From a bacterium (GTDB lineage Bacteria; Actinomycetota; Thermoleophilia; RBG-16-64-13), in assembly GCA_043801935.1 (NCBI GenBank), contig JAZDLO010000058.1, positions 7,075 to 71,074 of the forward strand: a stretch of 64,000 nucleotides of DNA. Direction: 5' to 3'. The number at the start of each line of letters is the position of its first letter. Positions within the stretch are counted from its first letter, which is position 1. The position numbers and the translations under genes are program-made. Positions 1 to 64,000 of the stretch are shown piece after piece. The notes beneath the pieces are model-generated. The model was not told the origin of the DNA, made no database searches, and saw nothing but the letters and a program-made list of their open reading frames with translations.

Positions 1-1173
1 GTGCCTGTCACGGGACCACTGGCACCGTTCTCAGCCGCGGGCAAGTGGGCGGAGGACCATTTCATGACGGCAATCGGCGATGGAGTAGTGCTCGGCGACG
101 GCAAGAAGCATCCCTTTGAGGTCCTCTTGAGGGACACCCAATCCGACAGCAACCGGGCGGCACAGGTGACCGGCGACTTGATCCAGAACGACAAGGCCGA
201 TCTCATCTTGGCAGCGGTCACCCCGGACACCGTCAATCCCGCGGCCGATGTCGCCGAAGCGATGGGATGTCCCTTGATCTCCAACTGGACCGAGGGCCAC
301 GCGTTCACCCTGGGCAGAAAGGCGCCACCTGAAGGTTTCAAGTGGACCTACACGTTCGCCTTCGACGACGTGCTCACCACGGTCAACTACACCGGGCTTC
401 TCCCGCAGATCCCGAGCAACAAGATCGTGGGCCTCGTGCTTGCCAACGACGTGGACGGTAACAACTGGGCCCAATGGGGGCCGCCCATACTCCAGGACGC
501 CGGGTACCAAGTGGTCATGACGGATCTCTACACCCCGGGTGCTGAGGACTACACGGCCCAGATCACGAAGATCAAGAACGCCGGCTGCGAACTCATGCTC
601 GCAGTAATGCTCACGCCCGATTTCACCAATTTCTGGACGCAATCCCATCAGCAGGCGTTTCAACCCAAAGTGGCCATCGGTCACAAGGGCCTGATCTTCC
701 CGGAAGGAGTGCTCTCCATGGGCGAGATCGGCTACAACCTCTCGAGCGCCGGTACCTGGACCCCGCGCAGCAAGTTCATCGACTCTCTGACGGGGATGAA
801 CTGCATGGAATTGGCCGAGGAGTACGAAGCGTTCAGTGGCAGCCAGTGGAGCGAGGCCGTGATAATCCTCTCGCTGTTCGAATGGGCCGCCGACGTGTTC
901 AAGCGCGCGGCAAGCGCCGACGACAGGGAAGGGATAGTCTCCGCGATCAAGGCGACAAAACTGGACACTTGTATCGGCCAGATCGACTTCACGGCTCCCG
1001 TGCAGGAAATGAGCCATCATCCGTTCGTCAATGCTTGTACTCCGCCACAGGCGTGCGGCCAGTGGGTGAAGGCGACGGAGGGCAAATGGCCTATTGACAA
1101 GCACCTGGTATTCACGACAGACCCCGACATCATCGAGCTCGATGGGTCCCTTCAACCGATCGTGTACAACTAA
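1..1173 (+). CDS. LivJ/Peripla_BP_6-type ABC substrate-binding protein, 5' end cut by the window edge
   Basis: The frame is open from nt 1. The sequence PVTGPLAPF...GDGKKHPFEVLLRDTQSDSNRAAQVTGDLIQNDKADLIL aligns colinearly with the full-length paralogs at 11882, 44402 and 59070. The signal peptide and linker must lie upstream of the window. Confidence 0.85.
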   Translation: MPVTGPLAPFSAAGKWAEDHFMTAIGDGVVLGDGKKHPFEVLLRDTQSDSNRAAQVTGDLIQNDKADLILAAVTPDTVNPAADVAEAMGCPLISNWTEGHAFTLGRKAPPEGFKWTYTFAFDDVLTTVNYTGLLPQIPSNKIVGLVLANDVDGNNWAQWGPPILQDAGYQVVMTDLYTPGAEDYTAQITKIKNAGCELMLAVMLTPDFTNFWTQSHQQAFQPKVAIGHKGLIFPEGVLSMGEIGYNLSSAGTWTPRSKFIDSLTGMNCMELAEEYEAFSGSQWSEAVIILSLFEWAADVFKRAASADDREGIVSAIKATKLDTCIGQIDFTAPVQEMSHHPFVNACTPPQACGQWVKATEGKWPIDKHLVFTTDPDIIELDGSLQPIVYN

Positions 1174-1391
1174 GGACCTGAGGTCTTCCGCTCTTTCGAA
1201 TAAATGGTGGCCGTTACGTCCGCGTAGAGGGAGGATGCCAAGGAAAGCTGCTGGCACTCGCCTGCGGTTTGCACCATCGTGCTACGCACTTGGGTGTCCT
1301 TCGAGCCCATCGCGGAGTGCGGGTCCTGTGGGGCTGTCACGGCCATCACCCCATGAATCTCAGGTCAATAAGCTCGAGAAGAGGTGCAAGT

Positions 1392-2855
1392 ATGGCGATG
1401 GAGGCGACACTGAAGGACATTGCCGGGGCGGGCAATGTCAGCGACGAGGCGGCCGTACTGGAGGCCTATGGCGGTGACCTGAGCTTCGTAGGAAGAGTCC
1501 GCCCTCGATTTGTGGTCAGGGCCACTTCTGCGGGAGCGATCCAGAAGCTGGTGGACCTGGCCAGAGAGACGGTCACCCCTCTCGTTCCAGTCAGTTCCGG
1601 TGCTCCCCATTTCTATGGCGACACCGTTCCGGCTACCGGTGATGCCGTCGTCCTCGATCTGAGCGGGATGAAGAAGATAGACCTCGTCCAACGAATCGGC
1701 CGGGTAGCCGTCTTCGAGCCGGGAGTCACCTTCGGGGAACTCATCCCGGCCGTGGCCGAAGAGGGACTGCGCCTGAACATGCCCCTGCAGCCTCGCGCGA
1801 CCAAGTCTGTGGTCGGGAGCATGCTCTCCCGAGAGCCGGTGATCATGCCCCACTATCACTGGGACATATCAGACCCAATAGGATCTACCGAGGTCGTCTT
1901 TGGCACCGGAGAGATGTTCCGCACCGGATCCGCGTCCAACCCCGGCACCATCGAGGAACAGCGCAAGGCGGGAGGGGTGCAGAAGGAGGCCGCCGGTCCT
2001 TCTGCCAACTCGTGGCACAGGATACTCCAGGGTGCCCAGGGGACGATGGGCATCGTCACCTGGGCGTCGGCCCGGTGTGAGTTGCTGCCGGAGTTGGAAC
2101 AGCCCTACTTCATCGGCTCCGCCGATCTGGCGAAGCTCCTGGAGACGATCCATTGGCTGGTCCGCCTGAGACTGGGCAACGAGTGCCTCATCCTCAACAG
2201 TATCGATGTGGCAGCCCTCGTGGCCAGTGACGATCCCGGCTATGCCCAGTCGGTGGCCGAGCTACCGCCCTGGATACTCTTCTTCAACCTGGCTGCCTAC
2301 GACTACCTCCCCGAACAAAGGATGGCGGGACAACTCCAGGATACGAAGGAACTTCTCGAGAGGATCGGAGTCGACGCCGTCCAGAGCCTCGGTGGAATAG
2401 CCTCGGGCGAGTTCATGGAGGCCATCCGTCGTCCCTCGGCCGAGCCGTATTGGAAGCTGCGCCAACATGGGGGCTGCCAGGACATCTTCTTCCTGACCAC
2501 CTACGCCAAGATCCCCGGTCAGGTCCGAGTCATGACGGAGGCCGCGGAGGCGGTCGGTCTCGCCCCCACGAAGATCGGGGTCTACCTCCAGCCGATCGTG
2601 CAGGGTAGCAACTGTCACTGCGAGTTCAACCTATTCTACGACCCCGAGGATCAGACCGAATCGCAGGTCGTCAGGGGGCTTGCCACCAGCGTCGTCCAGC
2701 CGCTCATGGCCGCCGGCGCATTCTTCTCCCGACCGTTCGGGGAAGCGGCGAGAGAGATCATGAACCGAGATGCAGCCAACGTCGAAGCCCTCAGGAAAGT
2801 GAAGGCGATCGTCGACCCGGCCGGCATCCTCAATCCCGGGAAACTCTGCTTCTAA
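1392..2855 (+). CDS. FAD-binding (PCMH-type, GlcD-like) oxidoreductase
   Basis: ATG 1392 follows GAGAAGAGGTG. The N-terminus ...GNVSDEAAVLEAYGGDLSF..., the PLVPVSSGAPHF segment and the C-terminal KAIVDPAGILNPGKL are typical of GlcD/D-lactate dehydrogenase-type flavoproteins. The ORF-track start at 1269 looks like an upstream extension. Confidence 0.85.
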   Translation: MAMEATLKDIAGAGNVSDEAAVLEAYGGDLSFVGRVRPRFVVRATSAGAIQKLVDLARETVTPLVPVSSGAPHFYGDTVPATGDAVVLDLSGMKKIDLVQRIGRVAVFEPGVTFGELIPAVAEEGLRLNMPLQPRATKSVVGSMLSREPVIMPHYHWDISDPIGSTEVVFGTGEMFRTGSASNPGTIEEQRKAGGVQKEAAGPSANSWHRILQGAQGTMGIVTWASARCELLPELEQPYFIGSADLAKLLETIHWLVRLRLGNECLILNSIDVAALVASDDPGYAQSVAELPPWILFFNLAAYDYLPEQRMAGQLQDTKELLERIGVDAVQSLGGIASGEFMEAIRRPSAEPYWKLRQHGGCQDIFFLTTYAKIPGQVRVMTEAAEAVGLAPTKIGVYLQPIVQGSNCHCEFNLFYDPEDQTESQVVRGLATSVVQPLMAAGAFFSRPFGEAAREIMNRDAANVEALRKVKAIVDPAGILNPGKLCF

Positions 2856-2868
2856 GGGAAGGGACGAG

Positions 2869-4134
2869 ATGGCACTGAAGGATTACCAGAGCGAGATGCA
2901 GACCTGCTGCCGCTGCTCGGCCTGTAAGTTCGTTCCCCTGGAAAAAGTGACCGGCTACGAGCATGCGAATGTCTGCCCGAGCATCAGCCGTTACGACTTC
3001 CACACGTACTCCGGAGGAGGACGCATGGGGTTCGGCCTGGCCCTGCTTCAAGGGAGAGTGGACTACACGCCAAACGTCGCGGAGATCGTCTACAACTGCC
3101 AGCTGTGCGGCGCCTGCGACGTCTCCTGCAAGTATGCGATGGACATGGACGTGCTCGAGCCGCTGTATGCAGTCCGCCGGGAGTGTGTGAAGAACGGCCA
3201 GACCATGCCGGTGCTGGACAAGCTTGTGGCTACCATGGAGAAACAGGGCCCCATGGTATTGGGCGCCACGGGCAAGCGGGGGCAGTGGCATCAGGGACTC
3301 GATATCAAAGACTACACGCAGGAGAAAGTCCCGGTCATCTACCATGCCGGTTGCCTGGCCGGATACGACAAGAACAGCGGGCAGGTGGCCCGGGCTGCCT
3401 TCTCCCTGCTCCAGAAGGCAGGGGTCGAGGTGGGTATCGCCAAGGACCAGGAGCTCTGCTGTGGGGGCCGGGCCTACGAGATGGGCTACCATGACCAAGC
3501 CCTCAAACAGGCCGAACTGAACGTGGCCCGCTTCAGGGAGTCGGGGGCCACCGAACTGGTCACCGGTTGCGCCTACTGCTATCAGTACTGCAAAGTGCTC
3601 TATGCCAAGCTGGGGCTGGAGACAGGAATCAAGGTCTGGCACATCACCGAGTATCTGGCCGAACTGATCCAGAAGGGCAAGCTCAAACCTCGCAAGAAGC
3701 TGGACCTGACCGTGACCTATCACGATCCATGCCATCTGGGCCGTTTGAGCGAGCCCTGGATCGCCTGGCAAGGCGAACAGCGGCAAAGGCACATGCGCGT
3801 GTACGATCCGCCCCGTACGTTCCGCCGAGGCACGGACGGAGTCTATGAGCCGCCGCGCGAGGTGCTCGGAAGCATCCCCGGCTTGAAGCTGGTGGAGATG
3901 GATCGCATCCGAGAATACGCCTGGTGCTGCGGGGCCGGAGGCGGGGTGAAAGAGGCCAACCCCGAGTTCGCTCGATGGACCGCGGCCGAAAGGCTGCGAG
4001 AGGCCGAGTCAACTGGAGCTGAGGCTCTGGTCACCGCCTGTCCTCATTGCGTCCAGAACCTCCAGGCTGCCGGAGGAGACGGCGGTCATCTAAAGGTCTA
4101 CGATGTTGTCGAGCTCTTGGACAAGGCGATTTAG
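2869..4134 (+). CDS. (Fe-S)-binding protein with CCG domains (GlcF/HdrD-like)
   Basis: Two ferredoxin-like Cys motifs (CCRCSACKFVP and CQLCGACDVSCK) and two CCG-type motifs (ELCCGG and WCCGAGGG). AAGGGAAGGGACGAG lies ahead of the ATG. Confidence 0.85.
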   Translation: MALKDYQSEMQTCCRCSACKFVPLEKVTGYEHANVCPSISRYDFHTYSGGGRMGFGLALLQGRVDYTPNVAEIVYNCQLCGACDVSCKYAMDMDVLEPLYAVRRECVKNGQTMPVLDKLVATMEKQGPMVLGATGKRGQWHQGLDIKDYTQEKVPVIYHAGCLAGYDKNSGQVARAAFSLLQKAGVEVGIAKDQELCCGGRAYEMGYHDQALKQAELNVARFRESGATELVTGCAYCYQYCKVLYAKLGLETGIKVWHITEYLAELIQKGKLKPRKKLDLTVTYHDPCHLGRLSEPWIAWQGEQRQRHMRVYDPPRTFRRGTDGVYEPPREVLGSIPGLKLVEMDRIREYAWCCGAGGGVKEANPEFARWTAAERLREAESTGAEALVTACPHCVQNLQAAGGDGGHLKVYDVVELLDKAI

Positions 4135-4147
4135 GGGGCTTCAGCAC

Positions 4148-5695
4148 ATGGCTATGAACAAAGGGCAGTACCGCGCTCTTGAGTCGGTGGTGGGGCCAGA
4201 GAATATCTCGGATGACCCCGTTCACCTGGATGCATGGGCCTGGCGGTCCGGTCAAGCCGCCATGGCGCAGGAATTCAGTCCCCGTTTCGAGGCGATCGTC
4301 ATGCCGGGGAGCACGGAAGAAGTCCAAGCGATCGTGAGACTGTGCAATAGGTTCAAGATCCAGTTCAAAGCTTCCAGCACCGGGTGGGGGGTCTACTGCG
4401 ATCCAACCGGGCCTGGGTGTCTGAAGCTGGACCTGCGTCGCATGAACCGGATCCTGGAGATCAACGAAGAGAACATGTACGCGGTGGTGGAGCCGTACGT
4501 GATCACCGCCCAGCTTCAGGGCGAGCTGATGAAGAAAGGGCTTCACTGCAACATCAATGGGGCCGGAGCCGTCACCTCCGCGCTGCCCCTGGCGGCCCAC
4601 GAGGGGATCGGGCACCTGAGCCAGACATGCAGCATAGGCGAGAGAAACCAGTTGGCACTGGAGTGGGTCACTCCCGAGGGGGAGATCGTCCGGACGGGCT
4701 CCCTCGGCTCTGTGGGAGAGTGGTTCTGCGGGGATGGTCCAGGACCCTCGTTGCGGGGGATCGTCCGCGGGAACGTTATGCCGTTGGGCGGGCTGGGAGT
4801 GTACACAAAGGCCGCCACCAAGATCTACCACTGGCCCGGTCCTCCCACCATGGTACTGAAGGGATCGTCGCCCAGCTATGCTCCCGTCGAGGCACCGGCC
4901 AATTTCTTGCTGCGGTTCCTCTCTTTTCCCACCGAGGAAGGGCGCGCGTCGGCCATTCGGAAGATCGGAGAGAGCGAGATCGGTTTCGTCCTCATGGGAT
5001 TCAACGGCAATATGGTGGCGGCCAACGTGGCGACGAGCAACGAGGAGGAACTCGCGCTCGCCGCGGAGTACCTGAAAGACATCCAGGGGCCGGGCTTCTG
5101 TCTGGTCATAGCCGGGAATTCGGCTCGAGATTTCGAGTACAGAAAGCAGGTCCTGGAGCTGATCATCGAGGAGACCCAGGGACGGTCCCTGAGGGCGGTC
5201 GAAGATGGCGACGTGCAGAACGCCTTCATATGGCGATGCATCCGCGTCACCGCGTCGATACGGGAGACCATGCGGGCTACCGGCGTCTTCGGGGGAGAGG
5301 TCTTCGGGACGGATAGCTACCAGGTCCAATCGAACTTCATCCAGCATTCGGTGAGAGACAAGGCCGATTTGATCGAGCGGGGGCTGGTCTATCCCGACAG
5401 CACCATCCCCTTCATCACTTCGCTCGAGCACGGTCAGCAGGCTCACTCGGAGGTGCTGCTGCGCTGGACACCGAGCCCCGAGGTCGCGGAAGCGACGATG
5501 GAGTACGTGGGCAAGGCCAACTCCAACGCGGTGAGCGGGCACTATGGTCTCCCGCACCATGTCTTCAACGACGCGCAACACGACTTCTTCGGACCGCATA
5601 TGTGGAACTACCACACCTGGCTGAGACGGGTGAAGAAGAGCTTCGATCCTAATGCGACGTCTGAGTCCAGCAACCATATATCTGCCAAGGACTAG
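4148..5695 (+). CDS. Second FAD-binding (PCMH-type) oxidoreductase subunit
   Basis: ATG 4148 lies 14 nt after the previous stop. The N-terminus reads LESVVGPENISDDPVHLDAW...AIVMPGSTEEVQAIVRLCN. Together with 1392 and 2869 it forms a D/F/E-like trio. Confidence 0.8.
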   Translation: MAMNKGQYRALESVVGPENISDDPVHLDAWAWRSGQAAMAQEFSPRFEAIVMPGSTEEVQAIVRLCNRFKIQFKASSTGWGVYCDPTGPGCLKLDLRRMNRILEINEENMYAVVEPYVITAQLQGELMKKGLHCNINGAGAVTSALPLAAHEGIGHLSQTCSIGERNQLALEWVTPEGEIVRTGSLGSVGEWFCGDGPGPSLRGIVRGNVMPLGGLGVYTKAATKIYHWPGPPTMVLKGSSPSYAPVEAPANFLLRFLSFPTEEGRASAIRKIGESEIGFVLMGFNGNMVAANVATSNEEELALAAEYLKDIQGPGFCLVIAGNSARDFEYRKQVLELIIEETQGRSLRAVEDGDVQNAFIWRCIRVTASIRETMRATGVFGGEVFGTDSYQVQSNFIQHSVRDKADLIERGLVYPDSTIPFITSLEHGQQAHSEVLLRWTPSPEVAEATMEYVGKANSNAVSGHYGLPHHVFNDAQHDFFGPHMWNYHTWLRRVKKSFDPNATSESSNHISAKD

Positions 5696-5833
5696 GGCTC
5701 TCGGGCTTCGCCCAGACGATTGCCGACGCCGGGGAGTTTCTCGACCCCCCAGCGGCTCCTCCCACGCCCAACCGCGAGAAATGTCGGCACCCGTTCGGCC
5801 GAACCCCAGGGTCACCCACTGAGCGAGGTCGGT

Positions 5834-6586
5834 ATGTTCCAGGTGAAAGCAACGCTGGTCGAGTTCTTGGGGGACGAACAGAAGTACCCGTGCCACTTCA
5901 GCCACAAGATCGGGGACGAGTTCGTCTTTGACGGCGAGGAGTTCCATGGCAGGCTGTGCCCACACGTGATCACCGTGCTCATGCCCAAAGTAGAAGCTCT
6001 GTACGATGCCGGGCCCAAGTACATACAACCTCCCTACTACTCTCCCTTCTGGTACGCGCCGTTGAGTGCGAGAGACGCGAGCATGAAAGCCTACGACGGG
6101 ATCGGGTGGAGGGCGCTCTCTGAGGATATCCCCGAGCCGCCGCATAGCCTCAAAGCCTTGCTTCCCAGAGGGGCGTTCGAGTATCCGTCGAGCGCTGAGC
6201 GAACTGTCATGAGGGATGTGATGGTCCTCTGTCCGGACGTCCGCACCTCGGCCTTGTTCAGGCTCGAGGCGTTCGATCTAGCTGAAGGGGGCGAGGCCTC
6301 ACCCTACTTCCGGAAGCAGATGGCCATACTGCAGGTCGTCGGGAAGAACGACGGGCTCCTCGTGGAGGACGTGCGTGGCAAGCTCTCACGAGCGCACCGA
6401 GAGGAGATATACCCTCTTGCTGCTCCGGTGCTTGTAGCGGCGCTCACCGAAGAGCTGCAGGCCCTGGACTACGTGCGGCTCGAGAGCGGCCGGTTGCATA
6501 TCACACCCGCCGGCGAAACGAAGCTCGAAGGGTTCAGGAAAAGTGCGACTGAAACGCTGAAGAAGGCCCTCGAGCCCGAGCCCTAG
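5834..6586 (+). CDS. Hypothetical protein: TIGR04076-like N-terminal region fused to a winged-helix-like C-terminus
   Basis: ATG 5834. KYPCHFSHKIGDEFVFDGEEFHGRLCPHV and VMVLCPDVRTSALFRLEAF resemble my recollection of the small TIGR04076 family. The last ~70 aa (MAILQVVGKNDGLLVEDVRGKL...LDYVRLESGRLHITPAGE) look like a MarR-type wHTH. The family assignment is from memory only. Confidence 0.55.
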   Translation: MFQVKATLVEFLGDEQKYPCHFSHKIGDEFVFDGEEFHGRLCPHVITVLMPKVEALYDAGPKYIQPPYYSPFWYAPLSARDASMKAYDGIGWRALSEDIPEPPHSLKALLPRGAFEYPSSAERTVMRDVMVLCPDVRTSALFRLEAFDLAEGGEASPYFRKQMAILQVVGKNDGLLVEDVRGKLSRAHREEIYPLAAPVLVAALTEELQALDYVRLESGRLHITPAGETKLEGFRKSATETLKKALEPEP

Positions 6587-6609
6587 GAGACCGCAGGGAG
6601 GTGCCCAGC

Positions 6610-8382
6610 ATGCAGGGGATGATCACGGATTATGACGTCCCGATCCTCATGCGGGACGGTGTCAAGCTCGTTGTGGACGTGTACCGCCCCGATGCCCCGG
6701 GCAGGTACCCGGTCCTCTACGCCTCCGGTCCCCACAACAAGGACCTGCAGCGCCCGGAGATCGGCGAGAATCTGAAAGCCGCGCAGCCGGCCTGGTCGAC
6801 CGTGTGGTTCGGTGTGCTCGAAGCAGGCGACAGCAAGCGTTTCGTGTCGAACGGATACGTCCACGTGATAGGGCAGATCCGGGGGGGACACAAGTCGGAG
6901 GGTGTCCCCGGCCAGGGTGACTGGTGGGACGAATACGACACCATCGACTGGATAACGGCTCAGCCGTGGTGTGACGGCAACGTCGGCATGGTGGGCCTTT
7001 CCGGCTTCGCCGGGCAGCAGTGGAAGGCGGCGACTCAGCAGCACCCGGCCCTCAAGGCCATCTTTCCCTTCGATGCAACCGGCGTCTATGGGGGACCGCG
7101 GGGCTTTCGTGAAGCCAATCCCGGGGGTGTCATCGGGACCATGTTCTACCACCTCGGGCTCTTCAACAGCATGCATATGGAGTTGGGCACGCCGCCGGAA
7201 CTGCCACCGGAGGCGGAAGCCGCCTGGCAAGCGGCGATGTCCGACCCCGACTATATGATGTACGTCAACCTGTACAACATCCTGACGATGAGGGGTCAGC
7301 GGGACCCCGGCGTGTTCTACGACCTAATCTTTCCCTACGAAGGTCCGGACGTGGTGGCGCAGAGCGAGCAGCGGCTCGGGAAGATCGAGGTGCCTTTCTA
7401 CACCGGCGCGTTCGAAGGCGCCTACACCTACAAGATGCATTGGCAGGGCGCTCAACACTATTTCCAGGACATCGACACCCCCCATAAGAAGCTGCTCTTC
7501 ACGCCGCCGGCTCATGCCGAGCGGCCCTTCCACGAGTGGCACGACGAGATCCTGCGCTGGTACGACTACTGGCTCAAAGGCATCGACACCGGCATCATGG
7601 ACGAGCCGCCGGTGAAGTACTGGGTCATGGGAGCCAACACCTGGCGCACGGGCGACGATTGGCCTTTGCCAGAAACGGACTGGATCAAGTATTACCTGCA
7701 CAGTTGGGAGAAGCTCGGTCCCCAGCCCCACCTGTCGGAGAGCCGCACTTTCGTCAACGAGCCTCCCGACGCCTTTGTGCAGATGCCGCCCACTCAGACC
7801 AACAAGATCGAACGCCTGCGCTACATGACCGACCCCTTACCGGAAGACCTGCTCGTGGTCGGGCCGATCTCGCTCACGCTCTACGGGTCCATCGATGAAA
7901 CCGACACCAACTGGATAGTGATCCTCAAAGACGTGGGCCCGGATGTGTCCGTGCAGACCGCCCGCCAGGGCGAGCGCTCGGTGCCGGATGATCTGCCCGA
8001 ACGCGAGCTGACTCGAGGGTGGCTCAAGGCGTCCCGCCGGGCGATCGATCCGGAACGTTCCCGGCCATGGAAGCCGTGGCACTATCTGACCGCAGATAGG
8101 ATCCAGCCGGTCGTCCCCGGAGAGATCAACGAGTACCGAATCGAGATCCTCTCCACGTGCAACCTGTTCAAGGCCGGGCACCGGATCTGTCTGGATATCA
8201 GCAGCCTCGACTTGGCCGAGGGTGTGGCTGGGGAGACCACCGTGGAGTACATCGCGGCCCACGTGTGCAGCAGCAAGACGGTGCTCCACAAGGTCTACCA
8301 CAACGCCCAATACCCATCGCACCTGTTGTTACCGGTAATCCCAAAGAACACAGCAAAAGGGGGGGCTCAGCAATGGCGGTAG
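6610..8382 (+). CDS. CocE/NonD family (S15 X-Pro dipeptidyl-peptidase-like) hydrolase
   Basis: ATG 6610 lies 9 nt after GGGAGG. Supporting motifs: ITDYDVPILMRDGVKLVVDVYRPDAPGRYPVLY, the nucleophile-elbow region MVGLSGFAGQQW, and a C-terminal jelly-roll-like region. Confidence 0.85.
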   Translation: MQGMITDYDVPILMRDGVKLVVDVYRPDAPGRYPVLYASGPHNKDLQRPEIGENLKAAQPAWSTVWFGVLEAGDSKRFVSNGYVHVIGQIRGGHKSEGVPGQGDWWDEYDTIDWITAQPWCDGNVGMVGLSGFAGQQWKAATQQHPALKAIFPFDATGVYGGPRGFREANPGGVIGTMFYHLGLFNSMHMELGTPPELPPEAEAAWQAAMSDPDYMMYVNLYNILTMRGQRDPGVFYDLIFPYEGPDVVAQSEQRLGKIEVPFYTGAFEGAYTYKMHWQGAQHYFQDIDTPHKKLLFTPPAHAERPFHEWHDEILRWYDYWLKGIDTGIMDEPPVKYWVMGANTWRTGDDWPLPETDWIKYYLHSWEKLGPQPHLSESRTFVNEPPDAFVQMPPTQTNKIERLRYMTDPLPEDLLVVGPISLTLYGSIDETDTNWIVILKDVGPDVSVQTARQGERSVPDDLPERELTRGWLKASRRAIDPERSRPWKPWHYLTADRIQPVVPGEINEYRIEILSTCNLFKAGHRICLDISSLDLAEGVAGETTVEYIAAHVCSSKTVLHKVYHNAQYPSHLLLPVIPKNTAKGGAQQWR

Positions 8383-11018
8383 ATCGCACCGACGCGCATT
8401 TGCGGATCAAAGACAAAACGGTGCTAAAGACGCTCAACCAGCACTCTTTCGCTCAGGGTGGCGAAATAGCAGACGTGGACGTCAAGGACGGGAAGATCGT
8501 CAGGATACGGCCCCATCATCACGATGAGAGATACACAAAGAAAGAGTTGGGGCAATACACGCTGGAGAAAGATGGAATCACGTACCAGACGCCTCTCAAA
8601 GGTCTGGTCGCTCCATATCAGGTCGCCTACAAGAAGCGGGTCTACTCTCCCAACCGTATCAAGTACCCCCTCAAGCGGGTGGACTGGGACCCCAAAGGTG
8701 AACGAAATCCCCAAAACCGGGGCAAGAGCAAGTACGTCAGGATCTCTTGGGATGAAGCCGTCACCATGATCGCCGACGAGATCAGGCGCATCCACAAGGA
8801 ATATGGACCCCTCGGCCTGCTGGCGCACGGTGATGGGCACGGGGAGACCAAGACCATCCACGGGACTCACGCTGTGCAGATGGATTTGCTGAGCATGATG
8901 GGTGGCTACACTCAGGCGCTCAGGAACCCCGACAGCTGGGAAGGTTGGTACTGGGGAACCAAGCATGTTTGGGGCAATGGGGAGAACGGCCTCTGTCTAC
9001 CCGCCGACAACATGATGAACGACGTCACCCAGCACACGGAGATGATCGTGCACATCGGCGCCGACTTGGAGACGACCCCTTGGGGGTTCGCCGGGCAGTT
9101 CGCCAGCGGTGTCCTGTACTACTGGTCCAAGCTCGGTAAACAGCAGGTCTTCGTGTCTCCCGATCTCAACTACTCCGGTGCGGTCCACGCCGACAAGTGG
9201 ATACCGGTGCTGCCCAATACCGACGCGGCTCTGCATCTCGCCATCGCCTATGTGTGGATGACCGAGGGCACCTACGACAAGGAATACGTCGCCACCCACG
9301 TGGTGGGCTTCGACAAGTTCGAAGACTACGTCCTTGGGCGAGAAGACGGGGTGGCAAAGACCCCTGCGTGGGCTTCCGAAAAATGTGGCATCCCTGAATG
9401 GACGATCAAGGCGCTGGCCCGAGAATGGGCGGCCAAGCCCACCTGCACCATGCACTTCTACGGTGGGTCGTACATCCGGGGTCCCTACTCCCACGAACCC
9501 GCCCGGCTGGAGGCTTGTCTCCTGGGCATGCAAGGACTGGGCAAACCGGGCGTCCACCAGTACTACAAGATGGGGGGCGACGACCGCTGGATGAACGACA
9601 CCCCTCGTACCTTGCGAAGGATCGACGACCTGAAGTTTCAGATGGCCATCTGGCCGGGGGCCAGGCAGACCTTCATCTCGTCCAAACAGGTCATTCCCAA
9701 GACCCAGTTGAGCCAGGCTATCTTGGGCCCTCCGCTGAGTTGGTGGGGCAGCACCCAACAGTTCTCGGGCATCCATGAACAGTTCGAGAAATACACTTAT
9801 CCCATACCGGAGGAAGAGGGCGGCACCGAGATCCACATGATATGGATGGACAACCCTTGTCGCACGACCTGCTGGAACGACGGTTTCATGACGGTGGAGG
9901 CCTTCCGGAGCCCTAAGATCGAGACTATCGTGGTGCAGCACCCCTGGTTGGAGAACGACACGATCCTCGCCGACATCATCTTGCCCATCAACACCAAGTT
10001 GGAAGAAGAAGACATCGGCAGGCTGTCCGCCGGCGGCAGATCGGTCCACGGTTGCCTGCTTGAGAGACAAGCCATAGAACCGATCGGGGAGTCGCTGAGC
10101 GACTACGAAGCTGTGGCCGAAGTGGCCAAGAAATTCGGTCTCTACGATGAGTTCACGGGCGGCATGACGGTCGAAGAAAAGATCGAGCTTGGCTATGACA
10201 AGCTGGAAATAAGTGATCTGATCAGCTGGGAGGACTTCCAGGACAAGCAGTACTACATCGTCCCCACCCACCCGGAATGGGAAAAGGTCCCGCCCGGCTT
10301 GAGGGAGTTTTACGAAGACCCGGAGAAGCACCCCCTCGAGACTCCGACGGGCAAGCTCGAGTTCTATTCGCAGAGGCTCGCTGATCACTTCCCGGACGAC
10401 AACGTGAGAGGACCCCTTCCCAAGTGGATCGAAAAGGACGACTTCCACGACGAGAGACTCTCCAGCACCCGGGCCAAGAAGTATCCGCTTCTCCTGATGA
10501 GCAACCACGGCCGTTGGAGAACCCACGCCCAGAACGAAGACATCACCTGGACCCGGGAGATCATGACCCACAAGGTCAAGGGCTGGGACGGCTACATGTA
10601 CGAACCGGTCTGGATCAACCCGAAGGATGCGGAAGCGCGAGGCATCAAGGACGGGGACATCGTCAAGATGTTCAACGAGAGAGGGACCGTTCTCGGCGGG
10701 GCCCTGGTTTGGGAGAGGATCATCCCCGGCGCCGTATCCAGCGATCACGGGGCCCGGGTGGACATGATCTGTATTGACGGGCCCGACGGATACCTCGATC
10801 GAGGCGGGGCTAACAACCTCATCTCCCCGCTGAACGGCATCTCTAAGAACTGCTGGGGCATGGCTACAAGTGGCTTCCTGGTGGACGTACAGAAAGTGAG
10901 CATGGCCGAGATGGAAGCGTGGCGGGAGAAGTATCCAGAGGCTTTCGCCCGTAAGTACGATCCGGCTTCAGGTCTTCCGCTTGAGGCTTGGGTCTTAGAA
11001 GAGGGAGAGAGCGCATGA
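8373..11018 (+). CDS. Molybdopterin (bis-MGD) oxidoreductase large subunit, AthL-like, clade A (copy A1)
   Basis: 881 aa from ATG 8373, after AAAGGGGGGG; it overlaps the hydrolase stop by 10 nt. No Tat motif and no N-terminal Cys cluster. Motifs: DWDPKGERNPQNRG, ISWDEA, NPDSWEGWYWG, DAEARGIKDGDIVKMFNERG. The layout matches the P. acidigallici transhydroxylase large subunit as I recall it. Confidence 0.9.
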   Translation: MAVDRTDAHLRIKDKTVLKTLNQHSFAQGGEIADVDVKDGKIVRIRPHHHDERYTKKELGQYTLEKDGITYQTPLKGLVAPYQVAYKKRVYSPNRIKYPLKRVDWDPKGERNPQNRGKSKYVRISWDEAVTMIADEIRRIHKEYGPLGLLAHGDGHGETKTIHGTHAVQMDLLSMMGGYTQALRNPDSWEGWYWGTKHVWGNGENGLCLPADNMMNDVTQHTEMIVHIGADLETTPWGFAGQFASGVLYYWSKLGKQQVFVSPDLNYSGAVHADKWIPVLPNTDAALHLAIAYVWMTEGTYDKEYVATHVVGFDKFEDYVLGREDGVAKTPAWASEKCGIPEWTIKALAREWAAKPTCTMHFYGGSYIRGPYSHEPARLEACLLGMQGLGKPGVHQYYKMGGDDRWMNDTPRTLRRIDDLKFQMAIWPGARQTFISSKQVIPKTQLSQAILGPPLSWWGSTQQFSGIHEQFEKYTYPIPEEEGGTEIHMIWMDNPCRTTCWNDGFMTVEAFRSPKIETIVVQHPWLENDTILADIILPINTKLEEEDIGRLSAGGRSVHGCLLERQAIEPIGESLSDYEAVAEVAKKFGLYDEFTGGMTVEEKIELGYDKLEISDLISWEDFQDKQYYIVPTHPEWEKVPPGLREFYEDPEKHPLETPTGKLEFYSQRLADHFPDDNVRGPLPKWIEKDDFHDERLSSTRAKKYPLLLMSNHGRWRTHAQNEDITWTREIMTHKVKGWDGYMYEPVWINPKDAEARGIKDGDIVKMFNERGTVLGGALVWERIIPGAVSSDHGARVDMICIDGPDGYLDRGGANNLISPLNGISKNCWGMATSGFLVDVQKVSMAEMEAWREKYPEAFARKYDPASGLPLEAWVLEEGESA

Positions 11019-11845
11019 AGGTCTTCGTCTTCGACACCTCGATCTGCAACGGCTGCTACTGCTGCCAGATTGCCTGCAAGGATGAGCATTGCGCCAACGA
11101 TTGGACCCCGTACGCAAGACCCCAGCCCGACACTGGTCAGTTCTGGCTCAAGCTGACCGAGCATGTCCGGGGCACAGTGCCCAAGGTAAAAATGCACTAC
11201 CTCCCCTCTCTCTGCAACCACTGCGACGACGCGGCGTGCCTGGCCGCTTGCCCGGTGGAAGGGGCCATCTACAAGCGTGATGACGGCCTCGTCATCATCG
11301 ACCCGGAGAAATGCACGGGCTGCACCCTGTGCGTGAGTGCATGCCCCTACCAAGCCATATACATGAACGAGGGGCTGAACCTCGCCCAGAAGTGCACCGG
11401 ATGTGCCCATCTCCTGGACGCCGGTTGGAAAGAGCCCCGTTGTGTGGATGTCTGTCCCACCCTGGCCCTCAGGTTCATGGAAGAGTCCGAGGCCCAGGAA
11501 CTGATCGCCGACGCTGAGGTACTCCATCCTGAGTATGAGCAGAAGCCTCGGGTCTACTATCTGAACGTTCCCAAGAGGTTCATCGGAGGTACAGTCTATG
11601 ACCCGGTCGAGAAGGAAGTGGTCATCGGGGCGACTTGCACCCTGACCGGAGCCGGAGTCAATCGAACGGAGATCACCAACGGCTTTGGGGACTTCTGGTT
11701 CGAGGACCTGGATGTGGGCACTTATTCAGTGGAGATAGAGGCCGACCGATTCTCCAGCAAGACCTTTCTGGACGTGAGCACCGAGAAGGACGTGAACTTG
11801 GGGGATATCCCTCTTGAGGACGGCTGCCATACCGCGAAGGTATAG
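11015..11845 (+). CDS. 3x[4Fe-4S] ferredoxin-type small subunit with C-terminal Ig/beta-barrel domain, BthL-like (copy B1)
   Basis: ATGA start/stop overlap with A1. Cys motifs: CNGCYCCQIACKDEHC, CNHCDDAACLAACP, CTGCTLCVSACP, CTGCAHLLD...PRCVDVCP. The tail GFGDFWFEDLDVGTYSVEIEAD is a carboxypeptidase-regulatory-like fold. Confidence 0.9.
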   Translation: MKVFVFDTSICNGCYCCQIACKDEHCANDWTPYARPQPDTGQFWLKLTEHVRGTVPKVKMHYLPSLCNHCDDAACLAACPVEGAIYKRDDGLVIIDPEKCTGCTLCVSACPYQAIYMNEGLNLAQKCTGCAHLLDAGWKEPRCVDVCPTLALRFMEESEAQELIADAEVLHPEYEQKPRVYYLNVPKRFIGGTVYDPVEKEVVIGATCTLTGAGVNRTEITNGFGDFWFEDLDVGTYSVEIEADRFSSKTFLDVSTEKDVNLGDIPLEDGCHTAKV

Positions 11846-11881
11846 GACGGTAAAGTGCTTTCGAGGACGAAGGGGGGAACG

Positions 11882-13309
11882 ATGTTCAAGAAAGAAGCCA
11901 AGACCTACAGCCGGCGCGAGTTCCTGAAGATCGCAGGTATCGCCGGCGCGGCGGCGAGCGTGGGTGCCGGTTTGGGCGGGCTGGTCGCCGCTTGTGGCGA
12001 GGAAACCGGGACCGCCACCACCGCCGGAGCCACGACTACCACCGCTGGTGCCACCACTACCGCAACAGCGGGGAGCACCACTACGGTCAGCACCGGCCCG
12101 GAGGCCGGGCGCGACCTCAAGATCGGCGTGATCTCCCCGGAGACGGGGGCCCTCGCGCCATTCGCCGTCGGAGTCAACTGGACCATAGGACGAGTCGATG
12201 AGTACCTCAAAGATGGGATCGTCTGCAGCGACGGGAAGCAGCGCAAGCTCCAGCTCATCAAGAGAGACACCCAGTCCGACTCCAACCGGTCGGCTCAGGT
12301 CACTGCCGATCTCATCCAATTGGATAGTGTAGACATCGTACTGAGCTCCGGCGCCCCCGACACCACCAGCCCGTCGGCCGACACGTGCGAGGCTCTGGGC
12401 TGTCCCAGCCTGAGTAGCGCCGGCCCCTGGCAGGCGTTCTTTTTCGACCGCAAGCCGCCGGCAGAGGGGTTCAAATGGACCTACGGCGTGCTGCTCGGCT
12501 CCGAACAGACCATCCTCTGTTTTTCCGAGATGTTCGATCAGATCCCCAACAACAAAGTGGTCGCCATGCTGTTCGCCAACGACGCAGATGCGGCCGGGTG
12601 GATGGCGGAGAACGCAGCCCCCGCTGTGTTCGAGGCCAAGGGATACACTCTGGTGGTGCCCACCTGGTACACGCCCGGCGCTGAAGACTTTACCGCTCAG
12701 ATCTCCGAGTTCAAGAAGGCGGGATGCGAGATCCTCTGCGGCACCAACACTCCGCCGGATTTCACCAACTTCTGGAAGCAGAGCATCCAGCAAGGTTTCC
12801 ACCCCAAGCTGGCCAGCAGCGGCAAGGCACTCCTGTTCCCCGAGACCTTGAATGCCATCGGGGAAGTCGGCCAGGGTCTCCTAGGCGAGGTCGGGTGGCA
12901 CCGCACCTTCCCCTACCTTGACACCCTCACTGGCCAGACCGCGGAAGAACTGGCCCAGGACTTCGAGACCAAGACGGGCATGGTGGCGTGTACGAACAGC
13001 ACCGGCATGTATCAGCTGGCCGAGTGGGCGGTCGATGTGTTAAAGCGGGCCGCCAGCCCGGAAGACAAAGAGAGCGTCGTCGAGGCCATTAGGACCACCA
13101 ACATGACCACCACCAATGGTCCCCTCGACTTCACCCAGCCGATGGACATGATGGGCTGGCATCCGGTGCCCAACTGTGTCAAGTCGGTCTTGTGCGGAGG
13201 CCAGTGGGTCAAGGGCGAGAAGTACCCCTTCGAAGTGGCCATCTGCAGCAACGCCCAGGCTCCAGACGTCAAGGTGCAGGACAAGGTGCAGCCGATGGCC
13301 TACTCGTAG
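11882..13309 (+). CDS. LivJ-type substrate-binding lipoprotein with Tat-like signal (SBP2)
   Basis: ATG 11882 follows AAGGGGGGAAC. SRREFLK twin-arginine motif, lipobox LVAAC, then a Thr/Gly/Ala linker (GEETGTATTAGATTTTAGATTTATAGSTTT). The body is paralogous to the other three SBPs. Confidence 0.9.
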   Translation: MFKKEAKTYSRREFLKIAGIAGAAASVGAGLGGLVAACGEETGTATTAGATTTTAGATTTATAGSTTTVSTGPEAGRDLKIGVISPETGALAPFAVGVNWTIGRVDEYLKDGIVCSDGKQRKLQLIKRDTQSDSNRSAQVTADLIQLDSVDIVLSSGAPDTTSPSADTCEALGCPSLSSAGPWQAFFFDRKPPAEGFKWTYGVLLGSEQTILCFSEMFDQIPNNKVVAMLFANDADAAGWMAENAAPAVFEAKGYTLVVPTWYTPGAEDFTAQISEFKKAGCEILCGTNTPPDFTNFWKQSIQQGFHPKLASSGKALLFPETLNAIGEVGQGLLGEVGWHRTFPYLDTLTGQTAEELAQDFETKTGMVACTNSTGMYQLAEWAVDVLKRAASPEDKESVVEAIRTTNMTTTNGPLDFTQPMDMMGWHPVPNCVKSVLCGGQWVKGEKYPFEVAICSNAQAPDVKVQDKVQPMAYS

Positions 13310-13327
13310 TCATCGAGCCAGATGTAG

Positions 13328-13427
13328 GTTCGTCGCCCGGGCTCTGCCCCGGGCTACGAACTGAGACGGAGGACCGTGCGAGCCGGCACGGGTAACGGTG
13401 GACAGGCCGCCGCCCGGCGGCCACCGT
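13328..13427 (+). terminator. Two GC-rich stem-loops after SBP2 (possible terminator or processing site)
   Basis: GTTCGTCGCCCGGG (13328-13341) pairs with CCCGGGCTACGAAC (13348-13361) with one mismatch. A second hairpin, ACGGTGG...CCACCGT, spans 13395-13427. Neither has a U-tract, so the function is uncertain. Confidence 0.35.
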
Positions 13428-13501
13428 GAAGCATGCAGAAACACTGCTATTCGGCGTTGGCGGCCATCATCATGCGACTTTCGTAACAAGGGAGCCGACT
13501 C

Positions 13502-16015
13502 ATGACAGAGCAAGTCTTTATGAACGCGACGATCGCCGGTCCCGTGTCAGTGTATGTCGAGGATGGCAGGATAGTCAGAATCAGGCCGTTGCAGGTCGAC
13601 GATGAAGATTTGAAACCTTGGATGATCACAGATCCCAAGGGCACTGAGTACTCGCCACCCAAGAAGTTGAAAGTCGGGCCTTACGTGATGGCCGCTCGAA
13701 CGCAGATCTACTCTGAAGACCGGCTTCTATATCCCATGAAGAGGGTGGACTTCGATCCGAATGGCGAAAGACACCCCGAAAACCGCGGTAAGTCCGGCTA
13801 CGAACGCATAAGCTGGGAAGAAGCCTTGGAAGTCGTGGCCGGCGAGATGAAGCGTCTGAGGACCGCCCACGGCCCGGCGGCGATCGGCGCCCTTGATCAG
13901 GACCATCACAATTGGGGGATCGTGGGATACAGATTCGGGCCCTATTTCAGGTTCTTCAACACGATCGGATTCACCGAAGTACTGCACAACCCCGATAGTT
14001 GGGAAGGCTGGCATTGGGGTGCCCCCCATGTGTATGGATACTGGTGGCAGCTGGGCGTACCAGAGCAGTTCGATCTCCTGGAAGACACGATGAGACACGC
14101 AGAGAACATCGTGTATTGGTCCATAGACCCGGATTTTGTGCGAGCTGCTTACAACGGCATGGAATCCGCCATTTGGTTCGAGTGGATGAGGGACGCCGGA
14201 AAGCAACAGATATTCATCGACCCGTTCTGCAACTACAGTGCTTCGAAGATCGCAGACAAATGGATAGCGCCGAGACCGGGTACCGATGCGGCTCTGGCGC
14301 TCGCAATCGCGAGTGTATGGATCAGGGAAGGCACCTACGATGAGGGTTACCTCGCCGACCGGACGGTGGGTTTCGGGGAGTTCGAAAGGTATGTCATCGG
14401 TGAGGAGGACGGGGTGGCAAAGACCCCCGCGTGGGCTGCAGAGATCACCGGAATCCCGGCCAGAACGATCGAGGCTCTGGCCCGAGAATGGGCCGCGAAG
14501 AAGACGACAGTGATGGGATGCGGCATGGGTGGTGCGTGCCGCACGGCCTACGGCCACGAATACGCCCGCATAGTAGTGCTGTTGCAGGCGATGCAGGGAC
14601 TGGGAAAGCCGGGGGTCAATCTGTGGGGCAATGCCACCGGAGCACCGGCGGACTATGATGTCTTCTTTCCGGGTTACGCCGACCTAGACGCCATGATGAG
14701 CTTTTCCCGGGCCGCCAGAAAGAAGGCGATCAATCCGGTGGAACAGCGCCTGTATCGTCTTCTTTTGGCTGATTCCATTCTGAGTCCTCCGGTCGAATGG
14801 ACGGGAGAGGGCTTCTGCGGCCAGAAACTGGAGCAGCAATTTGCCAAGTTCGTCTATCCGATGCCGGGGTACCCGGAGATCAAGATGCTTTACCGTTACG
14901 GTGCTGCCTCGCTGGGGACCATGACCGAGGGAAACAAACTGGTGCAGATGTTCCAGAGCCCCAAACTGGAGACGGTGGTGGTGCAGGACTGCTGGTGGCA
15001 CACCGAGACAAGATTCGCCGATGTGATCCTGCCGGCATGCACCAACTTCGAACGCAACGATATCGCTGAGTGGGGAGAAGCGGGTGGATACCTCAAGTGG
15101 GGAACCACAGGGTCCAACTATCGCGTTATCACCTTCCAGCAGAAATGCATCGAGCCGCTCGGCGAATCGAGATCGGACTACTGGATATTCTCCCAACTCG
15201 CGAAGCGATTGGGAGTCTGGGAGGATTTCTCGGATGGTGGTAGGTCTGAAGAAGATTGGATCAAGGCGTACTTCGATATCAGCGACCTGCCGAAGCACAT
15301 CTCATGGGAAGAGTTCACGCAGAAGGGCTACTACGTCGTGCCTGCTCCGGATCCGTACAAATCCACGCCTGCCTTTCGCTGGTTCTATGAAGGCAGGGAG
15401 TGCGACACGCCGGACCTGATGAATCCCAACAAGGGCACCGACAGAGCCCACGAGCTGGCCACCCCCAGCGGAAAGATTGAGTTCGTATCCGGGAGCCTCA
15501 CCAGATTCACGCCGCACGACCGGGAAAGGCCGCCGGTGCCTCACTACATTCCTAGCTGGGAAGGCCACGGATCGGAACTGGCGACACGGTATCCGCTGCA
15601 GATGATATCGCCGCATCCCCGATACTCTTTCCACAGCCATTTCGACAAGAAGGGCTCTTGGATCAGTGACATTCCCGACCATCGCAAGCTCATCAACGGC
15701 TACTACTACTGGACGGCGAGGATCAGTCCGGCGGACGCCGCCGCACGCGGCATACGAGACGGTGACGTGGTTCGACTCTACAACGATCGCGGCTCAGTCC
15801 TCTGTGCTGCGACGATCACAGAACGGATCAAACCCGGGGTGATACACAGTTTCTGCTCCAGCGGAAGATACGACCCCGTGGAGCCGGGAAAACCCTATTC
15901 ACTGGACCGGGGAGGGTGCGTCAACCTGCTCACCTCCGATAGGCTGATGTCTCTGAATGCGCCCGGGATGGCGCCGAATTCCTGTCTTGTCGAGATCGAA
16001 AGATGGGAGGTGTGA
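13502..16015 (+). CDS. Molybdopterin oxidoreductase large subunit, AthL-like, clade B (copy A2)
   Basis: 837 aa; AAGGGAG SD. Motifs: NATIAGPVSVYVEDGRIVRIRPL, FDPNGERHPENRG, DQDHHNWGIVGYR, NPDSWEGWHWG, FFPGYAD, ILPACTNFERNDI. No Tat signal and no FeS motif. Confidence 0.9.
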   Translation: MTEQVFMNATIAGPVSVYVEDGRIVRIRPLQVDDEDLKPWMITDPKGTEYSPPKKLKVGPYVMAARTQIYSEDRLLYPMKRVDFDPNGERHPENRGKSGYERISWEEALEVVAGEMKRLRTAHGPAAIGALDQDHHNWGIVGYRFGPYFRFFNTIGFTEVLHNPDSWEGWHWGAPHVYGYWWQLGVPEQFDLLEDTMRHAENIVYWSIDPDFVRAAYNGMESAIWFEWMRDAGKQQIFIDPFCNYSASKIADKWIAPRPGTDAALALAIASVWIREGTYDEGYLADRTVGFGEFERYVIGEEDGVAKTPAWAAEITGIPARTIEALAREWAAKKTTVMGCGMGGACRTAYGHEYARIVVLLQAMQGLGKPGVNLWGNATGAPADYDVFFPGYADLDAMMSFSRAARKKAINPVEQRLYRLLLADSILSPPVEWTGEGFCGQKLEQQFAKFVYPMPGYPEIKMLYRYGAASLGTMTEGNKLVQMFQSPKLETVVVQDCWWHTETRFADVILPACTNFERNDIAEWGEAGGYLKWGTTGSNYRVITFQQKCIEPLGESRSDYWIFSQLAKRLGVWEDFSDGGRSEEDWIKAYFDISDLPKHISWEEFTQKGYYVVPAPDPYKSTPAFRWFYEGRECDTPDLMNPNKGTDRAHELATPSGKIEFVSGSLTRFTPHDRERPPVPHYIPSWEGHGSELATRYPLQMISPHPRYSFHSHFDKKGSWISDIPDHRKLINGYYYWTARISPADAAARGIRDGDVVRLYNDRGSVLCAATITERIKPGVIHSFCSSGRYDPVEPGKPYSLDRGGCVNLLTSDRLMSLNAPGMAPNSCLVEIERWEV

Positions 16016-16018
16016 CCG

Positions 16019-16849
16019 ATGCCGCGCTTCGGCCTGTTGATAGACATGAGTAGGTGCAACGGCTGCTACGGTTGCTTCATGGCGTGCCGGGACGAGTTCT
16101 GCGGCAACGATCACCTACCGTACTCCGCGGCCCAGCCGTATTCCGGGCACTTCTGGATGCGCGTCATCGAACGCGAGCGCGGTTCCTACCCGAAGGTGAA
16201 GACGTCCTATCTCAAAGTCCCATGTATGCATTGTGATGATGCTCCGTGTGTCACACAGCACCCGGACAAGGTCTACAGCCGACCTGACGGCATCGTCATC
16301 ATCGATCCGGTGAAAGCCACAGGGAGCAAGGAGATCTTGGATTCCTGCCCCTACAGGGCGATCTTCTGGAACGAGGAGAGGAGTCTGCCCCAGAAGTGCA
16401 CCCTGTGCGCACACTTGCTCGATCGGGGGTGGAAAGAACCGAGGTGCGTGGAAGTGTGTCCCACGAAGGCCCTGCTCTTCGGTGATCTAGATGACCCGGA
16501 GAGTGAAGTGTCCAAGCGTCTGGCCGAGGAAAATGCTGAAGTGCTCCACCCCGAATATGGCCTGAAGGAGAAGGTTTGGTACCTTAACATGCCCAAACGG
16601 TTCATCGCCGGCAGTTTGGTTTTTGGTGATACAGATGAATGCGCGCGCGATGTTGTTGTAACCCTCTTGGGCGAAGGTAGGAAGAAACAAGTCAAGAGCA
16701 GTGGGTTTGGAGATTTCGAATTCGAAGGCTTGGATAAGGACAAGAAATACTCTATTGAGATTAGGCACCCGGGTTATAGAGACAAAGAACTAATAATATA
16801 CACACCGATTGACAAGTATCTTGGCGACATAGTGCTAGAAAAGGTTTGA
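16019..16849 (+). CDS. BthL-like 3x[4Fe-4S] small subunit (copy B2)
   Basis: Starts 3 nt after the A2 stop. Motifs: CNGCYGCFMACRDEFC, CMHCDDAPCV, CTLCAHLLDRGWKEPRCVEVCP. The C-terminal barrel carries GFGDFEFEGLDKDKKYSIEI. The 3' ~250 nt are markedly AT-rich. Confidence 0.9.
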   Translation: MPRFGLLIDMSRCNGCYGCFMACRDEFCGNDHLPYSAAQPYSGHFWMRVIERERGSYPKVKTSYLKVPCMHCDDAPCVTQHPDKVYSRPDGIVIIDPVKATGSKEILDSCPYRAIFWNEERSLPQKCTLCAHLLDRGWKEPRCVEVCPTKALLFGDLDDPESEVSKRLAEENAEVLHPEYGLKEKVWYLNMPKRFIAGSLVFGDTDECARDVVVTLLGEGRKKQVKSSGFGDFEFEGLDKDKKYSIEIRHPGYRDKELIIYTPIDKYLGDIVLEKV

Positions 16850-16881
16850 GGCTGGTTGTTTAGATACTGGAGGCGCAATCA

Positions 16882-17886
16882 GTGAGTGAGTCGAAGTTTC
16901 TCGCTTGGATGCTCAGCAAGGGTGATGGGAAGCCGACCTTGCAGCTGGAGGAGCTCCAGCTGGAGGACCTGCCCGGGGGTGACGTCCTCGTCGAGGTCCA
17001 TTGGTCGTCCCTCAACTACAAGGATGCATTAGCCCTCACGGGCCGGGGCAAGATAGCGCGCCGCTTTCCACTCGTGCCCGGGATCGACCTCGCGGGGCTG
17101 GTGCGGGAGTCCTCCTCGCCCGACTTCAAGCCCGGGGACGAGGTGCTGGTCTGTTCCACGGGGGGGATCGGAGCGACGTACTGGGGCGGCTACGCCGGCT
17201 TCGCTCGGGTGCCGGCCGCGTCGCTCGTCCCCGTGCCACCTGCCCTCGGGATGCGGAGGACCATGGCCATAGGCACCGCGGGATACACGGCCGCTCTTGC
17301 TGTGAATGCACTCGTGCTGGCGGGAATGACATGTGAACCGGACAAGCCGGTGGTGGTCACGGGCGCGAGCGGAGGGCTCGGCGGGGTCGCCATCATGCTG
17401 CTTGCGAGGGCAGGCTACACGGTGGCCGCGTCGACGGGTCGTCCGGAGAACGATGTGTACCTCCGTCGTCTAGGTGCGGCCGAGATCATTCCTCGCTCGG
17501 AGCTGGAAAGGCAATCTCGGCCGCTGGAAACGCAACGCTGGGCCGGGGCGGTGGACGCCGTCGGCGGCAACACCCTCGCCACGATCCTGGCGGAGACGTG
17601 GTATGGAGGCAGCGTCGCCTCGTGTGGGCTTGCTGCAGGCAGTGAGCTCAACACGACGGTGATGCCCTTCATTCTGAGGGCGGTGAGCCTGCTCGGCATA
17701 GATGCCGTCTACGCCCCCGAAACCCCCCGTCGAAGGGCATGGGACCTGCTGGCCGGGCTGCCCGGCGACCTGCTTGACGAGATGACAAGTGAGGCTGCAC
17801 TTCGCGAGCTCCCCGGGCTGGCCGACAAGTTGCTGGCCGGGCAAATCAGAGGACGGATCGTCATCGACGTACGCCGATCCGCATAG
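16882..17886 (+). CDS. YhdH/AcuI-type zinc-independent MDR quinone oxidoreductase (acrylyl-CoA reductase-like)
   Basis: GTG start after GGAGG. Motifs: DVLVEVHWSSLNYKDALALTGRGKIARRFPLVPGIDLAG and VVVTGASGGLGGVA, characteristic of the YhdH/YhfP subgroup. Confidence 0.8.
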   Translation: MSESKFLAWMLSKGDGKPTLQLEELQLEDLPGGDVLVEVHWSSLNYKDALALTGRGKIARRFPLVPGIDLAGLVRESSSPDFKPGDEVLVCSTGGIGATYWGGYAGFARVPAASLVPVPPALGMRRTMAIGTAGYTAALAVNALVLAGMTCEPDKPVVVTGASGGLGGVAIMLLARAGYTVAASTGRPENDVYLRRLGAAEIIPRSELERQSRPLETQRWAGAVDAVGGNTLATILAETWYGGSVASCGLAAGSELNTTVMPFILRAVSLLGIDAVYAPETPRRRAWDLLAGLPGDLLDEMTSEAALRELPGLADKLLAGQIRGRIVIDVRRSA

Positions 17887-17888
17887 GC

Positions 17889-18317
17889 CTAAACGTTGTA
17901 GACTTCGCGCCCTAGGGTTCTTACCCAGTTCTGCGCCAACACCTTCTGAGCCTCTTCCGTCCGATCCACACCAAGGATGACGATGGCGTTGTCGTTGACC
18001 CTTCCCAGGTGAGGATAGAGGTAATGGACGTTGATACCGGCGGCCTTGAGTGGCTTCAGCACAGCGTTCACCCCGCCCGGATGGTCCGGAGTCTCCACGG
18101 CAAGCACGTCGGTCTCTTTGAGAGTATGGCCGCCGGCCGTGAGGATGTTCTTCGCTTTCTCGGGGTCGTCAACGACAAAGCGGACCGTACTGATGTCGGA
18201 AGTATCGGCTACAGAGATGGCCCGTATGTTAACTCCTTCTCGCCCCAGGGCCTCACTGATAGTGGAGAAACTCCCTGGAACGTTGTCCAGACTCACAGAA
18301 AGCTGCTTGATGACCAC
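17889..18317 (-). CDS. Tandem ACT-domain protein
   Basis: 142 aa with two ACT-like repeats (LSVSLDNVPGSFSTISEALGREGVNIRAISV... and LAVETPDHPGGVNAVLKPLKAAGINVHYLY). It is the last gene of the oxidoreductase operon. Confidence 0.75.
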   Translation of the reverse strand: MVIKQLSVSLDNVPGSFSTISEALGREGVNIRAISVADTSDISTVRFVVDDPEKAKNILTAGGHTLKETDVLAVETPDHPGGVNAVLKPLKAAGINVHYLYPHLGRVNDNAIVILGVDRTEEAQKVLAQNWVRTLGREVYNV

Positions 18318-18321
18318 GCGC

Positions 18322-18861
18322 TTACTCCTGAATGTAGTTGTAGCCTAAACTGAGAGCTTCCCTGTTGACTTTGATGAGCTTCGATTTGCCTTCACCGAGT
18401 ATCTCGTTGAGGTTCTCGAGCATCATGTCGTAGGAGATCATGTTGCTCGCCCTGACGAGGGCTCCGAGCATGACCATGTTGGCGACCCTGATGGTGCCCA
18501 GTCTTTCCGCCAGTTCGCTTGTGGGGATCGCCAGGATCTCTATGTCGCTCCTCGCCGATTCGGTATTTACGATGGACGAGTTGACACAGAGAAGGCCCCC
18601 GGCCTGGAGAATACTCTGGAACCTGGCGAAGGACGGCTGGTTCATGGCAACGACGAATTCCGGATCAGAGGCAACAGGAGAAGCGATCTCCTCGTCGGAG
18701 ACAACGACCGTGCAGTTAGCCGTGCCGCCCCGCACCTCGACGCCGTAGGCGGGAAAGTAGGTCACGTATTTCCCTTCGAGCATGGCCGCGCTGGCTAGTG
18801 TCGTGCCCATGGAGAGGACACCCTGCCCTCCGAACCCTGAGAATAAGGTCTTTACGAGCAT
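18322..18861 (-). CDS. 2-oxoacid:ferredoxin oxidoreductase, gamma subunit
   Basis: FSGFGGQGVLSMGTTLA motif; 179 aa; overlaps the beta subunit gene. Confidence 0.85.
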   Translation of the reverse strand: MLVKTLFSGFGGQGVLSMGTTLASAAMLEGKYVTYFPAYGVEVRGGTANCTVVVSDEEIASPVASDPEFVVAMNQPSFARFQSILQAGGLLCVNSSIVNTESARSDIEILAIPTSELAERLGTIRVANMVMLGALVRASNMISYDMMLENLNEILGEGKSKLIKVNREALSLGYNYIQE

Positions 18862-19595
18862 GGCACCTCCTTGATGACTCCCAACGGGAACTGCTTGCTC
18901 ATCACGTCATCGATCCATGCGCAGGATTCAAGAGGGCCCATCTTCCAGTTGGTCGGACAGGGGGAAAGTATCTCGACAAGGGAAAAGCCGCACCCGTCAA
19001 GCTGCCGCTGGAACGCCTTGGCGATGGCTCTCTTCGTCTTTGCCACCGCTGCGGGCTTGTTGACAGCGACGCGCTCAAGATAGGACGTGCCGTCGAGCAT
19101 GGAATACACTTCGCAGATCCTCACGGGATGCCCGGCGAGAACTGCGTTCCGTCCCGCCGGGGTTGTGGTAGTCACCTGATCGAGGAGCGACGTCGGCGCC
19201 ATCTGGCCGCCCGTCATACCGTATACGCCGTTGTTCACGAAGATCACGGTGATGTTTTCGCCCCTGTTGGCGGCGTGGAACCCCTCGGCCGTGCCGATGG
19301 CGGCAAGATCGCCGTCGCCCTGATAGGAGAAGACCAGGTTCTCAGGTCTTACCCGTTTGATGCCGGTAGCCACGGCGGCACCGCGGCCATGGGCCGACTC
19401 GAGGACGTCGATCTCGAAGTAATTGTAGAGAAGCATGCCGCACCCGGCAGGAGCGACGCAGATGGCGCTCTCCTGAAGGTCCATCTCTTCGATCACTTCC
19501 ATCAGCAGGCGGTTGATGATCCCGTGGCCGCATCCGGGACAGTAGTGAAAATGCGCTTCTTTCAGAAGCTTTGGCCTCATATAGACTGCCTTCAT
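18852..19595 (-). CDS. 2-oxoacid:ferredoxin oxidoreductase, beta (TPP-binding) subunit
   Basis: HYCPGCGHGI Cys motif and the TPP region GDGDLAAIG...NITVIFVNNGVYGMTGGQ. Confidence 0.9.
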   Translation of the reverse strand: MKAVYMRPKLLKEAHFHYCPGCGHGIINRLLMEVIEEMDLQESAICVAPAGCGMLLYNYFEIDVLESAHGRGAAVATGIKRVRPENLVFSYQGDGDLAAIGTAEGFHAANRGENITVIFVNNGVYGMTGGQMAPTSLLDQVTTTTPAGRNAVLAGHPVRICEVYSMLDGTSYLERVAVNKPAAVAKTKRAIAKAFQRQLDGCGFSLVEILSPCPTNWKMGPLESCAWIDDVMSKQFPLGVIKEVPCS

Positions 19596-20671
19596 CGTTT
19601 CTTCCTCTTGCCGCCGGAGTGCGCCTGGTAGTAGTGACGGGAAATGATCCTGTAGAGCTCGACCGGCATCGGGACAACGCCTCCGGGCCTTCCATAGAAA
19701 TGGACGTTGCCCTTTCCTTCCAGCGAAAGCCTCACGTCTTCCACCATCTGACCGGCACTCATCTCAAAGACGAAGAAATCGTTCACCGTCTTTGCCATCT
19801 CCCGAAGGGCCTCCCCGGGGAATGGCCAGAGCGTGATGGGCCGGATCATGCCGACCTTCAGGTTCTCCTCGCGGAGCCTCTTGATAGCGCCCTTGGCGAT
19901 CCGCGCACCGATGCCATAAGCAACGACGACCATGTCGGCGTCTTCCGTCAAGTACGTCTCATATCGGACTTCGTTCTGTTCCATGAGTTGGAACTTGCGG
20001 AAGAGCTTCCAGTTGTGTTCTTCATGGAGCTTGGGGTCGAAGATCAGGGAGTAGACATTCCGAGCCGGCCTGTCTTTTGCTCCCGTGAGAATGTAGTCCT
20101 TCTCGTAGTCCGGGGGACGTTTCAGGTTGTCGAAGTCGACAGGTTCCATCATCTGCCCCAGCATGCCGTCGCCGAGGATGATCACGGGATTGCGGTATCT
20201 ATCGGCGAGGTCGAAAGCCAGGGGCACGACCTCCGTCAGTTCCTGAACGGACCCGGGAGCAAGGACGATGACCCTGTAATCACCGTGGCCGCCCCCACGT
20301 GTCGCCTGAAAGTAGTCCGACTGCGCCGGCGAGATGTTCCCCATGCCGGGGCCACCCCTCACCATGTTGACGATGACGGCGGGAAGCTCGTCGGCCACGA
20401 GATAGGAGATGCCTTCTTGCTTGAGACTGATGCCAGGCCCGCTCGACGAGGTCATGGCCCGTGCTCCTGCCACAGACGCGCCCAGGACCATGTTAATGGC
20501 GCCGATCTCGCTTTCGGACTGGATGAAGACTCCGCCCGCCTCGACCATGCGCTTTGCCATGTATTCGGTGAGCTCGTTCTGAGGCGTTATGGGATACCCA
20601 AAGTAGCTGGTGCAACCGGAAAGGACCGCTGCTTCAGCCAGGGCCGCGTTCCCGCTCATCAGACGCTTCAT
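19592..20671 (-). CDS. 2-oxoacid:ferredoxin oxidoreductase, alpha subunit
   Basis: I place the start at ATG 20671 (MKRLMSGNAALAEAAVLSGC...YPITPQNE), which gives an ATGA overlap with the delta gene stop. The ORF-track start at 20734 would run into the delta subunit. Confidence 0.88.
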   Translation of the reverse strand: MKRLMSGNAALAEAAVLSGCTSYFGYPITPQNELTEYMAKRMVEAGGVFIQSESEIGAINMVLGASVAGARAMTSSSGPGISLKQEGISYLVADELPAVIVNMVRGGPGMGNISPAQSDYFQATRGGGHGDYRVIVLAPGSVQELTEVVPLAFDLADRYRNPVIILGDGMLGQMMEPVDFDNLKRPPDYEKDYILTGAKDRPARNVYSLIFDPKLHEEHNWKLFRKFQLMEQNEVRYETYLTEDADMVVVAYGIGARIAKGAIKRLREENLKVGMIRPITLWPFPGEALREMAKTVNDFFVFEMSAGQMVEDVRLSLEGKGNVHFYGRPGGVVPMPVELYRIISRHYYQAHSGGKRKKR

Positions 20672-20877
20672 CTTCTCTCCACCTCGATGGCGACTTCGGG
20701 GCACATGAGAGCGCAGGTGCCGCAACCGTTGCATTCCTTGCCCGAGTCAAAGGCGGCGACGAAGTACCCTTTGAGATTCAGCTCCTCGGAAAGGGAAATG
20801 CCTTCTTTCAGACAGAATTCAACACAAAAGGTGCAGCCTTTGCAGCGCTCCTTGTCTATACGGATATGACCCTCCAA
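20668..20877 (-). CDS. 2-oxoacid:ferredoxin oxidoreductase, delta (2x[4Fe-4S] ferredoxin) subunit
   Basis: 69 aa with CKGCTFCVEFC and CNGCGTCALMCP. TTG start lies 9 nt after GGAGG. Confidence 0.8.
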   Translation of the reverse strand: MEGHIRIDKERCKGCTFCVEFCLKEGISLSEELNLKGYFVAAFDSGKECNGCGTCALMCPEVAIEVERR

Positions 20878-21250
20878 TGATGATTACCTCCGCGCGCTTC
20901 CGTGCACGCCTCAAGCACGTTGACCACGTCACTGGTGATGCGGGCGTGAACAAAGGCATCGATCCGCGTCTGAGCAATAGCGGCCGCAGTCCTAGAGGCC
21001 GACCCCGCGCCCGCCACCCCACCGCCGATTCCGGAGCCCTTGGCGGCCTCCAAAGCCCCGGAGATTTGCAGACTGTACATGCACTAGGCTCATCTGTCCA
21101 CCGGGCCCCTTACTCTGTGGCCGCCCTTTGGCTCAACGGGTGCGAGCATATCCACTCATGCGGCGAAGGCGGCGCGACGCTAATGGAGGCGTCAGGTTCT
21201 CCTGGTAACATGGACTTGCGGAGATTCACGGGATAGCAGAGGGGAGTCCA

Positions 21251-22144
21251 ATGGCACTGAACTACCGAATGTTCCTGCACAGCCACCCCGGCTTTAACAG
21301 CACGTCCGTCCTCTTCTACGGAGAGCGGGACGCCGTGCTGATCGATGCCTGTCAGCTACTGAGCGATGCCCATAAGATGGCTGCCGAGCTCTTGCTCATG
21401 GGCAAGAACATCACTCATATCTATGTCTCTCATTTCCATCCGGATCATCATTTCGGTCTGGGCGTCCTGCAGCCTGCGTTTCCCCAGGCCCGGATAGTGG
21501 CACTACCCAGCGTGGTCAGCGATATCGTTTTCACTTCCAATGACAAGATGGACCTCTGGGGCGGTCCCTTCGGCGACAACATACCGAAGAAAGTGGTCTT
21601 CCCCATGCCCCTCCCCGACGCCCGCTTAGAGGTCGAGGGCTACGGGCTCGAGTTCTCCGACGATTGGGACGGCGACAGCGCAAACAACAGCGTGGTCTGG
21701 GTCCCGTCCCTAGGCCTGGCTTGCGCGACCGATGTCGCCTTCCTCGACGTGCACCTCTGGACATCTGAGAGCGACCCCGCCCGCCGCAACAAGTGGAGGG
21801 CTTCGATCAAGAAACTGCGGGAGTTCGATCCCCGGGTGGTCGTCCCCGGCCATGTCAGCGAGGAGAAGCTCCACCTTGAGGGCACGTCCTGCATCGACTT
21901 CTCGCTCCAGTACCTCGACAGGTACGAAGAGGTCCTTGCCGGAGCCAAGAGCGGGCTGGACCTATGGGAGAGAATGGAACGCTACTATCCGGGGATGAAG
22001 GCTGAGGACTTCGGGCTGCAGTGGCAGTGCCGGCTCTTGTTCCCCAAGAGCTGTCCGGACTGGTTCGCCCAGCTTCCGGGTGAGCCCGGGAAGATCTTCA
22101 TCGATCCCCATGGCAAGTACATCGGGGAGCCTCCGCGAGAGTGA
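21251..22144 (+). CDS. MBL-fold metallo-hydrolase
   Basis: HFHPDHHFG (HxHxDH) motif; GAGGGGAG SD; 297 aa. Confidence 0.8.
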   Translation: MALNYRMFLHSHPGFNSTSVLFYGERDAVLIDACQLLSDAHKMAAELLLMGKNITHIYVSHFHPDHHFGLGVLQPAFPQARIVALPSVVSDIVFTSNDKMDLWGGPFGDNIPKKVVFPMPLPDARLEVEGYGLEFSDDWDGDSANNSVVWVPSLGLACATDVAFLDVHLWTSESDPARRNKWRASIKKLREFDPRVVVPGHVSEEKLHLEGTSCIDFSLQYLDRYEEVLAGAKSGLDLWERMERYYPGMKAEDFGLQWQCRLLFPKSCPDWFAQLPGEPGKIFIDPHGKYIGEPPRE

Positions 22145-22163
22145 ACGATGCCCGAATCCTCGT

Positions 22164-22490
22164 ATGAAATGCGGCCGCCGACAGGCTAGACTGATCATCG
22201 ATCAATCCATCGATGGCAGGACGCCCAGGGACCCCCAGGTGGTCGTGATGGGACTGCCGGAGTACGAACGTGTGCTGACGAAGAGCACGGGCGGAGGGTG
22301 GCGTGAGTCGGTGCCGGCCGCGCGCGAGCGCGTGCAGGGCGAATTACGGGGCAAGACGATCCCCTTTCCAGAGGAAGTGCTCCGACAGGTAAGGGACGAG
22401 CGCGATGGGCAGAACGGCGGTCCGGCTGCTCAGATGACCGCGAACGAAGTGCCGCACGGCGAGGGTAGATCCCCAGGGAGGGTCTGCTAG
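22164..22490 (+). CDS. Possible orphan Phd/YefM-like antitoxin (weak call)
   Basis: ARLIIDQSIDG...PQVVVMGLPEYERVL resembles the Phd/YefM core. IPFPEEVLRQVRDERD resembles C-terminal tails seen in antitoxins paired with PIN toxins. There is no toxin ORF downstream, because a convergent ADH gene overlaps the end by 4 nt. Confidence 0.3.
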   Translation: MKCGRRQARLIIDQSIDGRTPRDPQVVVMGLPEYERVLTKSTGGGWRESVPAARERVQGELRGKTIPFPEEVLRQVRDERDGQNGGPAAQMTANEVPHGEGRSPGRVC

Positions 22491-23662
22491 AGCGCCTTCA
22501 GGAAGATCTCCGCAGCCTCCTTGGGCCCTACCTCGCGAGGGTTCATGAAAGCCATAGGAACGGCCTGGAAAGTCATCAGCTCGTCAACGAAGCCGGGGAT
22601 GTCGGCCTCGGTTATCCCGACTTCGCTCAGGCGTTGGGGCACGCCCAGGTCGGAGAGCAACCGGCGTACCGCGGCCACCGACTTCAGGGCGGCGTCCATG
22701 GTGGAAAGGCCGCGGGTGTTCTCTCCCATAAGTCGGGCCACCTCTGCGAACTTGTCCGGGCCGGAGATCAGGTTGTACTCCATGACGTAGGGGAGCAGAA
22801 GACCGACCTTGGCCCCATGAGAGAGGTGGACCTTTTTGTGGTGCAGGGCGTGATTCATGAAGTGGGCGATCCCCACACCGCCCACCGATCCGGCCAGCAT
22901 GGCCACGGCGGCGGCTATCGACAGTCGGTAGCGGTCTTCCAGGCGCACGGATCCCTTGGCATAGGCGGGCCTGAGACTGGTCGTGACCAGCTTGATGGCT
23001 GTGGAGGCATACATGTCGGTGACCAGGTTGGCCCGGGAGCTGGTGTAGGCCTCGATGGCATGGGTGAGGGCGTCTATGCCGCCGTCGGCCGTGATCCTGG
23101 CCGGCAGGTCGCGGGTGAGCTCCGGATCGATGATCACTGCGTCTGGGAGGTTCCCACCGGTGATGTACGCGTAGTTGCGGTCATCGCTGGTGTCGGTGGT
23201 GAACACCGCGACCGTGCTCCACTCCGAGCCGGTGCCCGCGGTGGTGGGGATGAGGATCCTGCTGAGACTCTTCGCGGGCGATCCCCCGTCGATGAGGTCC
23301 TGGATGCCTATGTCGGGATTGGCGGCCAGCAGGCCGGCAGTCTTGGTCGCGTCCATGACGCTGCCCCCACCGACCCCGATGAGCAGGTCGTAGCCGCCCT
23401 CGCTCGCCATCCGGCTCAGCGCCTCTACGGTGCTGACCGGTGCTTCCGGCCCGCACTGGTCGAACACCTCCGCCTTCAGGCCGCCCGAGCCAAGGGCCGC
23501 CCGCACGGAAGCGATTATGCCCGCCTCCACCAACCCCTGATCGGTGACGATGAGGAGTTTCCTCGCGCCGAGGCTCCGCACCAGATCCCCGATGCCGTTC
23601 AGAGCGCCTACGCCGATCAGGGTCCGCGGGACCCTGATCTCGATCACCTCGGTAAGATCCAT
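22487..23662 (-). CDS. Iron-containing (group III) alcohol dehydrogenase, copy 1
   Basis: GVGGGSVMDATK, TTAGTGSEW, and His-rich metal site motifs (DALTHAIEAY, HFMNHALHH). AAGAGGAGG SD. Last gene of the acd-A3-B3 operon. Confidence 0.9.
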   Translation of the reverse strand: MDLTEVIEIRVPRTLIGVGALNGIGDLVRSLGARKLLIVTDQGLVEAGIIASVRAALGSGGLKAEVFDQCGPEAPVSTVEALSRMASEGGYDLLIGVGGGSVMDATKTAGLLAANPDIGIQDLIDGGSPAKSLSRILIPTTAGTGSEWSTVAVFTTDTSDDRNYAYITGGNLPDAVIIDPELTRDLPARITADGGIDALTHAIEAYTSSRANLVTDMYASTAIKLVTTSLRPAYAKGSVRLEDRYRLSIAAAVAMLAGSVGGVGIAHFMNHALHHKKVHLSHGAKVGLLLPYVMEYNLISGPDKFAEVARLMGENTRGLSTMDAALKSVAAVRRLLSDLGVPQRLSEVGITEADIPGFVDELMTFQAVPMAFMNPREVGPKEAAEIFLKAL

Positions 23663-23738
23663 CTCGACGACCTCCTCTTAGTGTGAGTCCTGCGGTATGC
23701 GCCCAAGGATGCCGGAGCAAGACCGGCGTATTGCCGGC

Positions 23739-24575
23739 CTAGGCGGTTCTGGAGAGGACGATGTCTCCCAGATAACGGTCGACATTGGTTCTGACAACCA
23801 GCCTCTCGCTCTCGTAGCCCGTAGCCGAGACTGTCACTGCATAGGTCATACCCGCCGGCAGATCCTCGAACTCGAAGTCCCCGAAGTTGTCGGTCAGCAC
23901 CGTCTTCTTTGCTCCCTCCCCCTCAAGGGAGACGCTGACCCCCTCCGCACATTCATCGGTATCGCCGAATACCACGGCACCGGCCACGAATCTCTTCGGA
24001 AGGCCGATATAGCGCACCTTTTCCTCTAGCCCATACTCGGGCTGCAACGCCTCAGTCCGCCCCGAAGCCACCACCCTGGAGATTTCACTTCCGGGATCCT
24101 CCAGGTCGCCGAACACCAGGGCACCGGTGGGACAGGCCTCCACACATCTGGGCTCTTTCCAGCCGTTGTCGAGGAGATGGGCACACAGAGTGCATTTCTG
24201 CGGGACTTGTCGTTCCTCGTTCCAGTAGATCACTCGGTAGGGGCAACTGGAGACCAGGTCCTTCTGCCCGATCGCTTTCCCGGGATCGATGATGACGATG
24301 CCGTCGTCTCTTCGATAAACAGCATCCCCCCGGGACGTCTCCACGCAGGTGGGGCTATCGCAGTGCATACAGGGAACGGCCGTATAGGCAACCTTGACCT
24401 TGGGGTAGGCGCCCCGTTCCTTTTCCCGGATCCGCATCCAGAACTGACCGGTCATCGGCTGGGACACGGAATAGGGCGGACGGTCGTTCCCGCAGTACTC
24501 GTCCTTGCAGGCCAAGAAGCAGTTATAGCATCCGTTACATTTGCTGACGTCCACTACCATCCCATAGCGAGCCAT
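23739..24575 (-). CDS. BthL-like 3x[4Fe-4S] small subunit (copy B3)
   Basis: CNGCYNCFLACKDEYC, CMHCDSPTCV, CTLCAHLLDNGWKEPRCVEACP. The C-terminal barrel carries NFGDFEFEDLPAGMTYAVTV. Confidence 0.9.
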   Translation of the reverse strand: MARYGMVVDVSKCNGCYNCFLACKDEYCGNDRPPYSVSQPMTGQFWMRIREKERGAYPKVKVAYTAVPCMHCDSPTCVETSRGDAVYRRDDGIVIIDPGKAIGQKDLVSSCPYRVIYWNEERQVPQKCTLCAHLLDNGWKEPRCVEACPTGALVFGDLEDPGSEISRVVASGRTEALQPEYGLEEKVRYIGLPKRFVAGAVVFGDTDECAEGVSVSLEGEGAKKTVLTDNFGDFEFEDLPAGMTYAVTVSATGYESERLVVRTNVDRYLGDIVLSRTA

Positions 24576-24616
24576 AGAGATCAGACCTCCCGATCTGCTA
24601 TCCGGTGATCAGCCGG

Positions 24617-27124
24617 CTACTCTGCTTCCCATTTCGCCATTTCTATCAGGCAGGAGTTGGGCGCCATGCCTGCGACATTCTTCGACACCATGCGCGAAGG
24701 AGTCAGTAGGTTTATGCAGCCGCCCCTGTCCGTACTGCCGGCCTTACCGGGCTCCAACGGATCGTATTTGGACGATCCCTCGCAGGAATGGACCACGCCG
24801 GGTCTCACTCGTTCGGTGACCTGGGCTATGCCCAAGACGGAGGCGCGATCGTTGTAGAGCTTGACGATATCCCCGTGCTTGATGCCTCTGGCTTCCGCGT
24901 CCACGGGGTGGAGGCGGACTACCTGCCAGGCGTACCCGTTCTTGATCACCCGGTGACCGGGGATCTCCGACAGCCATGGCACGTGAGTGTCGTGCTGCGT
25001 GTGGAAGGAGAACCGGGGATGAGGCGAGATCAGCTGGAGCGGATACTTGTCCGCCAGTTCCGAGGTGTGCCCTTCCCAGCTGGGGATGTAGTGCGGCAGC
25101 GGGGGCCGCTCCTCATCGTCCGGGAGATGAGCCAGCAGGCTTTGGGAAACGAACTCTATCTTGCCGCTGTAGGTCGCCAGCTCCGTGCTCTTCTCCGTGT
25201 CTCTCTTGGGATTGCTCGTGTCGGGAGTGTCGCACGGCCGTCCTTCGTAGAACCAGCGCAAAGCGGGGGTCGATTTGTAGTCTTCGACCTGTGGGACCAC
25301 GTAGTAACCCTTCTCTTTGAACTCCTCGAAGGAAACGTACTTCGGCAGGTCGGAAGCGTAGAACATCTTCTCGACCCAGCCCTCGAAGGTGTTGCCTTCG
25401 GTGAACTCCTCCTCCACTCCCAGCCTCCTGGCCAGCTCGCAGAAGATGTCGTAGTCAGGCTTCGATTCACCCACCGGCTCCACGCATTTCTGCTGATAGA
25501 CGATGACCCGGTGATTGCAACTGCCGGAAGCGTGCAGAGAGTAGCCCCCGGAACTCGCCCATTCCCCGATGTCATAGCGCTCGAGATTGGTGCAGGCCGG
25601 GAGGATGATGTCGGCAAGTTTGGTCTCGGTGCACCACCAGCAGTCCTGGTTGACCACGAACTCGAGCTTGGGGCTTTGGTACATCCTCACCCAACGGTTG
25701 GTGTCGGTCATGGTGGCCAGGAAGGCGCCGCCGTACCGGTAGAACATCTTGATCTCGGAGCAGCCGGGCAGAGGGTAGGTGTACGGTACGAACTGCTGTT
25801 CCAGAGAGTTGCCGCAGAAGCCTTCGCCGATCCAGCTGATGGGTGGGCTCAAGATGGCTTCCGGGAGAGTCAATCGATAGAGCCGCTGCTTCACGGGGTT
25901 CACGGCCGGTTTCTCGGCGATCAGGTTGAACCCTCCGGATGCGTACCCCGGGAACTCCAGGGTGGCATTGTACGGGGGGCCGTTGGCGGTGCCCCAGATA
26001 CTCACGCCGGGCTTCCCCAATCCCTGCATGGCTTGAAGCAAGACCAGCATCCTCGCGGTCTCGGTGGCATATGCTTGCCTGCAGTGGCCGCCCTCTCCCC
26101 CCTTGACTCCACCGGCCAAGGCGGTTCGTTTCGCGGCCCACTCTCGGGCCAAAGCGACTATGGTGCGCGAGGGGACGCCGGTTATCTCCGCCGCCCACCC
26201 GGGCGTCTTGGGAGCGCTGTCGTCCTCGCCGAGGACGTACTTCCGGAATTCCTCGAAGCCGACCGTGCGACCGGCTACATAGTCCTTGTCGTACGTGCCT
26301 TCGGTCAGCCAGACATAGGCGATAGCCAGGGCCGGGGCGGCGCTTGTACCGGGTCTATTGGCTATCCATTTGTCCCCTACGGCCGCGCCGGTATAGTTGT
26401 AGAAGGGGTCGATAATGATCTGCCTCTTACCCTGCTGTTTGAGCCAGAGGCGCCAGAGAGCAGACTCGTTCCCCCCGTAGATCCCATGGGTGGAATCGGG
26501 GTCGTTACCCCAGTGGATCACGAGCTCGGTGTGCCTGAGGGCATCCTCGAGCATGTCGTAGTGCTCAGGATTGCCGAGTCTCCAGTAGAAGCCCCAGGAA
26601 TGGGTCGCCCCCCAGTGCCAGCCTTCCCAACTATCGGGGTTGTCGAAGATGTCCGAGAATCCGATGACGTTGAAGAACCGCGCCCACGCTGCAGAGCGAT
26701 AGCCCAGGTTCCCCCAGTTATGGTGAGAAGAGGCCCTGGACATGATGGCTTCCGGCCCGTGTTCGGCGCGGATACGCTTCATCTCGCCGGAGACGATCTC
26801 AAGCGCTTCGTCCCAGCTGATCCTCACGTATGGGGACTTGCCTCTGTTTTGGGGGTTCCTCTCCCCCTCAGGGTCGAAATCGACCCGCTTCATGGGAAAG
26901 AGGATCCTCTCGTCGGAGTAGACCCTGGCCCTCTCGGTCAAGGCGAAGGCGGCTACACACGCTTTTCTGAGAGGGGTGTACTCCTCGCCGTCCACCTCGA
27001 GCTTCCAGGAGGCGGCGTCCGAGTCGTCGAAGACCAGGGGACGTACACGGGTGATCTTCCCGTCCTCCACGTGCACCCGGATCGGGCCACCGTTCGTACA
27101 GTTCACAAAGATCTGCTCTGGCAT
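24617..27124 (-). CDS. Molybdopterin oxidoreductase large subunit, AthL-like, clade B (copy A3)
   Basis: 835 aa. Motifs: NCTNGGPIRVHVEDGKITRVRPL, FDPEGERNPQNRG, ASSHHNWGNLGYR, NPDSWEGWHWG, EFPGYASGG, ILPACTNLERYDI. Confidence 0.9.
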   Translation of the reverse strand: MPEQIFVNCTNGGPIRVHVEDGKITRVRPLVFDDSDAASWKLEVDGEEYTPLRKACVAAFALTERARVYSDERILFPMKRVDFDPEGERNPQNRGKSPYVRISWDEALEIVSGEMKRIRAEHGPEAIMSRASSHHNWGNLGYRSAAWARFFNVIGFSDIFDNPDSWEGWHWGATHSWGFYWRLGNPEHYDMLEDALRHTELVIHWGNDPDSTHGIYGGNESALWRLWLKQQGKRQIIIDPFYNYTGAAVGDKWIANRPGTSAAPALAIAYVWLTEGTYDKDYVAGRTVGFEEFRKYVLGEDDSAPKTPGWAAEITGVPSRTIVALAREWAAKRTALAGGVKGGEGGHCRQAYATETARMLVLLQAMQGLGKPGVSIWGTANGPPYNATLEFPGYASGGFNLIAEKPAVNPVKQRLYRLTLPEAILSPPISWIGEGFCGNSLEQQFVPYTYPLPGCSEIKMFYRYGGAFLATMTDTNRWVRMYQSPKLEFVVNQDCWWCTETKLADIILPACTNLERYDIGEWASSGGYSLHASGSCNHRVIVYQQKCVEPVGESKPDYDIFCELARRLGVEEEFTEGNTFEGWVEKMFYASDLPKYVSFEEFKEKGYYVVPQVEDYKSTPALRWFYEGRPCDTPDTSNPKRDTEKSTELATYSGKIEFVSQSLLAHLPDDEERPPLPHYIPSWEGHTSELADKYPLQLISPHPRFSFHTQHDTHVPWLSEIPGHRVIKNGYAWQVVRLHPVDAEARGIKHGDIVKLYNDRASVLGIAQVTERVRPGVVHSCEGSSKYDPLEPGKAGSTDRGGCINLLTPSRMVSKNVAGMAPNSCLIEMAKWEAE

Positions 27125-27203
27125 CCAATCATCCCTTCGCCAAATGGGTAGTGGGAGGCATCCGTCAGAGGGAATACCACAGGCCGCCTGTCGGCGCTAG
27201 GCT

Positions 27204-28427
27204 CTAGGCATCAGGCGCACCGATCATGAGGGCCACGTCTGTAGTGGCAAACCCGTGGAGGAACGTATAGACGTCCCGCAGATACTTCTGGATGGGGACA
27301 TCGTCGTCCGCGGTACCCAGGCCCCCGAAGATACCCACTGCGTGGTTGGCCACACTCAGACCCATCTCGTCGACGTACGCTTTGATCAAGATGCCCATCT
27401 TGGGATCATAGTCATACCTGGTCTCCCAGGACCAGGCGGATTTCCAGAGGAGAGCCCTGGCCGCCTCGATCTGCACCTTCATCTGGGCTAGTTTGATGGC
27501 CACATGCTGGTGCTCGATTATCTTCCTGCCACCCTGGATCCGGTTCCTCGAGTAGTTGAGGGCCTCCTCGTAGCAGGCTCGGACCGTTCCCAGGTTCACG
27601 GCGGCGCCGAGGAGCCCGAAGGGCGGGGGCGCCCCGGCCCCGGTCTTGGTCCAGTCCTTCCGTGGGCCCCCTCCGCCTTCACCCTCGGATCCCCAGGCGT
27701 CGCCCTCCTCGCCCACCAGGTAGCGGGCGGGAATACGCGCGTCTTCGAACACCAATTCCGCGTTCGGGAGCAGTCTTCTTCCCAGCTTGTTGTGGAATCT
27801 GCCTATGGAGAACCCGGGTGCGTCGTCAGGCATCAGGAACAGGCTCAGGCTCGTGGATATCGGCCCTTTCTTGTCCGTTCTTGCGTAGAGAAAATACAGC
27901 TTGGCGATCCCGCCGCTGGAGATGAAGTGCTTGGTCCCGTTGATGACGTATTCATCGCCTCTTCGCTCGGCGAAAGTCTGAATCGAAGCCCCGGGCTCGT
28001 CGTAGAGGTAATGGGAGTCGGTGCCCGCATCGGGCTCTGTTCTGGCAAGCGCCATGAGATAGGTGTCGTCCTCGAGGAACTTGGGCAGGAACTCATCCCT
28101 TTGCTCGTCGCTCAGCTCCGCCACGATCCTGGGCGATTCCGTGTAGCAGCCTCGTATGATGCTGGCAAAGCCCTGGTCGGCGGCCCCGAGCTCTTCCAAT
28201 ATGATCGCCAGCGTCAGATAGTCGGCCCCTTCGCCCCCCCATTTCTCAGGGATCGCCGCCGTCCTCAGGCCCAGCTGGGAGGCTTTCTTGATCAGATCCC
28301 AGGGGATGCAGTCTTTCGGGTCGCTCTTGCGATCGAGTTCCAGCGCAGCAGGCTTCACTTCCTCCTGCGCGAACTCGCGAACCATGTCGCGCGTCATTTC
28401 CTGTTCGTCGGTCAATCTGAAGTCCAT
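27204..28427 (-). CDS. Acyl-CoA dehydrogenase
   Basis: 407 aa. N-terminus DFRLTDEQEMTRDMVREFAQEEV, a typical ACAD middle region, and a C-terminal helical domain (ARALLWKSAW..., YTFLHGFATTD). Confidence 0.85.
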   Translation of the reverse strand: MDFRLTDEQEMTRDMVREFAQEEVKPAALELDRKSDPKDCIPWDLIKKASQLGLRTAAIPEKWGGEGADYLTLAIILEELGAADQGFASIIRGCYTESPRIVAELSDEQRDEFLPKFLEDDTYLMALARTEPDAGTDSHYLYDEPGASIQTFAERRGDEYVINGTKHFISSGGIAKLYFLYARTDKKGPISTSLSLFLMPDDAPGFSIGRFHNKLGRRLLPNAELVFEDARIPARYLVGEEGDAWGSEGEGGGGPRKDWTKTGAGAPPPFGLLGAAVNLGTVRACYEEALNYSRNRIQGGRKIIEHQHVAIKLAQMKVQIEAARALLWKSAWSWETRYDYDPKMGILIKAYVDEMGLSVANHAVGIFGGLGTADDDVPIQKYLRDVYTFLHGFATTDVALMIGAPDA

Positions 28428-28547
28428 ACGTGCACCTCCTGCTCACGTTCATTCGCCTGCTGCTTGCGCCAACTCCCACGGTCACAGCGGAAATGCTGGC
28501 TTTTCGGGATATTCTCTCGAGGCTTCCCCCCATCTTGGTCGCGGCTA

Positions 28548-28629
28548 CATGATAATGCGCGCGGAAAGTGGGGGGAGCACTTCGACGTAACTTTTCATGG
28601 CGGGGGCGAAGTATGACGGCGACGTATAG
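28548..28629 (-). promoter_or_regulatory. Conserved 82-nt operator/promoter element, copy a (faces the acyl-CoA dehydrogenase operon)
   Basis: The minus strand reads CTATACGTCGCCGTCATACTTCGCCCCCGCCATGAAAAGTTACGTCGAAGTGCTCCCCCCACTTTCCGCGCGCATTATCATG. It aligns without gaps to copies b and c and ends in a TATCAT -10-like hexamer. Confidence 0.6.
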
Positions 28630-28675
28630 ATAGACGGGATAAGCGAGGCTTGCCAGCGTCGCAGTCCCTGCTGAT

Positions 28676-29575
28676 CTATGATGGACCCGCGTCGCCGCGA
28701 TTGGAAACGCCTGCCCGGACGTGGACCATGAGTGCCCGCGCCGCCGCGGTCAGGGGGCGGTCCCGGGGGTAGACGAGGTTAAGATCTCGGGCCAACGGGC
28801 TCTCGAAGGGGATGGCGATCAGTCCCTCAAGAGTCTCGGGAGCGACCAGCATCTTGGGCATCGGCGCCACGCCCAGACCCCTTCTCACCAGAGCCTTGGT
28901 CAGCTCGGGGTAGTTCGCTCGATAGGAGAACTTGGGCTCGAAGCCAGCCCGGCGCAAGGCATCTGCCACTATGTTGCCGGCGTTCATGGTCGCCCGGGGA
29001 AGCAGTATCGACTCGCGCGCGAGCATGCTCAAAGCGACCGCCGAGTGGTTCGCAAGCCTATGTCCATGAGGGACCACCAGCAGGATCTCCTCTGTGAGCA
29101 GATACTGAGTCGCGGCTCGAGTAGACCCCCACGGCGTCATGACGGCGCAATCGAGCTCTCCGCTGATGACCGCTTCCTCGAGCTGCGCGTCGTCCTTCTC
29201 GATGAGATCGACGCTCACTTTCGGATAAGCCTCGAGAAAAGAGACGAGAATGGGAGTCAGGAGGAGGGCAAAGACGTTTCCGACGGCACCGAACCGCACC
29301 GTGCTCGGACCGGCCCCTGCCTGCTCGCGCAGAAGACTGACCGCCTCATCGGCGCGGGTGACGATCGCCTGAGCCAGGGGAAGTAGCAGCTGCCCGCTGA
29401 CGGTGCATTCGACATGTCTTCCGTATCGCTCAAACAGCTGAGTCCCAAACTCGCTCTCCAAACGGGCGATCTGACGGCTGAGCGTGGGCTGCGTGGAATG
29501 CATGGCCCGCGCGGCTCGGCTGAAGCTGCGAGCCTCCGCTACAGCCAGGAATGATTTGAGGAGATCCAGTTCCAT
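28676..29575 (-). CDS. LysR-family transcriptional regulator
   Basis: The wHTH region reads LDLLKSFLAVAEARSFSRAARAMHSTQPTLSRQIARLESEFGTQLFER. 299 aa. There is no SD, and the ATG abuts element copy b. Confidence 0.9.
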   Translation of the reverse strand: MELDLLKSFLAVAEARSFSRAARAMHSTQPTLSRQIARLESEFGTQLFERYGRHVECTVSGQLLLPLAQAIVTRADEAVSLLREQAGAGPSTVRFGAVGNVFALLLTPILVSFLEAYPKVSVDLIEKDDAQLEEAVISGELDCAVMTPWGSTRAATQYLLTEEILLVVPHGHRLANHSAVALSMLARESILLPRATMNAGNIVADALRRAGFEPKFSYRANYPELTKALVRRGLGVAPMPKMLVAPETLEGLIAIPFESPLARDLNLVYPRDRPLTAAARALMVHVRAGVSNRGDAGPS

Positions 29576-29657
29576 CTATACATCATCGTAATACTTTGCG
29601 CCGGCCATGAAAAGTTGCGTCGAAGTGCTTCCCCAGTTGCTGAGTCGGACTATGATG
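29576..29657 (+). promoter_or_regulatory. Conserved 82-nt operator/promoter element, copy b (lysR/etfB divergent region)
   Basis: CTATACATCATCGTAATACTTTGCGCCGGCCATGAAAAGTTGCGTCGAAGTGCTTCCCCAGTTGCTGAGTCGGACTATGATG. It contains the dyad ACTTT-N13-AAAGT (29593-29615) and a TATGAT hexamer (29651-29656) about 70 nt upstream of the etfB GTG. Confidence 0.6.
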
Positions 29658-29723
29658 TAGCAGCCGGCCCAGCCTAAGGGTGCGGCGCGGTCGAAGGTCG
29701 CCTTGCGAAGGAAGGGAAGACCA

Positions 29724-30500
29724 GTGAACATCGCGGTTTGTGTGAAGCAGGTGGTCGACACAGAGGCGGAGAAGAGGCTCGACCCCGGCTCTTGGCGTCT
29801 GGACCGTAGCGTGGACAACATCCTCAATCCGTACGACGAATACGCGGTGGAGGAAGCGCTGCGATTGCGTGAGTCTCAGGGTGGCGAGGTCATAGTGCTG
29901 TGTATGGGCCCCGAGACGGCAGCGGACGCCGTGCGCAAGGCGCTGGCCATGGGGGCAGACCGTGCGCTGATGGTCAGCGATCCCGTTCTGGCCGGTTCCG
30001 ACTCGCAAGGGACGGCATACGTCCTTGCGGAAGCACTGAAAAGTCTCGAACACGACCTCGTGCTCTTCGGGATCCGGTCCACTGATGCGGAGACCGGCTG
30101 CGTGCCGGCTGCCGTGGCCGAGCGACTCGGTCTGCCTTTGCTCTCTTCCCTCTCGAAAGTCGAAGTACAGGGCTCCGCCCTTGTGGTCCACCGGGAGACA
30201 GAGCAGGGCTATGTCGCCTACGAATGCCCCCTGCCGGCCGTTCTCTCCGTCGTCAAGGGCATCAACGAGCCCCGATACCCATCGATGAAGGGCATCATGG
30301 GTGCAAAGAAGAAGCCGCTGGAGTCAAGAGACGCGGCCGCCCTGGATCTCGACGCGAGCCAGATCGGCGTTTCCGGCGCCAAGACCCGCGTGCTGTCCGC
30401 TCGTTTTCCCGAGCCCCGCAAAGCGGGGGTCAAGATCGAAGACGACGGTGAGGGTGCTCAGCGGATCGCCGATTTCTTGGCGGCCGAAAAGCTCGTCTAG
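29724..30500 (+). CDS. etfB: Electron transfer flavoprotein, beta subunit
   Basis: GTG 29724 follows GGAAGGGAAG. Motifs: NIAVCVKQVVDTE...RLD, LNPYDEYAVEEALRL, PRYPSMKGIMGAKKKP. Confidence 0.9.
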   Translation: MNIAVCVKQVVDTEAEKRLDPGSWRLDRSVDNILNPYDEYAVEEALRLRESQGGEVIVLCMGPETAADAVRKALAMGADRALMVSDPVLAGSDSQGTAYVLAEALKSLEHDLVLFGIRSTDAETGCVPAAVAERLGLPLLSSLSKVEVQGSALVVHRETEQGYVAYECPLPAVLSVVKGINEPRYPSMKGIMGAKKKPLESRDAAALDLDASQIGVSGAKTRVLSARFPEPRKAGVKIEDDGEGAQRIADFLAAEKLV

Positions 30501-30570
30501 CGGCGCCTCAGCGCTGGTGGTATCTGCTTTCGTGGCCGACTGAAGACCGAAGGGTAGGGGAGATAGATCA

Positions 30571-31560
30571 GTGAATGACAAGAGTGGCATCCTTGTTGTA
30601 GCCGAGTCCAAGGATGGGAAACTTGCCAACGTCTCCTTGGAGAGCATCACGCGGGCTCGCGCGCTTGCCGCCGCGATCGGCGGACCCGTGAGTGTGGTCG
30701 CAATGGCCGCGGAGGCCGGGCCTTTGGCGGCGCAGGCCGCCCGCTACGGCGCCGAACGAGTCTACGTGGTCGAGAGCTCCGACCTCGCCGTGTTTCGACC
30801 GGGTCCGTTCGTCGACGCGGCGTCGGCCGGGATCGAGGCTGCCGGCCCGGCGTTGGTCGTCTTCGCGGGCTCGCCCGACGGCCGAGACGTCGCGGCCGGT
30901 TGCGCCACCCGGTTTGGCGTAGGTCTCCTCGCGGACATCACAGGTCTGGAGGCCCAAGACGGCCGCCTCATCGCCACCCATCCCTGCTTCGGGGGCAGCG
31001 TGATCGTGGAGAAGGAGGCGACCACCAGCCCGGCGATGGCTACGGTGCGGCCGAACGTCTTTGCCCGTGAGGAAGCGCCTGGTGACGCGGAGGTCATACC
31101 GCTCCCGGTGGAATTCAACCCGGGCGGCCTTCTGATCAAGGTGCTCGACGTCGTCTGCGAGATGGCGGGCATCGTCAGTCTCGAGGAAGCATCGGTCATA
31201 GTCGCCGGCGGTCGTGGCCTTGGCAAGGCCGAGGGCTTCGGCATCATCCATGCGCTGGCTGAGGAGCTCGGCGCTGCCGTGGGCGCCAGCCGGGCCGCGG
31301 TGGACGCTGGTTGGAAGCCCCACCAATACCAGGTGGGTCAGACCGGAAAGACCGTCTCGCCCAAGCTCTATATCGCCTGTGGCATCTCTGGCTCGATCCA
31401 GCACCGCGCTGGGATGCAAACCGCCGACTACATCGTGGCGATCAACAAGGACGCGGACGCACCCATCTTCTCTTTTGCGGACTTCGGCGTGGTGGGGGAT
31501 CTCTTCAGCGTGGTGCCCGCTCTGACGGAGGAGATCCACCGACGTAAGACCGCGTCCTAG
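30571..31560 (+). CDS. etfA: Electron transfer flavoprotein, alpha subunit
   Basis: The FAD-binding C-terminus reads VAGGRGLG...GASRAAVDAGW...QVGQTGKTVSPKLYIACGISGSIQHRAGM. Confidence 0.9.
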   Translation: MNDKSGILVVAESKDGKLANVSLESITRARALAAAIGGPVSVVAMAAEAGPLAAQAARYGAERVYVVESSDLAVFRPGPFVDAASAGIEAAGPALVVFAGSPDGRDVAAGCATRFGVGLLADITGLEAQDGRLIATHPCFGGSVIVEKEATTSPAMATVRPNVFAREEAPGDAEVIPLPVEFNPGGLLIKVLDVVCEMAGIVSLEEASVIVAGGRGLGKAEGFGIIHALAEELGAAVGASRAAVDAGWKPHQYQVGQTGKTVSPKLYIACGISGSIQHRAGMQTADYIVAINKDADAPIFSFADFGVVGDLFSVVPALTEEIHRRKTAS

Positions 31561-31570
31561 GACCGACGCC

Positions 31571-33643
31571 GTGGAGACCCGGGAACTTCTGTGGAACATC
31601 CCCTTGTGGGCGGAAGTGGTCATGTACGCCGGGGCGGCGATCACCATCCTGCTGCTCATCGCATACGCCGTTCGCCGAGTGATGGTGTACCGGCGGGGAC
31701 GCGCGGCGTCCACCCGGCACGCCGATCACCTGCCGGGCCGAGTATGGGATCTCGTCCTCAACGGTCTTCTGCAGAGGGCGATCGTCGACAATCGCTACGC
31801 GGGGATCATGCACCTCTCGATCTTCTGGGGATTCACGGTCTTGCTGATCGGCACCATCATCCTGATCTTCGTCATCGACTTCGGCCTGCACTTCTTCACC
31901 GGCCGTTTCTATCTCGGGTTCAGTTTCATCATGGAGCTGGGAGGGCTGGCCCTTCTCCTTGGCGTGGTGCTGGCGGTTTTGCGACGGTACGTGAGAAGGC
32001 CGGCCCAGCTCGAGCGTCGCTGGTACGACCACTACCCTTTGATCACGCTGTTCGTGCTCGGGATCACCGGTTTTCTGATGGAGGGGGCCCGCATCTATGC
32101 GGCCGGGCTCCCCGACTACGAGCAGGTAGCGAGTTTCGTGGGCTACGGCCTGGCCAGGGGATATGCCGACATCGGCAGCGCCGAGGGCTTCACCACGTTC
32201 TACCGGTACATGTGGATCTTCCACATGTTGCTCACGCTGGGCTTCATCGGGCTTCTCGGCTTCACCAAGTTCCTACACGTCTTCACCGCCCCGGCCAATG
32301 TCTTTCTGCGGGACCGGCGGTCCAAGGGCGCTATGCCCTTCGTTCCCGATGTGGAGGAGACCGACGAGCTGGGCGTGGGTACCATCACGGCCTACTCCTG
32401 GCCCGACCTCAAGGATCTCGACGCCTGCACGCGCTGTGGACGGTGCGAGGAAGTCTGCCCGGCCACCGCCTCCGGCAAGCCTTTGAACCCCAAGACCATC
32501 GTCCTCAAGAGCCGCCAGATCCTGCAGCAAAGAGAGGCCGAAGCGATGCGCACCTGGCTCCGGCGGGGCTCCGGCTCGTCCCCGGACATCCCCGATCTCT
32601 TCGACGTCATCGAGGACGACGAGGTGTGGAGCTGCACCACCTGCAGAAGTTGCGTGGAGCACTGCCCGGTGGCGATCGACCAGCTGAGCAAGGTGCTCGA
32701 GCTGCGTCGCTACCTGACCAACGAAGGGCGCCTCGCCGGGAGTGCGGCCAAGGCCCTGGAGTCCATGGGCATGCGGGGGAACCCCTGGCAGCTCAAGCAG
32801 AGCGATCGCATGGCCTGGGCCGAGGGGCTGGACGTAGAGGTGCCGGTGCTGGCCGAGATCCAGGACTCCGACCGGCCGTCCGACAGCGCCGAACCGGAAC
32901 CCGTCGACTACCTCTTCTTCGTCGGCTGCGCCGGCAGCTACGACCCCCGCGCGCAGAAGGTGACGCAGGCACTCGTGCGCCTGCTTACGCGGGCCGGGGT
33001 GTCTTTCGCCGTATTGGGAGAGGAAGAGACCTGCAGCTGCGAAGCCGGTCGCCGCATGGGGGAGGAGATGCTCTTCCAGGTGGGCGCTGAGACTCTGAAG
33101 GAGACCATAGACCAGTACCGCTTCCGTGCGATCCTCACCCAGTGCCCGCACTGCTACAACACCTTCCGCAACGAGTATCCGCAGATCGGCGCCGATTGGA
33201 AAGTGGTGCATCATTCCGAGCTGCTGCAGGAGCTGGTCTCCAGTGGGCGGCTGCCGGCCACGCCCTCCTCGGGTCTGCAGGTGACCTATCAATATTCATG
33301 CTATCTGGGGCGCTACAACGATATCTATCAGGCGCCACGAGAGGTGCTGGGTGCGGCGGGGCTCTCCCTGAAAGAGCCTCGGCGCCACGGCCGTGAAGGG
33401 TTTTGCTGCGGTGGAGGCGGAGGACGGATGTGGAGCGAGATCAAGATCGGAGAGCCCATCGAGTTCCTGCGCACTCGGGAACTTCTCGAGACCGGAGCTC
33501 CCGTGATCGCCACCGCCTGTCCTTTCTGCAAGATAATGCTCGATGACGGGGTGAAACACGAGGGCTTCGAGGAGCGGCTAAGCGTCCGAGATATCGCGGA
33601 AATACTCGACGAGGCGTGCACTTACGGATACAGCGAGGAGTGA
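31571..33643 (+). CDS. Membrane-anchored FeS oxidoreductase (NarI/DsrM-like TM domain fused to HdrD/GlpC-like 2x[4Fe-4S] and CCG domains); candidate ETF:quinone oxidoreductase
   Basis: The N-terminal ~250 aa hold about 5-6 hydrophobic helices. Then CTRCGRCEEVCP and CTTCRSCVEHCP, followed by FFVGCAGSYDPR and FCCGGGGG CCG motifs. Its position right after etfBA matches the syntroph-type EtfAB-associated oxidoreductases. Confidence 0.8.
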   Translation: METRELLWNIPLWAEVVMYAGAAITILLLIAYAVRRVMVYRRGRAASTRHADHLPGRVWDLVLNGLLQRAIVDNRYAGIMHLSIFWGFTVLLIGTIILIFVIDFGLHFFTGRFYLGFSFIMELGGLALLLGVVLAVLRRYVRRPAQLERRWYDHYPLITLFVLGITGFLMEGARIYAAGLPDYEQVASFVGYGLARGYADIGSAEGFTTFYRYMWIFHMLLTLGFIGLLGFTKFLHVFTAPANVFLRDRRSKGAMPFVPDVEETDELGVGTITAYSWPDLKDLDACTRCGRCEEVCPATASGKPLNPKTIVLKSRQILQQREAEAMRTWLRRGSGSSPDIPDLFDVIEDDEVWSCTTCRSCVEHCPVAIDQLSKVLELRRYLTNEGRLAGSAAKALESMGMRGNPWQLKQSDRMAWAEGLDVEVPVLAEIQDSDRPSDSAEPEPVDYLFFVGCAGSYDPRAQKVTQALVRLLTRAGVSFAVLGEEETCSCEAGRRMGEEMLFQVGAETLKETIDQYRFRAILTQCPHCYNTFRNEYPQIGADWKVVHHSELLQELVSSGRLPATPSSGLQVTYQYSCYLGRYNDIYQAPREVLGAAGLSLKEPRRHGREGFCCGGGGGRMWSEIKIGEPIEFLRTRELLETGAPVIATACPFCKIMLDDGVKHEGFEERLSVRDIAEILDEACTYGYSEE

Positions 33644-33647
33644 ACGT

Positions 33648-35501
33648 ATGGCTCGCGGTTACATGGGAAAGATACTGTGGGCGGATCTCTCCAAGCAACA
33701 ACTCTGGGATGAGGTCCTCGACGAAGAACTGGGCCGTCGGTATCTTGGGGGTTACGGTTTGGGCGCCAAGATACTTTTCGACCGGCAGCCCGCCGGTGTC
33801 GACCCGCTGGGCCCGGAGAACATACTCGGCTTCCTTACCGGTCCCTTTACGGGAACCGGCGCGCTCGGCGGGTCAAGGTTCGCGGTCGTGGGGAAATCTC
33901 CCCTGACCGGTACGTGGGGCGATGCCAATTCGGGGGGGAATTTCGGTCCCTACTTGAGATTTGCCGGCTATGACGCGGTGTTCTTCACCGGGGTGTCTTC
34001 GAAGCCGGTGTACCTGTTGGTCGCCGATGGTGTGGCTGAGATCAGAGACGCCGCCCATTTGTGGGGGAAGGACACTCACGATACTGAAGACATACTCAGG
34101 GACGAACTCGGCAAGGATGTCGAGGTCGCTTCCATCGGCCCCTCAGGCGAGAAGCTTTCCCTTATCTCAGGGGTCATGACCGACAAAGGCAGGGCCGCTG
34201 CGCGCTCGGGACTCGGAGCTGTGATGGGCTCCAAAATGCTGAAGGCGATCGTGGCAAAGGGTAGGGCGCAGGTCCCGGTCTTCGACGCCGACAGGGTCGC
34301 CACCCTGCGGCAGACGTACGCGAGAAAGCTCGCCGGGCTGGTCGATGAGTTCAGGAACTTCGGTACCGCCTCCGTCATCGTGCCATTTGCCAAGATAGGA
34401 GATGCGCCGGTAAAGAACTGGTCCGGGGTCTGCGAGATCGACTTTCCCGGGATCGAGAAGATCGGCGTCGACCCGGTAATGGAGAGGGTGCAGAGGAAAT
34501 ACGCCTGCCACCGTTGTGTCATCGCCTGCGGCGGTCTCATGAAGGAAAGCGCCGGAGAGTACGGATACCCCTACGGCGTCCACAAGCCCGAATATGAGAC
34601 CGTCAGCATGTTCGGCACCAATTGCCTGAATGACAACCTCGAGTCGATCATCAAGGCAAACGACGTGTGTAACCGTCTCGGGGTGGACACGATATCGGCC
34701 GGCGCATGTATCGCCTTTGCCATCGAATGCTACGAAAACGGGGTCATCACCAAAGAAGACACCGACGGCATCGAAATGACCTGGGGGAACCATCGATCGA
34801 TCGTCTCCATGCTCGAGAACCTGTGCGAGAGAAAAGGATTTGGCGACGTTCTCGCTGATGGAGTCAAGATCGCCGCGGAAAGGATCGGCGGAGGCGCCGA
34901 TCAATATGCCATACATATCAACGGACAGGAGCTCCCGGCCCATAATCCCAAATTCGAGTATGGGTTCGCGTCCTGCTACAGGATGGACGCTACTCCCGCT
35001 CGGCATATGCGCTGGCACGGCGGGTTCGTGCCGCCAGGGGTTCCCGTGCCCAAGTACGAGCCCGGGGCATGGAGCGGCAGAGGCGAGGCCCAGAAGATCA
35101 ATGTCATCTTCAATCACGCCCTCGAGAGTCTTGGTGCCTGCGTATTCGTCATCGCCACCTATCCCCACGTCGATGTCCTGATCGAGTTCCTCACTGCCAT
35201 CACCGGCTGGGATACGACCCTGGACGAAGTACTGGCGACCGGCGAGAGGATCGCCAATCTGCGTCAAGCATTCAACACACGCGAGGGGCTGAATCCGCTG
35301 GACTACGTCGTCTCCGGAAGGCTGGTGGGAGAACCACCTTTGGAGGCCGGTCCGCTTGCCGGGGTGACCATCGATCAGGACGCGATAAACCGCGAGTTCC
35401 TGGAGGCCATGGATTGGGACCTCACGACGACTAAGCCCAGCAAGAAGAAACTGCGGGACCTGGGTCTGGACGACGTGGCGAAGTCACTCTGGCCATCGTG
35501 A
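33648..35501 (+). CDS. Aldehyde:ferredoxin oxidoreductase (tungstopterin AOR family)
   Basis: N-terminus GYMGKILWADLSKQQLWDEVLDEELGRRYLGGYGLGAKILFD. Further motifs: GTWGDANSGG, and the FeS region KYACHRCVIACGG. 617 aa; GAGGAG SD. Confidence 0.9.
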   Translation: MARGYMGKILWADLSKQQLWDEVLDEELGRRYLGGYGLGAKILFDRQPAGVDPLGPENILGFLTGPFTGTGALGGSRFAVVGKSPLTGTWGDANSGGNFGPYLRFAGYDAVFFTGVSSKPVYLLVADGVAEIRDAAHLWGKDTHDTEDILRDELGKDVEVASIGPSGEKLSLISGVMTDKGRAAARSGLGAVMGSKMLKAIVAKGRAQVPVFDADRVATLRQTYARKLAGLVDEFRNFGTASVIVPFAKIGDAPVKNWSGVCEIDFPGIEKIGVDPVMERVQRKYACHRCVIACGGLMKESAGEYGYPYGVHKPEYETVSMFGTNCLNDNLESIIKANDVCNRLGVDTISAGACIAFAIECYENGVITKEDTDGIEMTWGNHRSIVSMLENLCERKGFGDVLADGVKIAAERIGGGADQYAIHINGQELPAHNPKFEYGFASCYRMDATPARHMRWHGGFVPPGVPVPKYEPGAWSGRGEAQKINVIFNHALESLGACVFVIATYPHVDVLIEFLTAITGWDTTLDEVLATGERIANLRQAFNTREGLNPLDYVVSGRLVGEPPLEAGPLAGVTIDQDAINREFLEAMDWDLTTTKPSKKKLRDLGLDDVAKSLWPS

Positions 35502-35776
35502 AATACAACGTAGAGTTCTTCGGAATGACCAATGACGCAGCCGGCGTTCGTACTGTCGAGCTGGAACTGGACGATGGGGCAAGCCTCAAGGATCTTGTAG
35601 GCGCCCTTAGACGTAAAATGCCGGCTTTAGAGGGAAGCGTCATCCGTCCCGGAGAGGATAGATTGACGGCCCATTACGCCTTCAATGTGAACGGCCGTTT
35701 CTATGTCGATGATTACGACGTCGTGGTCGAAGGCGATGATCACATTCTGCTGCTGACTTTTGCCCTAGGCGGGTGA
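35498..35776 (+). CDS. MoaD/ThiS-family beta-grasp protein (C-terminal Gly-Gly)
   Basis: 92 aa ending ...LLTFALGG. GTGA overlap with the AOR stop. AOR-linked MoaD-like genes are known from other AOR operons. Confidence 0.75.
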   Translation: MKYNVEFFGMTNDAAGVRTVELELDDGASLKDLVGALRRKMPALEGSVIRPGEDRLTAHYAFNVNGRFYVDDYDVVVEGDDHILLLTFALGG

Positions 35777-35829
35777 GCGGAGGCCCGGGTGACGGGGCCG
35801 GCCCAGACGATCGGCGGCACCAGAGCCGT

Positions 35830-35911
35830 CTATACGTCATCGTAATACTTTGCCGCACCCATGAAAAGTTCTGACGAACTGCGTCCCCCGCTGCCGGCCC
35901 GGACTATCATG
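35830..35911 (+). promoter_or_regulatory. Conserved 82-nt operator/promoter element, copy c (upstream of the CMD-family gene)
   Basis: CTATACGTCATCGTAATACTTTGCCGCACCCATGAAAAGTTCTGACGAACTGCGTCCCCCGCTGCCGGCCCGGACTATCATG. By hand alignment 65 of 82 positions match copy b, with no indels. Confidence 0.6.
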
Positions 35912-36014
35912 GGGCCGGTACGAATACCGGGCGCTGACCGTCGGGAAACATTCCACATGGCTTGTGCCTACCGCTTGATCAGTCGGTCGAGGCGCACTAC
36001 ACAAGGAGCGAACG

Positions 36015-36464
36015 ATGCCCAGACCTGAAGAAGTCGAAGTAGTCGAAGCGATGAAGGCGGCTAAGACGGCCGAGGAGATCCTCGAGTCGTGGACCAAGCA
36101 GAGGCCCGGTTACGGCAAACCGCCGGATGATCCCACGCTTGATTTCTACAAAGACAACAAGCCGGAGATGCTGTCCACTTTCGCTCACAACCAGCTCACG
36201 CAGCTGCTCGACCGCGGCATCCTGGACCCCAAGACCCGCTATCTCATCCTGATCGCGTGCTACATGATGGAGAACCATTGGGAAGGTGTGCTGCCGCAGG
36301 CCTGCAATGCCAAAGCGGCCGGGGCGACCGACGAAGAGATCATGGAAGTGGCGTTCTGCGCCTGTTACGCCGTGGGCAAGGCCAAGATGCAGGAGAGCGG
36401 CGCCTGCCTCAACAAGGTATTCGCCAGCAACACCTTCCAGAGCATCGAGAGGCTGGAGAAGTAA
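36015..36464 (+). CDS. Carboxymuconolactone decarboxylase (AhpD-like) family protein
   Basis: 149 aa, all-helical. LDPKTRYLILIACYMMENHWEGV...AGATDEEIMEV is typical of the CMD fold. AAGGAG SD. Confidence 0.6.
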   Translation: MPRPEEVEVVEAMKAAKTAEEILESWTKQRPGYGKPPDDPTLDFYKDNKPEMLSTFAHNQLTQLLDRGILDPKTRYLILIACYMMENHWEGVLPQACNAKAAGATDEEIMEVAFCACYAVGKAKMQESGACLNKVFASNTFQSIERLEK

Positions 36465-36553
36465 CTCAGGGGAATCGGCCCTCGACACGTGGGTCGATGG
36501 ACCCGCAAGGGCCCGGTTAGCGGTCGACCATGAGAGCCGATGAGGCTTTGCGG

Positions 36554-36581
36554 AAAAAGCTCCGTAACGCGGGGCTTTTTC
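36554..36581 (+). terminator. Rho-independent terminator after the CMD gene
   Basis: AAAAAGCTCCG-TAACG-CGGGGCTTTTT: a 6-bp GC stem with one G-U pair, flanked by an A-run and a T-run. Confidence 0.7.
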
Positions 36582-36765
36582 TATCCCAATATCCAGCTTT
36601 GGCACGCCAGGGATCCCCCCAGGGCCTCTCCACCAGAACGCGCCCTTCTCTGGTAGGCTTTGTTCAAGCCGTCAGGACGGTGTTCCAGGCTATTGAAGAG
36701 GGGTATGACCCACCGCTGAACATATGAGACGGGGCGACGGCCTGTTTCCAGGGAGGGATACGTTC

Positions 36766-38712
36766 ATGCAGACCAAGTTTCCCAAGTTGTTCGAGCCGGG
36801 ATGCGTAAGGACCGTCAGGCTCAAGAACCGGGTGATCAAGGCCCCTCAGCACACGGGTCTTGCCAACCCGGACGGTTCCATCACCGAAAGGATGCTCCGC
36901 TACTACAAAGAGGTGGCTTTGGGTGGAGTCGGCATGGTGATCGTCGAGTACGCCTGGGTCGATGACGATGCGAGCAGAGCATCGCCCTGTCAACTCGGCA
37001 TCGCCCGCATGGATCACATCCCCGGGCTCTCGTTGCTCGCACAGACCATCCAAGCCAACGGGGCGAAGGCGGCGATCCAGATATCGCACGCGGGCCGGCA
37101 GAGGTTCACGCTTGAAAGGCCGAAGGCCCCGTCGACCGTTCCTTGGGAGGAACTCTATGCCGCCGGTTGCCCGGCCCCAGAGGCGTTGACCTTCGATGAG
37201 ATACTGCAGATCGTCAAGTCGTTTGGACAGGCGGCGAAGAGGGCACAGATCGCGGATTTCGACATGGTCGAGATACACGCTTGTCACGGCTATCTCATCT
37301 CGAATTTCCTCTCGCCCCGGACGAACAAACGGACCGACTGGTACGGCGGCCCGCTGGAAAACCGCATGCGTTTCTTGCTGAAAGTCATCGTTGAGATCAG
37401 GGACCAAGTCGGACCTGAATACCCCGTATGTGTGAGGCTGAGCGGCACCGATTACGAGCCGGACGGTACAACGATCGAAGAGACGGCGGAGTTGTGCGGG
37501 CGGCTCGAAGCGATGGGGGTCGCCGCCATCCACATGTCGGGAGGGAACCACCACCAGACCATCCATGAAGTCAGTCCGATGGGCATGTCCCTAGCGCACA
37601 ATGTCTGGGCGGCGGAGGCGGTGAAGAAGAAGGTCAAGATACCGGTCGTCGCTTCGGGGTCCATCAACCTTCCCGAGCTGGCAGAACATATCCTGGCCGA
37701 AGGCAAAGGGGACTTCATCGGATTGGGGAGACCTCTTTGGGCCGACGCGGAATGGCCTCTCAAGGCGAGGGAAGGCAGACCGGAAGACATCAGACCTTGT
37801 ATCCGTTGTAACGACGGTTGCCTGGCGAGAGGCGACCACCAGGCTAAGACCGTCTCCTGCTCGGTCAATGTCGCGGTCTGCCGGGAAGACGAGTTCAAGA
37901 TCACCAAAGCAGAACGCTCCAGGAATGTCGCCGTGATCGGCGGAGGGCCGGCGGGCATGGAGGCGGCGAGAGTATGTGCGCTGAAAGGTCATCAGGTGAC
38001 CCTGTACGAGAAGCGGGAACTGGGAGGCGCGCTGCTCGAAGCCGCGATCCCGGATTTCAAAGCCCCCGACCTGCGGCCTCTCATCGACTACTTGAGGACA
38101 CAGATAGAGAAGCTCCAGATCAAGATCGTCGGGGAAGAAGCCACGTCGAAGGCCATCAAGAATGGCGGATACGACGCGGTGATCGTCGCTACGGGCGCCA
38201 CCCCCTTGGCCTTGGAAGACGTCCAAGGGATCGCCCACGAGAAAGTGACCAGCGCTTCGCAAGTGCTTCATGGTGAAGCAACGCTAGGGACCAAGATCGC
38301 CGTCATCGGCGGCGGGATCGTGGGGACAGAGGTCGGTCTCTTTTTGGCCGAACGGGGCAAAGAAGTCGTGTTCGTCGAGATGCTCGACACCTTCATGAAC
38401 AACATCACCTTTGACGAGCAGTTGGTCTACGAAGAACGCTTCAAGGATCTCAACGTCTCGATCCATACCGGCAAGCGCCTGGAAAGCGTGTCGGATGACG
38501 GCGTCACAGTGGTCGACCGATTCGGGGCGAAGACCACGATCACCGTTGATTCTGTGGTGCTGGCTGCCGGTTACACGCCTAATCGAGAGCTCATCGACGC
38601 TTTGAGCAATGATCCTGACCTCCAGGTGTTTGAAGCGGGCGACTGTGTCAGACCGCGAAAGATCTTCGATGCGATCCGCGACGGACATCTTGCCGCCAAG
38701 CTGCTGAATTAG
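36766..38712 (+). CDS. FadH/enoate-reductase-type flavoenzyme (OYE-like FMN domain, [4Fe-4S], FAD/NAD(P) domain), copy 1
   Basis: ATG 36766 follows GGGAGGGA. Motifs: HACHGYLISNFLSPRTNKRTDWYGG, CIRCNDGC...C, VAVIGGGPAGMEAA, IAVIGGGIVGTEV. Confidence 0.88.
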   Translation: MQTKFPKLFEPGCVRTVRLKNRVIKAPQHTGLANPDGSITERMLRYYKEVALGGVGMVIVEYAWVDDDASRASPCQLGIARMDHIPGLSLLAQTIQANGAKAAIQISHAGRQRFTLERPKAPSTVPWEELYAAGCPAPEALTFDEILQIVKSFGQAAKRAQIADFDMVEIHACHGYLISNFLSPRTNKRTDWYGGPLENRMRFLLKVIVEIRDQVGPEYPVCVRLSGTDYEPDGTTIEETAELCGRLEAMGVAAIHMSGGNHHQTIHEVSPMGMSLAHNVWAAEAVKKKVKIPVVASGSINLPELAEHILAEGKGDFIGLGRPLWADAEWPLKAREGRPEDIRPCIRCNDGCLARGDHQAKTVSCSVNVAVCREDEFKITKAERSRNVAVIGGGPAGMEAARVCALKGHQVTLYEKRELGGALLEAAIPDFKAPDLRPLIDYLRTQIEKLQIKIVGEEATSKAIKNGGYDAVIVATGATPLALEDVQGIAHEKVTSASQVLHGEATLGTKIAVIGGGIVGTEVGLFLAERGKEVVFVEMLDTFMNNITFDEQLVYEERFKDLNVSIHTGKRLESVSDDGVTVVDRFGAKTTITVDSVVLAAGYTPNRELIDALSNDPDLQVFEAGDCVRPRKIFDAIRDGHLAAKLLN

Positions 38713-38790
38713 TGTCGGGGGACGATCCACAGCTGTCTGCGAGAGCTCACTTTTCTCTGATACGCTGTGCCCGAACTCGGGCGGCGCTCG

Positions 38791-38823
38791 CGGGGCCCTT
38801 GTTGGTCACGGGGCCCTTGTTGG
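38791..38823. repeat. Tandem direct repeat CGGGGCCCTTGTTGG x2 (3-nt spacer) upstream of the second flavoenzyme gene
   Basis: 38791-38805 and 38809-38823 are identical 15-mers. AGCTCACTT also occurs on both sides of them, at about 38745 and 38843. Confidence 0.7.
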
Positions 38824-38872
38824 CCGCCGGGCGTTGTGTGGAAGCTCACTTCGACGAGCATGAGAGGCGCTG

Positions 38873-40948
38873 ATGGCACCTTCCCAGTACGAACACCTTT
38901 TTTCGCCGCTCAGCATCGGCAAGGTGCAGCTGAGGAACCGGATCGTCAAGAGCGCGGCGCAGACCTATTTCTTTGAGCTAGGCGAGCATCGCGTCGGCGG
39001 CATAGCCAAGGCTTTCTACGGAGCGGTGGCACGAGGTGGGGTGGGCCTGATCATCGTCGAGACTCCCGCCATGGAGTGGCCCCTGGCAGAGACAGGCGAC
39101 CGGCGCTTTCGGGTCGACGACGACAAATACATCAAAGAGATCGGCGAGCTTGCCGCCGAGATCCACCGGCACCGCTGCCCAGCCTTCGTCCAGTTCTACC
39201 ATCGCGGCCCGTGGGGGGGTCCCTATCACACCGTGGCCAAGAGAGTGGCCGCGTCGCCTGTGACCTTCCCTTCGATGTTCGACGTCCACGAGGAGGAGCC
39301 GCCGCACGCTTTGACCATCGCCGAGATCGAGGAGCTGGTCGAGCGGTACGCCGGCGGGGCCCTCCGGATAGCCGAGGCCGGATTCGACGGCATCGAGGTC
39401 CACGCCGGCGCCGATCATCTCTTCGATACCTTCTTGTCCCGCTTCTGGAACAGGCGAGACGACATCTACGGCCCTCAGAGCATGGAGAACCGGACTCGCT
39501 TCGTGCTCGCAGTCATCAAGGAGATCAAGAAGCGGGTGGGGCAGGATTTCCCCGTACAGGTGTTCATGAACGGCGTCGAGGCCGGCGTGGGTGAGCTGGG
39601 GCTCAGCGTGGAGGAAAACAAGACACTGGCCCGGATATACGAGGAAGCCGGAGCCGACTCCTTGCACGTGAGATCTCATTGGGTCGGCCAGCACCAGGGA
39701 TCGTATCTGAGCGATACCCTCTTCTATCCCGAGCCGCTCATTCCCCTGAGTGAGTTTCCCAAGGAGATGGACTGGAGCCACCATGGATTTCTGTGCAACG
39801 TGCCGCTGGCGGCGGCCATCAAGCGGGTGGTCTCCATCCCCGTGATGACAGTGTGCGGGTTCGACGCCGATTCGGGAGAAAAGGTCTTGCGGGAGGGCCA
39901 AGCCGATCTGATCGGCTTCAACCGGCGCATCTTCGCCGATCCTGAGTACCCCAACAAGGTCCGCGCGGGCCGGTTTGACGACATTCAGCCCTGCACCCAC
40001 TGCGGCCACTGCAGCAGCACCTACAACGAGGTGAGGAAGTGCCGCGTCAACGCCTGCTTCGGCACCGACCAATACGATGTGGCGCCGCTAGGCACGAAGA
40101 AGCGGGTCCTGGTGGTGGGCGGCGGCCCGGCCGGCATGCAGGCTGCCCGGGTAGCTGCGCTCCGGGGGCATGAGGTCACCCTGTGGGAGAAGGGCCGGTA
40201 CCTGGGCGGTTCGGTGCCCCTGGCGGCCATGGTCAAGGGGGTTCAACTGGAAGAGCTCCCCGATCTCCTTCGCTTCTTCAGAAAGCAGATGGAGAAACTG
40301 GGCGTCGATGTCAGGCTGGGCAAGGAGTTCGATGCGTCCATCATCGCCCAAGCCAAGCCTGACGTGGTGATCCTGGCTGCCGGGGGTAATCCGCTGGTAC
40401 CGGACGTCCCGGGGATCGATGGGCGAAACGTCATCAAGAGCAGCGACTTGTACGGAAGGCTGCGGTTCTATCTGGGGATCTTCGGACCCAAGAGGCTCCG
40501 GGGCCTGACCAGATTCTGGATGCCGGTGGGCCAGAAGGTGGTGATCATCGGCGGCGCTATCCACGGGTGCCAGTTGGGGGAATTCCTGGTCAAGCGGGGC
40601 AGGCAGGTGACGATCGTCGACACCGAGGGAGAGCTCGGCAAAGGAATGTACCCGGAGAGAAGGACCCGCCTCTTCTACTGGTTCGACAAGAAGGGCGTCA
40701 CCCGAATAGAGAGCGCGAAGCTCGTGGAGATCACGGAGAAAGGACTGTCTATCGTCACCAAAGAGGGAGTGGCGCGATTCCTCGAGGCGGACAGCATCAT
40801 ATGTGCCCTACCTTTCGTGCCGAACTCGGAACTGCTCGAGAGCTTGAAGGGCAAAGTGCCGGAGGTCTACCCTATTGGAGACTGCGAGGACCCCGGTCTC
40901 ATACGGGACGCCACCGCGGCCGGCTGGCGGGTGGCCAATGCGATCTAG
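38873..40948 (+). CDS. FadH/enoate-reductase-type flavoenzyme, copy 2
   Basis: Motifs: HAGADHLFDTFLSRFWNRRDDIYGP, CTHCGHC...C, VLVVGGGPAGMQAA, VVIIGGAIHGCQ. 691 aa. Confidence 0.88.
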   Translation: MAPSQYEHLFSPLSIGKVQLRNRIVKSAAQTYFFELGEHRVGGIAKAFYGAVARGGVGLIIVETPAMEWPLAETGDRRFRVDDDKYIKEIGELAAEIHRHRCPAFVQFYHRGPWGGPYHTVAKRVAASPVTFPSMFDVHEEEPPHALTIAEIEELVERYAGGALRIAEAGFDGIEVHAGADHLFDTFLSRFWNRRDDIYGPQSMENRTRFVLAVIKEIKKRVGQDFPVQVFMNGVEAGVGELGLSVEENKTLARIYEEAGADSLHVRSHWVGQHQGSYLSDTLFYPEPLIPLSEFPKEMDWSHHGFLCNVPLAAAIKRVVSIPVMTVCGFDADSGEKVLREGQADLIGFNRRIFADPEYPNKVRAGRFDDIQPCTHCGHCSSTYNEVRKCRVNACFGTDQYDVAPLGTKKRVLVVGGGPAGMQAARVAALRGHEVTLWEKGRYLGGSVPLAAMVKGVQLEELPDLLRFFRKQMEKLGVDVRLGKEFDASIIAQAKPDVVILAAGGNPLVPDVPGIDGRNVIKSSDLYGRLRFYLGIFGPKRLRGLTRFWMPVGQKVVIIGGAIHGCQLGEFLVKRGRQVTIVDTEGELGKGMYPERRTRLFYWFDKKGVTRIESAKLVEITEKGLSIVTKEGVARFLEADSIICALPFVPNSELLESLKGKVPEVYPIGDCEDPGLIRDATAAGWRVANAI

Positions 40949-41021
40949 GAGTTAGGCTCGGCCTACGGGCAAGACACGTTGGGACTGAAACCAGGTTGGA
41001 TTCTAAAGAAGGGGCGATCAA

Positions 41022-43637
41022 GTGGCAGCTGACAAAGGCAACGAAAAGACGGTCATCAAAGCCCTCGGCCTGAGCGGGGGTATCTTTGGGGCCGCGCCCT
41101 GTGCCGTGGACGTGAAAGACGGACGGATAATCAGGGTCAGGCCGCTGCATTATGACTCCAAGTACGATTCCAGCGAATTCAATGCCTGGAAGATCGAAAA
41201 GGACGGAAAGACTCTGAAACCGCTGATGAAGGCGGTCCCTTCTCCGTTCAGCCTGGCTTACAAGAAGAGAGCCTATTCCCCCAACCGGGTGAAGTATCCG
41301 CTGAAGAGGGTCGATTGGGACCCCAACGGCGAGCGCAACCCGCAGAACCGGGGCAAGAGCAAGTTCGTCAGGATCTCCTGGGACGAAGCTACCGATCTCA
41401 TCGCCGGCGAGATCAGAAGAGTGCATAAAGAATATGGACCGCTGGGCATCCTGGTCCAGGGCGACGGGCACGGGGAATGCAAGATGGTCCATGCGCCGCA
41501 CGGCTGCCCGACACTGCTCCTCGACAAGATGGGGGGGTTCACCCAGCAGGTCAGGAACCCGGACAGCTGGGAAGGGTGGTACTGGGGGGCCAAACACGTG
41601 TGGGGATCTGGTCTGATCGGCATGATGGCCCCCGCGGACAACATCGTGAAGGACATCTGCGAGAACAGCGACATGGTGGTGGTCTGGGGAGGCGACCCGG
41701 AGACGACACCCTGGGGATTCAGGGGGCAGTTCGCCAGTCGCCTCTGTTTTTTCTGGTCGGAGATCGGGATCAAACAAGTCTATATCTGTCCCGACCTGAA
41801 TTACGCCGCAGCCATTCACGCCGACAAATGGATCCCGATCCTCCCCAACACCGATGCTGCCCTTCAGCTGGCCATCATCTACATGTGGATCAAGGAGGGG
41901 ACGTACGACAAAGAGTATGTCGAGACCCATACCGTCGGTTTTGACAAAGTCAGAGCCTATGTCATGGGGGATGAGGATGGAGTTCCCAAGACGCCGGAGT
42001 GGGCTTCCGAGAAGTGCGGGGTTCCGGAGTGGACCATCAAGGCCCTGGCACGGGATTGGGCGAAGAAGATCGTCACGATAGGTCACTACTTCGGAGGGGG
42101 CATGGCCCGGGGGCCCTGGTCCCACGAGCCGGCGCGCTTGGAAGTGATCCTGCTGGGGATGCAGGGATTGGGCAAACCGGGTGTCCACCAGGCCCAGATC
42201 GCGTACCAAGGGATGCCCAGAAACATCATGGCCCGCGGCACCGGCCATATGGGGATGTTCCAGAATCTCGTGAACTCGCCTGCGGGGGACCGGTTGCTAA
42301 AGCCCCACAAGACCACGCCCACCGCCTGGGGCAAGCAGCTCCTCCCCAAGACCCTGATCGAGGAAGGCATCAAGAAGCCGCCGGTCCATTTCTGGGGGAC
42401 CGGAGGTCACGAGGTGCCGACGACGGATCAGTTCGTCAAGTACACCTATCCGATCCCGAAGGAAGACGGCGGGACGGAGATACACATGATCTGGACCGAC
42501 ACTCCTTGCCGCACCACCTGCTGGAACTGCGGCAACGATGTCGCCGATACCATGAGGCATCCGAAGATCGAGTGCATCGTGGCCCAGCACCCCTGGCTGG
42601 AGAACGACGCGCTGTTCTCCGACATCATCCTGCCGACCAACACCACTCTGGAGGTGGACGACATCTCCCCCTGCATCAGGGATGGAGATAGCTTCCAGAG
42701 CGTGTTGCTCATGAACCGGGCGATCAACCCCATCGGCGAATCCAAGAGCGACTACGAGGCGGTCTTGGAGGTCGCCAAAAAGCTCGGCAAGTACGACGAT
42801 GTCACCGAGGGCATGACGAATGAGGAACTGGTCAGGGCGGTCTTCGACGGTCTGGGGTTCGATGAACACATCAGCTGGGAGGAATTCCAGGAAAAGGGCT
42901 ACTGGGTGATCCCCGTGGATCCGGAATGGGAGAAGATCCCGGCAGGCCTCTACGGATTCTACGAGGATCCCGAAGCCAACCCGTTGCCCACGCCTACCGG
43001 AAAGCTCGAGTTCTATTCCGAGAGCCTTGCCCAGAACTTCCCCACCGACAACGAGAGACCGCCTATCCCCAAATGGATCGAGAAGAGCATCACCCATGAC
43101 GAGAGGATCACGAGCAAGCGGGCGGCCGTCTATCCTCTGCTCCTCATGTCCAACCACGGGAGATGGAGGGTCCACGCCCAATGTGACGACATCCCCTGGA
43201 CCCGAGAGGCTCCGACCTGCAAGGTCAAAGGCTTCGACGGCTACATGTACGAGCCTTGCTGGATGAACCCGAAGGACGCTGAGGCGAGGGGCATCAAGCA
43301 CGGCGACATCGTCAAGGTGTTCAACGAGAGGGGCGGCGTTCTCTGCGGCGCGCTGGTGTTCGAAAGGATCCGGCCCGGCGTGATCTCCATCGACCACGGA
43401 GCCAGGGCGGACTTCATCATTCCCGCCAAGCTGGACCGCGGGGGCGCGATCAACACCATCACTCCAGAGGGGCTGACTTCCAAGCATTGTGGCGGGCAGG
43501 CGACCAGCGGGTTCTTGGCTGAAGTGGAGCGAGTCTCCCTGAAGCAGATGGACGAATGGATGACAGATCATCCGGAGGCGTTCGAGAGGGAGTACGATCC
43601 GGCCTCGGGACTACGCTTCAACGCCTGGGTCGAGTGA
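41022..43637 (+). CDS. Molybdopterin oxidoreductase large subunit, AthL-like, clade A (copy A4), no adjacent small subunit
   Basis: 871 aa; GTG start after GAAGGGG. Closest to A1 (DWDPNGERNPQNRGKSKFVRISWDEA, QGDGHGECK, NPDSWEGWYWG, DAEARGIKHGDIVKVFNERG). The next gene, 43 nt on, is a TetR regulator. Confidence 0.9.
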   Translation: MAADKGNEKTVIKALGLSGGIFGAAPCAVDVKDGRIIRVRPLHYDSKYDSSEFNAWKIEKDGKTLKPLMKAVPSPFSLAYKKRAYSPNRVKYPLKRVDWDPNGERNPQNRGKSKFVRISWDEATDLIAGEIRRVHKEYGPLGILVQGDGHGECKMVHAPHGCPTLLLDKMGGFTQQVRNPDSWEGWYWGAKHVWGSGLIGMMAPADNIVKDICENSDMVVVWGGDPETTPWGFRGQFASRLCFFWSEIGIKQVYICPDLNYAAAIHADKWIPILPNTDAALQLAIIYMWIKEGTYDKEYVETHTVGFDKVRAYVMGDEDGVPKTPEWASEKCGVPEWTIKALARDWAKKIVTIGHYFGGGMARGPWSHEPARLEVILLGMQGLGKPGVHQAQIAYQGMPRNIMARGTGHMGMFQNLVNSPAGDRLLKPHKTTPTAWGKQLLPKTLIEEGIKKPPVHFWGTGGHEVPTTDQFVKYTYPIPKEDGGTEIHMIWTDTPCRTTCWNCGNDVADTMRHPKIECIVAQHPWLENDALFSDIILPTNTTLEVDDISPCIRDGDSFQSVLLMNRAINPIGESKSDYEAVLEVAKKLGKYDDVTEGMTNEELVRAVFDGLGFDEHISWEEFQEKGYWVIPVDPEWEKIPAGLYGFYEDPEANPLPTPTGKLEFYSESLAQNFPTDNERPPIPKWIEKSITHDERITSKRAAVYPLLLMSNHGRWRVHAQCDDIPWTREAPTCKVKGFDGYMYEPCWMNPKDAEARGIKHGDIVKVFNERGGVLCGALVFERIRPGVISIDHGARADFIIPAKLDRGGAINTITPEGLTSKHCGGQATSGFLAEVERVSLKQMDEWMTDHPEAFEREYDPASGLRFNAWVE

Positions 43638-43686
43638 GATAGGCGACCGCTAGGGACACTCGGCCTCGCGGAGAAGGAGGGTGCCG

Positions 43687-44274
43687 ATGGCGCGGATGAC
43701 GGCGGCGGAGCGTAAGGCTCAGATAATCGAAGTGGTGCTGGGCCTCGTGAACAAGCACGGAGTGCAGGGCACCACGACTGCTCGTATCGCGGCCGCGGCC
43801 GGAGTGACCGAGCCGACCCTCTATAAGTACTTCGACAATCGGCGGGAGATGCTCCTCGCCGCCCTCGACGTGGTTTTCGACCGAGCCGAGGAAGTGGTCA
43901 GGTCTTCCGACGAAAGCGATGCCGTCGAACGCCTCCGCAGGATCGGCCAATATCACACCCGAGAGACCAATGCGAAAAGGCTCGGGTTCGTCAATCCCCT
44001 CTTCGAGTTCATGGTGGCTCCTCCCGAGACAGGCCTGCGCGACAGGGTCAGGAGCCGAAATCTGGTCGTCATAAACGAGCTTGCTGCCATCGTCCAAGAG
44101 GGTAAGGCCCAGGGGCGCATCCGCCCGGACGTGGATGCCAAGCGCGTAGCCTGGCGGATAATGGGTTTCTACTGGTTCGAGGATGTCTCGTCCCTCATGG
44201 ATCTCTCCGAAGTCGTGACAGAGGGTATGTCGGAAGAGATGTTCGAGCGCATCATCGCCGATATCCGAGCCTAG
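43687..44274 (+). CDS. TetR/AcrR-family transcriptional regulator
   Basis: The HTH reads GVQGTTTARIAAAAGVTEPTLYKYFDNRREML. ATG 43687 lies 6 nt after GAAGGAGG; GTG 43681 is too close to the SD. Confidence 0.88.
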   Translation: MARMTAAERKAQIIEVVLGLVNKHGVQGTTTARIAAAAGVTEPTLYKYFDNRREMLLAALDVVFDRAEEVVRSSDESDAVERLRRIGQYHTRETNAKRLGFVNPLFEFMVAPPETGLRDRVRSRNLVVINELAAIVQEGKAQGRIRPDVDAKRVAWRIMGFYWFEDVSSLMDLSEVVTEGMSEEMFERIIADIRA

Positions 44275-44401
44275 GACCGAGACTATCGTGATCCTGGGCT
44301 GATGCGGCCCTGATTGACACGTAGTCCCCATCATGTTACAAGGATAGTCTGCGCTAACTTGGAGCGCTCGTCAGATCGGGAATCGTGAAAGGGGAGGGGC
44401 A

Positions 44402-45886
44402 GTGCAAGAAGAGGAACGGGAATCCCAGGTTGAGGGTCTCGCTTCGCTCGCCGGCAAGTCTGTTTCACGGCGTGATTTCCTGAAGATGGCCGGCGTGGCC
44501 GGGGCGGCTGTCGGCGTGGGTGGCGGGCTGGCCGCCTTCATCGCCGGTTGCGGCGAGGAGACGACCACGACCACGGGCGGGGTCACGACAACCGGCGCTA
44601 CCACGGCCACGACCGCCGGCTCGACGACCACCGTTGCCGCCGGGCCCGAGATGGGCAGGGAGATCAAGTTCGGTTGCGTCTCTCCCCTCACCGGCCCCGC
44701 GTCGGCCTTTGGCATCCCCGACAAATGGATCCTGGACGAGTGGTTGGCTGCCGCCGGTGACGGGCTGGTCTTCGGCGACGGCATGAAGCACCCGATCAAG
44801 ATCGAGATGCGGGATAGCCAGTCGGATACCAACCGTGCAGCGCAGGTGGCTGGCGACCTCATCCAGAACGACAAGATCGACATGATGATGGTGTCTTCCA
44901 GCCCAGACACGGTCAACCCGGTGGCCGACCAGTGCGAGGCCCTGAGTATGCCGTGTCTGTCGAGCGACTGCCCCATGGAGCCGTACTACTTCGGCCGCGG
45001 TGCCACTCCCGACAAGCCGTTCAAGTGGACCTATCTGCTCTTCTGGGGGAACTACGAGCTCATGGAGGCCGCCAAGGTAGTCCTACCGCAGCTGCCTAAC
45101 AATAAGGTGGTCGGCGGCGTATGGTCCAACGAGGTCGACGGCGAGGCTCGGCGGCAGGCCCTCACGCCGTTCTTCGAGGAGAACGGCTACACAGTGGTAG
45201 ACGGCGGGCCATACCAGCCTGGTCAAGAGGACTACTCCTCCATGATCAACAACTTCAAGAAGGGCGGCGTGGAGATCGTCAGCTTCCTCGGTGTCCCGCC
45301 TGACATGGCCAACTTCTGGAAGCAGTGCCTCCAGCAAGGGTTCAATCCGGTTATTGCGGATATGGCCAAAGCCACGTTGTTCCCAACGGCGATGGAAGCC
45401 CTCGGAAACACAGGTTTCGGCATGATCGCCTGGTCATGGTGGCATCCGACCCTCCCGTGGAAGTCCTCCCTCACCGGCGAGGATTGCGCGACTATCGCCA
45501 CCCGCTTCGAAAAGGACACCGGCCAGCAGTGGACGCAACCGCTGTTGCACTACGTCACCTTCGAGTGGGCCGTGGACGTGTACAAGCGGGTCACCAACAT
45601 CGACGACAAAGAAGAGATCATGAAGGTCGTGGCCTCGAGCAAGATGGCGGACTCGATGGCCGGGGCGTTCGACTTCACCTCCCCGGTGGCGCCTAACAGC
45701 CGGCATATCGTGCCGAACGTCTACGGTACTCCGTGTTACTACGGGCAGTGGCTGGCGGCGACCAAGCAGTACCCATGGGACGTCCAGCAGTGGACGTACG
45801 ACTTGGTCCCCGTCGACAACACCATGTGCCCGGAACTCGCCATACAGAGCAAGCTGCAGCCCATCGACTACGCCTCCATGACTTAA
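44402..45886 (+). CDS. LivJ-type substrate-binding lipoprotein with Tat-like signal (SBP3)
   Basis: SRRDFLK, lipobox IAGC, and the linker GEETTTTTGGVTTTGATTATTAGSTTT. The body is paralogous to SBP4. AAAGGGGAGGGG SD. Confidence 0.9.
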   Translation: MQEEERESQVEGLASLAGKSVSRRDFLKMAGVAGAAVGVGGGLAAFIAGCGEETTTTTGGVTTTGATTATTAGSTTTVAAGPEMGREIKFGCVSPLTGPASAFGIPDKWILDEWLAAAGDGLVFGDGMKHPIKIEMRDSQSDTNRAAQVAGDLIQNDKIDMMMVSSSPDTVNPVADQCEALSMPCLSSDCPMEPYYFGRGATPDKPFKWTYLLFWGNYELMEAAKVVLPQLPNNKVVGGVWSNEVDGEARRQALTPFFEENGYTVVDGGPYQPGQEDYSSMINNFKKGGVEIVSFLGVPPDMANFWKQCLQQGFNPVIADMAKATLFPTAMEALGNTGFGMIAWSWWHPTLPWKSSLTGEDCATIATRFEKDTGQQWTQPLLHYVTFEWAVDVYKRVTNIDDKEEIMKVVASSKMADSMAGAFDFTSPVAPNSRHIVPNVYGTPCYYGQWLAATKQYPWDVQQWTYDLVPVDNTMCPELAIQSKLQPIDYASMT

Positions 45887-45974
45887 CTCAACTCGACTAC
45901 GACGTGAAGGTCATCGCCAACACTACGGCTTCCCCGATCGAAATGCAGGGCTCGCTGGAGCCGCAGGCCCAAGG

Positions 45975-46286
45975 TTGTGGCAGGCTGTGCAACCGGTCGT
46001 GGTGAACGTCGAGCTGTACGGGATCGTACGGGATCTGGTCAAGGATAGGAACGTGGAGGTCTGCCTTCCTGACCGGGAAGGCGCCTCGTACGGAGACGTG
46101 TTGGAGAACCTGGCGGAGCGGTACGGCCCTGCTTTTCGGGACCGGCTGTTCGGTAGCCAGGGCCTCCTGAGTTATGTGAAGGTCTATGCCGGTGGGAAGC
46201 CGGTCGAGGAGCTGGACCAGGCTCTGCCGGTCGGAGACGACCCGGCGGTGCGGATCATCGTCTTTGCGGCCGCGGGCGGCGGCTAG
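45975..46286 (+). CDS. MoaD/ThiS-like beta-grasp protein (C-terminal GGG); start uncertain
   Basis: VNVELYGIVRDLV...VKVYAGGKPV...IIVFAAAGGG has the MoaD-like length and terminus. Candidate starts are TTG 45975 or GTG 45999/46002. Confidence 0.55.
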   Translation: MWQAVQPVVVNVELYGIVRDLVKDRNVEVCLPDREGASYGDVLENLAERYGPAFRDRLFGSQGLLSYVKVYAGGKPVEELDQALPVGDDPAVRIIVFAAAGGG

Positions 46287-46374
46287 AGTCGGTCCCGGAG
46301 TTCTGGGTCGTTTCGGCCCGGAGCTCCGGGACCGGCGTCATTAGTCAGCGACTTGGCGACACGGAGTGAATCAT

Positions 46375-48960
46375 ATGAAAGATACGAAAACCGAGCGCGC
46401 TCACGAAGATGTGTGGATCCCCACTGTCTGTGCAAATTGCTTCTCGTTCTGCCCGATCAAGGCCCATCGCGTCGACGGAGTGATCACCAAGATCGAGGGT
46501 AACCCCGATGACCCCCTCACCCAGGGACGCATCTGTGCGCGGGGCTTGAGTGGGATCAACATCCTCTACGATCCCAACCGGCTCGATTATCCGATGAAGC
46601 GGACCAACCCGGAGAAGGGTCGAGGGATCGATCCCAAGTGGGAGCGTATCAGTTGGGACGAGGCGCTCGAGACGATCGCCGAGAAGCTGAAAGAAGTCCA
46701 CGAAGACGATCCTCGCAAGCTGGTCGCGAGCTTCGGAGTGAACGGCGGGCCGCAGTCTTACACGCTGGAGGCCTTCGCGGTGGCGTACGGCACCCCCAAC
46801 ATCTTTGTGGGCGGCGCTGGGAACCACTGCGCGAGCGGTAAGCACTTTATCGGAGGTCTGACACACGCAGCTTGGGTGTCGCAGCCCGACTACAACTACT
46901 GCAACTACTTCCTCAACTTCGGCGTGCCGGTCGGTACCGGCGCCTACTATGGGGTGAACACGACCGTCCGCAAGATGGCGGAAGCCCGGGCCCGGGGCAT
47001 GAAGCACGTGGTCCTCGACCCGTGGATGGGCATGCCGGCGCAGAGCGCGGACGAATGGATCCCGATCATCCCGGGCACGGATGCGGCCGTGGCTCTGGCC
47101 ATGGTCAACCTGCTTCTGAACGAGTACGGGGTCTTTGACCACGAGTATCTGGAGCATGAGACCAACGGTCCCTACCTTGTCGGCGACGACGGCCACTACG
47201 TGCGCGATGCCGATGGTAAGCCGCAGATGTGGGACTCGGTCGAGCGCCTGCCCAAAGCCTACGACGCCGACTTTCAACGGGTGGCGCTGGAGGTGGACGA
47301 GGTCGTCGAGGGACGGCGCGTCCGCAGCGCTTTCGGCGTCATCAAAGACCACGTCAAGAAGTACACCCCGGAGATGGCCGCCGACATCAGCGACGTGTCG
47401 GTAAAGACCATACGCCGGGTGGCACGCGAGTTTGGCGAGGCCGCCCGCATCGGCGACACGATCGTCCTAGAAGGGCACGAGCTTCCCTTCCGTCCGGTGG
47501 CCCTGGCCTACTTCAAAGGCCCACAGGCGCACCGGCATTCAGCCCTCATCTCCACTGCCCTGGAACTGCTCAGCGCAGTGGTCGGGGTCCGCGCGGTCCC
47601 GGGGAGCTACGTCGGGATCAACGCCCGCTCGGTCGGTCACCCCGAGACCGGCTTTCCCAAATGGTCGCCCACGGATGGCCCAGACGGGCTGCTCGTCACC
47701 GGCAGATGGGTGGTGCCGCCCTCGCAGCCATGGCCGCCCGTCTATCCCAAGAAGCCCATGGACCTGGGCCTTGCTCAGCTCATCCCGCCCTCCCACGGGA
47801 ATACGCCTATGCTCCCGCTGGTCGCCCAGGATCCGGAGAAGTACGGGATCGACTACAAGCCCGCCGTCCACCTGATGCTGTCCACCAACTTCGCCATGAG
47901 CCTGTCCGACCCGGAGAAGGTGGAGGGGTTCTTCAAGGAGGTGTTCACGGTCAACTTCAACATCTTCATGGACGAATCGGCGGAGTTGTCCGACATCGTC
48001 CTCCCCGACGCCAGCTACCTGGAGCGGCTGGACATCAACGCCGACTGGATGGCCAACGGGTGCGCCACCGACTCCTGGTCGTATCCGCTACGCCAACCGG
48101 CCATCGAGCCCGTAGCCGAGCGGCGGCCTGCGACCAAAGTCCTCCTCGAACTGGCGGAACGGATCGGACTGACCCCGGACATGAACGCAGTCATGAACGT
48201 CTCTCTCGGGTTCCGGGGACCACACCTGCTCGAATCGGACAAGAGCTACACGGCCGAAGAGCTGGTCGACCGGCGCTACAAGTCCTGGTTCGGGGACAAG
48301 TTCGACCTGGAGTGGATGAAGGCCAACGGCATCCTCGTCTGGCCCAAGAAGGCCGAGGAGGTCTATTGGCACCCCTTCGTGAAGACGCGCATCCCTATCT
48401 ACTTCGAGCACTTCCTCACGTTCAAGGAGATGCTCCAGGATATCCAGAAGGAGACCGGTCTGTTCCCGGATCTCGATCTGGAGGACTACCAGCCGTTCCC
48501 GGACTGGCGCCCTTGCACGTCTCACACCGAGTCCCGGCCCGAGTTCGATCTGACGGCCATCTACTTCCGGGTGCCCTTCCAGTCCTTCACCATGACGGGC
48601 AACAACGCCTGGCTCGATGAAGTGTCGGCCATCGACACCTACGCAAACACGCTTAACATCAACGCCGCCACGGCCGCCAAGAAAGGTATCAAGGACGGTG
48701 ACTGGATCGAGCTCGAGTCTGCCGCCAACGGTAATACCGTACGGGGACGGGCCCGGCTGACTCAGGGGGTGCACCCGGCGGTGATCGCCATGTCCGGTCA
48801 CGGGGGGCACTGGGCCAAAGGGCTGCCCCTGGCGAGCAAGCCGGGTAAGGGCATAAACTTCAATCGTCTTCTCAAGCAGGACTTCGAGCACATGGACACC
48901 CTCTCCTTGAACCTCGACCTCTGTGTGAAGGTCAAGGCGACAAAGGTGGCGGGGCCTTAG
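46375..48960 (+). CDS. Molybdopterin oxidoreductase catalytic subunit, Psr/Phs/Ttr-like, with N-terminal [4Fe-4S] motif and no Tat signal
   Basis: ATG 46375 lies 8 nt after GGAG. CANCFSFC...GRICARG (CxxCxxxC...C) begins at residue ~19. An in-frame stop at 46342 leaves no room for a signal peptide. Confidence 0.88.
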   Translation: MKDTKTERAHEDVWIPTVCANCFSFCPIKAHRVDGVITKIEGNPDDPLTQGRICARGLSGINILYDPNRLDYPMKRTNPEKGRGIDPKWERISWDEALETIAEKLKEVHEDDPRKLVASFGVNGGPQSYTLEAFAVAYGTPNIFVGGAGNHCASGKHFIGGLTHAAWVSQPDYNYCNYFLNFGVPVGTGAYYGVNTTVRKMAEARARGMKHVVLDPWMGMPAQSADEWIPIIPGTDAAVALAMVNLLLNEYGVFDHEYLEHETNGPYLVGDDGHYVRDADGKPQMWDSVERLPKAYDADFQRVALEVDEVVEGRRVRSAFGVIKDHVKKYTPEMAADISDVSVKTIRRVAREFGEAARIGDTIVLEGHELPFRPVALAYFKGPQAHRHSALISTALELLSAVVGVRAVPGSYVGINARSVGHPETGFPKWSPTDGPDGLLVTGRWVVPPSQPWPPVYPKKPMDLGLAQLIPPSHGNTPMLPLVAQDPEKYGIDYKPAVHLMLSTNFAMSLSDPEKVEGFFKEVFTVNFNIFMDESAELSDIVLPDASYLERLDINADWMANGCATDSWSYPLRQPAIEPVAERRPATKVLLELAERIGLTPDMNAVMNVSLGFRGPHLLESDKSYTAEELVDRRYKSWFGDKFDLEWMKANGILVWPKKAEEVYWHPFVKTRIPIYFEHFLTFKEMLQDIQKETGLFPDLDLEDYQPFPDWRPCTSHTESRPEFDLTAIYFRVPFQSFTMTGNNAWLDEVSAIDTYANTLNINAATAAKKGIKDGDWIELESAANGNTVRGRARLTQGVHPAVIAMSGHGGHWAKGLPLASKPGKGINFNRLLKQDFEHMDTLSLNLDLCVKVKATKVAGP

Positions 48961-49009
48961 GGGAACGGCTCGACCGCGCCGGCCTCGTGGAAAGGAGACA
49001 AGGGCTCTC

Positions 49010-49642
49010 ATGCGTTATGGAATGGTGATAGATCTCAAACGGTGCATCAGCTGCTATGCGTGTCAGGTAGCCTGCAAATCGGAGAACGCCACTCCGCCGG
49101 GTGTGCTCTACGCCTGGGCGTTCAGGATGGAAGAGGGCGAATACCCGAATACCCGGCAGGTCTACTTGCCCATGCTCTGCAATCACTGCGACGAGCCCAG
49201 CTGCGTCGACGTCTGCCCCACTGGGGCCACCTACAAGCGGGATGAGGACGGCATCGTCGTGATCGATGCGGGCAAATGTGTGGGCTGCCGAGCCTGTATG
49301 ACCGCCTGTCCGTATCATGCCCGCTACTATCTGGACCAGATCCGGAATTATTACCCCGGCCAAGGTCTCACCCCCTATGAAGAGGTGGGATACGAGAGGC
49401 ACAACGCGGGCACCGTCGAGAAGTGTAACTTCTGCGTCGAGCGGTTGGAGCGGGGGGAGGAGCCGGCCTGCGTGGCCAACTGCCCTGCCGTCGCCCGCAT
49501 ATTCGGTGACTTTGACGATCCCGACAGCGAAGTGAGCATACTGGTGAGCCGGGACGCCGGGTTCCAACTGCTGCCCGACTTGGGCAACGATCCTTCGGTC
49601 TACTATCTACCTGCCGAGAGGCCGGCCAAGGAGTCGCGATGA
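49010..49642 (+). CDS. 4x[4Fe-4S] ferredoxin subunit (PsrB/NrfC/DmsB-like)
   Basis: CISCYACQVACK, CNHCDEPSCVDVCP, CVGCRACMTACP, CNFCVERLERGEEPACVANCP. Confidence 0.9.
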   Translation: MRYGMVIDLKRCISCYACQVACKSENATPPGVLYAWAFRMEEGEYPNTRQVYLPMLCNHCDEPSCVDVCPTGATYKRDEDGIVVIDAGKCVGCRACMTACPYHARYYLDQIRNYYPGQGLTPYEEVGYERHNAGTVEKCNFCVERLERGEEPACVANCPAVARIFGDFDDPDSEVSILVSRDAGFQLLPDLGNDPSVYYLPAERPAKESR

Positions 49643-50535
49643 ACCGTTCGACAGTGACTCTCTATTCCGATCTAGGGGCCGTATACCGGCCGGAGCGGGT
49701 CTGGGCGGAAGGCCGGGCGGTCGCCTTGGTCCTCGCGCACTTCCTATCAGGGGCAGGCGCGGGGGCATGGCTGCTAGGACTGGTGCTCGACTTGCGGCTC
49801 GCTTTGGTACTCGGGCTTGGCGCCGTCGTCCTCGGCGGGATAGTACATCTCGGCTTTCTGGGGCATCCGGAACGAGCCTGGAAGATGATGATGCGTCCCC
49901 AGAGCTCCTGGATCAGCCGGGGTCTCTGGTCGATGATCGTGTTCGTCCCGACCGCGGCTCTGTACGTCGCTGCTGCCTACGGAGCCTGGAGCACGAGTTC
50001 GGCCTTCGCCATAGTCATGCTGGTGCTGTCCCTACTGGGTATGGCGGGCATATTCCTGTACAAAGGGTTCGTCTATGCCGTGTCGCGGGCCGTGCCGCTG
50101 TGGCACTCGCCGTTGCTACCTGTTTCGTACATCGCGATCGGGCTTCGGGGAGGCGCCGCCCTGGCCTTCGTGGGCCTGGCGTTCGTCGCCCCCGATTCTG
50201 AGATCCACTCCGCTCAGACATGGTGGCTGGCGGCTACGGTGGTGACCATCTTCCTGTTCGTGCTCGAGCTGGCGATGGGCCGGAGCGACTCGACCATATC
50301 CCGCTCGCTCGCGGTGCTCGCGCGGGGCTCGATCGCCTGGATCTTCTTCGTCGGAGCAGTGCTGCTGGGGGTTGTCATCCCGGCCGCGCTGGTGATCGCC
50401 AGCTACCCGGCCTCGATCGGCGTCGCCGGCTTCCTGATCGCCGGGGTCGCTTCGCTGGTGGGGGATCTGGCCTACAAGTACTGCATGAACACGGCGGGTA
50501 CCTACGTGCCTCTCGTCCCTGCTCGAGGCAAATAG
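49639..50535 (+). CDS. NrfD/PsrC-like polytopic membrane anchor
   Basis: 298 aa and strongly hydrophobic, with about 8 predicted helices. ATGA overlap with the ferredoxin gene. Confidence 0.8.
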   Translation: MNRSTVTLYSDLGAVYRPERVWAEGRAVALVLAHFLSGAGAGAWLLGLVLDLRLALVLGLGAVVLGGIVHLGFLGHPERAWKMMMRPQSSWISRGLWSMIVFVPTAALYVAAAYGAWSTSSAFAIVMLVLSLLGMAGIFLYKGFVYAVSRAVPLWHSPLLPVSYIAIGLRGGAALAFVGLAFVAPDSEIHSAQTWWLAATVVTIFLFVLELAMGRSDSTISRSLAVLARGSIAWIFFVGAVLLGVVIPAALVIASYPASIGVAGFLIAGVASLVGDLAYKYCMNTAGTYVPLVPARGK

Positions 50536-50565
50536 TGGTCCGCCGGTCGCGGTAGGGAGTCAAGT

Positions 50566-51144
50566 GTGGAATTGATCTTGGACGCGAAGAAGATGGCCCT
50601 GGTGGTCATCGACCTGCAGAAGGGGATCCTCGCTCTCCCCGCCGCCCCGTACTCTGCTGCCGAGGTGGTGGAGCGCGCGGCCGCGCTGTGCCGGGCCGCG
50701 CGCGAGGCTGAGGGTACCGTGGTCCTGGTGAGGGTCACGCCCTCGGCAGACGGCGGGGATGCGTTGCGGCCTCATGTCGATCAAGGCCCGTTGTCCGGTT
50801 CTCAGCCGCCTGCCGACTGGGCGGAGTTGTCTCCCGAGCTGGACATGCAGCCGGGAGATATCGTCATCACCAAGCGCCAATGGGGAGCCTTCTACGGAAC
50901 GGAGCTCGACTTACAGCTGCGTCGGCGCGGGGTGGACACCATCGTCCTGTGCGGCATCTCCGCGAACATAGGCGTCGAGTCCACGGCCCGTGACGCATAT
51001 GAGCGGGCCTACAATCTGATCATTGTCGAGGACGCCATCGCCGCCCGCACTGCAGAAGAGTACGCGTTTGTCATGCGGACGTTGTTTCCGCGGATCGGAC
51101 GGGTCCGTAAGACGGCAGAGCTTCTGGCAGCGCTGGAGGCTTGA
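50566..51144 (+). CDS. Isochorismatase-family hydrolase
   Basis: ALVVIDLQKG, ITKRQWGAFYGT, VLCGISANIGVESTARDA (Asp-Lys-Cys triad context). GTG start after GGGAG. Confidence 0.85.
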   Translation: MELILDAKKMALVVIDLQKGILALPAAPYSAAEVVERAAALCRAAREAEGTVVLVRVTPSADGGDALRPHVDQGPLSGSQPPADWAELSPELDMQPGDIVITKRQWGAFYGTELDLQLRRRGVDTIVLCGISANIGVESTARDAYERAYNLIIVEDAIAARTAEEYAFVMRTLFPRIGRVRKTAELLAALEA

Positions 51145-51308
51145 CCGGCGGCGACAGGATCGAGTCGTGACCGGCCAAGAGTCGCCGCGACCGAGTCGTC
51201 GCCTGGATCCGAACGCGGCGCCCGGGCGTCGGTGGGTTGTGCGGGTAGACTGTTCCTGACGGCAACCGGGGCAGCACGTTTTTCCCAAGCGAGTTGAGGA
51301 GGAGATCA

Positions 51309-52208
51309 GTGAAAACCATAGGTTTTCTTGGCATGGGTGTAATGGGCTCGCGGATGTCAGCTCGTCTGTTGGCCGCCGGCCACGAAGTCACGGTGTGGAA
51401 CCGCACCGCGGAAAAAACGGTCCCGTTGGCGGAGAAGGGCGCGGCAGTCGCGGTTTCCCCGGCCGAGGCGGCGGCGGGCAAGGACATGGTTCTCAGCAAT
51501 CTGACCGACGGACCGGCGCTGAAGAGCGTGATCCTGGGGCCGGGAGGCGTTCTGGAGGCCGTTCCCCTACCCGGGCTGTTCGTCGACTTCGCCACGATCG
51601 CGCCTTCGGAATCCGCTGAGATCGCCGCGATGCTCGAGCCGCGCGGCGTCGACTTCCTTCGGGCGCCGGTCAGCGGGACCATGGCTGTGGCCGAAGCGGG
51701 CAAGCTGACCATCATCACCTCCGGCGACCGGGCGGTGTTCGACGCAGCCGACCCGGTTCTGGCCGTATTGGGCGAGACCCGCTACTACGTCGGTCCCGGG
51801 GAGAACTCCCGCTACTTGAAGCTCATCCACCAGATCATGATCGCAGCCACCATGCAGGTGTGGGCCGAGGGTCTGGTGATGGGTGAAAAGGCCGGGCTCG
51901 ACTGGGAGATCATGCTGGAAGTACTGCGCAACAGCGCGGTGGGTTCTGGCGCGGTGAAGGGCAAGATCCCTTCCCTGGCTATCCGGGACTACGACCACCC
52001 GGCGATGAGTATGCACAACATCGTCAAGGACGTCGACCTGGCCCTCATGGCGGCGGACGAGGTGGGGGTCGAGTTGCCGGCGACCAGATGGGTGCGCGAG
52101 CTCTACGATCGGGGCCTCGCGGCCGGGTTCGAGTGGAAGGACTACTCGGCGATCATACTGGAACTAGAGAAGCGCGCCGGGCTGGAGCCTCTGGAGATGG
52201 CGACGTGA
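51309..52208 (+). CDS. NAD(P)-dependent beta-hydroxyacid dehydrogenase (3-hydroxyisobutyrate dehydrogenase family)
   Basis: IGFLGMGVMGSRMSARLLAAGHEVTVWNRT Rossmann motif. GTG 51309 follows GAGGAGGAG. Confidence 0.85.
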   Translation: MKTIGFLGMGVMGSRMSARLLAAGHEVTVWNRTAEKTVPLAEKGAAVAVSPAEAAAGKDMVLSNLTDGPALKSVILGPGGVLEAVPLPGLFVDFATIAPSESAEIAAMLEPRGVDFLRAPVSGTMAVAEAGKLTIITSGDRAVFDAADPVLAVLGETRYYVGPGENSRYLKLIHQIMIAATMQVWAEGLVMGEKAGLDWEIMLEVLRNSAVGSGAVKGKIPSLAIRDYDHPAMSMHNIVKDVDLALMAADEVGVELPATRWVRELYDRGLAAGFEWKDYSAIILELEKRAGLEPLEMAT

Positions 52209-52236
52209 CGGCGGCGAGCGGGGGGGTCAAGCAGTG

Positions 52237-54825
52237 ATGGCGGATGTGGAGAGACTGACCAACAGCACAACGGGAGGCCCCGTCTTCGTGGACGTGAAAG
52301 ACGGCGAGATCTTGCGCATCATACCCATCGATCTGGACGAGACGGACGCCCCCTCGTGGAAGATCGAGGCGCGGGGCCGGACGTTCTCGCCCTCGCGAAG
52401 GACGACCTTGTCCCCATGGACGGTGGCGCACAAATCCACCATCTACTCTCCCAAACGCATTCTCACCCCGCTCAAGCGGGTCGACTTCGATCCCAACGGC
52501 GCCCGTAATTGCCAGAACCGGGGCGTCTCCGGGTACGAACCGATCAGCTGGGACGAGGCTCTCGATCTGGTAGCGGACGAGATGATGCGGGTGAAGAGAG
52601 AACTGGGCCCGGGGGGCATCTTGACCACGCCGGGCTCGCACCACATGTGGGGGAATGTCGGCTATCGCTTCAGCGCCTACTACCGGTTCATGGATCTCGT
52701 GGGCATGACCTACGCCGAGCACAATCCCGACAGCTGGGAAGGCTGGCACTGGGGCGCCATGCACATGTGGGGCTTCAGTCACCGTCTGGGTATCCCGGAG
52801 CAGTACGATCTGCTTGAAGACGCTCTCCAGAACACGGAGATGGTGGTGTTTTGGTCGGCCGATCCCGAGTCGACCTCGGGCTGCTACGCGGCCTTCGAGA
52901 GCACGGCTCGCCGGTTCTGGCTCAAGGAGCTAGGGGTCAAGATGGTCTTCATCGATCCCTACTTCAACCACACCGCCGGGCTCTTCTCCGACAAATGGTT
53001 CGCCCCTCGCCTGGGCACTGATGTGGCTATGGCGCTCGCGGTCGCCCACGTTTGGCTCAGTGAGGGAACGTATGACAAGGACTACGTCGCCGGCCGCACC
53101 ACCGGATTCGACCAGTGGAGGGACTACGTGCTGGGCGCGTCCGACGGCCGGCCGAAGACCCCCGAATGGGCTGAGGGCGAGAGCGGTGTGCCGGCCCGGG
53201 AGATAAGGGCTCTGGCCCGTGAGTGGGCGGCGAAGAAGACCATGTTGGCGGCCGGCGGTTTTGGCGGCATGGGCGGGGCCTGTCGCTCGGCGACCGGTAA
53301 CGAGTGGGCGCGCGCCATGGTGGCGCTCGCCGCCATGCAGGGCCTCGGTAAGCCCGGCAGCAACATATGGGGTACCACCTTGGGCGCGCCCGTCGACGCC
53401 TCCTTCATGTTCCCGGGCTATTCTGAGGGTGGCATCTCCTGCAACCTTGACAACACAGCCGCCGGCTTCCGCTGGGCCTACCGGATGTTCCCCCGCGGAG
53501 GAGTATCCGGCAGCGTCCACCATTCCGTCGAGGGGCAGACCGTTCCCCGTCTGCGGATCCCGGAAGCGATGCTCCATGAGTCTTTGGAGTGGAGGGGCAA
53601 GGGCTTCTGCGGGGGGTCGATCCCGTCCCAGCTCAAGAAATACGAATACCCCGCTCCAGGTTATCCCCATGTGGGCATGTACTACCGCTACGGGGGTTCT
53701 TTCTTCGGCACCATGACCGAGACCAACCGCTACGTGAAGGCATACCAGGCGGATACGGTGCCCTTCGTGGTGAACCAATCGATCTGGATGGAAGGGGAAG
53801 CCAAGTTCGCCGACGTCATCCTGCCCGCGTGCACCAATTTCGAGCGCTGCGACATCAGCGAGGTCGCCTGGGCGGCCGGTTACGGGTGCGACGGCAACAC
53901 TCAACCCAACCACCGGATGATCGTCCTGCAGAAGAAGTGCATCGAGCCTTTGGGGGAGTCGAAGTCCGACTACGAGATATTCGCGGAGCTCTCCAAGCGG
54001 CTGGGCGTCTACGACATGTTCACCATGGGTGGCAAGACCGATCTGGACTGGGTGAAACAGGTCTTCCACGCCACCGACCTTCCGGAGCGCGTCACCTGGG
54101 AGGAGTTCGAGAAGAAGGGCTACTACGTCGTCCCGGTCCCCGATGACCGCGCGCCGACGCCGGCTCTGCGTTGGTTCGCCGAGGGCCGCGCGAAAGACAC
54201 TCCCGACTGGGGTCCGCGTCCTTCGGATACCGTTCAGCTGGCCGGGCTTCAGACCACCTCGGGTAAGATCGAGTTCGTCGCGTCCAGTCTCACCTGGTTG
54301 GAGGAGTCCGGCACGGTCGACTCCGAGCGACCGGCGCTGGGTCCCCAGTACATCGAGTCCTGGGAAGGTCACCACACGACCGAGCTGTACGGCACATACC
54401 CTCTGCAGCTGGTTTCCCCTCACCCGCGTTTCAGCTTCCACACGATGGGAGACGCCAAGGATTCGTGGACGAACGACATCAAGGACCACCGGATCCTGAA
54501 GGAGGACGGTCATCACTACTGGATCATCAGGCTTAGCCCGAGGGATGCCGAAGCACGGGGCATCGCCGACGGCGACCTCGTGAGGGCGTTCAACGACCGG
54601 GGTGCGGTCATCCTTGCCGCTCAGGTCACGGAGCGGCTGCCTCCAGGCACCGTGCATTCGTACGAATCGTGTGGCGATTACGACCCGATCGGGGCGCCGG
54701 GCGAGTCACCCGACCGAGCCGGGTGCGTGAACATCCTCACGCCTAAGCGGTTCATCACTCCGACCTCGACCGCCATGGCCAACAACTCCTGCCTGATCCA
54801 GGTGGAGAAGTGGCCAAGCTCTTAG
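52237..54825 (+). CDS. Molybdopterin oxidoreductase large subunit, the paralog closest to my recollection of AthL (clade B, copy A5), no adjacent small subunit
   Basis: ADVERLTNSTTGGPVFVDVKDGEILRIIPIDLDETDAPSWKIEARGRTF closely tracks the P. acidigallici AthL N-terminus as I recall it. Also PGSHHMWGNVGYR, NPDSWEGWHWG, FPGYSEGGIS, ILPACTNFERCDIS, YESCGDYDP. Confidence 0.9.
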   Translation: MADVERLTNSTTGGPVFVDVKDGEILRIIPIDLDETDAPSWKIEARGRTFSPSRRTTLSPWTVAHKSTIYSPKRILTPLKRVDFDPNGARNCQNRGVSGYEPISWDEALDLVADEMMRVKRELGPGGILTTPGSHHMWGNVGYRFSAYYRFMDLVGMTYAEHNPDSWEGWHWGAMHMWGFSHRLGIPEQYDLLEDALQNTEMVVFWSADPESTSGCYAAFESTARRFWLKELGVKMVFIDPYFNHTAGLFSDKWFAPRLGTDVAMALAVAHVWLSEGTYDKDYVAGRTTGFDQWRDYVLGASDGRPKTPEWAEGESGVPAREIRALAREWAAKKTMLAAGGFGGMGGACRSATGNEWARAMVALAAMQGLGKPGSNIWGTTLGAPVDASFMFPGYSEGGISCNLDNTAAGFRWAYRMFPRGGVSGSVHHSVEGQTVPRLRIPEAMLHESLEWRGKGFCGGSIPSQLKKYEYPAPGYPHVGMYYRYGGSFFGTMTETNRYVKAYQADTVPFVVNQSIWMEGEAKFADVILPACTNFERCDISEVAWAAGYGCDGNTQPNHRMIVLQKKCIEPLGESKSDYEIFAELSKRLGVYDMFTMGGKTDLDWVKQVFHATDLPERVTWEEFEKKGYYVVPVPDDRAPTPALRWFAEGRAKDTPDWGPRPSDTVQLAGLQTTSGKIEFVASSLTWLEESGTVDSERPALGPQYIESWEGHHTTELYGTYPLQLVSPHPRFSFHTMGDAKDSWTNDIKDHRILKEDGHHYWIIRLSPRDAEARGIADGDLVRAFNDRGAVILAAQVTERLPPGTVHSYESCGDYDPIGAPGESPDRAGCVNILTPKRFITPTSTAMANNSCLIQVEKWPSS

Positions 54826-54911
54826 AGCATCAAGGTCTACAGGAGGAACGTCCGGGGGCACGGTAGGACCTCCGGCTGCGAAGGCCTCGGAACCTGTGCT
54901 ACATTCGGCCG

Positions 54912-55172
54912 ATGAAGATCATCGATAGTCCCGTTCCGCTGGGGGAACTTGCCCTCCACTCCGACGAAGAGGCGCTTCTTCTCGAACGCGGCTCCGAGCA
55001 ACATCAGCTTTGGGGGATCAACATCTATCCCGATCTGGTAGGTCCGGAGCGGGTCGAGTTCGATTCCATGATCGACATCCGTCCCTCGCAGGGCAATCGC
55101 TCGCGGGGTGTGGACGATCTTGAGATCCGCGCCAGGATGCTTCGCATCGTGGACGCCCCGGTCACGTCGTGA
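54912..55172 (+). CDS. Small conserved hypothetical protein (I believe DUF5674-like)
   Basis: LHSDEEALLLERGSEQHQLWGINIYPD...VEFDSMIDIRPSQGNRSRGVDD matches a recalled family pattern (HADxEA.LLE.GS.Q..LWG...IRP.QGN). The N-terminus seems shorter than the family norm. Confidence 0.5.
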   Translation: MKIIDSPVPLGELALHSDEEALLLERGSEQHQLWGINIYPDLVGPERVEFDSMIDIRPSQGNRSRGVDDLEIRARMLRIVDAPVTS

Positions 55173-55513
55173 ACCCTCAGCATCCAGACCTGGCGGCTGG
55201 CCGGTGGTGCACCATGGCGCTCGTCGAGCAATTGGCGAACGTGGGCAGCGAGGTGGAGCGCGCGCTTGGCTGGGCCTCCAAGGGCAACCGCGAGTACGGC
55301 CGTCAGGCGCTCGAACGCGGATTGGAGCTGTTGGATCTGACGATCGCCGACCCCAAGCATCGACATCGGCTTAAGGAACTGACCCGGTTGCGCGAGGTCC
55401 TCTTGGATTATTTTCTCGGAGAGAACCAATTTGGCTCGACTGAGAGCAGTTGGAGAAGCTATTTCGACGCGTATGGCCTCGCGGCTGCGATCAAGAGGGA
55501 AGCGGCGAGGTGA
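55169..55513 (+). CDS. Small helical hypothetical protein; start uncertain
   Basis: LANVGSEVERALGW...KGN..Y...ALERGLELLDLTIAD...RLKELTRLREVLLDYFLGEN resembles a recurrent uncharacterised family. GTG 55169 gives a GTGA overlap; ATG 55214 is an alternative start. Confidence 0.5.
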   Translation: MNPQHPDLAAGRWCTMALVEQLANVGSEVERALGWASKGNREYGRQALERGLELLDLTIADPKHRHRLKELTRLREVLLDYFLGENQFGSTESSWRSYFDAYGLAAAIKREAAR

Positions 55514-56130
55514 CCCGCTGCGCCTGGGTGGGGGAGAACCCCCTCTATGTCGCCTACCATGACGAGGAGTGGGGCGTGCCGGTGCACGATGACCGGCTTC
55601 TCTTTGAGTTCCTGGTTCTGGAGGGCGCACAGGCGGGGCTTAGTTGGCTGACCATCCTCAGGAAACGCGACGGCTACCGCGAGGCGTTCGCCGGCTTCGA
55701 CCCTGTGCGCGTGGCCGCTTTCGACGCCTCGGATGTCCAGCGGCTGCTGGCCGACCCGGGGATCGTGCGGAACCGGCTCAAGGTGGAGTCGGCTATCTCC
55801 AACGCCCGCGCTTTCCTGAAGGTCCAAGAGGAGTTCGGCAGCTTCGACGCGTACGTTTGGGGATTCGCTGGTGGTGAGACCATCCATAATAGGTGGCATT
55901 CTGTGGCGGAAATCCCCACCCAGACGCCACAGGCCGGGCACATGAGCGCGGACCTCAAGCGGCGGGGATTCCGCTTTATCGGACCCACCATCTGCTACGC
56001 ACACATGCAGGCTACCGGCATGGTGAACGATCACACCGTGGACTGCTTCCGTTGGGCGGAGCTGAAAGGCGGAGGTTCGCGCGTCTCTACACCTGCCGCG
56101 TCCCGCACCCCCGAAGGAGGACTGCCGTGA
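55510..56130 (+). CDS. tag: DNA-3-methyladenine glycosylase I
   Basis: [48 protein letters not shown] and the C-terminal Zn-site context [17 protein letters not shown] 55510 overlaps the previous stop. Confidence 0.9.
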
Positions 56131-58538
56131 GCATCGCACTCCCGCTAGAGGAAGGGGTACCACTCGAGGAGCAGACGCCGCTCGACGCCGTCGAGGTGGA
56201 CCGGATGAACGCCTATTGGCGAGCGGCCAACTACCTTTCCGTCGGCCAGATCTATCTCGAGGACAACCCGCTGCTGCGCCGCCCCCTGCGTCGCGACGAC
56301 ATCAAGAGCAGGCTCCTCGGCCACTGGGGCACCTGCCCGGGCCTGAACTTCGTCTACGTGCACCTCAACCGGGCGATCAAGGCCCGCGACCTGAACATGA
56401 TCTACGTTTGCGGCCCGGGTCACGGTGGACCGGCGATGGTGGCGAACGTGTACCTGGAGGGAACCTACTCCGAGTACTACTCCCGTATCGCGCAGAACGA
56501 AACCGGGATCCAACGGCTGTTCAAGCAGTTCTCGTTCCCCGGGGGCATCCCCAGCCATGTAGCCCCGGAGACACCCGGCTCGATCAACGAGGGCGGGGAG
56601 CTGGGCTACTCGCTCTCGCACGCCTACGGCGCCGTGTTCGACAATCCCGATCTCATCGCCTGTTGCGTGATCGGTGACGGCGAAGCCGAGACCGGGGCCC
56701 TGGCCGCCTCCTGGCAGTCGAACAAATTCCTCAATCCAGCCCAAGACGGCGCCGTACTCCCGATCCTCCATCTCAATGGCTACAAGATCGCCAACCCCAC
56801 GATCCTCGCGCGGATCGGCCGGGAGGAACTGGCCGAGTACCTACGGGGCTGCGGCCACGCTCCGTATTTCGTCGAGGGGGACGATCCGGCCCGCATGCAT
56901 CAGCTGATGGCGGCCACTCTCGACCGGGCGCTCGCCGATATTCAGCGATTCCAGCATAGAGGCCGGGTGGAGGGCATCAGCGAGCGCCCCACCTGGCCGA
57001 TGATCGTGCTGGTCACGCCCAAAGGCTGGACCGGGCCCAAGACCGTGGACGGACTGCAGACCGAGGGCACGTTCCGTTCGCACCAGGTCCCCTTTTCGGA
57101 GATGAACGAGGAGCATATCAAGCTTCTCGAGGAATGGATGCGCAGCTACAAGCCCGAGGAGCTCTTCGATGAAGGGGGCGCTTTCCGTCCCGAGTTGGCG
57201 GAGTTGGCTCCCCAGGGCACTCGGCGCATGGGAGCAAATCCTCACGCCAATGGAGGGCTTCTCCTCCGGGACCTCGAGCTGCCCGACTTCCGCGATTTCG
57301 CGGTGGAGGTGCCGGCGCCTGGGAGCGTGATGGGCCAATCCACCAAAGTGATGGCTGGGTTCCTAGCCGAAGCCATGCGTCTGAATCTCGACACTATGAA
57401 CTTCCGCGTCTTCGGTCCTGACGAGACAGTGTCGAACCGACTCGGCGCGATCCTGGAGGTGACTCCTCGCACCTGGAACGCCGTCATCATACCCGGGGAC
57501 GATCGCCTCTCCCCGACCGGCCGGGTGATGGAGATCTTGAGCGAGCACACTATCCAGGGGTGGCTGGAGGGATATCTTCTAACCGGGCGTCACGGCTTCT
57601 TCTCCTGCTATGAGGCCTTCATCCACATCGTGGCCTCGATGTTCAACCAGCACGCGAAGTGGCTGGACGTGAGCCAGGAGATCCCCTGGCGGCGCCCTAT
57701 CGCCTCGCTCAACTATCTGCTCACCTCTCACGTCTGGCGCCAGGACCACAACGGTTTCTCCCATCAGGACCCGGGCTTCATCGACCACGTGCTCACGAAG
57801 AAAGCCTCCGTGGTGCGGGTCTATCTTCCTCCCGACGCCAATTGCCTGCTGTATGTCACCGACATGTGCGTCCGCAGCCGGGATCTCGTGAACGTGATCG
57901 TCTCGGGGAAACAGCCGGAGCCCCAGTGGCTGGATATGCCCTCGGCCATCCGGCACTGCACGGCCGGCGTGGGGATCTGGAGCTGGGCCAGCAACGATGA
58001 AGGCTCAGACCCCGACGTGGTCATGGCCTGCGCAGGAGACGTCCCCACGATGGAGACCCTGGCCGCCGTCGATTTTCTTCACACGAATCTGCCCGACCTC
58101 AAGATCAGAGTGGTCAACGTGGTGGATCTCATGACCCTGCAGCCCCGGGAGGAACACCCAAACGGCCTCTCCGACCGAGAGTTCGACAGCTTGTTCACCG
58201 TCGACCGGCCCGTCATATTCGCGTATCACGGCTACCCCTGGCTTATCCACCGGCTCACGTACCGGCGCACCAACCACGACAACATCCACGTCCGCGGATA
58301 CAAGGAGGAGGGGAGTACCACCACCCCCTTCGACATGACCGTGCGGAACGAGATGGATCGTTTCAGCCTGGCGCGCGACGTCATCGATCGGGTGCCGGGG
58401 CTGGGGCAGCGCGCGGCGCACGTGCGGCAGTCGGTGCGGGACATCCATGTGGATCACGGGGAGTACATCCGGGAGCACGGCGACGATATGCCCTTCGTAA
58501 AGGATTGGACCTGGGGTTCGTACAGCCAGGGAGGGTAG
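56127..58538 (+). CDS. xfp: Xylulose-5-phosphate/fructose-6-phosphate phosphoketolase
   Basis: [66 protein letters not shown] 56127 overlaps the tag stop. Confidence 0.92.
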
Positions 58539-58796
58539 CCATGCGATACACCCGGATCTACGGCGGCCGTTCTTCCTGTAGCTCACTGGCGCGATCGAGG
58601 TAGAGGTCGGCGACGGCCGGACGGCGGCACCGGCCCGGGGAGCATCACCCTCATCGAGGATACGGCCGGGAGCGGACACGTCACGCGGGTCATCGGGGAC
58701 ATCCCGGTGACCGGGGCGTTCGTGCAGCTGCCCGACTGACGAGGGACGCGCGGACCCGTAAGTCGAGAGGGCCGAGTTCCGAGGGCCCGTCAGATA

Positions 58797-58826
58797 TTGA
58801 CAGGTCATCGCCCAAAAGCTTAATAT
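58797..58826 (+). promoter_or_regulatory. Near-consensus sigma70-type promoter (TTGACA-N17/18-TTAATA/TAATAT)
   Basis: TTGACA at 58797-58802 and TAATAT at 58821-58826, an AT-rich island in GC-rich DNA. It lies about 240 nt upstream of the SBP4 start codon. Confidence 0.6.
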
Positions 58827-59069
58827 CAGTACCGACTGACCCTGAGGAATTGGGGCGGTCAGCCGCTTGACTGCCCATCGATCGGGCGCGTGGAGACCGG
58901 TTTGCCGGCAGCGACGAGTCGATTTGAGCCCGGCCGTGGTCTTACCGGAAGCGCCGGAAGGAGTGTGAGGCGTATCGGTCACACCAGGGGATAGGCCCCA
59001 GGAGAACCGCTCTTAACCACAAGCCAGTGATCAAAGCTTCATCGCTCATGATCGGAGGGGGTCAACACT

Positions 59070-60554
59070 ATGGATAGCTCAAGAGAGAAACCTGACCAAT
59101 CGGCCGACCCTGGTCTCTTGAAGGATAAGTCCGTCAGCCGTCGCGAGTTCTTGAAGATCGCCGGGATCGCCGGAGCCACCGTGGGTGTGGGAGCCGGTCT
59201 TGGCGGACTACTGGCCGCCTGCGGCGAGGAGACCACCACTACCAGCGCCGGAGCCACCACTACCGGCGGTGCCACCACTACCAGCGCCGGAGCTACCACG
59301 ACGGTTGCCTCTGAACCGGAGATGGGCCGGGAGATCAAGCTGGGATTCGTGGCGCCACTCACGGGTCCCTTGGCTTCATTCGGCGTGCCCGACACCTACT
59401 GCGCCGATCGCTGGAAAGAAGCCATCGGTGACGGCCTGGTTCTGGGCGACGGCATGAAGCACCCCATCTCTATCAGCATCCAAGACAGCCAGTCGGACTC
59501 CAACCGGGCGGCGCAGGTGGCCGGCGACCTCATCAACAACACCGGGATCGACATGATGATGGTGGCCTCCACTCCGGACACGGTTAAGCCGACGGTCGAC
59601 CAGTGCGAAGCCAACTCCACCCCCTGCGTGTCCACAGACTGCCCCTGGCAGACCTACCTGGGGCCTGCCTTCGACAGCGGGGGCTATAAGTGGTCCTACC
59701 ACGTCTTCTTCGGTGGGGAAGACTGGATGGAAGTGACCGTCAGGTGCTACGACCAGGTCGCCACCAACAAGACGGTCGGCTATATGCTGCCCAACGATGC
59801 CGACGGCAACTACTATCGCGAGGTTCTGCCGGGCTTCTTGGAGAAAAACGGCTACAAGGCGGTGGACGGCGGCGCCTACCAGAACGGAACTGAAGACTAC
59901 TCGACCATCATCGGCATGTTCAAGACCCAAGGCGTCGAAATAATCACCGGGGTCATGATCCCGCCCGACTTCACCAACTTCTGGGTCCAGTCGGGACAGC
60001 AAGGATTCACGCCCAAGGTGTCTTTTGTTGGCAAGGCCTTGCTCTTTCCGCAGTCGCTCGACGCTCTGGGCCCCGTCGGCAATGGGCAGCTGACCGAGTT
60101 GTGGTGGCATCCCAGCTATCCATTCAAGTCCTCACTCTCAGGGGAGACCTGCGCAGAGCTGGCGGATCACTTCGAGGCCAACACCGGCCAACAGCAGACC
60201 GCGCCGCTACTGCACTACGTGGTGGGAGAGATGGCCATCTACTCCTTGAAGAACGCCACCGACCCCACGGATAAGGAGTCCATCTTGGCGGCCGTGGAGA
60301 AGATGAAGCTCGACACCATCGTCGGTCCTATCGACTTCACTTCCCCGGTCATGACCCCCCTCGGCCCCGGGAACTCCGACTTCCCGCCTGGCCCCGGCCA
60401 CAAGACGAAGAACGTCTACGACCACGGCCTGGGCGGGGCCCAGTGGCTCATGATGGGCGGTAAGTATATGTTCGGGCAGGCGGTGGTCAGCGACGCCGCC
60501 GCTCCCTACATAACGGAGATGGTGTCCGTGAAACCGCTACCCATCACCTCATAG
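59070..60554 (+). CDS. LivJ-type substrate-binding lipoprotein with Tat-like signal (SBP4)
   Basis: SRREFLK, lipobox LAAC, and the linker GEETTTTSAGATTTGGATTTSAGATTT. GGAGGGGG SD lies 9 nt upstream. Confidence 0.9.
   Translation: MDSSREKPDQSADPGLLKDKSVSRREFLKIAGIAGATVGVGAGLGGLLAACGEETTTTSAGATTTGGATTTSAGATTTVASEPEMGREIKLGFVAPLTGPLASFGVPDTYCADRWKEAIGDGLVLGDGMKHPISISIQDSQSDSNRAAQVAGDLINNTGIDMMMVASTPDTVKPTVDQCEANSTPCVSTDCPWQTYLGPAFDSGGYKWSYHVFFGGEDWMEVTVRCYDQVATNKTVGYMLPNDADGNYYREVLPGFLEKNGYKAVDGGAYQNGTEDYSTIIGMFKTQGVEIITGVMIPPDFTNFWVQSGQQGFTPKVSFVGKALLFPQSLDALGPVGNGQLTELWWHPSYPFKSSLSGETCAELADHFEANTGQQQTAPLLHYVVGEMAIYSLKNATDPTDKESILAAVEKMKLDTIVGPIDFTSPVMTPLGPGNSDFPPGPGHKTKNVYDHGLGGAQWLMMGGKYMFGQAVVSDAAAPYITEMVSVKPLPITS
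59232..59303 (+). repeat. Imperfect in-frame 18-24-nt tandem repeats encoding the Thr-rich linker of SBP4
   Basis: ACCACCACTACCAGCGCCGGAGCC / ACCACTACCGGCGGTGCC / ACCACTACCAGCGCCGGAGCT / ACCACGACG. Analogous ACC/ACG-rich tracts occur at about 12001-12090 and 44560-44640. Confidence 0.7.
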
Positions 60555-60579
60555 AGCCTGATCTTCCAGGCGCGCACCC

Positions 60580-60623
60580 AGAGGGAGCTCCCCGGCGAGA
60601 CCGCCGGGGAGCTCCCTCTTTTC
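60580..60623 (+). terminator. Rho-independent terminator after SBP4
   Basis: Perfect 18-bp stem: AGAGGGAGCTCCCCGGCG (60580-60597) pairs with CGCCGGGGAGCTCCCTCT (60602-60619), with a 4-nt loop, followed by TTT. Confidence 0.8.
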
Positions 60624-60680
60624 GGCGTGCGGCCACGGCGCCCCCGCCGGACCGGCTCGTCCGCCGCGATGACTCTGAGG

Positions 60681-61853
60681 CTAGAGCGCCTTCAGATAGA
60701 TCTCCGTAGCCTCCTTCGCCCCCACCTCGCGGGGATTCATGAAGGCGAGGGGAAAGGCCTGTAGGGTCATGAGTTCGTCCACCAGGTCGGGGACGTCGGC
60801 CGCTGTGAGCCCCACTTCGGCCAGGCGCTGGGGCATGTCCAGGTCGGAAAGAAACCTGCGCACCGCCGCCACCGACTTGAGGGCCGCGTCGACGGTGGAA
60901 AGGCCGCTGGTTTTCTCTCCCAGAAGCCGGGCCACCTCCGCGAACTTCTCCGGGTCGGAGATCAGGTTGTACTCCATGACGTAGGGGAGCATCAGGCCGA
61001 CCGTGGCCCCATGGGAGATGTGGGCCTTCTTGCCCAAGGCGTGGTTCATGAAGTGGGCCATGCCTACCCCGGCCAGCGATCCGGCCAGCATGGCCATGGC
61101 GGCGGCGATCGACAGTCGGTAGCGGTCGTCCAGGCGCAGAGATCCCTTGGCATAGGCGGGCCTGAGGCTGGTCGAGATCAGCTTCATGGCGGTGGAGGCG
61201 TACATGTCCGAGAGTAGGTTGGCCCGGGAGCAGGTGTAGGCCTCTATGGCATGGGTAAGGGCATCCATGCCGGTCTCAGCCGTGGTCCTGGCCGGCAGGT
61301 CTTTGGTCAGCGCCGGGTCGATTATCACGGCGTCCGGGTAGTTCTTAGGCGTGAAATAGGGATACGTCCGGTCATCGGCTGTGTCGGTGGTCACCACGGC
61401 GGTCCAGCTCCACTCAGATCCGGTACCGGCGGTGGTGGGGATGAGTATCTTGGTGAGGGCCTTTTCCACCGGTTTGCCCTCTATGAGGTCCTGGACGGTC
61501 GTGCTGGGGTTGGCCGCCAGCAGACTCGCGGCCTTGGTCGTGTCCAACACGCTGCCCCCGCCTACTCCGATAAGAAGATCGTAGCCCTCATCCTTCGCCT
61601 TCCGGCTCAGCTCTTCGATGGCGCTGACCGGCGCTTCCAACCCGCACCGATCGAACAAATCGGCCTTGAGGCCGGCCGAGCCCAGTGCGGCTTGCACCGT
61701 GTCGACGATCCCCGCCTTGACCAGACCTTGGTCGGTGACGATGAGGATTTTGGTCGGCCCGAGACTCCGTACCACGTCTCCGAGTTCGTTCACGGCGCCG
61801 ATACCGAACAGTGTCTGGGGTACGACGACCTTCAAGACTTCCGAACTCATCAT
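60681..61853 (-). CDS. Iron-containing alcohol dehydrogenase, copy 2
   Basis: Colinear with copy 1 (GVGGGSVLDTTK, TTAGTGSEW, HFMNHALGKK). I place the start at ATG 61853, 8 nt after AAGGAG; the ORF-track GTG sits inside the SD. Confidence 0.9.
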   Translation of the reverse strand: MMSSEVLKVVVPQTLFGIGAVNELGDVVRSLGPTKILIVTDQGLVKAGIVDTVQAALGSAGLKADLFDRCGLEAPVSAIEELSRKAKDEGYDLLIGVGGGSVLDTTKAASLLAANPSTTVQDLIEGKPVEKALTKILIPTTAGTGSEWSWTAVVTTDTADDRTYPYFTPKNYPDAVIIDPALTKDLPARTTAETGMDALTHAIEAYTCSRANLLSDMYASTAMKLISTSLRPAYAKGSLRLDDRYRLSIAAAMAMLAGSLAGVGMAHFMNHALGKKAHISHGATVGLMLPYVMEYNLISDPEKFAEVARLLGEKTSGLSTVDAALKSVAAVRRFLSDLDMPQRLAEVGLTAADVPDLVDELMTLQAFPLAFMNPREVGAKEATEIYLKAL

Positions 61854-62025
61854 GTCGGGCACTCCTTAAGTCGTGGCGAAAACCGCCTTTGTCCTGTTCG
61901 GGGATCGATTGCCGGTCCATCCGATTTCGCGTCGGTGCGTGCCACACGGTATCTTAGTCGCAGGATTCGGCGTGTCAATCGGCGACAAGCATATCCTTGT
62001 TGCGGGCAAAGGAGAGTGGACCATC

Positions 62026-62892
62026 ATGGGAGGGTACTCCATTTTCGACGGCACCATCGCCGACATGACCTGGCCGGCGGTGCAGGAAGCCGCCGGCAGG
62101 AACGCGGTCTTGCTCGTGCCCATCGCTGTGATAGAGCAACATGGGCCGCATTTGCCGCTGGCCACGGATACCTATGGAGCTTTTCTCCTCTGCTCAAAGG
62201 TGCGGACGGAACTGATCAGAGCCAACGTCGCGACCGTCATGGCTCCGCCCTACTACTTCGGGATGAATCCGACTACCGGGATGTTCCCGGGGTCGCTGCA
62301 CATCAGTCGCCCGACTATGCTCGCCGTGCTTACCGAACTCTTCCTCAACTACGGCCAATGGGGTTTCAAACGGCAGTTCATTCTTAACCACCACGGTGAC
62401 CCCACCCATAATGACACCATCATGGAGGCCATCCGTATCGTTAGGGACGAGGGCATCGACGCGGTCTACACGATGGGTGGTTTCGCCCGCCAATTCATCG
62501 AAGAAGCGTACACCGCCGCCTTTCACAAACCGCTTCCTCTGCCCAGGTCTGCGCTTGTTCAAGCGGACGAGTCAGAAGCCACTGCCCGAGTCAGGGAGCG
62601 CGTCACGAAGTCCGACCTTCATGTACATGCCGAGGAGTTCGAGACGAGCATGATCATGAGATGGTATCCGGAGGTGCTCGACCGCAGCGTGGACCTGTCC
62701 GGCCTGAGGCCGGTCTTGCCCACGCCCGAGCAATTCGGGGAAGCCATCCAGCAAGGCAAGTGGAGGGAGCTTTCTCCCCTCGGCTACATCGGAGATCCCT
62801 CGGTGTCGACGCGAGAGAACGGTGAGTTGTACGCGCTGGCGGCGGCCGATATCGCGAGCGCCATCGTGGAGTTCCTTGGACGGAAAGCATAG
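62026..62892 (+). CDS. Creatininase-family metal-dependent hydrolase
   Basis: AVLLVPIAVIEQHGPHLPLATD and NHHGDPTHN are typical of the creatinine amidohydrolase fold. ATG 62026 follows AAAGGAGAG. Confidence 0.8.
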   Translation: MGGYSIFDGTIADMTWPAVQEAAGRNAVLLVPIAVIEQHGPHLPLATDTYGAFLLCSKVRTELIRANVATVMAPPYYFGMNPTTGMFPGSLHISRPTMLAVLTELFLNYGQWGFKRQFILNHHGDPTHNDTIMEAIRIVRDEGIDAVYTMGGFARQFIEEAYTAAFHKPLPLPRSALVQADESEATARVRERVTKSDLHVHAEEFETSMIMRWYPEVLDRSVDLSGLRPVLPTPEQFGEAIQQGKWRELSPLGYIGDPSVSTRENGELYALAAADIASAIVEFLGRKA

Positions 62893-62943
62893 AAGAAGGG
62901 GCTCAGCCCCGCTCGGCGTGCGACTCCCCGGGTCCCGCCGCCG

Positions 62944-63714
62944 CTATTCAGCGGTCCATCCCCCATCGATCACCAGCGTCTGTCCGGTCATGTAACTCGA
63001 GGCGTCAGAAGCCAGGAACACCAGGGGCCCTATCAGTTCCCCGACTTCGCCCAACCGCCGCATGGGCATCTTGCCGATGATGTGGCTATAGATCCTCTCG
63101 TTCCCCATGATGTCGGCTTCGTTCATGGGCGTCTTCACGTACCCAGGGCACAGGGCGTTCACTTGGATGTTGTACTTGGCCCATTCCAGTGCGTGCGCTC
63201 GCGTCATCTGCACCACTCCGCCCTTGGCCACACAGTAGGGCAGGATCTGCTTGTCCGCCACCAGGCCGAGCATGGAGGCGATGTTGATTATCTTCCCCGC
63301 CCTCTGAGCGATCATGTGTCTGCCGAAGATGGTCGAACACAGGAAGACCCCCTTGAGGTCTACATCGATGACCCGGTCCCAGTCCTCTTCGGTCAGATCC
63401 TCAGCGGGTTTGGTGAGAGCCGTCCCCGCGTTGTTGACGAGGATATCGATCCTGCCGAACTCGCCCAGCACAGCAGTCGCCAGATCCTGGACGCTTTGCC
63501 GATCGGTCACGTCGCACGATCTCGCCAAGACCACACGTCCGAGAGCCCGGATCTCTTCGGCGGTGAGCTCACAGTCCTTCTGGTTCCTGCTGGTGACGAT
63601 CAGGTCCGCGCCTTGCCGGGCGAGTCCCAGCGCAAGACCACGGCCGATGCCCCTGGTCGAACCGGTCACGAGGGCCGTCTTGCCGCTGAGATCGAATGCG
63701 GTCACTGCCCCCAT
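62944..63714 (-). CDS. SDR-family oxidoreductase (classical, FabG/gluconate-5-dehydrogenase-like)
   Basis: TGSTRGIGRGLA (TGxxxGIG), NNAG, and the YCVAKGG (YxxxK) catalytic motif. Confidence 0.88.
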   Translation of the reverse strand: MGAVTAFDLSGKTALVTGSTRGIGRGLALGLARQGADLIVTSRNQKDCELTAEEIRALGRVVLARSCDVTDRQSVQDLATAVLGEFGRIDILVNNAGTALTKPAEDLTEEDWDRVIDVDLKGVFLCSTIFGRHMIAQRAGKIINIASMLGLVADKQILPYCVAKGGVVQMTRAHALEWAKYNIQVNALCPGYVKTPMNEADIMGNERIYSHIIGKMPMRRLGEVGELIGPLVFLASDASSYMTGQTLVIDGGWTAE

Positions 63715-63740
63715 CCCTGGCGAGTCCTCCCCGGTAGGAA

Positions 63741-64000
63741 TCAGTTCGCGGCCTTGGCTGCCGCCGTTTCCTCGGACTCCGTGATCCCTGCCAGATCCGT
63801 GGCCAGGCGCATCTTCCGCTCCAGGTTCACCTGGCGCTGGATCATAACCTTCATCGCCTGAGGCGACCCCGCACCGTGCATCGACTCCACCAAGGCCGTG
63901 CCGCTGCTCATGGCTTCGATGAGCCGGGCGATACGAATACGATCCCTGGTCGCTATGTCGGCGACGCCTTTGAAGTACTTCTCCACGTACTTGCCGATCT
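63741..64000 (-). CDS. C-terminal part of a 4-hydroxybutyryl-CoA dehydratase / 4-hydroxyphenylacetate 3-hydroxylase-family protein (continues past the window end)
   Basis: KYFKGV...RIRIARLIEAM...ESMHGAGSPQAMKVMI resembles the conserved C-terminus of AbfD/HpaB-family proteins. The frame is open to nt 64000. Confidence 0.6.
   Translation of the reverse strand, partial: IGKYVEKYFKGVADIATRDRIRIARLIEAMSSGTALVESMHGAGSPQAMKVMIQRQVNLERKMRLATDLAGITESEETAAAKAAN

Follow-up and report, generated by a model that had tools for sequence, protein, structure and literature searches.

A predicted cytoplasm-facing, membrane-anchored molybdo- or tungstoenzyme of the PadBCD type with a conserved MoaD-like partner

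NrfD-anchored molybdoenzymes are usually portrayed as periplasmic enzymes of redox loops. The locus considered here, found in a window of 64 kb (the whole stretch of DNA that was analysed), raises the question of where such a complex would work when its catalytic subunit carries no export signal, and of what a MoaD-like gene might contribute to it. The unit lies entirely on the + strand and is headed by a TetR-family regulator gene (43681..44274; Pfam TetR_N), orthologs of which occupy the equivalent position in loci L001, L004, L006 and L008 of the locus comparison. The next gene encodes a periplasmic solute-binding protein with its own Tat signal (44402..45886; Pfam Peripla_BP_6 and TAT_signal), which is kept upstream in L001, L005, L006 and L008 and is likely to be the uptake component for the enzyme substrate. 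It is followed by a MoaD-like beta-grasp gene (45975..46286), of which the real start may be the GTG at 45987 or at 46002, and by the genes of the putative catalytic Mo/W-bis-pyranopterin subunit alpha (46375..48960), the ferredoxin subunit beta (49010..49642) and the NrfD-type membrane anchor gamma (49639..50535). The MoaD-like gene and alpha are separated by 88 nt, in which lies a strong GC-rich hairpin without a U-tract (46281..46346, +; MFE -57.1 kcal/mol, z -6.5, with none of 200 shuffles as stable), and a promoter and terminator scan of positions 43500-55300 gave counts not above those in shuffles. Two accessory genes lie downstream, encoding a YcaC-type hydrolase of the isochorismatase family (50566..51144; recognised by Pfam and by NCBIfam NF008517, 236.9 bits against a cut-off of 195) and a beta-hydroxyacid dehydrogenase of the HIBADH or tartronate-semialdehyde reductase type (51294..52208; Pfam NAD_binding_2 and NAD_binding_11), the latter falling under every NCBIfam equivalog cut-off. 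The sequencing runs that contain the locus are groundwater, sediment or biofilm metagenomes, with no RNA run listed among them.

The alpha subunit, of 861 residues, matches the Pfam domains Molybdop_Fe4S4, Molybdopterin and Molydop_binding, all above cut-off, and its Cys152, which is invariant among 21 family members, corresponds in alignment to Cys173, which binds Mo in T. thermophilus PsrA. This PsrA is also the best match of alpha among solved structures, with 138 bits over the N-terminal third only (approximately the first 260 residues). Taken with beta and gamma, alpha has the architecture of a complex iron-sulfur molybdoenzyme (CISM) of the DMSO-reductase superfamily. Compared with the NCBIfam equivalogs, alpha scored 257.8 for PhsA (cut-off 694), 146.4 for ArrA (1600) and 84.2 for TtrA (1750), so that none was passed. 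An earlier note on this DNA had placed the FeS motif about 19 residues from the start of the Mo subunit, and indeed 18 residues precede the CxxCxxxC motif of the FS0 [4Fe-4S] cluster, formed by Cys19, Cys22 and Cys26. It had also proposed that a stop codon excludes a longer N-terminus and hence a Tat signal, which agrees with the sequence: an in-frame TAG (46342-46344), located 33 nt 5' of the alpha start, bars a longer N-terminus. A GGAG stands 8 nt ahead of the ATG, and no RR motif is present. Approximately 110 full-length homologs with 45-90% identity likewise lack an RR motif and have their first Cys between residues 10 and 36. The missing Tat motif is not a matter of chance, being common to all the full-length homologs inspected, approximately 110 of alpha and 60 of beta.

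The beta subunit has 16 Cys in four groups, as expected for four [4Fe-4S] clusters, matches Fer4_11 and is joined to the NrfD-type anchor by an ATGA overlap (49639-49642), as had been read from the sequence at the outset. Some Tat substrates are known to leave the cell as hitchhikers, and a Tat motif on the ferredoxin would have pointed to such export. Neither beta nor its approximately 60 homologs has such a motif, and since beta begins MRYGMVIDLKRC, directly at the first cluster, there is no sign of a hitchhiker signal. The alignment of beta to the DsrO and TtrB models begins at model position 43, which indicates that the leader is missing, and the family beta subunits all begin M(x)R[YWL]GMVIDLKRC. 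Tat motifs are recognisable in the source organism, as the clear one of the solute-binding protein upstream shows; furthermore, an NrfD-linked FeS protein on contig C71 of the same genome, serving as an internal control, has the Tat motif SRRDFLK.

The gamma subunit matches Pfam NrfD with 50.6 bits (cut-off 25.8, E 2.8e-13) and aligns in register with E. coli NrfD in hhalign (99.1% probability), from which its register relative to canonical NrfD was taken; the alignment to E. coli DmsC is weak (42%), and sequence and profile searches of solved structures gave no match. In this alignment, gamma His70 and Ser89/Ser90 correspond to His74 and Thr90/Ser91 of the quinone site of E. coli NrfD. As a per-sequence hydropathy predictor returned between 5 and 11 helices for clear orthologs, it was dropped in favour of alignment-based hydropathy combined with a K/R profile. 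By the positive-inside rule, which is statistical, the eight-helix gamma is predicted to have both termini inside, opposite to E. coli NrfD: it carries 15 K+R on the N-terminus, loops 2, 4 and 6 and the C-terminus versus 1 on loops 1, 3, 5 and 7, and the conserved K/R of the whole family show the same distribution (approximately 14 versus 0.7), whereas the equivalent regions of E. coli NrfD have 5 versus 8. The anchor of a second copy in the same genome (13 versus 3) and the PadD anchor (20 versus 2) share the bias of gamma, while a Tat-partnered NrfD on contig C71 is K/R-rich in loops 1 and 3. Canonical NrfD subunits have the N-terminus on the P-side, SoeC being the expected inverted exception (PMC8076601). 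The orientation of the alpha-beta pair towards the cytoplasm, on a quinone-type anchor, is thus well supported at the level of sequence, because there is no Tat signal on alpha, none on beta and an inverted charge bias on gamma. These three independent lines favour the earlier proposal of a catalytic dimer that faces the cytoplasm while docked on a quinone-interacting anchor. Its further suggestion that this topology departs from textbook reductases stands with regard to PsrABC, PhsABC and TtrABC, but it is shared by PadBCD and SoeABC and therefore has precedents.

What appears to be new in the cluster is the MoaD-like gene, conserved and sometimes fused to the Mo subunit. Its ORF (45975-46286) ends AAAGGG, and its product combines the beta-grasp fold signature with the C-terminal Gly-Gly of the MoaD/ThiS family. 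The protein itself (P0004) remains under the cut-offs of the MoaD and SAMP1 models in NCBIfam. The family profile (A3) covers solved structures of MoaD (1vjk, E 8.6e-11; 2m19) and SAMP1 along their whole length, including the terminal GG, and Pfam ThiS is matched by 11 of 22 members. The terminal Gly-Gly is invariant in these 22, and the free forms keep it strictly C-terminal. The gene adjoins alpha in at least 33 of the 56 loci with room for it, and in at least six cases (P0029, P0033, P0059, P0073, L012 and L014) the domain is fused to the N-terminus of alpha, with the Gly-Gly then internal. Structure prediction suggests that the protein binds alpha as a dedicated partner: the complex reached an ipSAE of 0.81 (best control 0.17), a mark that 58 of 80 solved complexes attained but only 2 of 110 mismatched pairs. 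The runs had at least 84% of their contacts in common, and the pLDDT of the partner was at least 79. The earlier note had regarded both the Gly-Gly beta-grasp gene upstream and the hydrolase and dehydrogenase genes downstream as non-standard associations; the former is conserved and real, while the latter is confined to two near-identical loci.

The role of the MoaD-like protein is most probably in cofactor maturation or insertion, and it might also stay bound as a fourth subunit. The internal GG of the fused forms fits a structural or chaperone role and does not fit a classical sulfur-carrier cycle. Moreover, MoaD-like genes of the same genome also adjoin enzymes of the AOR and xanthine-dehydrogenase types, which points to the shared pterin cofactor and not to a role with the substrate; within the window, for instance, an AOR gene (33648-35501) is followed by a MoaD-like gene ending in GG (35498-35776). 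As regards a function as small subunit of molybdopterin synthase, in which MoaE would be the partner, MoaE (PF02391) was not found in the genome, which is 93% complete, and the MoaD-like gene is not beside a MoaE gene; two ThiF/MoeB-type genes are present. A more speculative idea, to which we give little credence, is that the MoaD-like proteins form a new class of enzyme-dedicated ubiquitin-like partners, each docking on its own apo-enzyme (in this cluster, on the N-terminal region of alpha), which would deliver thiocarboxylate sulfur on site (for the dithiolene or Mo=S) or stay as a fourth subunit, and would partly replace MoaD/MoaE. This idea arises because MoaE was undetected, separate MoaD-like genes flank enzymes of the DMSO-reductase, AOR and xanthine-dehydrogenase types, and the sulfurtransferase FdhD takes the same position in the PadB cluster.

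With regard to kinship, PadBCD had been named from the start as a membrane-bound precedent, a choice that proved apt: the closest characterised relative of alpha is PadB, itself identified by the gene order FdhD-PadB-PadC-PadD-padE..I-CoA ligase, in which PadI exceeds its NCBIfam cut-off. The syntenic PadB aligns to alpha over the full length with 29% identity (280 bits, E 3e-85), and, of the named Atlas clusters, the one closest to alpha bears the label 'related to phenylacetyl-CoA:acceptor oxidoreductase'. Maximum-likelihood trees, which were quick searches with long branches, recovered the family as monophyletic (SH-aLRT 99) and placed PadB nearest to it (91); a SoeA-like protein whose gene adjoins xsc joined next (85), followed by a Tat-bearing ArrA-like protein. 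The earlier note had called for such a phylogenetic placement; the references in these trees include the three proteins just given, but not named PsrA, PhsA, TtrA or acetylene hydratase. The PhsA and ArrA NCBIfam models, run against 201 Pseudomonadota genomes, returned no PhsA and one sub-threshold ArrA-like match. The family is large, with at least 564 relatives confirmed among species-representative genomes, counting the matches listed, and more than 2000 in the protein collection. Its members, almost only from metagenome-assembled genomes, belong to the Actinomycetota, Chloroflexota, Desulfobacterota, Nitrospinota, Methylomirabilota, Acidobacteriota and Proteobacteria and are nearly all uncultured. 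This large family is a separate clade without a characterised member; a literature search for such a member, or for 'PadB-like' enzymes, returned nothing relevant.

The neighbouring genes give little guidance on the substrate. Outside the near-identical loci L001 and L004, the isochorismatase gene has only a weak match, in L005, and the dehydrogenase gene has none; the two genes are thus not conserved partners of the Mo enzyme. Across loci, the flanking genes encode regulators, transporters, TPP-dependent 2-oxoacid enzymes, aldehyde dehydrogenases and cyclic-amide hydrolases. A census of approximately 80 loci revealed no substrate-defining gene throughout the family, and the substrate class is a guess because no flanking gene family recurs in more than nine of them. 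It probably differs between subclades.

The best explanation of the whole, to which we assign a probability of roughly 0.65, is a membrane-bound enzyme of the PadBCD type that faces the cytoplasm, belongs to the complex iron-sulfur molybdoenzymes (or is their tungsten counterpart) and has a MoaD-like partner. The alpha subunit would hold the bis-pyranopterin cofactor, with Cys152 as ligand, and FS0, and beta the four [4Fe-4S] clusters. Both would be made and loaded with cofactor in the cytoplasm, never exported, and would dock on the cytoplasmic face of the NrfD-type anchor, which would sit upside-down relative to PsrC, NrfD and DmsC. Its substrate, imported by the binding-protein-dependent transporter encoded alongside, would most likely be a small organic acid, amide or ester, to be oxidised or hydroxylated with oxygen supplied by water. 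From Mo, the electrons would reach FS0, cross the four clusters and reduce menaquinone, whose binding site would lie close to the cytoplasmic face. Like SoeABC and PadBCD, the enzyme would then supply the quinone pool with no redox loop. Sequence analysis shows the set of subunits, the lack of export signals, the inverted charge bias of gamma, the kinship to PadB and the conserved, at times fused, MoaD-like gene; we infer the direction of electron flow, the use of quinone, the substrate class, the choice of Mo or W and the role of the MoaD-like protein.

The same topology could also serve electron flow in the opposite direction, in a quinol-dependent cytoplasmic reductase (a dehydroxylase, or a reductase of the S-, N- or polysulfide type) with the MoaD-like protein as a possible sulfur carrier at the active site. 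The nearest solved relatives are the reductases PsrA (2vpw) and ArrA, as is the wider Psr/Arr group, the C-terminal Gly-Gly of free MoaD-like proteins is a mark of thiocarboxylate carriers, and AthL-type enzymes for polyphenols are abundant in the genome. We nevertheless consider this reading unlikely: the closest characterised relatives of the same topology, PadBCD and SoeABC, are quinone-reducing dehydrogenases, the neighbouring genes are catabolic in a window without sulfur-metabolism genes, the GG is internal in the fused forms, and the MoaD-like genes beside AOR- and xanthine-dehydrogenase-type enzymes argue for the shared pterin cofactor.

That the complex is an ortholog of SoeABC, which would detoxify or oxidise cytoplasmic sulfite, seems very improbable, despite the similar architecture and predicted orientation (PMC8076601), a loop-2 motif of gamma that resembles a SoeC-like protein (hhalign 98%, 124 columns) and a sub-threshold match of the adjacent dehydrogenase to sulfolactaldehyde reductase (160.8 bits, cut-off 348). 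The SoeA-like reference, from an Azospirillum plasmid on which its gene adjoins xsc, has only approximately 30% identity over 68% of alpha; in a tblastn search of plasmids, all matches, the SoeA-like locus among them, were at or below 31% identity. This reference branches outside the group of PadB plus the family, so that alpha does not appear to be a SoeA ortholog, and sulfur-metabolism genes (sulfonate, dsr, sox) are absent from the 64-kb window.

Could the complex then be a true PadBCD, that is, a phenylacetyl-CoA:acceptor oxidoreductase? PadB is its closest characterised homolog, the subunit sizes are similar and the PadD anchor is equally inverted, but this identity is extremely improbable at 29% between PadB and alpha. 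A Sulfuritalea genome with the syntenic PadB also encodes a separate, closer family copy (44% versus 32%); a second PadB was not found in the stretch of genome G147 that was examined. Furthermore, padEFGHI (phenylglyoxylate oxidoreductase), padJ (the phenylacetate-CoA ligase) and FdhD are absent from the 64-kb window. The FS0 spacing differs as well, and the family forms a clade of its own in the trees, so that alpha does not appear to be a PadB ortholog. Just as hard to credit is a complex that is periplasmic after all, by riding piggy-back on another Tat substrate or by a signal that goes unrecognised: a Tat-signal solute-binding protein is encoded just upstream and hitchhiker export does occur, but no signal is seen on alpha or beta in any of more than 100 homologs, the anchor has the inverted distribution of charges that docking on the cytoplasmic side would lead one to expect, and many family members have no beta, gamma or solute-binding protein nearby.

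The preferred reading, of a cytoplasm-facing enzyme of the PadBCD type, would add to PadBCD and SoeABC a third, very large lineage of inward-facing enzymes, of which this locus is a member. Where metabolic reconstructions annotate genes of this kind as reductases of polysulfide, thiosulfate or tetrathionate, they probably misplace the enzyme and also give its reaction the wrong direction. Additionally, the conserved and sometimes fused MoaD-like partner is a testable lead on the maturation of cytoplasmic pterin enzymes.

Among known systems, PsrABC (T. thermophilus, PDB 2VPW-2VPZ), PhsABC and ArrAB(C) share with the cluster the Mo-bisPGD with a Cys ligand, FS0, the four [4Fe-4S] clusters and the NrfD anchor. 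These enzymes have approximately 25 extra N-terminal residues, the Tat leader, and face the periplasm, whereas alpha has neither trait; the cluster thus appears to lack the twin-arginine export of the PsrABC, PhsABC and TtrABC periplasmic reductases. SoeABC, described as the sulfite:quinone oxidoreductase of Allochromatium vinosum and Aquifex aeolicus (Dahl 2013 and Boughanemi 2020, as cited in PMC8076601), resembles the cluster in its alpha and beta subunits without Tat and in its NrfD-like anchor, for which an inverted orientation is expected. It is the sole inward-facing case given in the main NrfD review, with the quinone site expected on the cytoplasmic side (PMC8076601). Its setting is sulfur metabolism, SoeA-like proteins have approximately 1000 residues compared with 861 in alpha, and no MoaD-like partner was seen in L100, the one such locus examined.

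PadBCD, the phenylacetyl-CoA:acceptor oxidoreductase of Thauera and Aromatoleum (Rhee & Fuchs 1999, as cited in PMC9765128), converts phenylacetyl-CoA to phenylglyoxylate with quinone-type acceptors (PMC5109826). It is likewise a three-subunit membrane-bound Mo-FeS enzyme with subunits of similar sizes, alpha and beta without Tat and an anchor with inverted K/R bias, so the inward-facing topology, already known from PadBCD and SoeABC, is not new. The differences lie in the FS0 motif (CxxCx7C in PadB, CxxCxxxC in alpha), in the length of the catalytic subunit (921 versus 861 residues) and in the setting, as FdhD lies ahead of PadB in the pad cluster, which also includes padEFGHI and a CoA ligase, while the locus studied here has a MoaD-like gene instead and none of those. 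For this gene, the nearest parallel is the AOR-linked MoaD set, which strictly adjoins or fuses with its pterin enzyme and has been proposed to act in its cofactor supply (Iyer, Burroughs & Aravind 2006, PMC1779556). Both are MoaD-like genes adjoining or fused to a pterin enzyme, but the partner in the AOR case is the tungsten aldehyde:ferredoxin oxidoreductase and not a subunit of the DMSO-reductase family, and the MoaD-like family of alpha differs from it in the fusion at the N-terminus of a MopB-type alpha and in the high-confidence predicted interface.

Translation and Pfam searches agree with the gene set and coordinates described in an earlier note. The molybdenum subunit (alpha, 46375-48960, 861 residues; Pfam Fe4S4, Molybdopterin and Molydop_binding) presents its N-terminal [4Fe-4S] cluster motif, FS0, as CxxCxxxC at Cys19, Cys22 and Cys26, and an in-frame TAG at 46342-46344, 33 nt upstream of the ATG, excludes a longer N-terminus, as had been claimed; a GGAG lies 8 nt ahead of the ATG. 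Alpha is followed, also as described, by a ferredoxin with 16 cysteines in four groups (beta, 49010-49642) and by an anchor of the Pfam NrfD family (gamma, 49639-50535), joined to beta by an ATGA overlap. Beta begins straight at its first cluster and aligns with the DsrO and TtrB models only from model position 43 onwards; the leader that these carry is thus missing. The ORF directly upstream of alpha (45975-46286), which is MoaD-like, does end in Gly-Gly-Gly. A hairpin of about 27 bp (46281-46346, -57.1 kcal/mol, z -6.5), with no U-tract, occupies most of the gap between this ORF and alpha, and might set the expression ratio of the upstream and downstream genes.

A search of a large protein collection returned more than 2000 relatives of alpha, of which the best 120 have 45-90% identity and about 850-870 amino acids. 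In every full-length relative among these 120, the first FS0 cysteine is found at residue 10-36, after a conserved lead-in of the EDVWIP type, and RR motifs are absent throughout, in keeping with the claim that alpha has no Tat signal. Hitchhiker export on a Tat-bearing ferredoxin finds no support, as all beta subunits of the family begin with M(x)R[YWL]GMVIDLKRC; a few seeming RR matches are artefacts that stem from over-long ORFs. Recognisable Tat signals are used in the same genome, by the solute-binding protein encoded just upstream of the MoaD-like gene (44402-45886) and by an FeS protein beside another NrfD gene on contig C71 (SRRDFLK). Residue 40 of Thermus thermophilus PsrA aligns with alpha residue 15, so that PsrA is longer by about 25 residues at the N-terminus; its Mo ligand Cys173 lies opposite alpha Cys152.

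The orientation of the anchor was assessed from hydropathy and Lys/Arg frequency per column in an alignment of 44 gamma subunits of the family. There are eight hydrophobic segments, and conserved Lys/Arg total about 14 over the N-terminus, loops 2, 4 and 6 and the C-terminus versus about 0.7 over loops 1, 3, 5 and 7, the corresponding counts in the window's gamma being 15 and 1. By the positive-inside rule, this bias predicts that gamma is N-in/C-in and hence inverted. Canonical NrfD-type subunits have their N-terminus at the P-side, and SoeC has been named as the single expected inverted case (PMC8076601). Escherichia coli NrfD, which the gamma family profile matches helix for helix (99.1% probability, 20-289 to 12-315), has the opposite bias in the gamma register (5 versus 8), and the Tat-partnered NrfD on C71 is Lys/Arg-rich in loops 1 and 3 and poor at the N-terminus and loop 2. 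An inverted gamma is a requirement for docking of alpha-beta at the cytoplasmic face, and the Lys/Arg bias, together with the lack of Tat signals on alpha and beta, supports the proposal that the catalytic dimer faces the cytoplasm. His70 and Ser89/Ser90 of gamma lie opposite His74 and Thr90/Ser91 of E. coli NrfD, where helix 2 ends and in loop 2, which is the quinone-site region in this family; the putative quinone site of gamma would be near the cytoplasmic side.

The association of alpha with a MoaD-like gene, which the earlier note did not recognise as standard, is conserved. With a family HMM, the gene was found to adjoin alpha in at least 33 of 56 loci, nearly always directly upstream. 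In six homologs (P0029, P0033, P0059, P0073 and those of loci L012 and L014), the domain is fused to the alpha N-terminus, with a junction that runs from the GG through 4-8 residues to the EDVWI lead-in. The MoaD-like family profile matches solved structures of MoaD and SAMP1 over its whole length, terminal GG included, and Pfam ThiS is reached by 11 of 22 members. The predicted complex with alpha has a median-run ipSAE of 0.81, a mark attained in 58 of 80 solved complexes and in 2 of 110 mismatched pairs, versus 0.17 for the best control; contacts agree by at least 84% between runs and the partner pLDDT is at least 79. The predicted interface comprises the first strand, last strand and tail of the MoaD-like protein and residues 109-145, 447-475 and 601-621 of alpha. 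No solved structure of such a complex is known to us.

Strict linkage or fusion of MoaD genes to the gene of aldehyde:ferredoxin oxidoreductase (AOR) has been described, with a proposed role in AOR cofactor supply (Iyer et al. 2006, PMC1779556). The same pairing is present in the window, where an AOR gene (33648-35501) has a stop/start overlap with a second MoaD-like ORF (35498-35776) ending in LGG. Further GG-terminated MoaD-like genes of this genome lie beside another AOR (contig C187) and beside a xanthine-dehydrogenase-type gene (C179). The genome encodes more than ten pterin enzymes and two ThiF/MoeB-type genes (C52 and C246); MoaE (PF02391) had no match in this 93%-complete MAG, and its gene could sit in the unassembled 7%. 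For the MoaD-like protein, a role in maturation or insertion is favoured because the pterin cofactor is what three unrelated enzyme folds with MoaD-like neighbours have in common. It may instead be a stable fourth subunit or act in sulfur delivery.

The association with an isochorismatase-family gene (50566-51144) and a beta-hydroxyacid dehydrogenase gene (51294-52208) holds only in part: both are present downstream, but only the two closest loci, L001 and L004, share them, and L005 has a weak match to the isochorismatase. The core conserved among orthologs of 80-88% identity comprises the TetR gene (43681-44274), the binding protein, the MoaD-like gene and alpha-beta-gamma, and across the family any one flanking gene cluster is present in at most 9 of about 80 loci. 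Recurrent neighbours include regulators, transporters, TPP-dependent 2-oxoacid enzymes, aldehyde dehydrogenases, hydrolases, Asp/Glu/hydantoin racemases, UbiD and OYE enzymes, and those of close orthologs additionally creatinase-like, hydantoinase and xanthine-dehydrogenase-type genes. These gene types suggest that organic acids, aromatic compounds or cyclic amides are catabolised, with substrates that would differ between subclades. The cyclic-amide enzymes around the closest orthologs give a weak indication of a substrate of the hydantoin, creatinine or lactam type. The window has a creatininase-family gene (61873-62892), L001 hydantoinase A/B (16430-18577) and L005 a creatinase-like M24 gene with an isochorismatase (11118-13005). 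Neither a CoA ligase nor pad genes were found within the 64-kb window.

The dehydrogenase gene is followed after 25 nt, on its own strand, by an AthL-like (pyrogallol-transhydroxylase-type) Mo subunit gene (52234-54825), which may be co-transcribed with the alpha-beta-gamma cluster and is not accompanied by a gene for an FeS subunit; the window holds five AthL-like Mo subunit genes, and a sixth weak match at 8157. The isochorismatase-family gene exceeds the NCBIfam cut-off for YcaC-type hydrolases. In E. coli K-12 (940000-945500), ycaC directly adjoins dmsABC on the opposite strand, the same family pairing as in the window, which is probably a coincidence.

When each species was represented by one genome, at least 564 alpha relatives were confirmed, the best 80 of which are all from MAGs. 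Among the listed relatives, those of Actinomycetota/Thermoleophilia have 80-88% identity, and those of Chloroflexota, Desulfobacterota, Nitrospinota, Methylomirabilota, Acidobacteriota, Rhodospirillales and Burkholderiales 41-54%. Several copies are present in many genomes; that of the window (2.83 Mb, 93% complete) carries two further sets, a full one on contig C115 and, as the third, a PadB-like one on C88. The latter (L093, 681-4836) has the order anchor-alpha-beta, a degenerate FS0 (CxxCx5C) and a DmsC-like anchor for which no alignment with the gamma family is obtained. Of 56 alpha genes whose flanking DNA was sufficient, beta and gamma accompany 29, beta only 7, gamma only 1 and neither 19. 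In some loci alpha is paired with the MoaD-like gene alone, and a Rhodospirillaceae MAG (L069, 664-8556) has three tandem alpha paralogs with no beta, gamma or MoaD-like gene alongside.

Alpha reaches none of the NCBIfam equivalog cut-offs, the best being PhsA (257.8 bits versus a cut-off of 694). Its best solved-structure relatives, PsrA, ArrA and acetylene hydratase, match only over the first ~260 residues, and the nearest named Atlas cluster is 'related to phenylacetyl-CoA:acceptor oxidoreductase' (PadBCD). To obtain a PadB reference, Rhodocyclales-order genomes were searched for PadI, for which an NCBIfam equivalog model exists, and PadB was identified by synteny in a Sulfuritalea MAG cluster, FdhD-PadB-PadC-PadD-padE..I-CoA ligase. 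That alpha is itself a PadB ortholog was rejected, since the same genome holds a separate copy of the alpha family (44% identity). A SoeA-like reference (998 amino acids) was taken from the Mo-FeS-DmsC set that adjoins xsc on an Azospirillum plasmid. In quick ML trees, with long branches and limited named references, the alpha family is monophyletic (SH-aLRT 99) and groups with PadB, the third copy from the window's genome and a Sporomusa protein (SH-aLRT 91). The SoeA-like protein (SH-aLRT 85) and then a Tat-bearing ArrA-like protein branch next outward, while DmsA, the window's AthL-like proteins and small soluble MopB proteins lie on the opposite side.

The window locus belongs to a large and uncharacterised lineage that is sister to PadB, and it has an additional conserved MoaD-like partner. 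The suggested precedent of phenylacetyl-CoA:acceptor oxidoreductase is borne out: PadB matches alpha over its full length (29% identity, 280 bits, E 3e-85), both lack a Tat signal, as does the SoeA-like protein, and the PadD anchor has the same inverted Lys/Arg bias as gamma (20 versus 2). PadB differs in size (921 amino acids versus 861) and in FS0 spacing (CxxCx7C versus CxxCxxxC). The predicted topology is, as had been noted, unlike that of the textbook reductases, being inverted relative to canonical NrfD, but it is not new, as the inward-facing arrangement is already known from PadBCD and from the sulfite:quinone oxidoreductase SoeABC.
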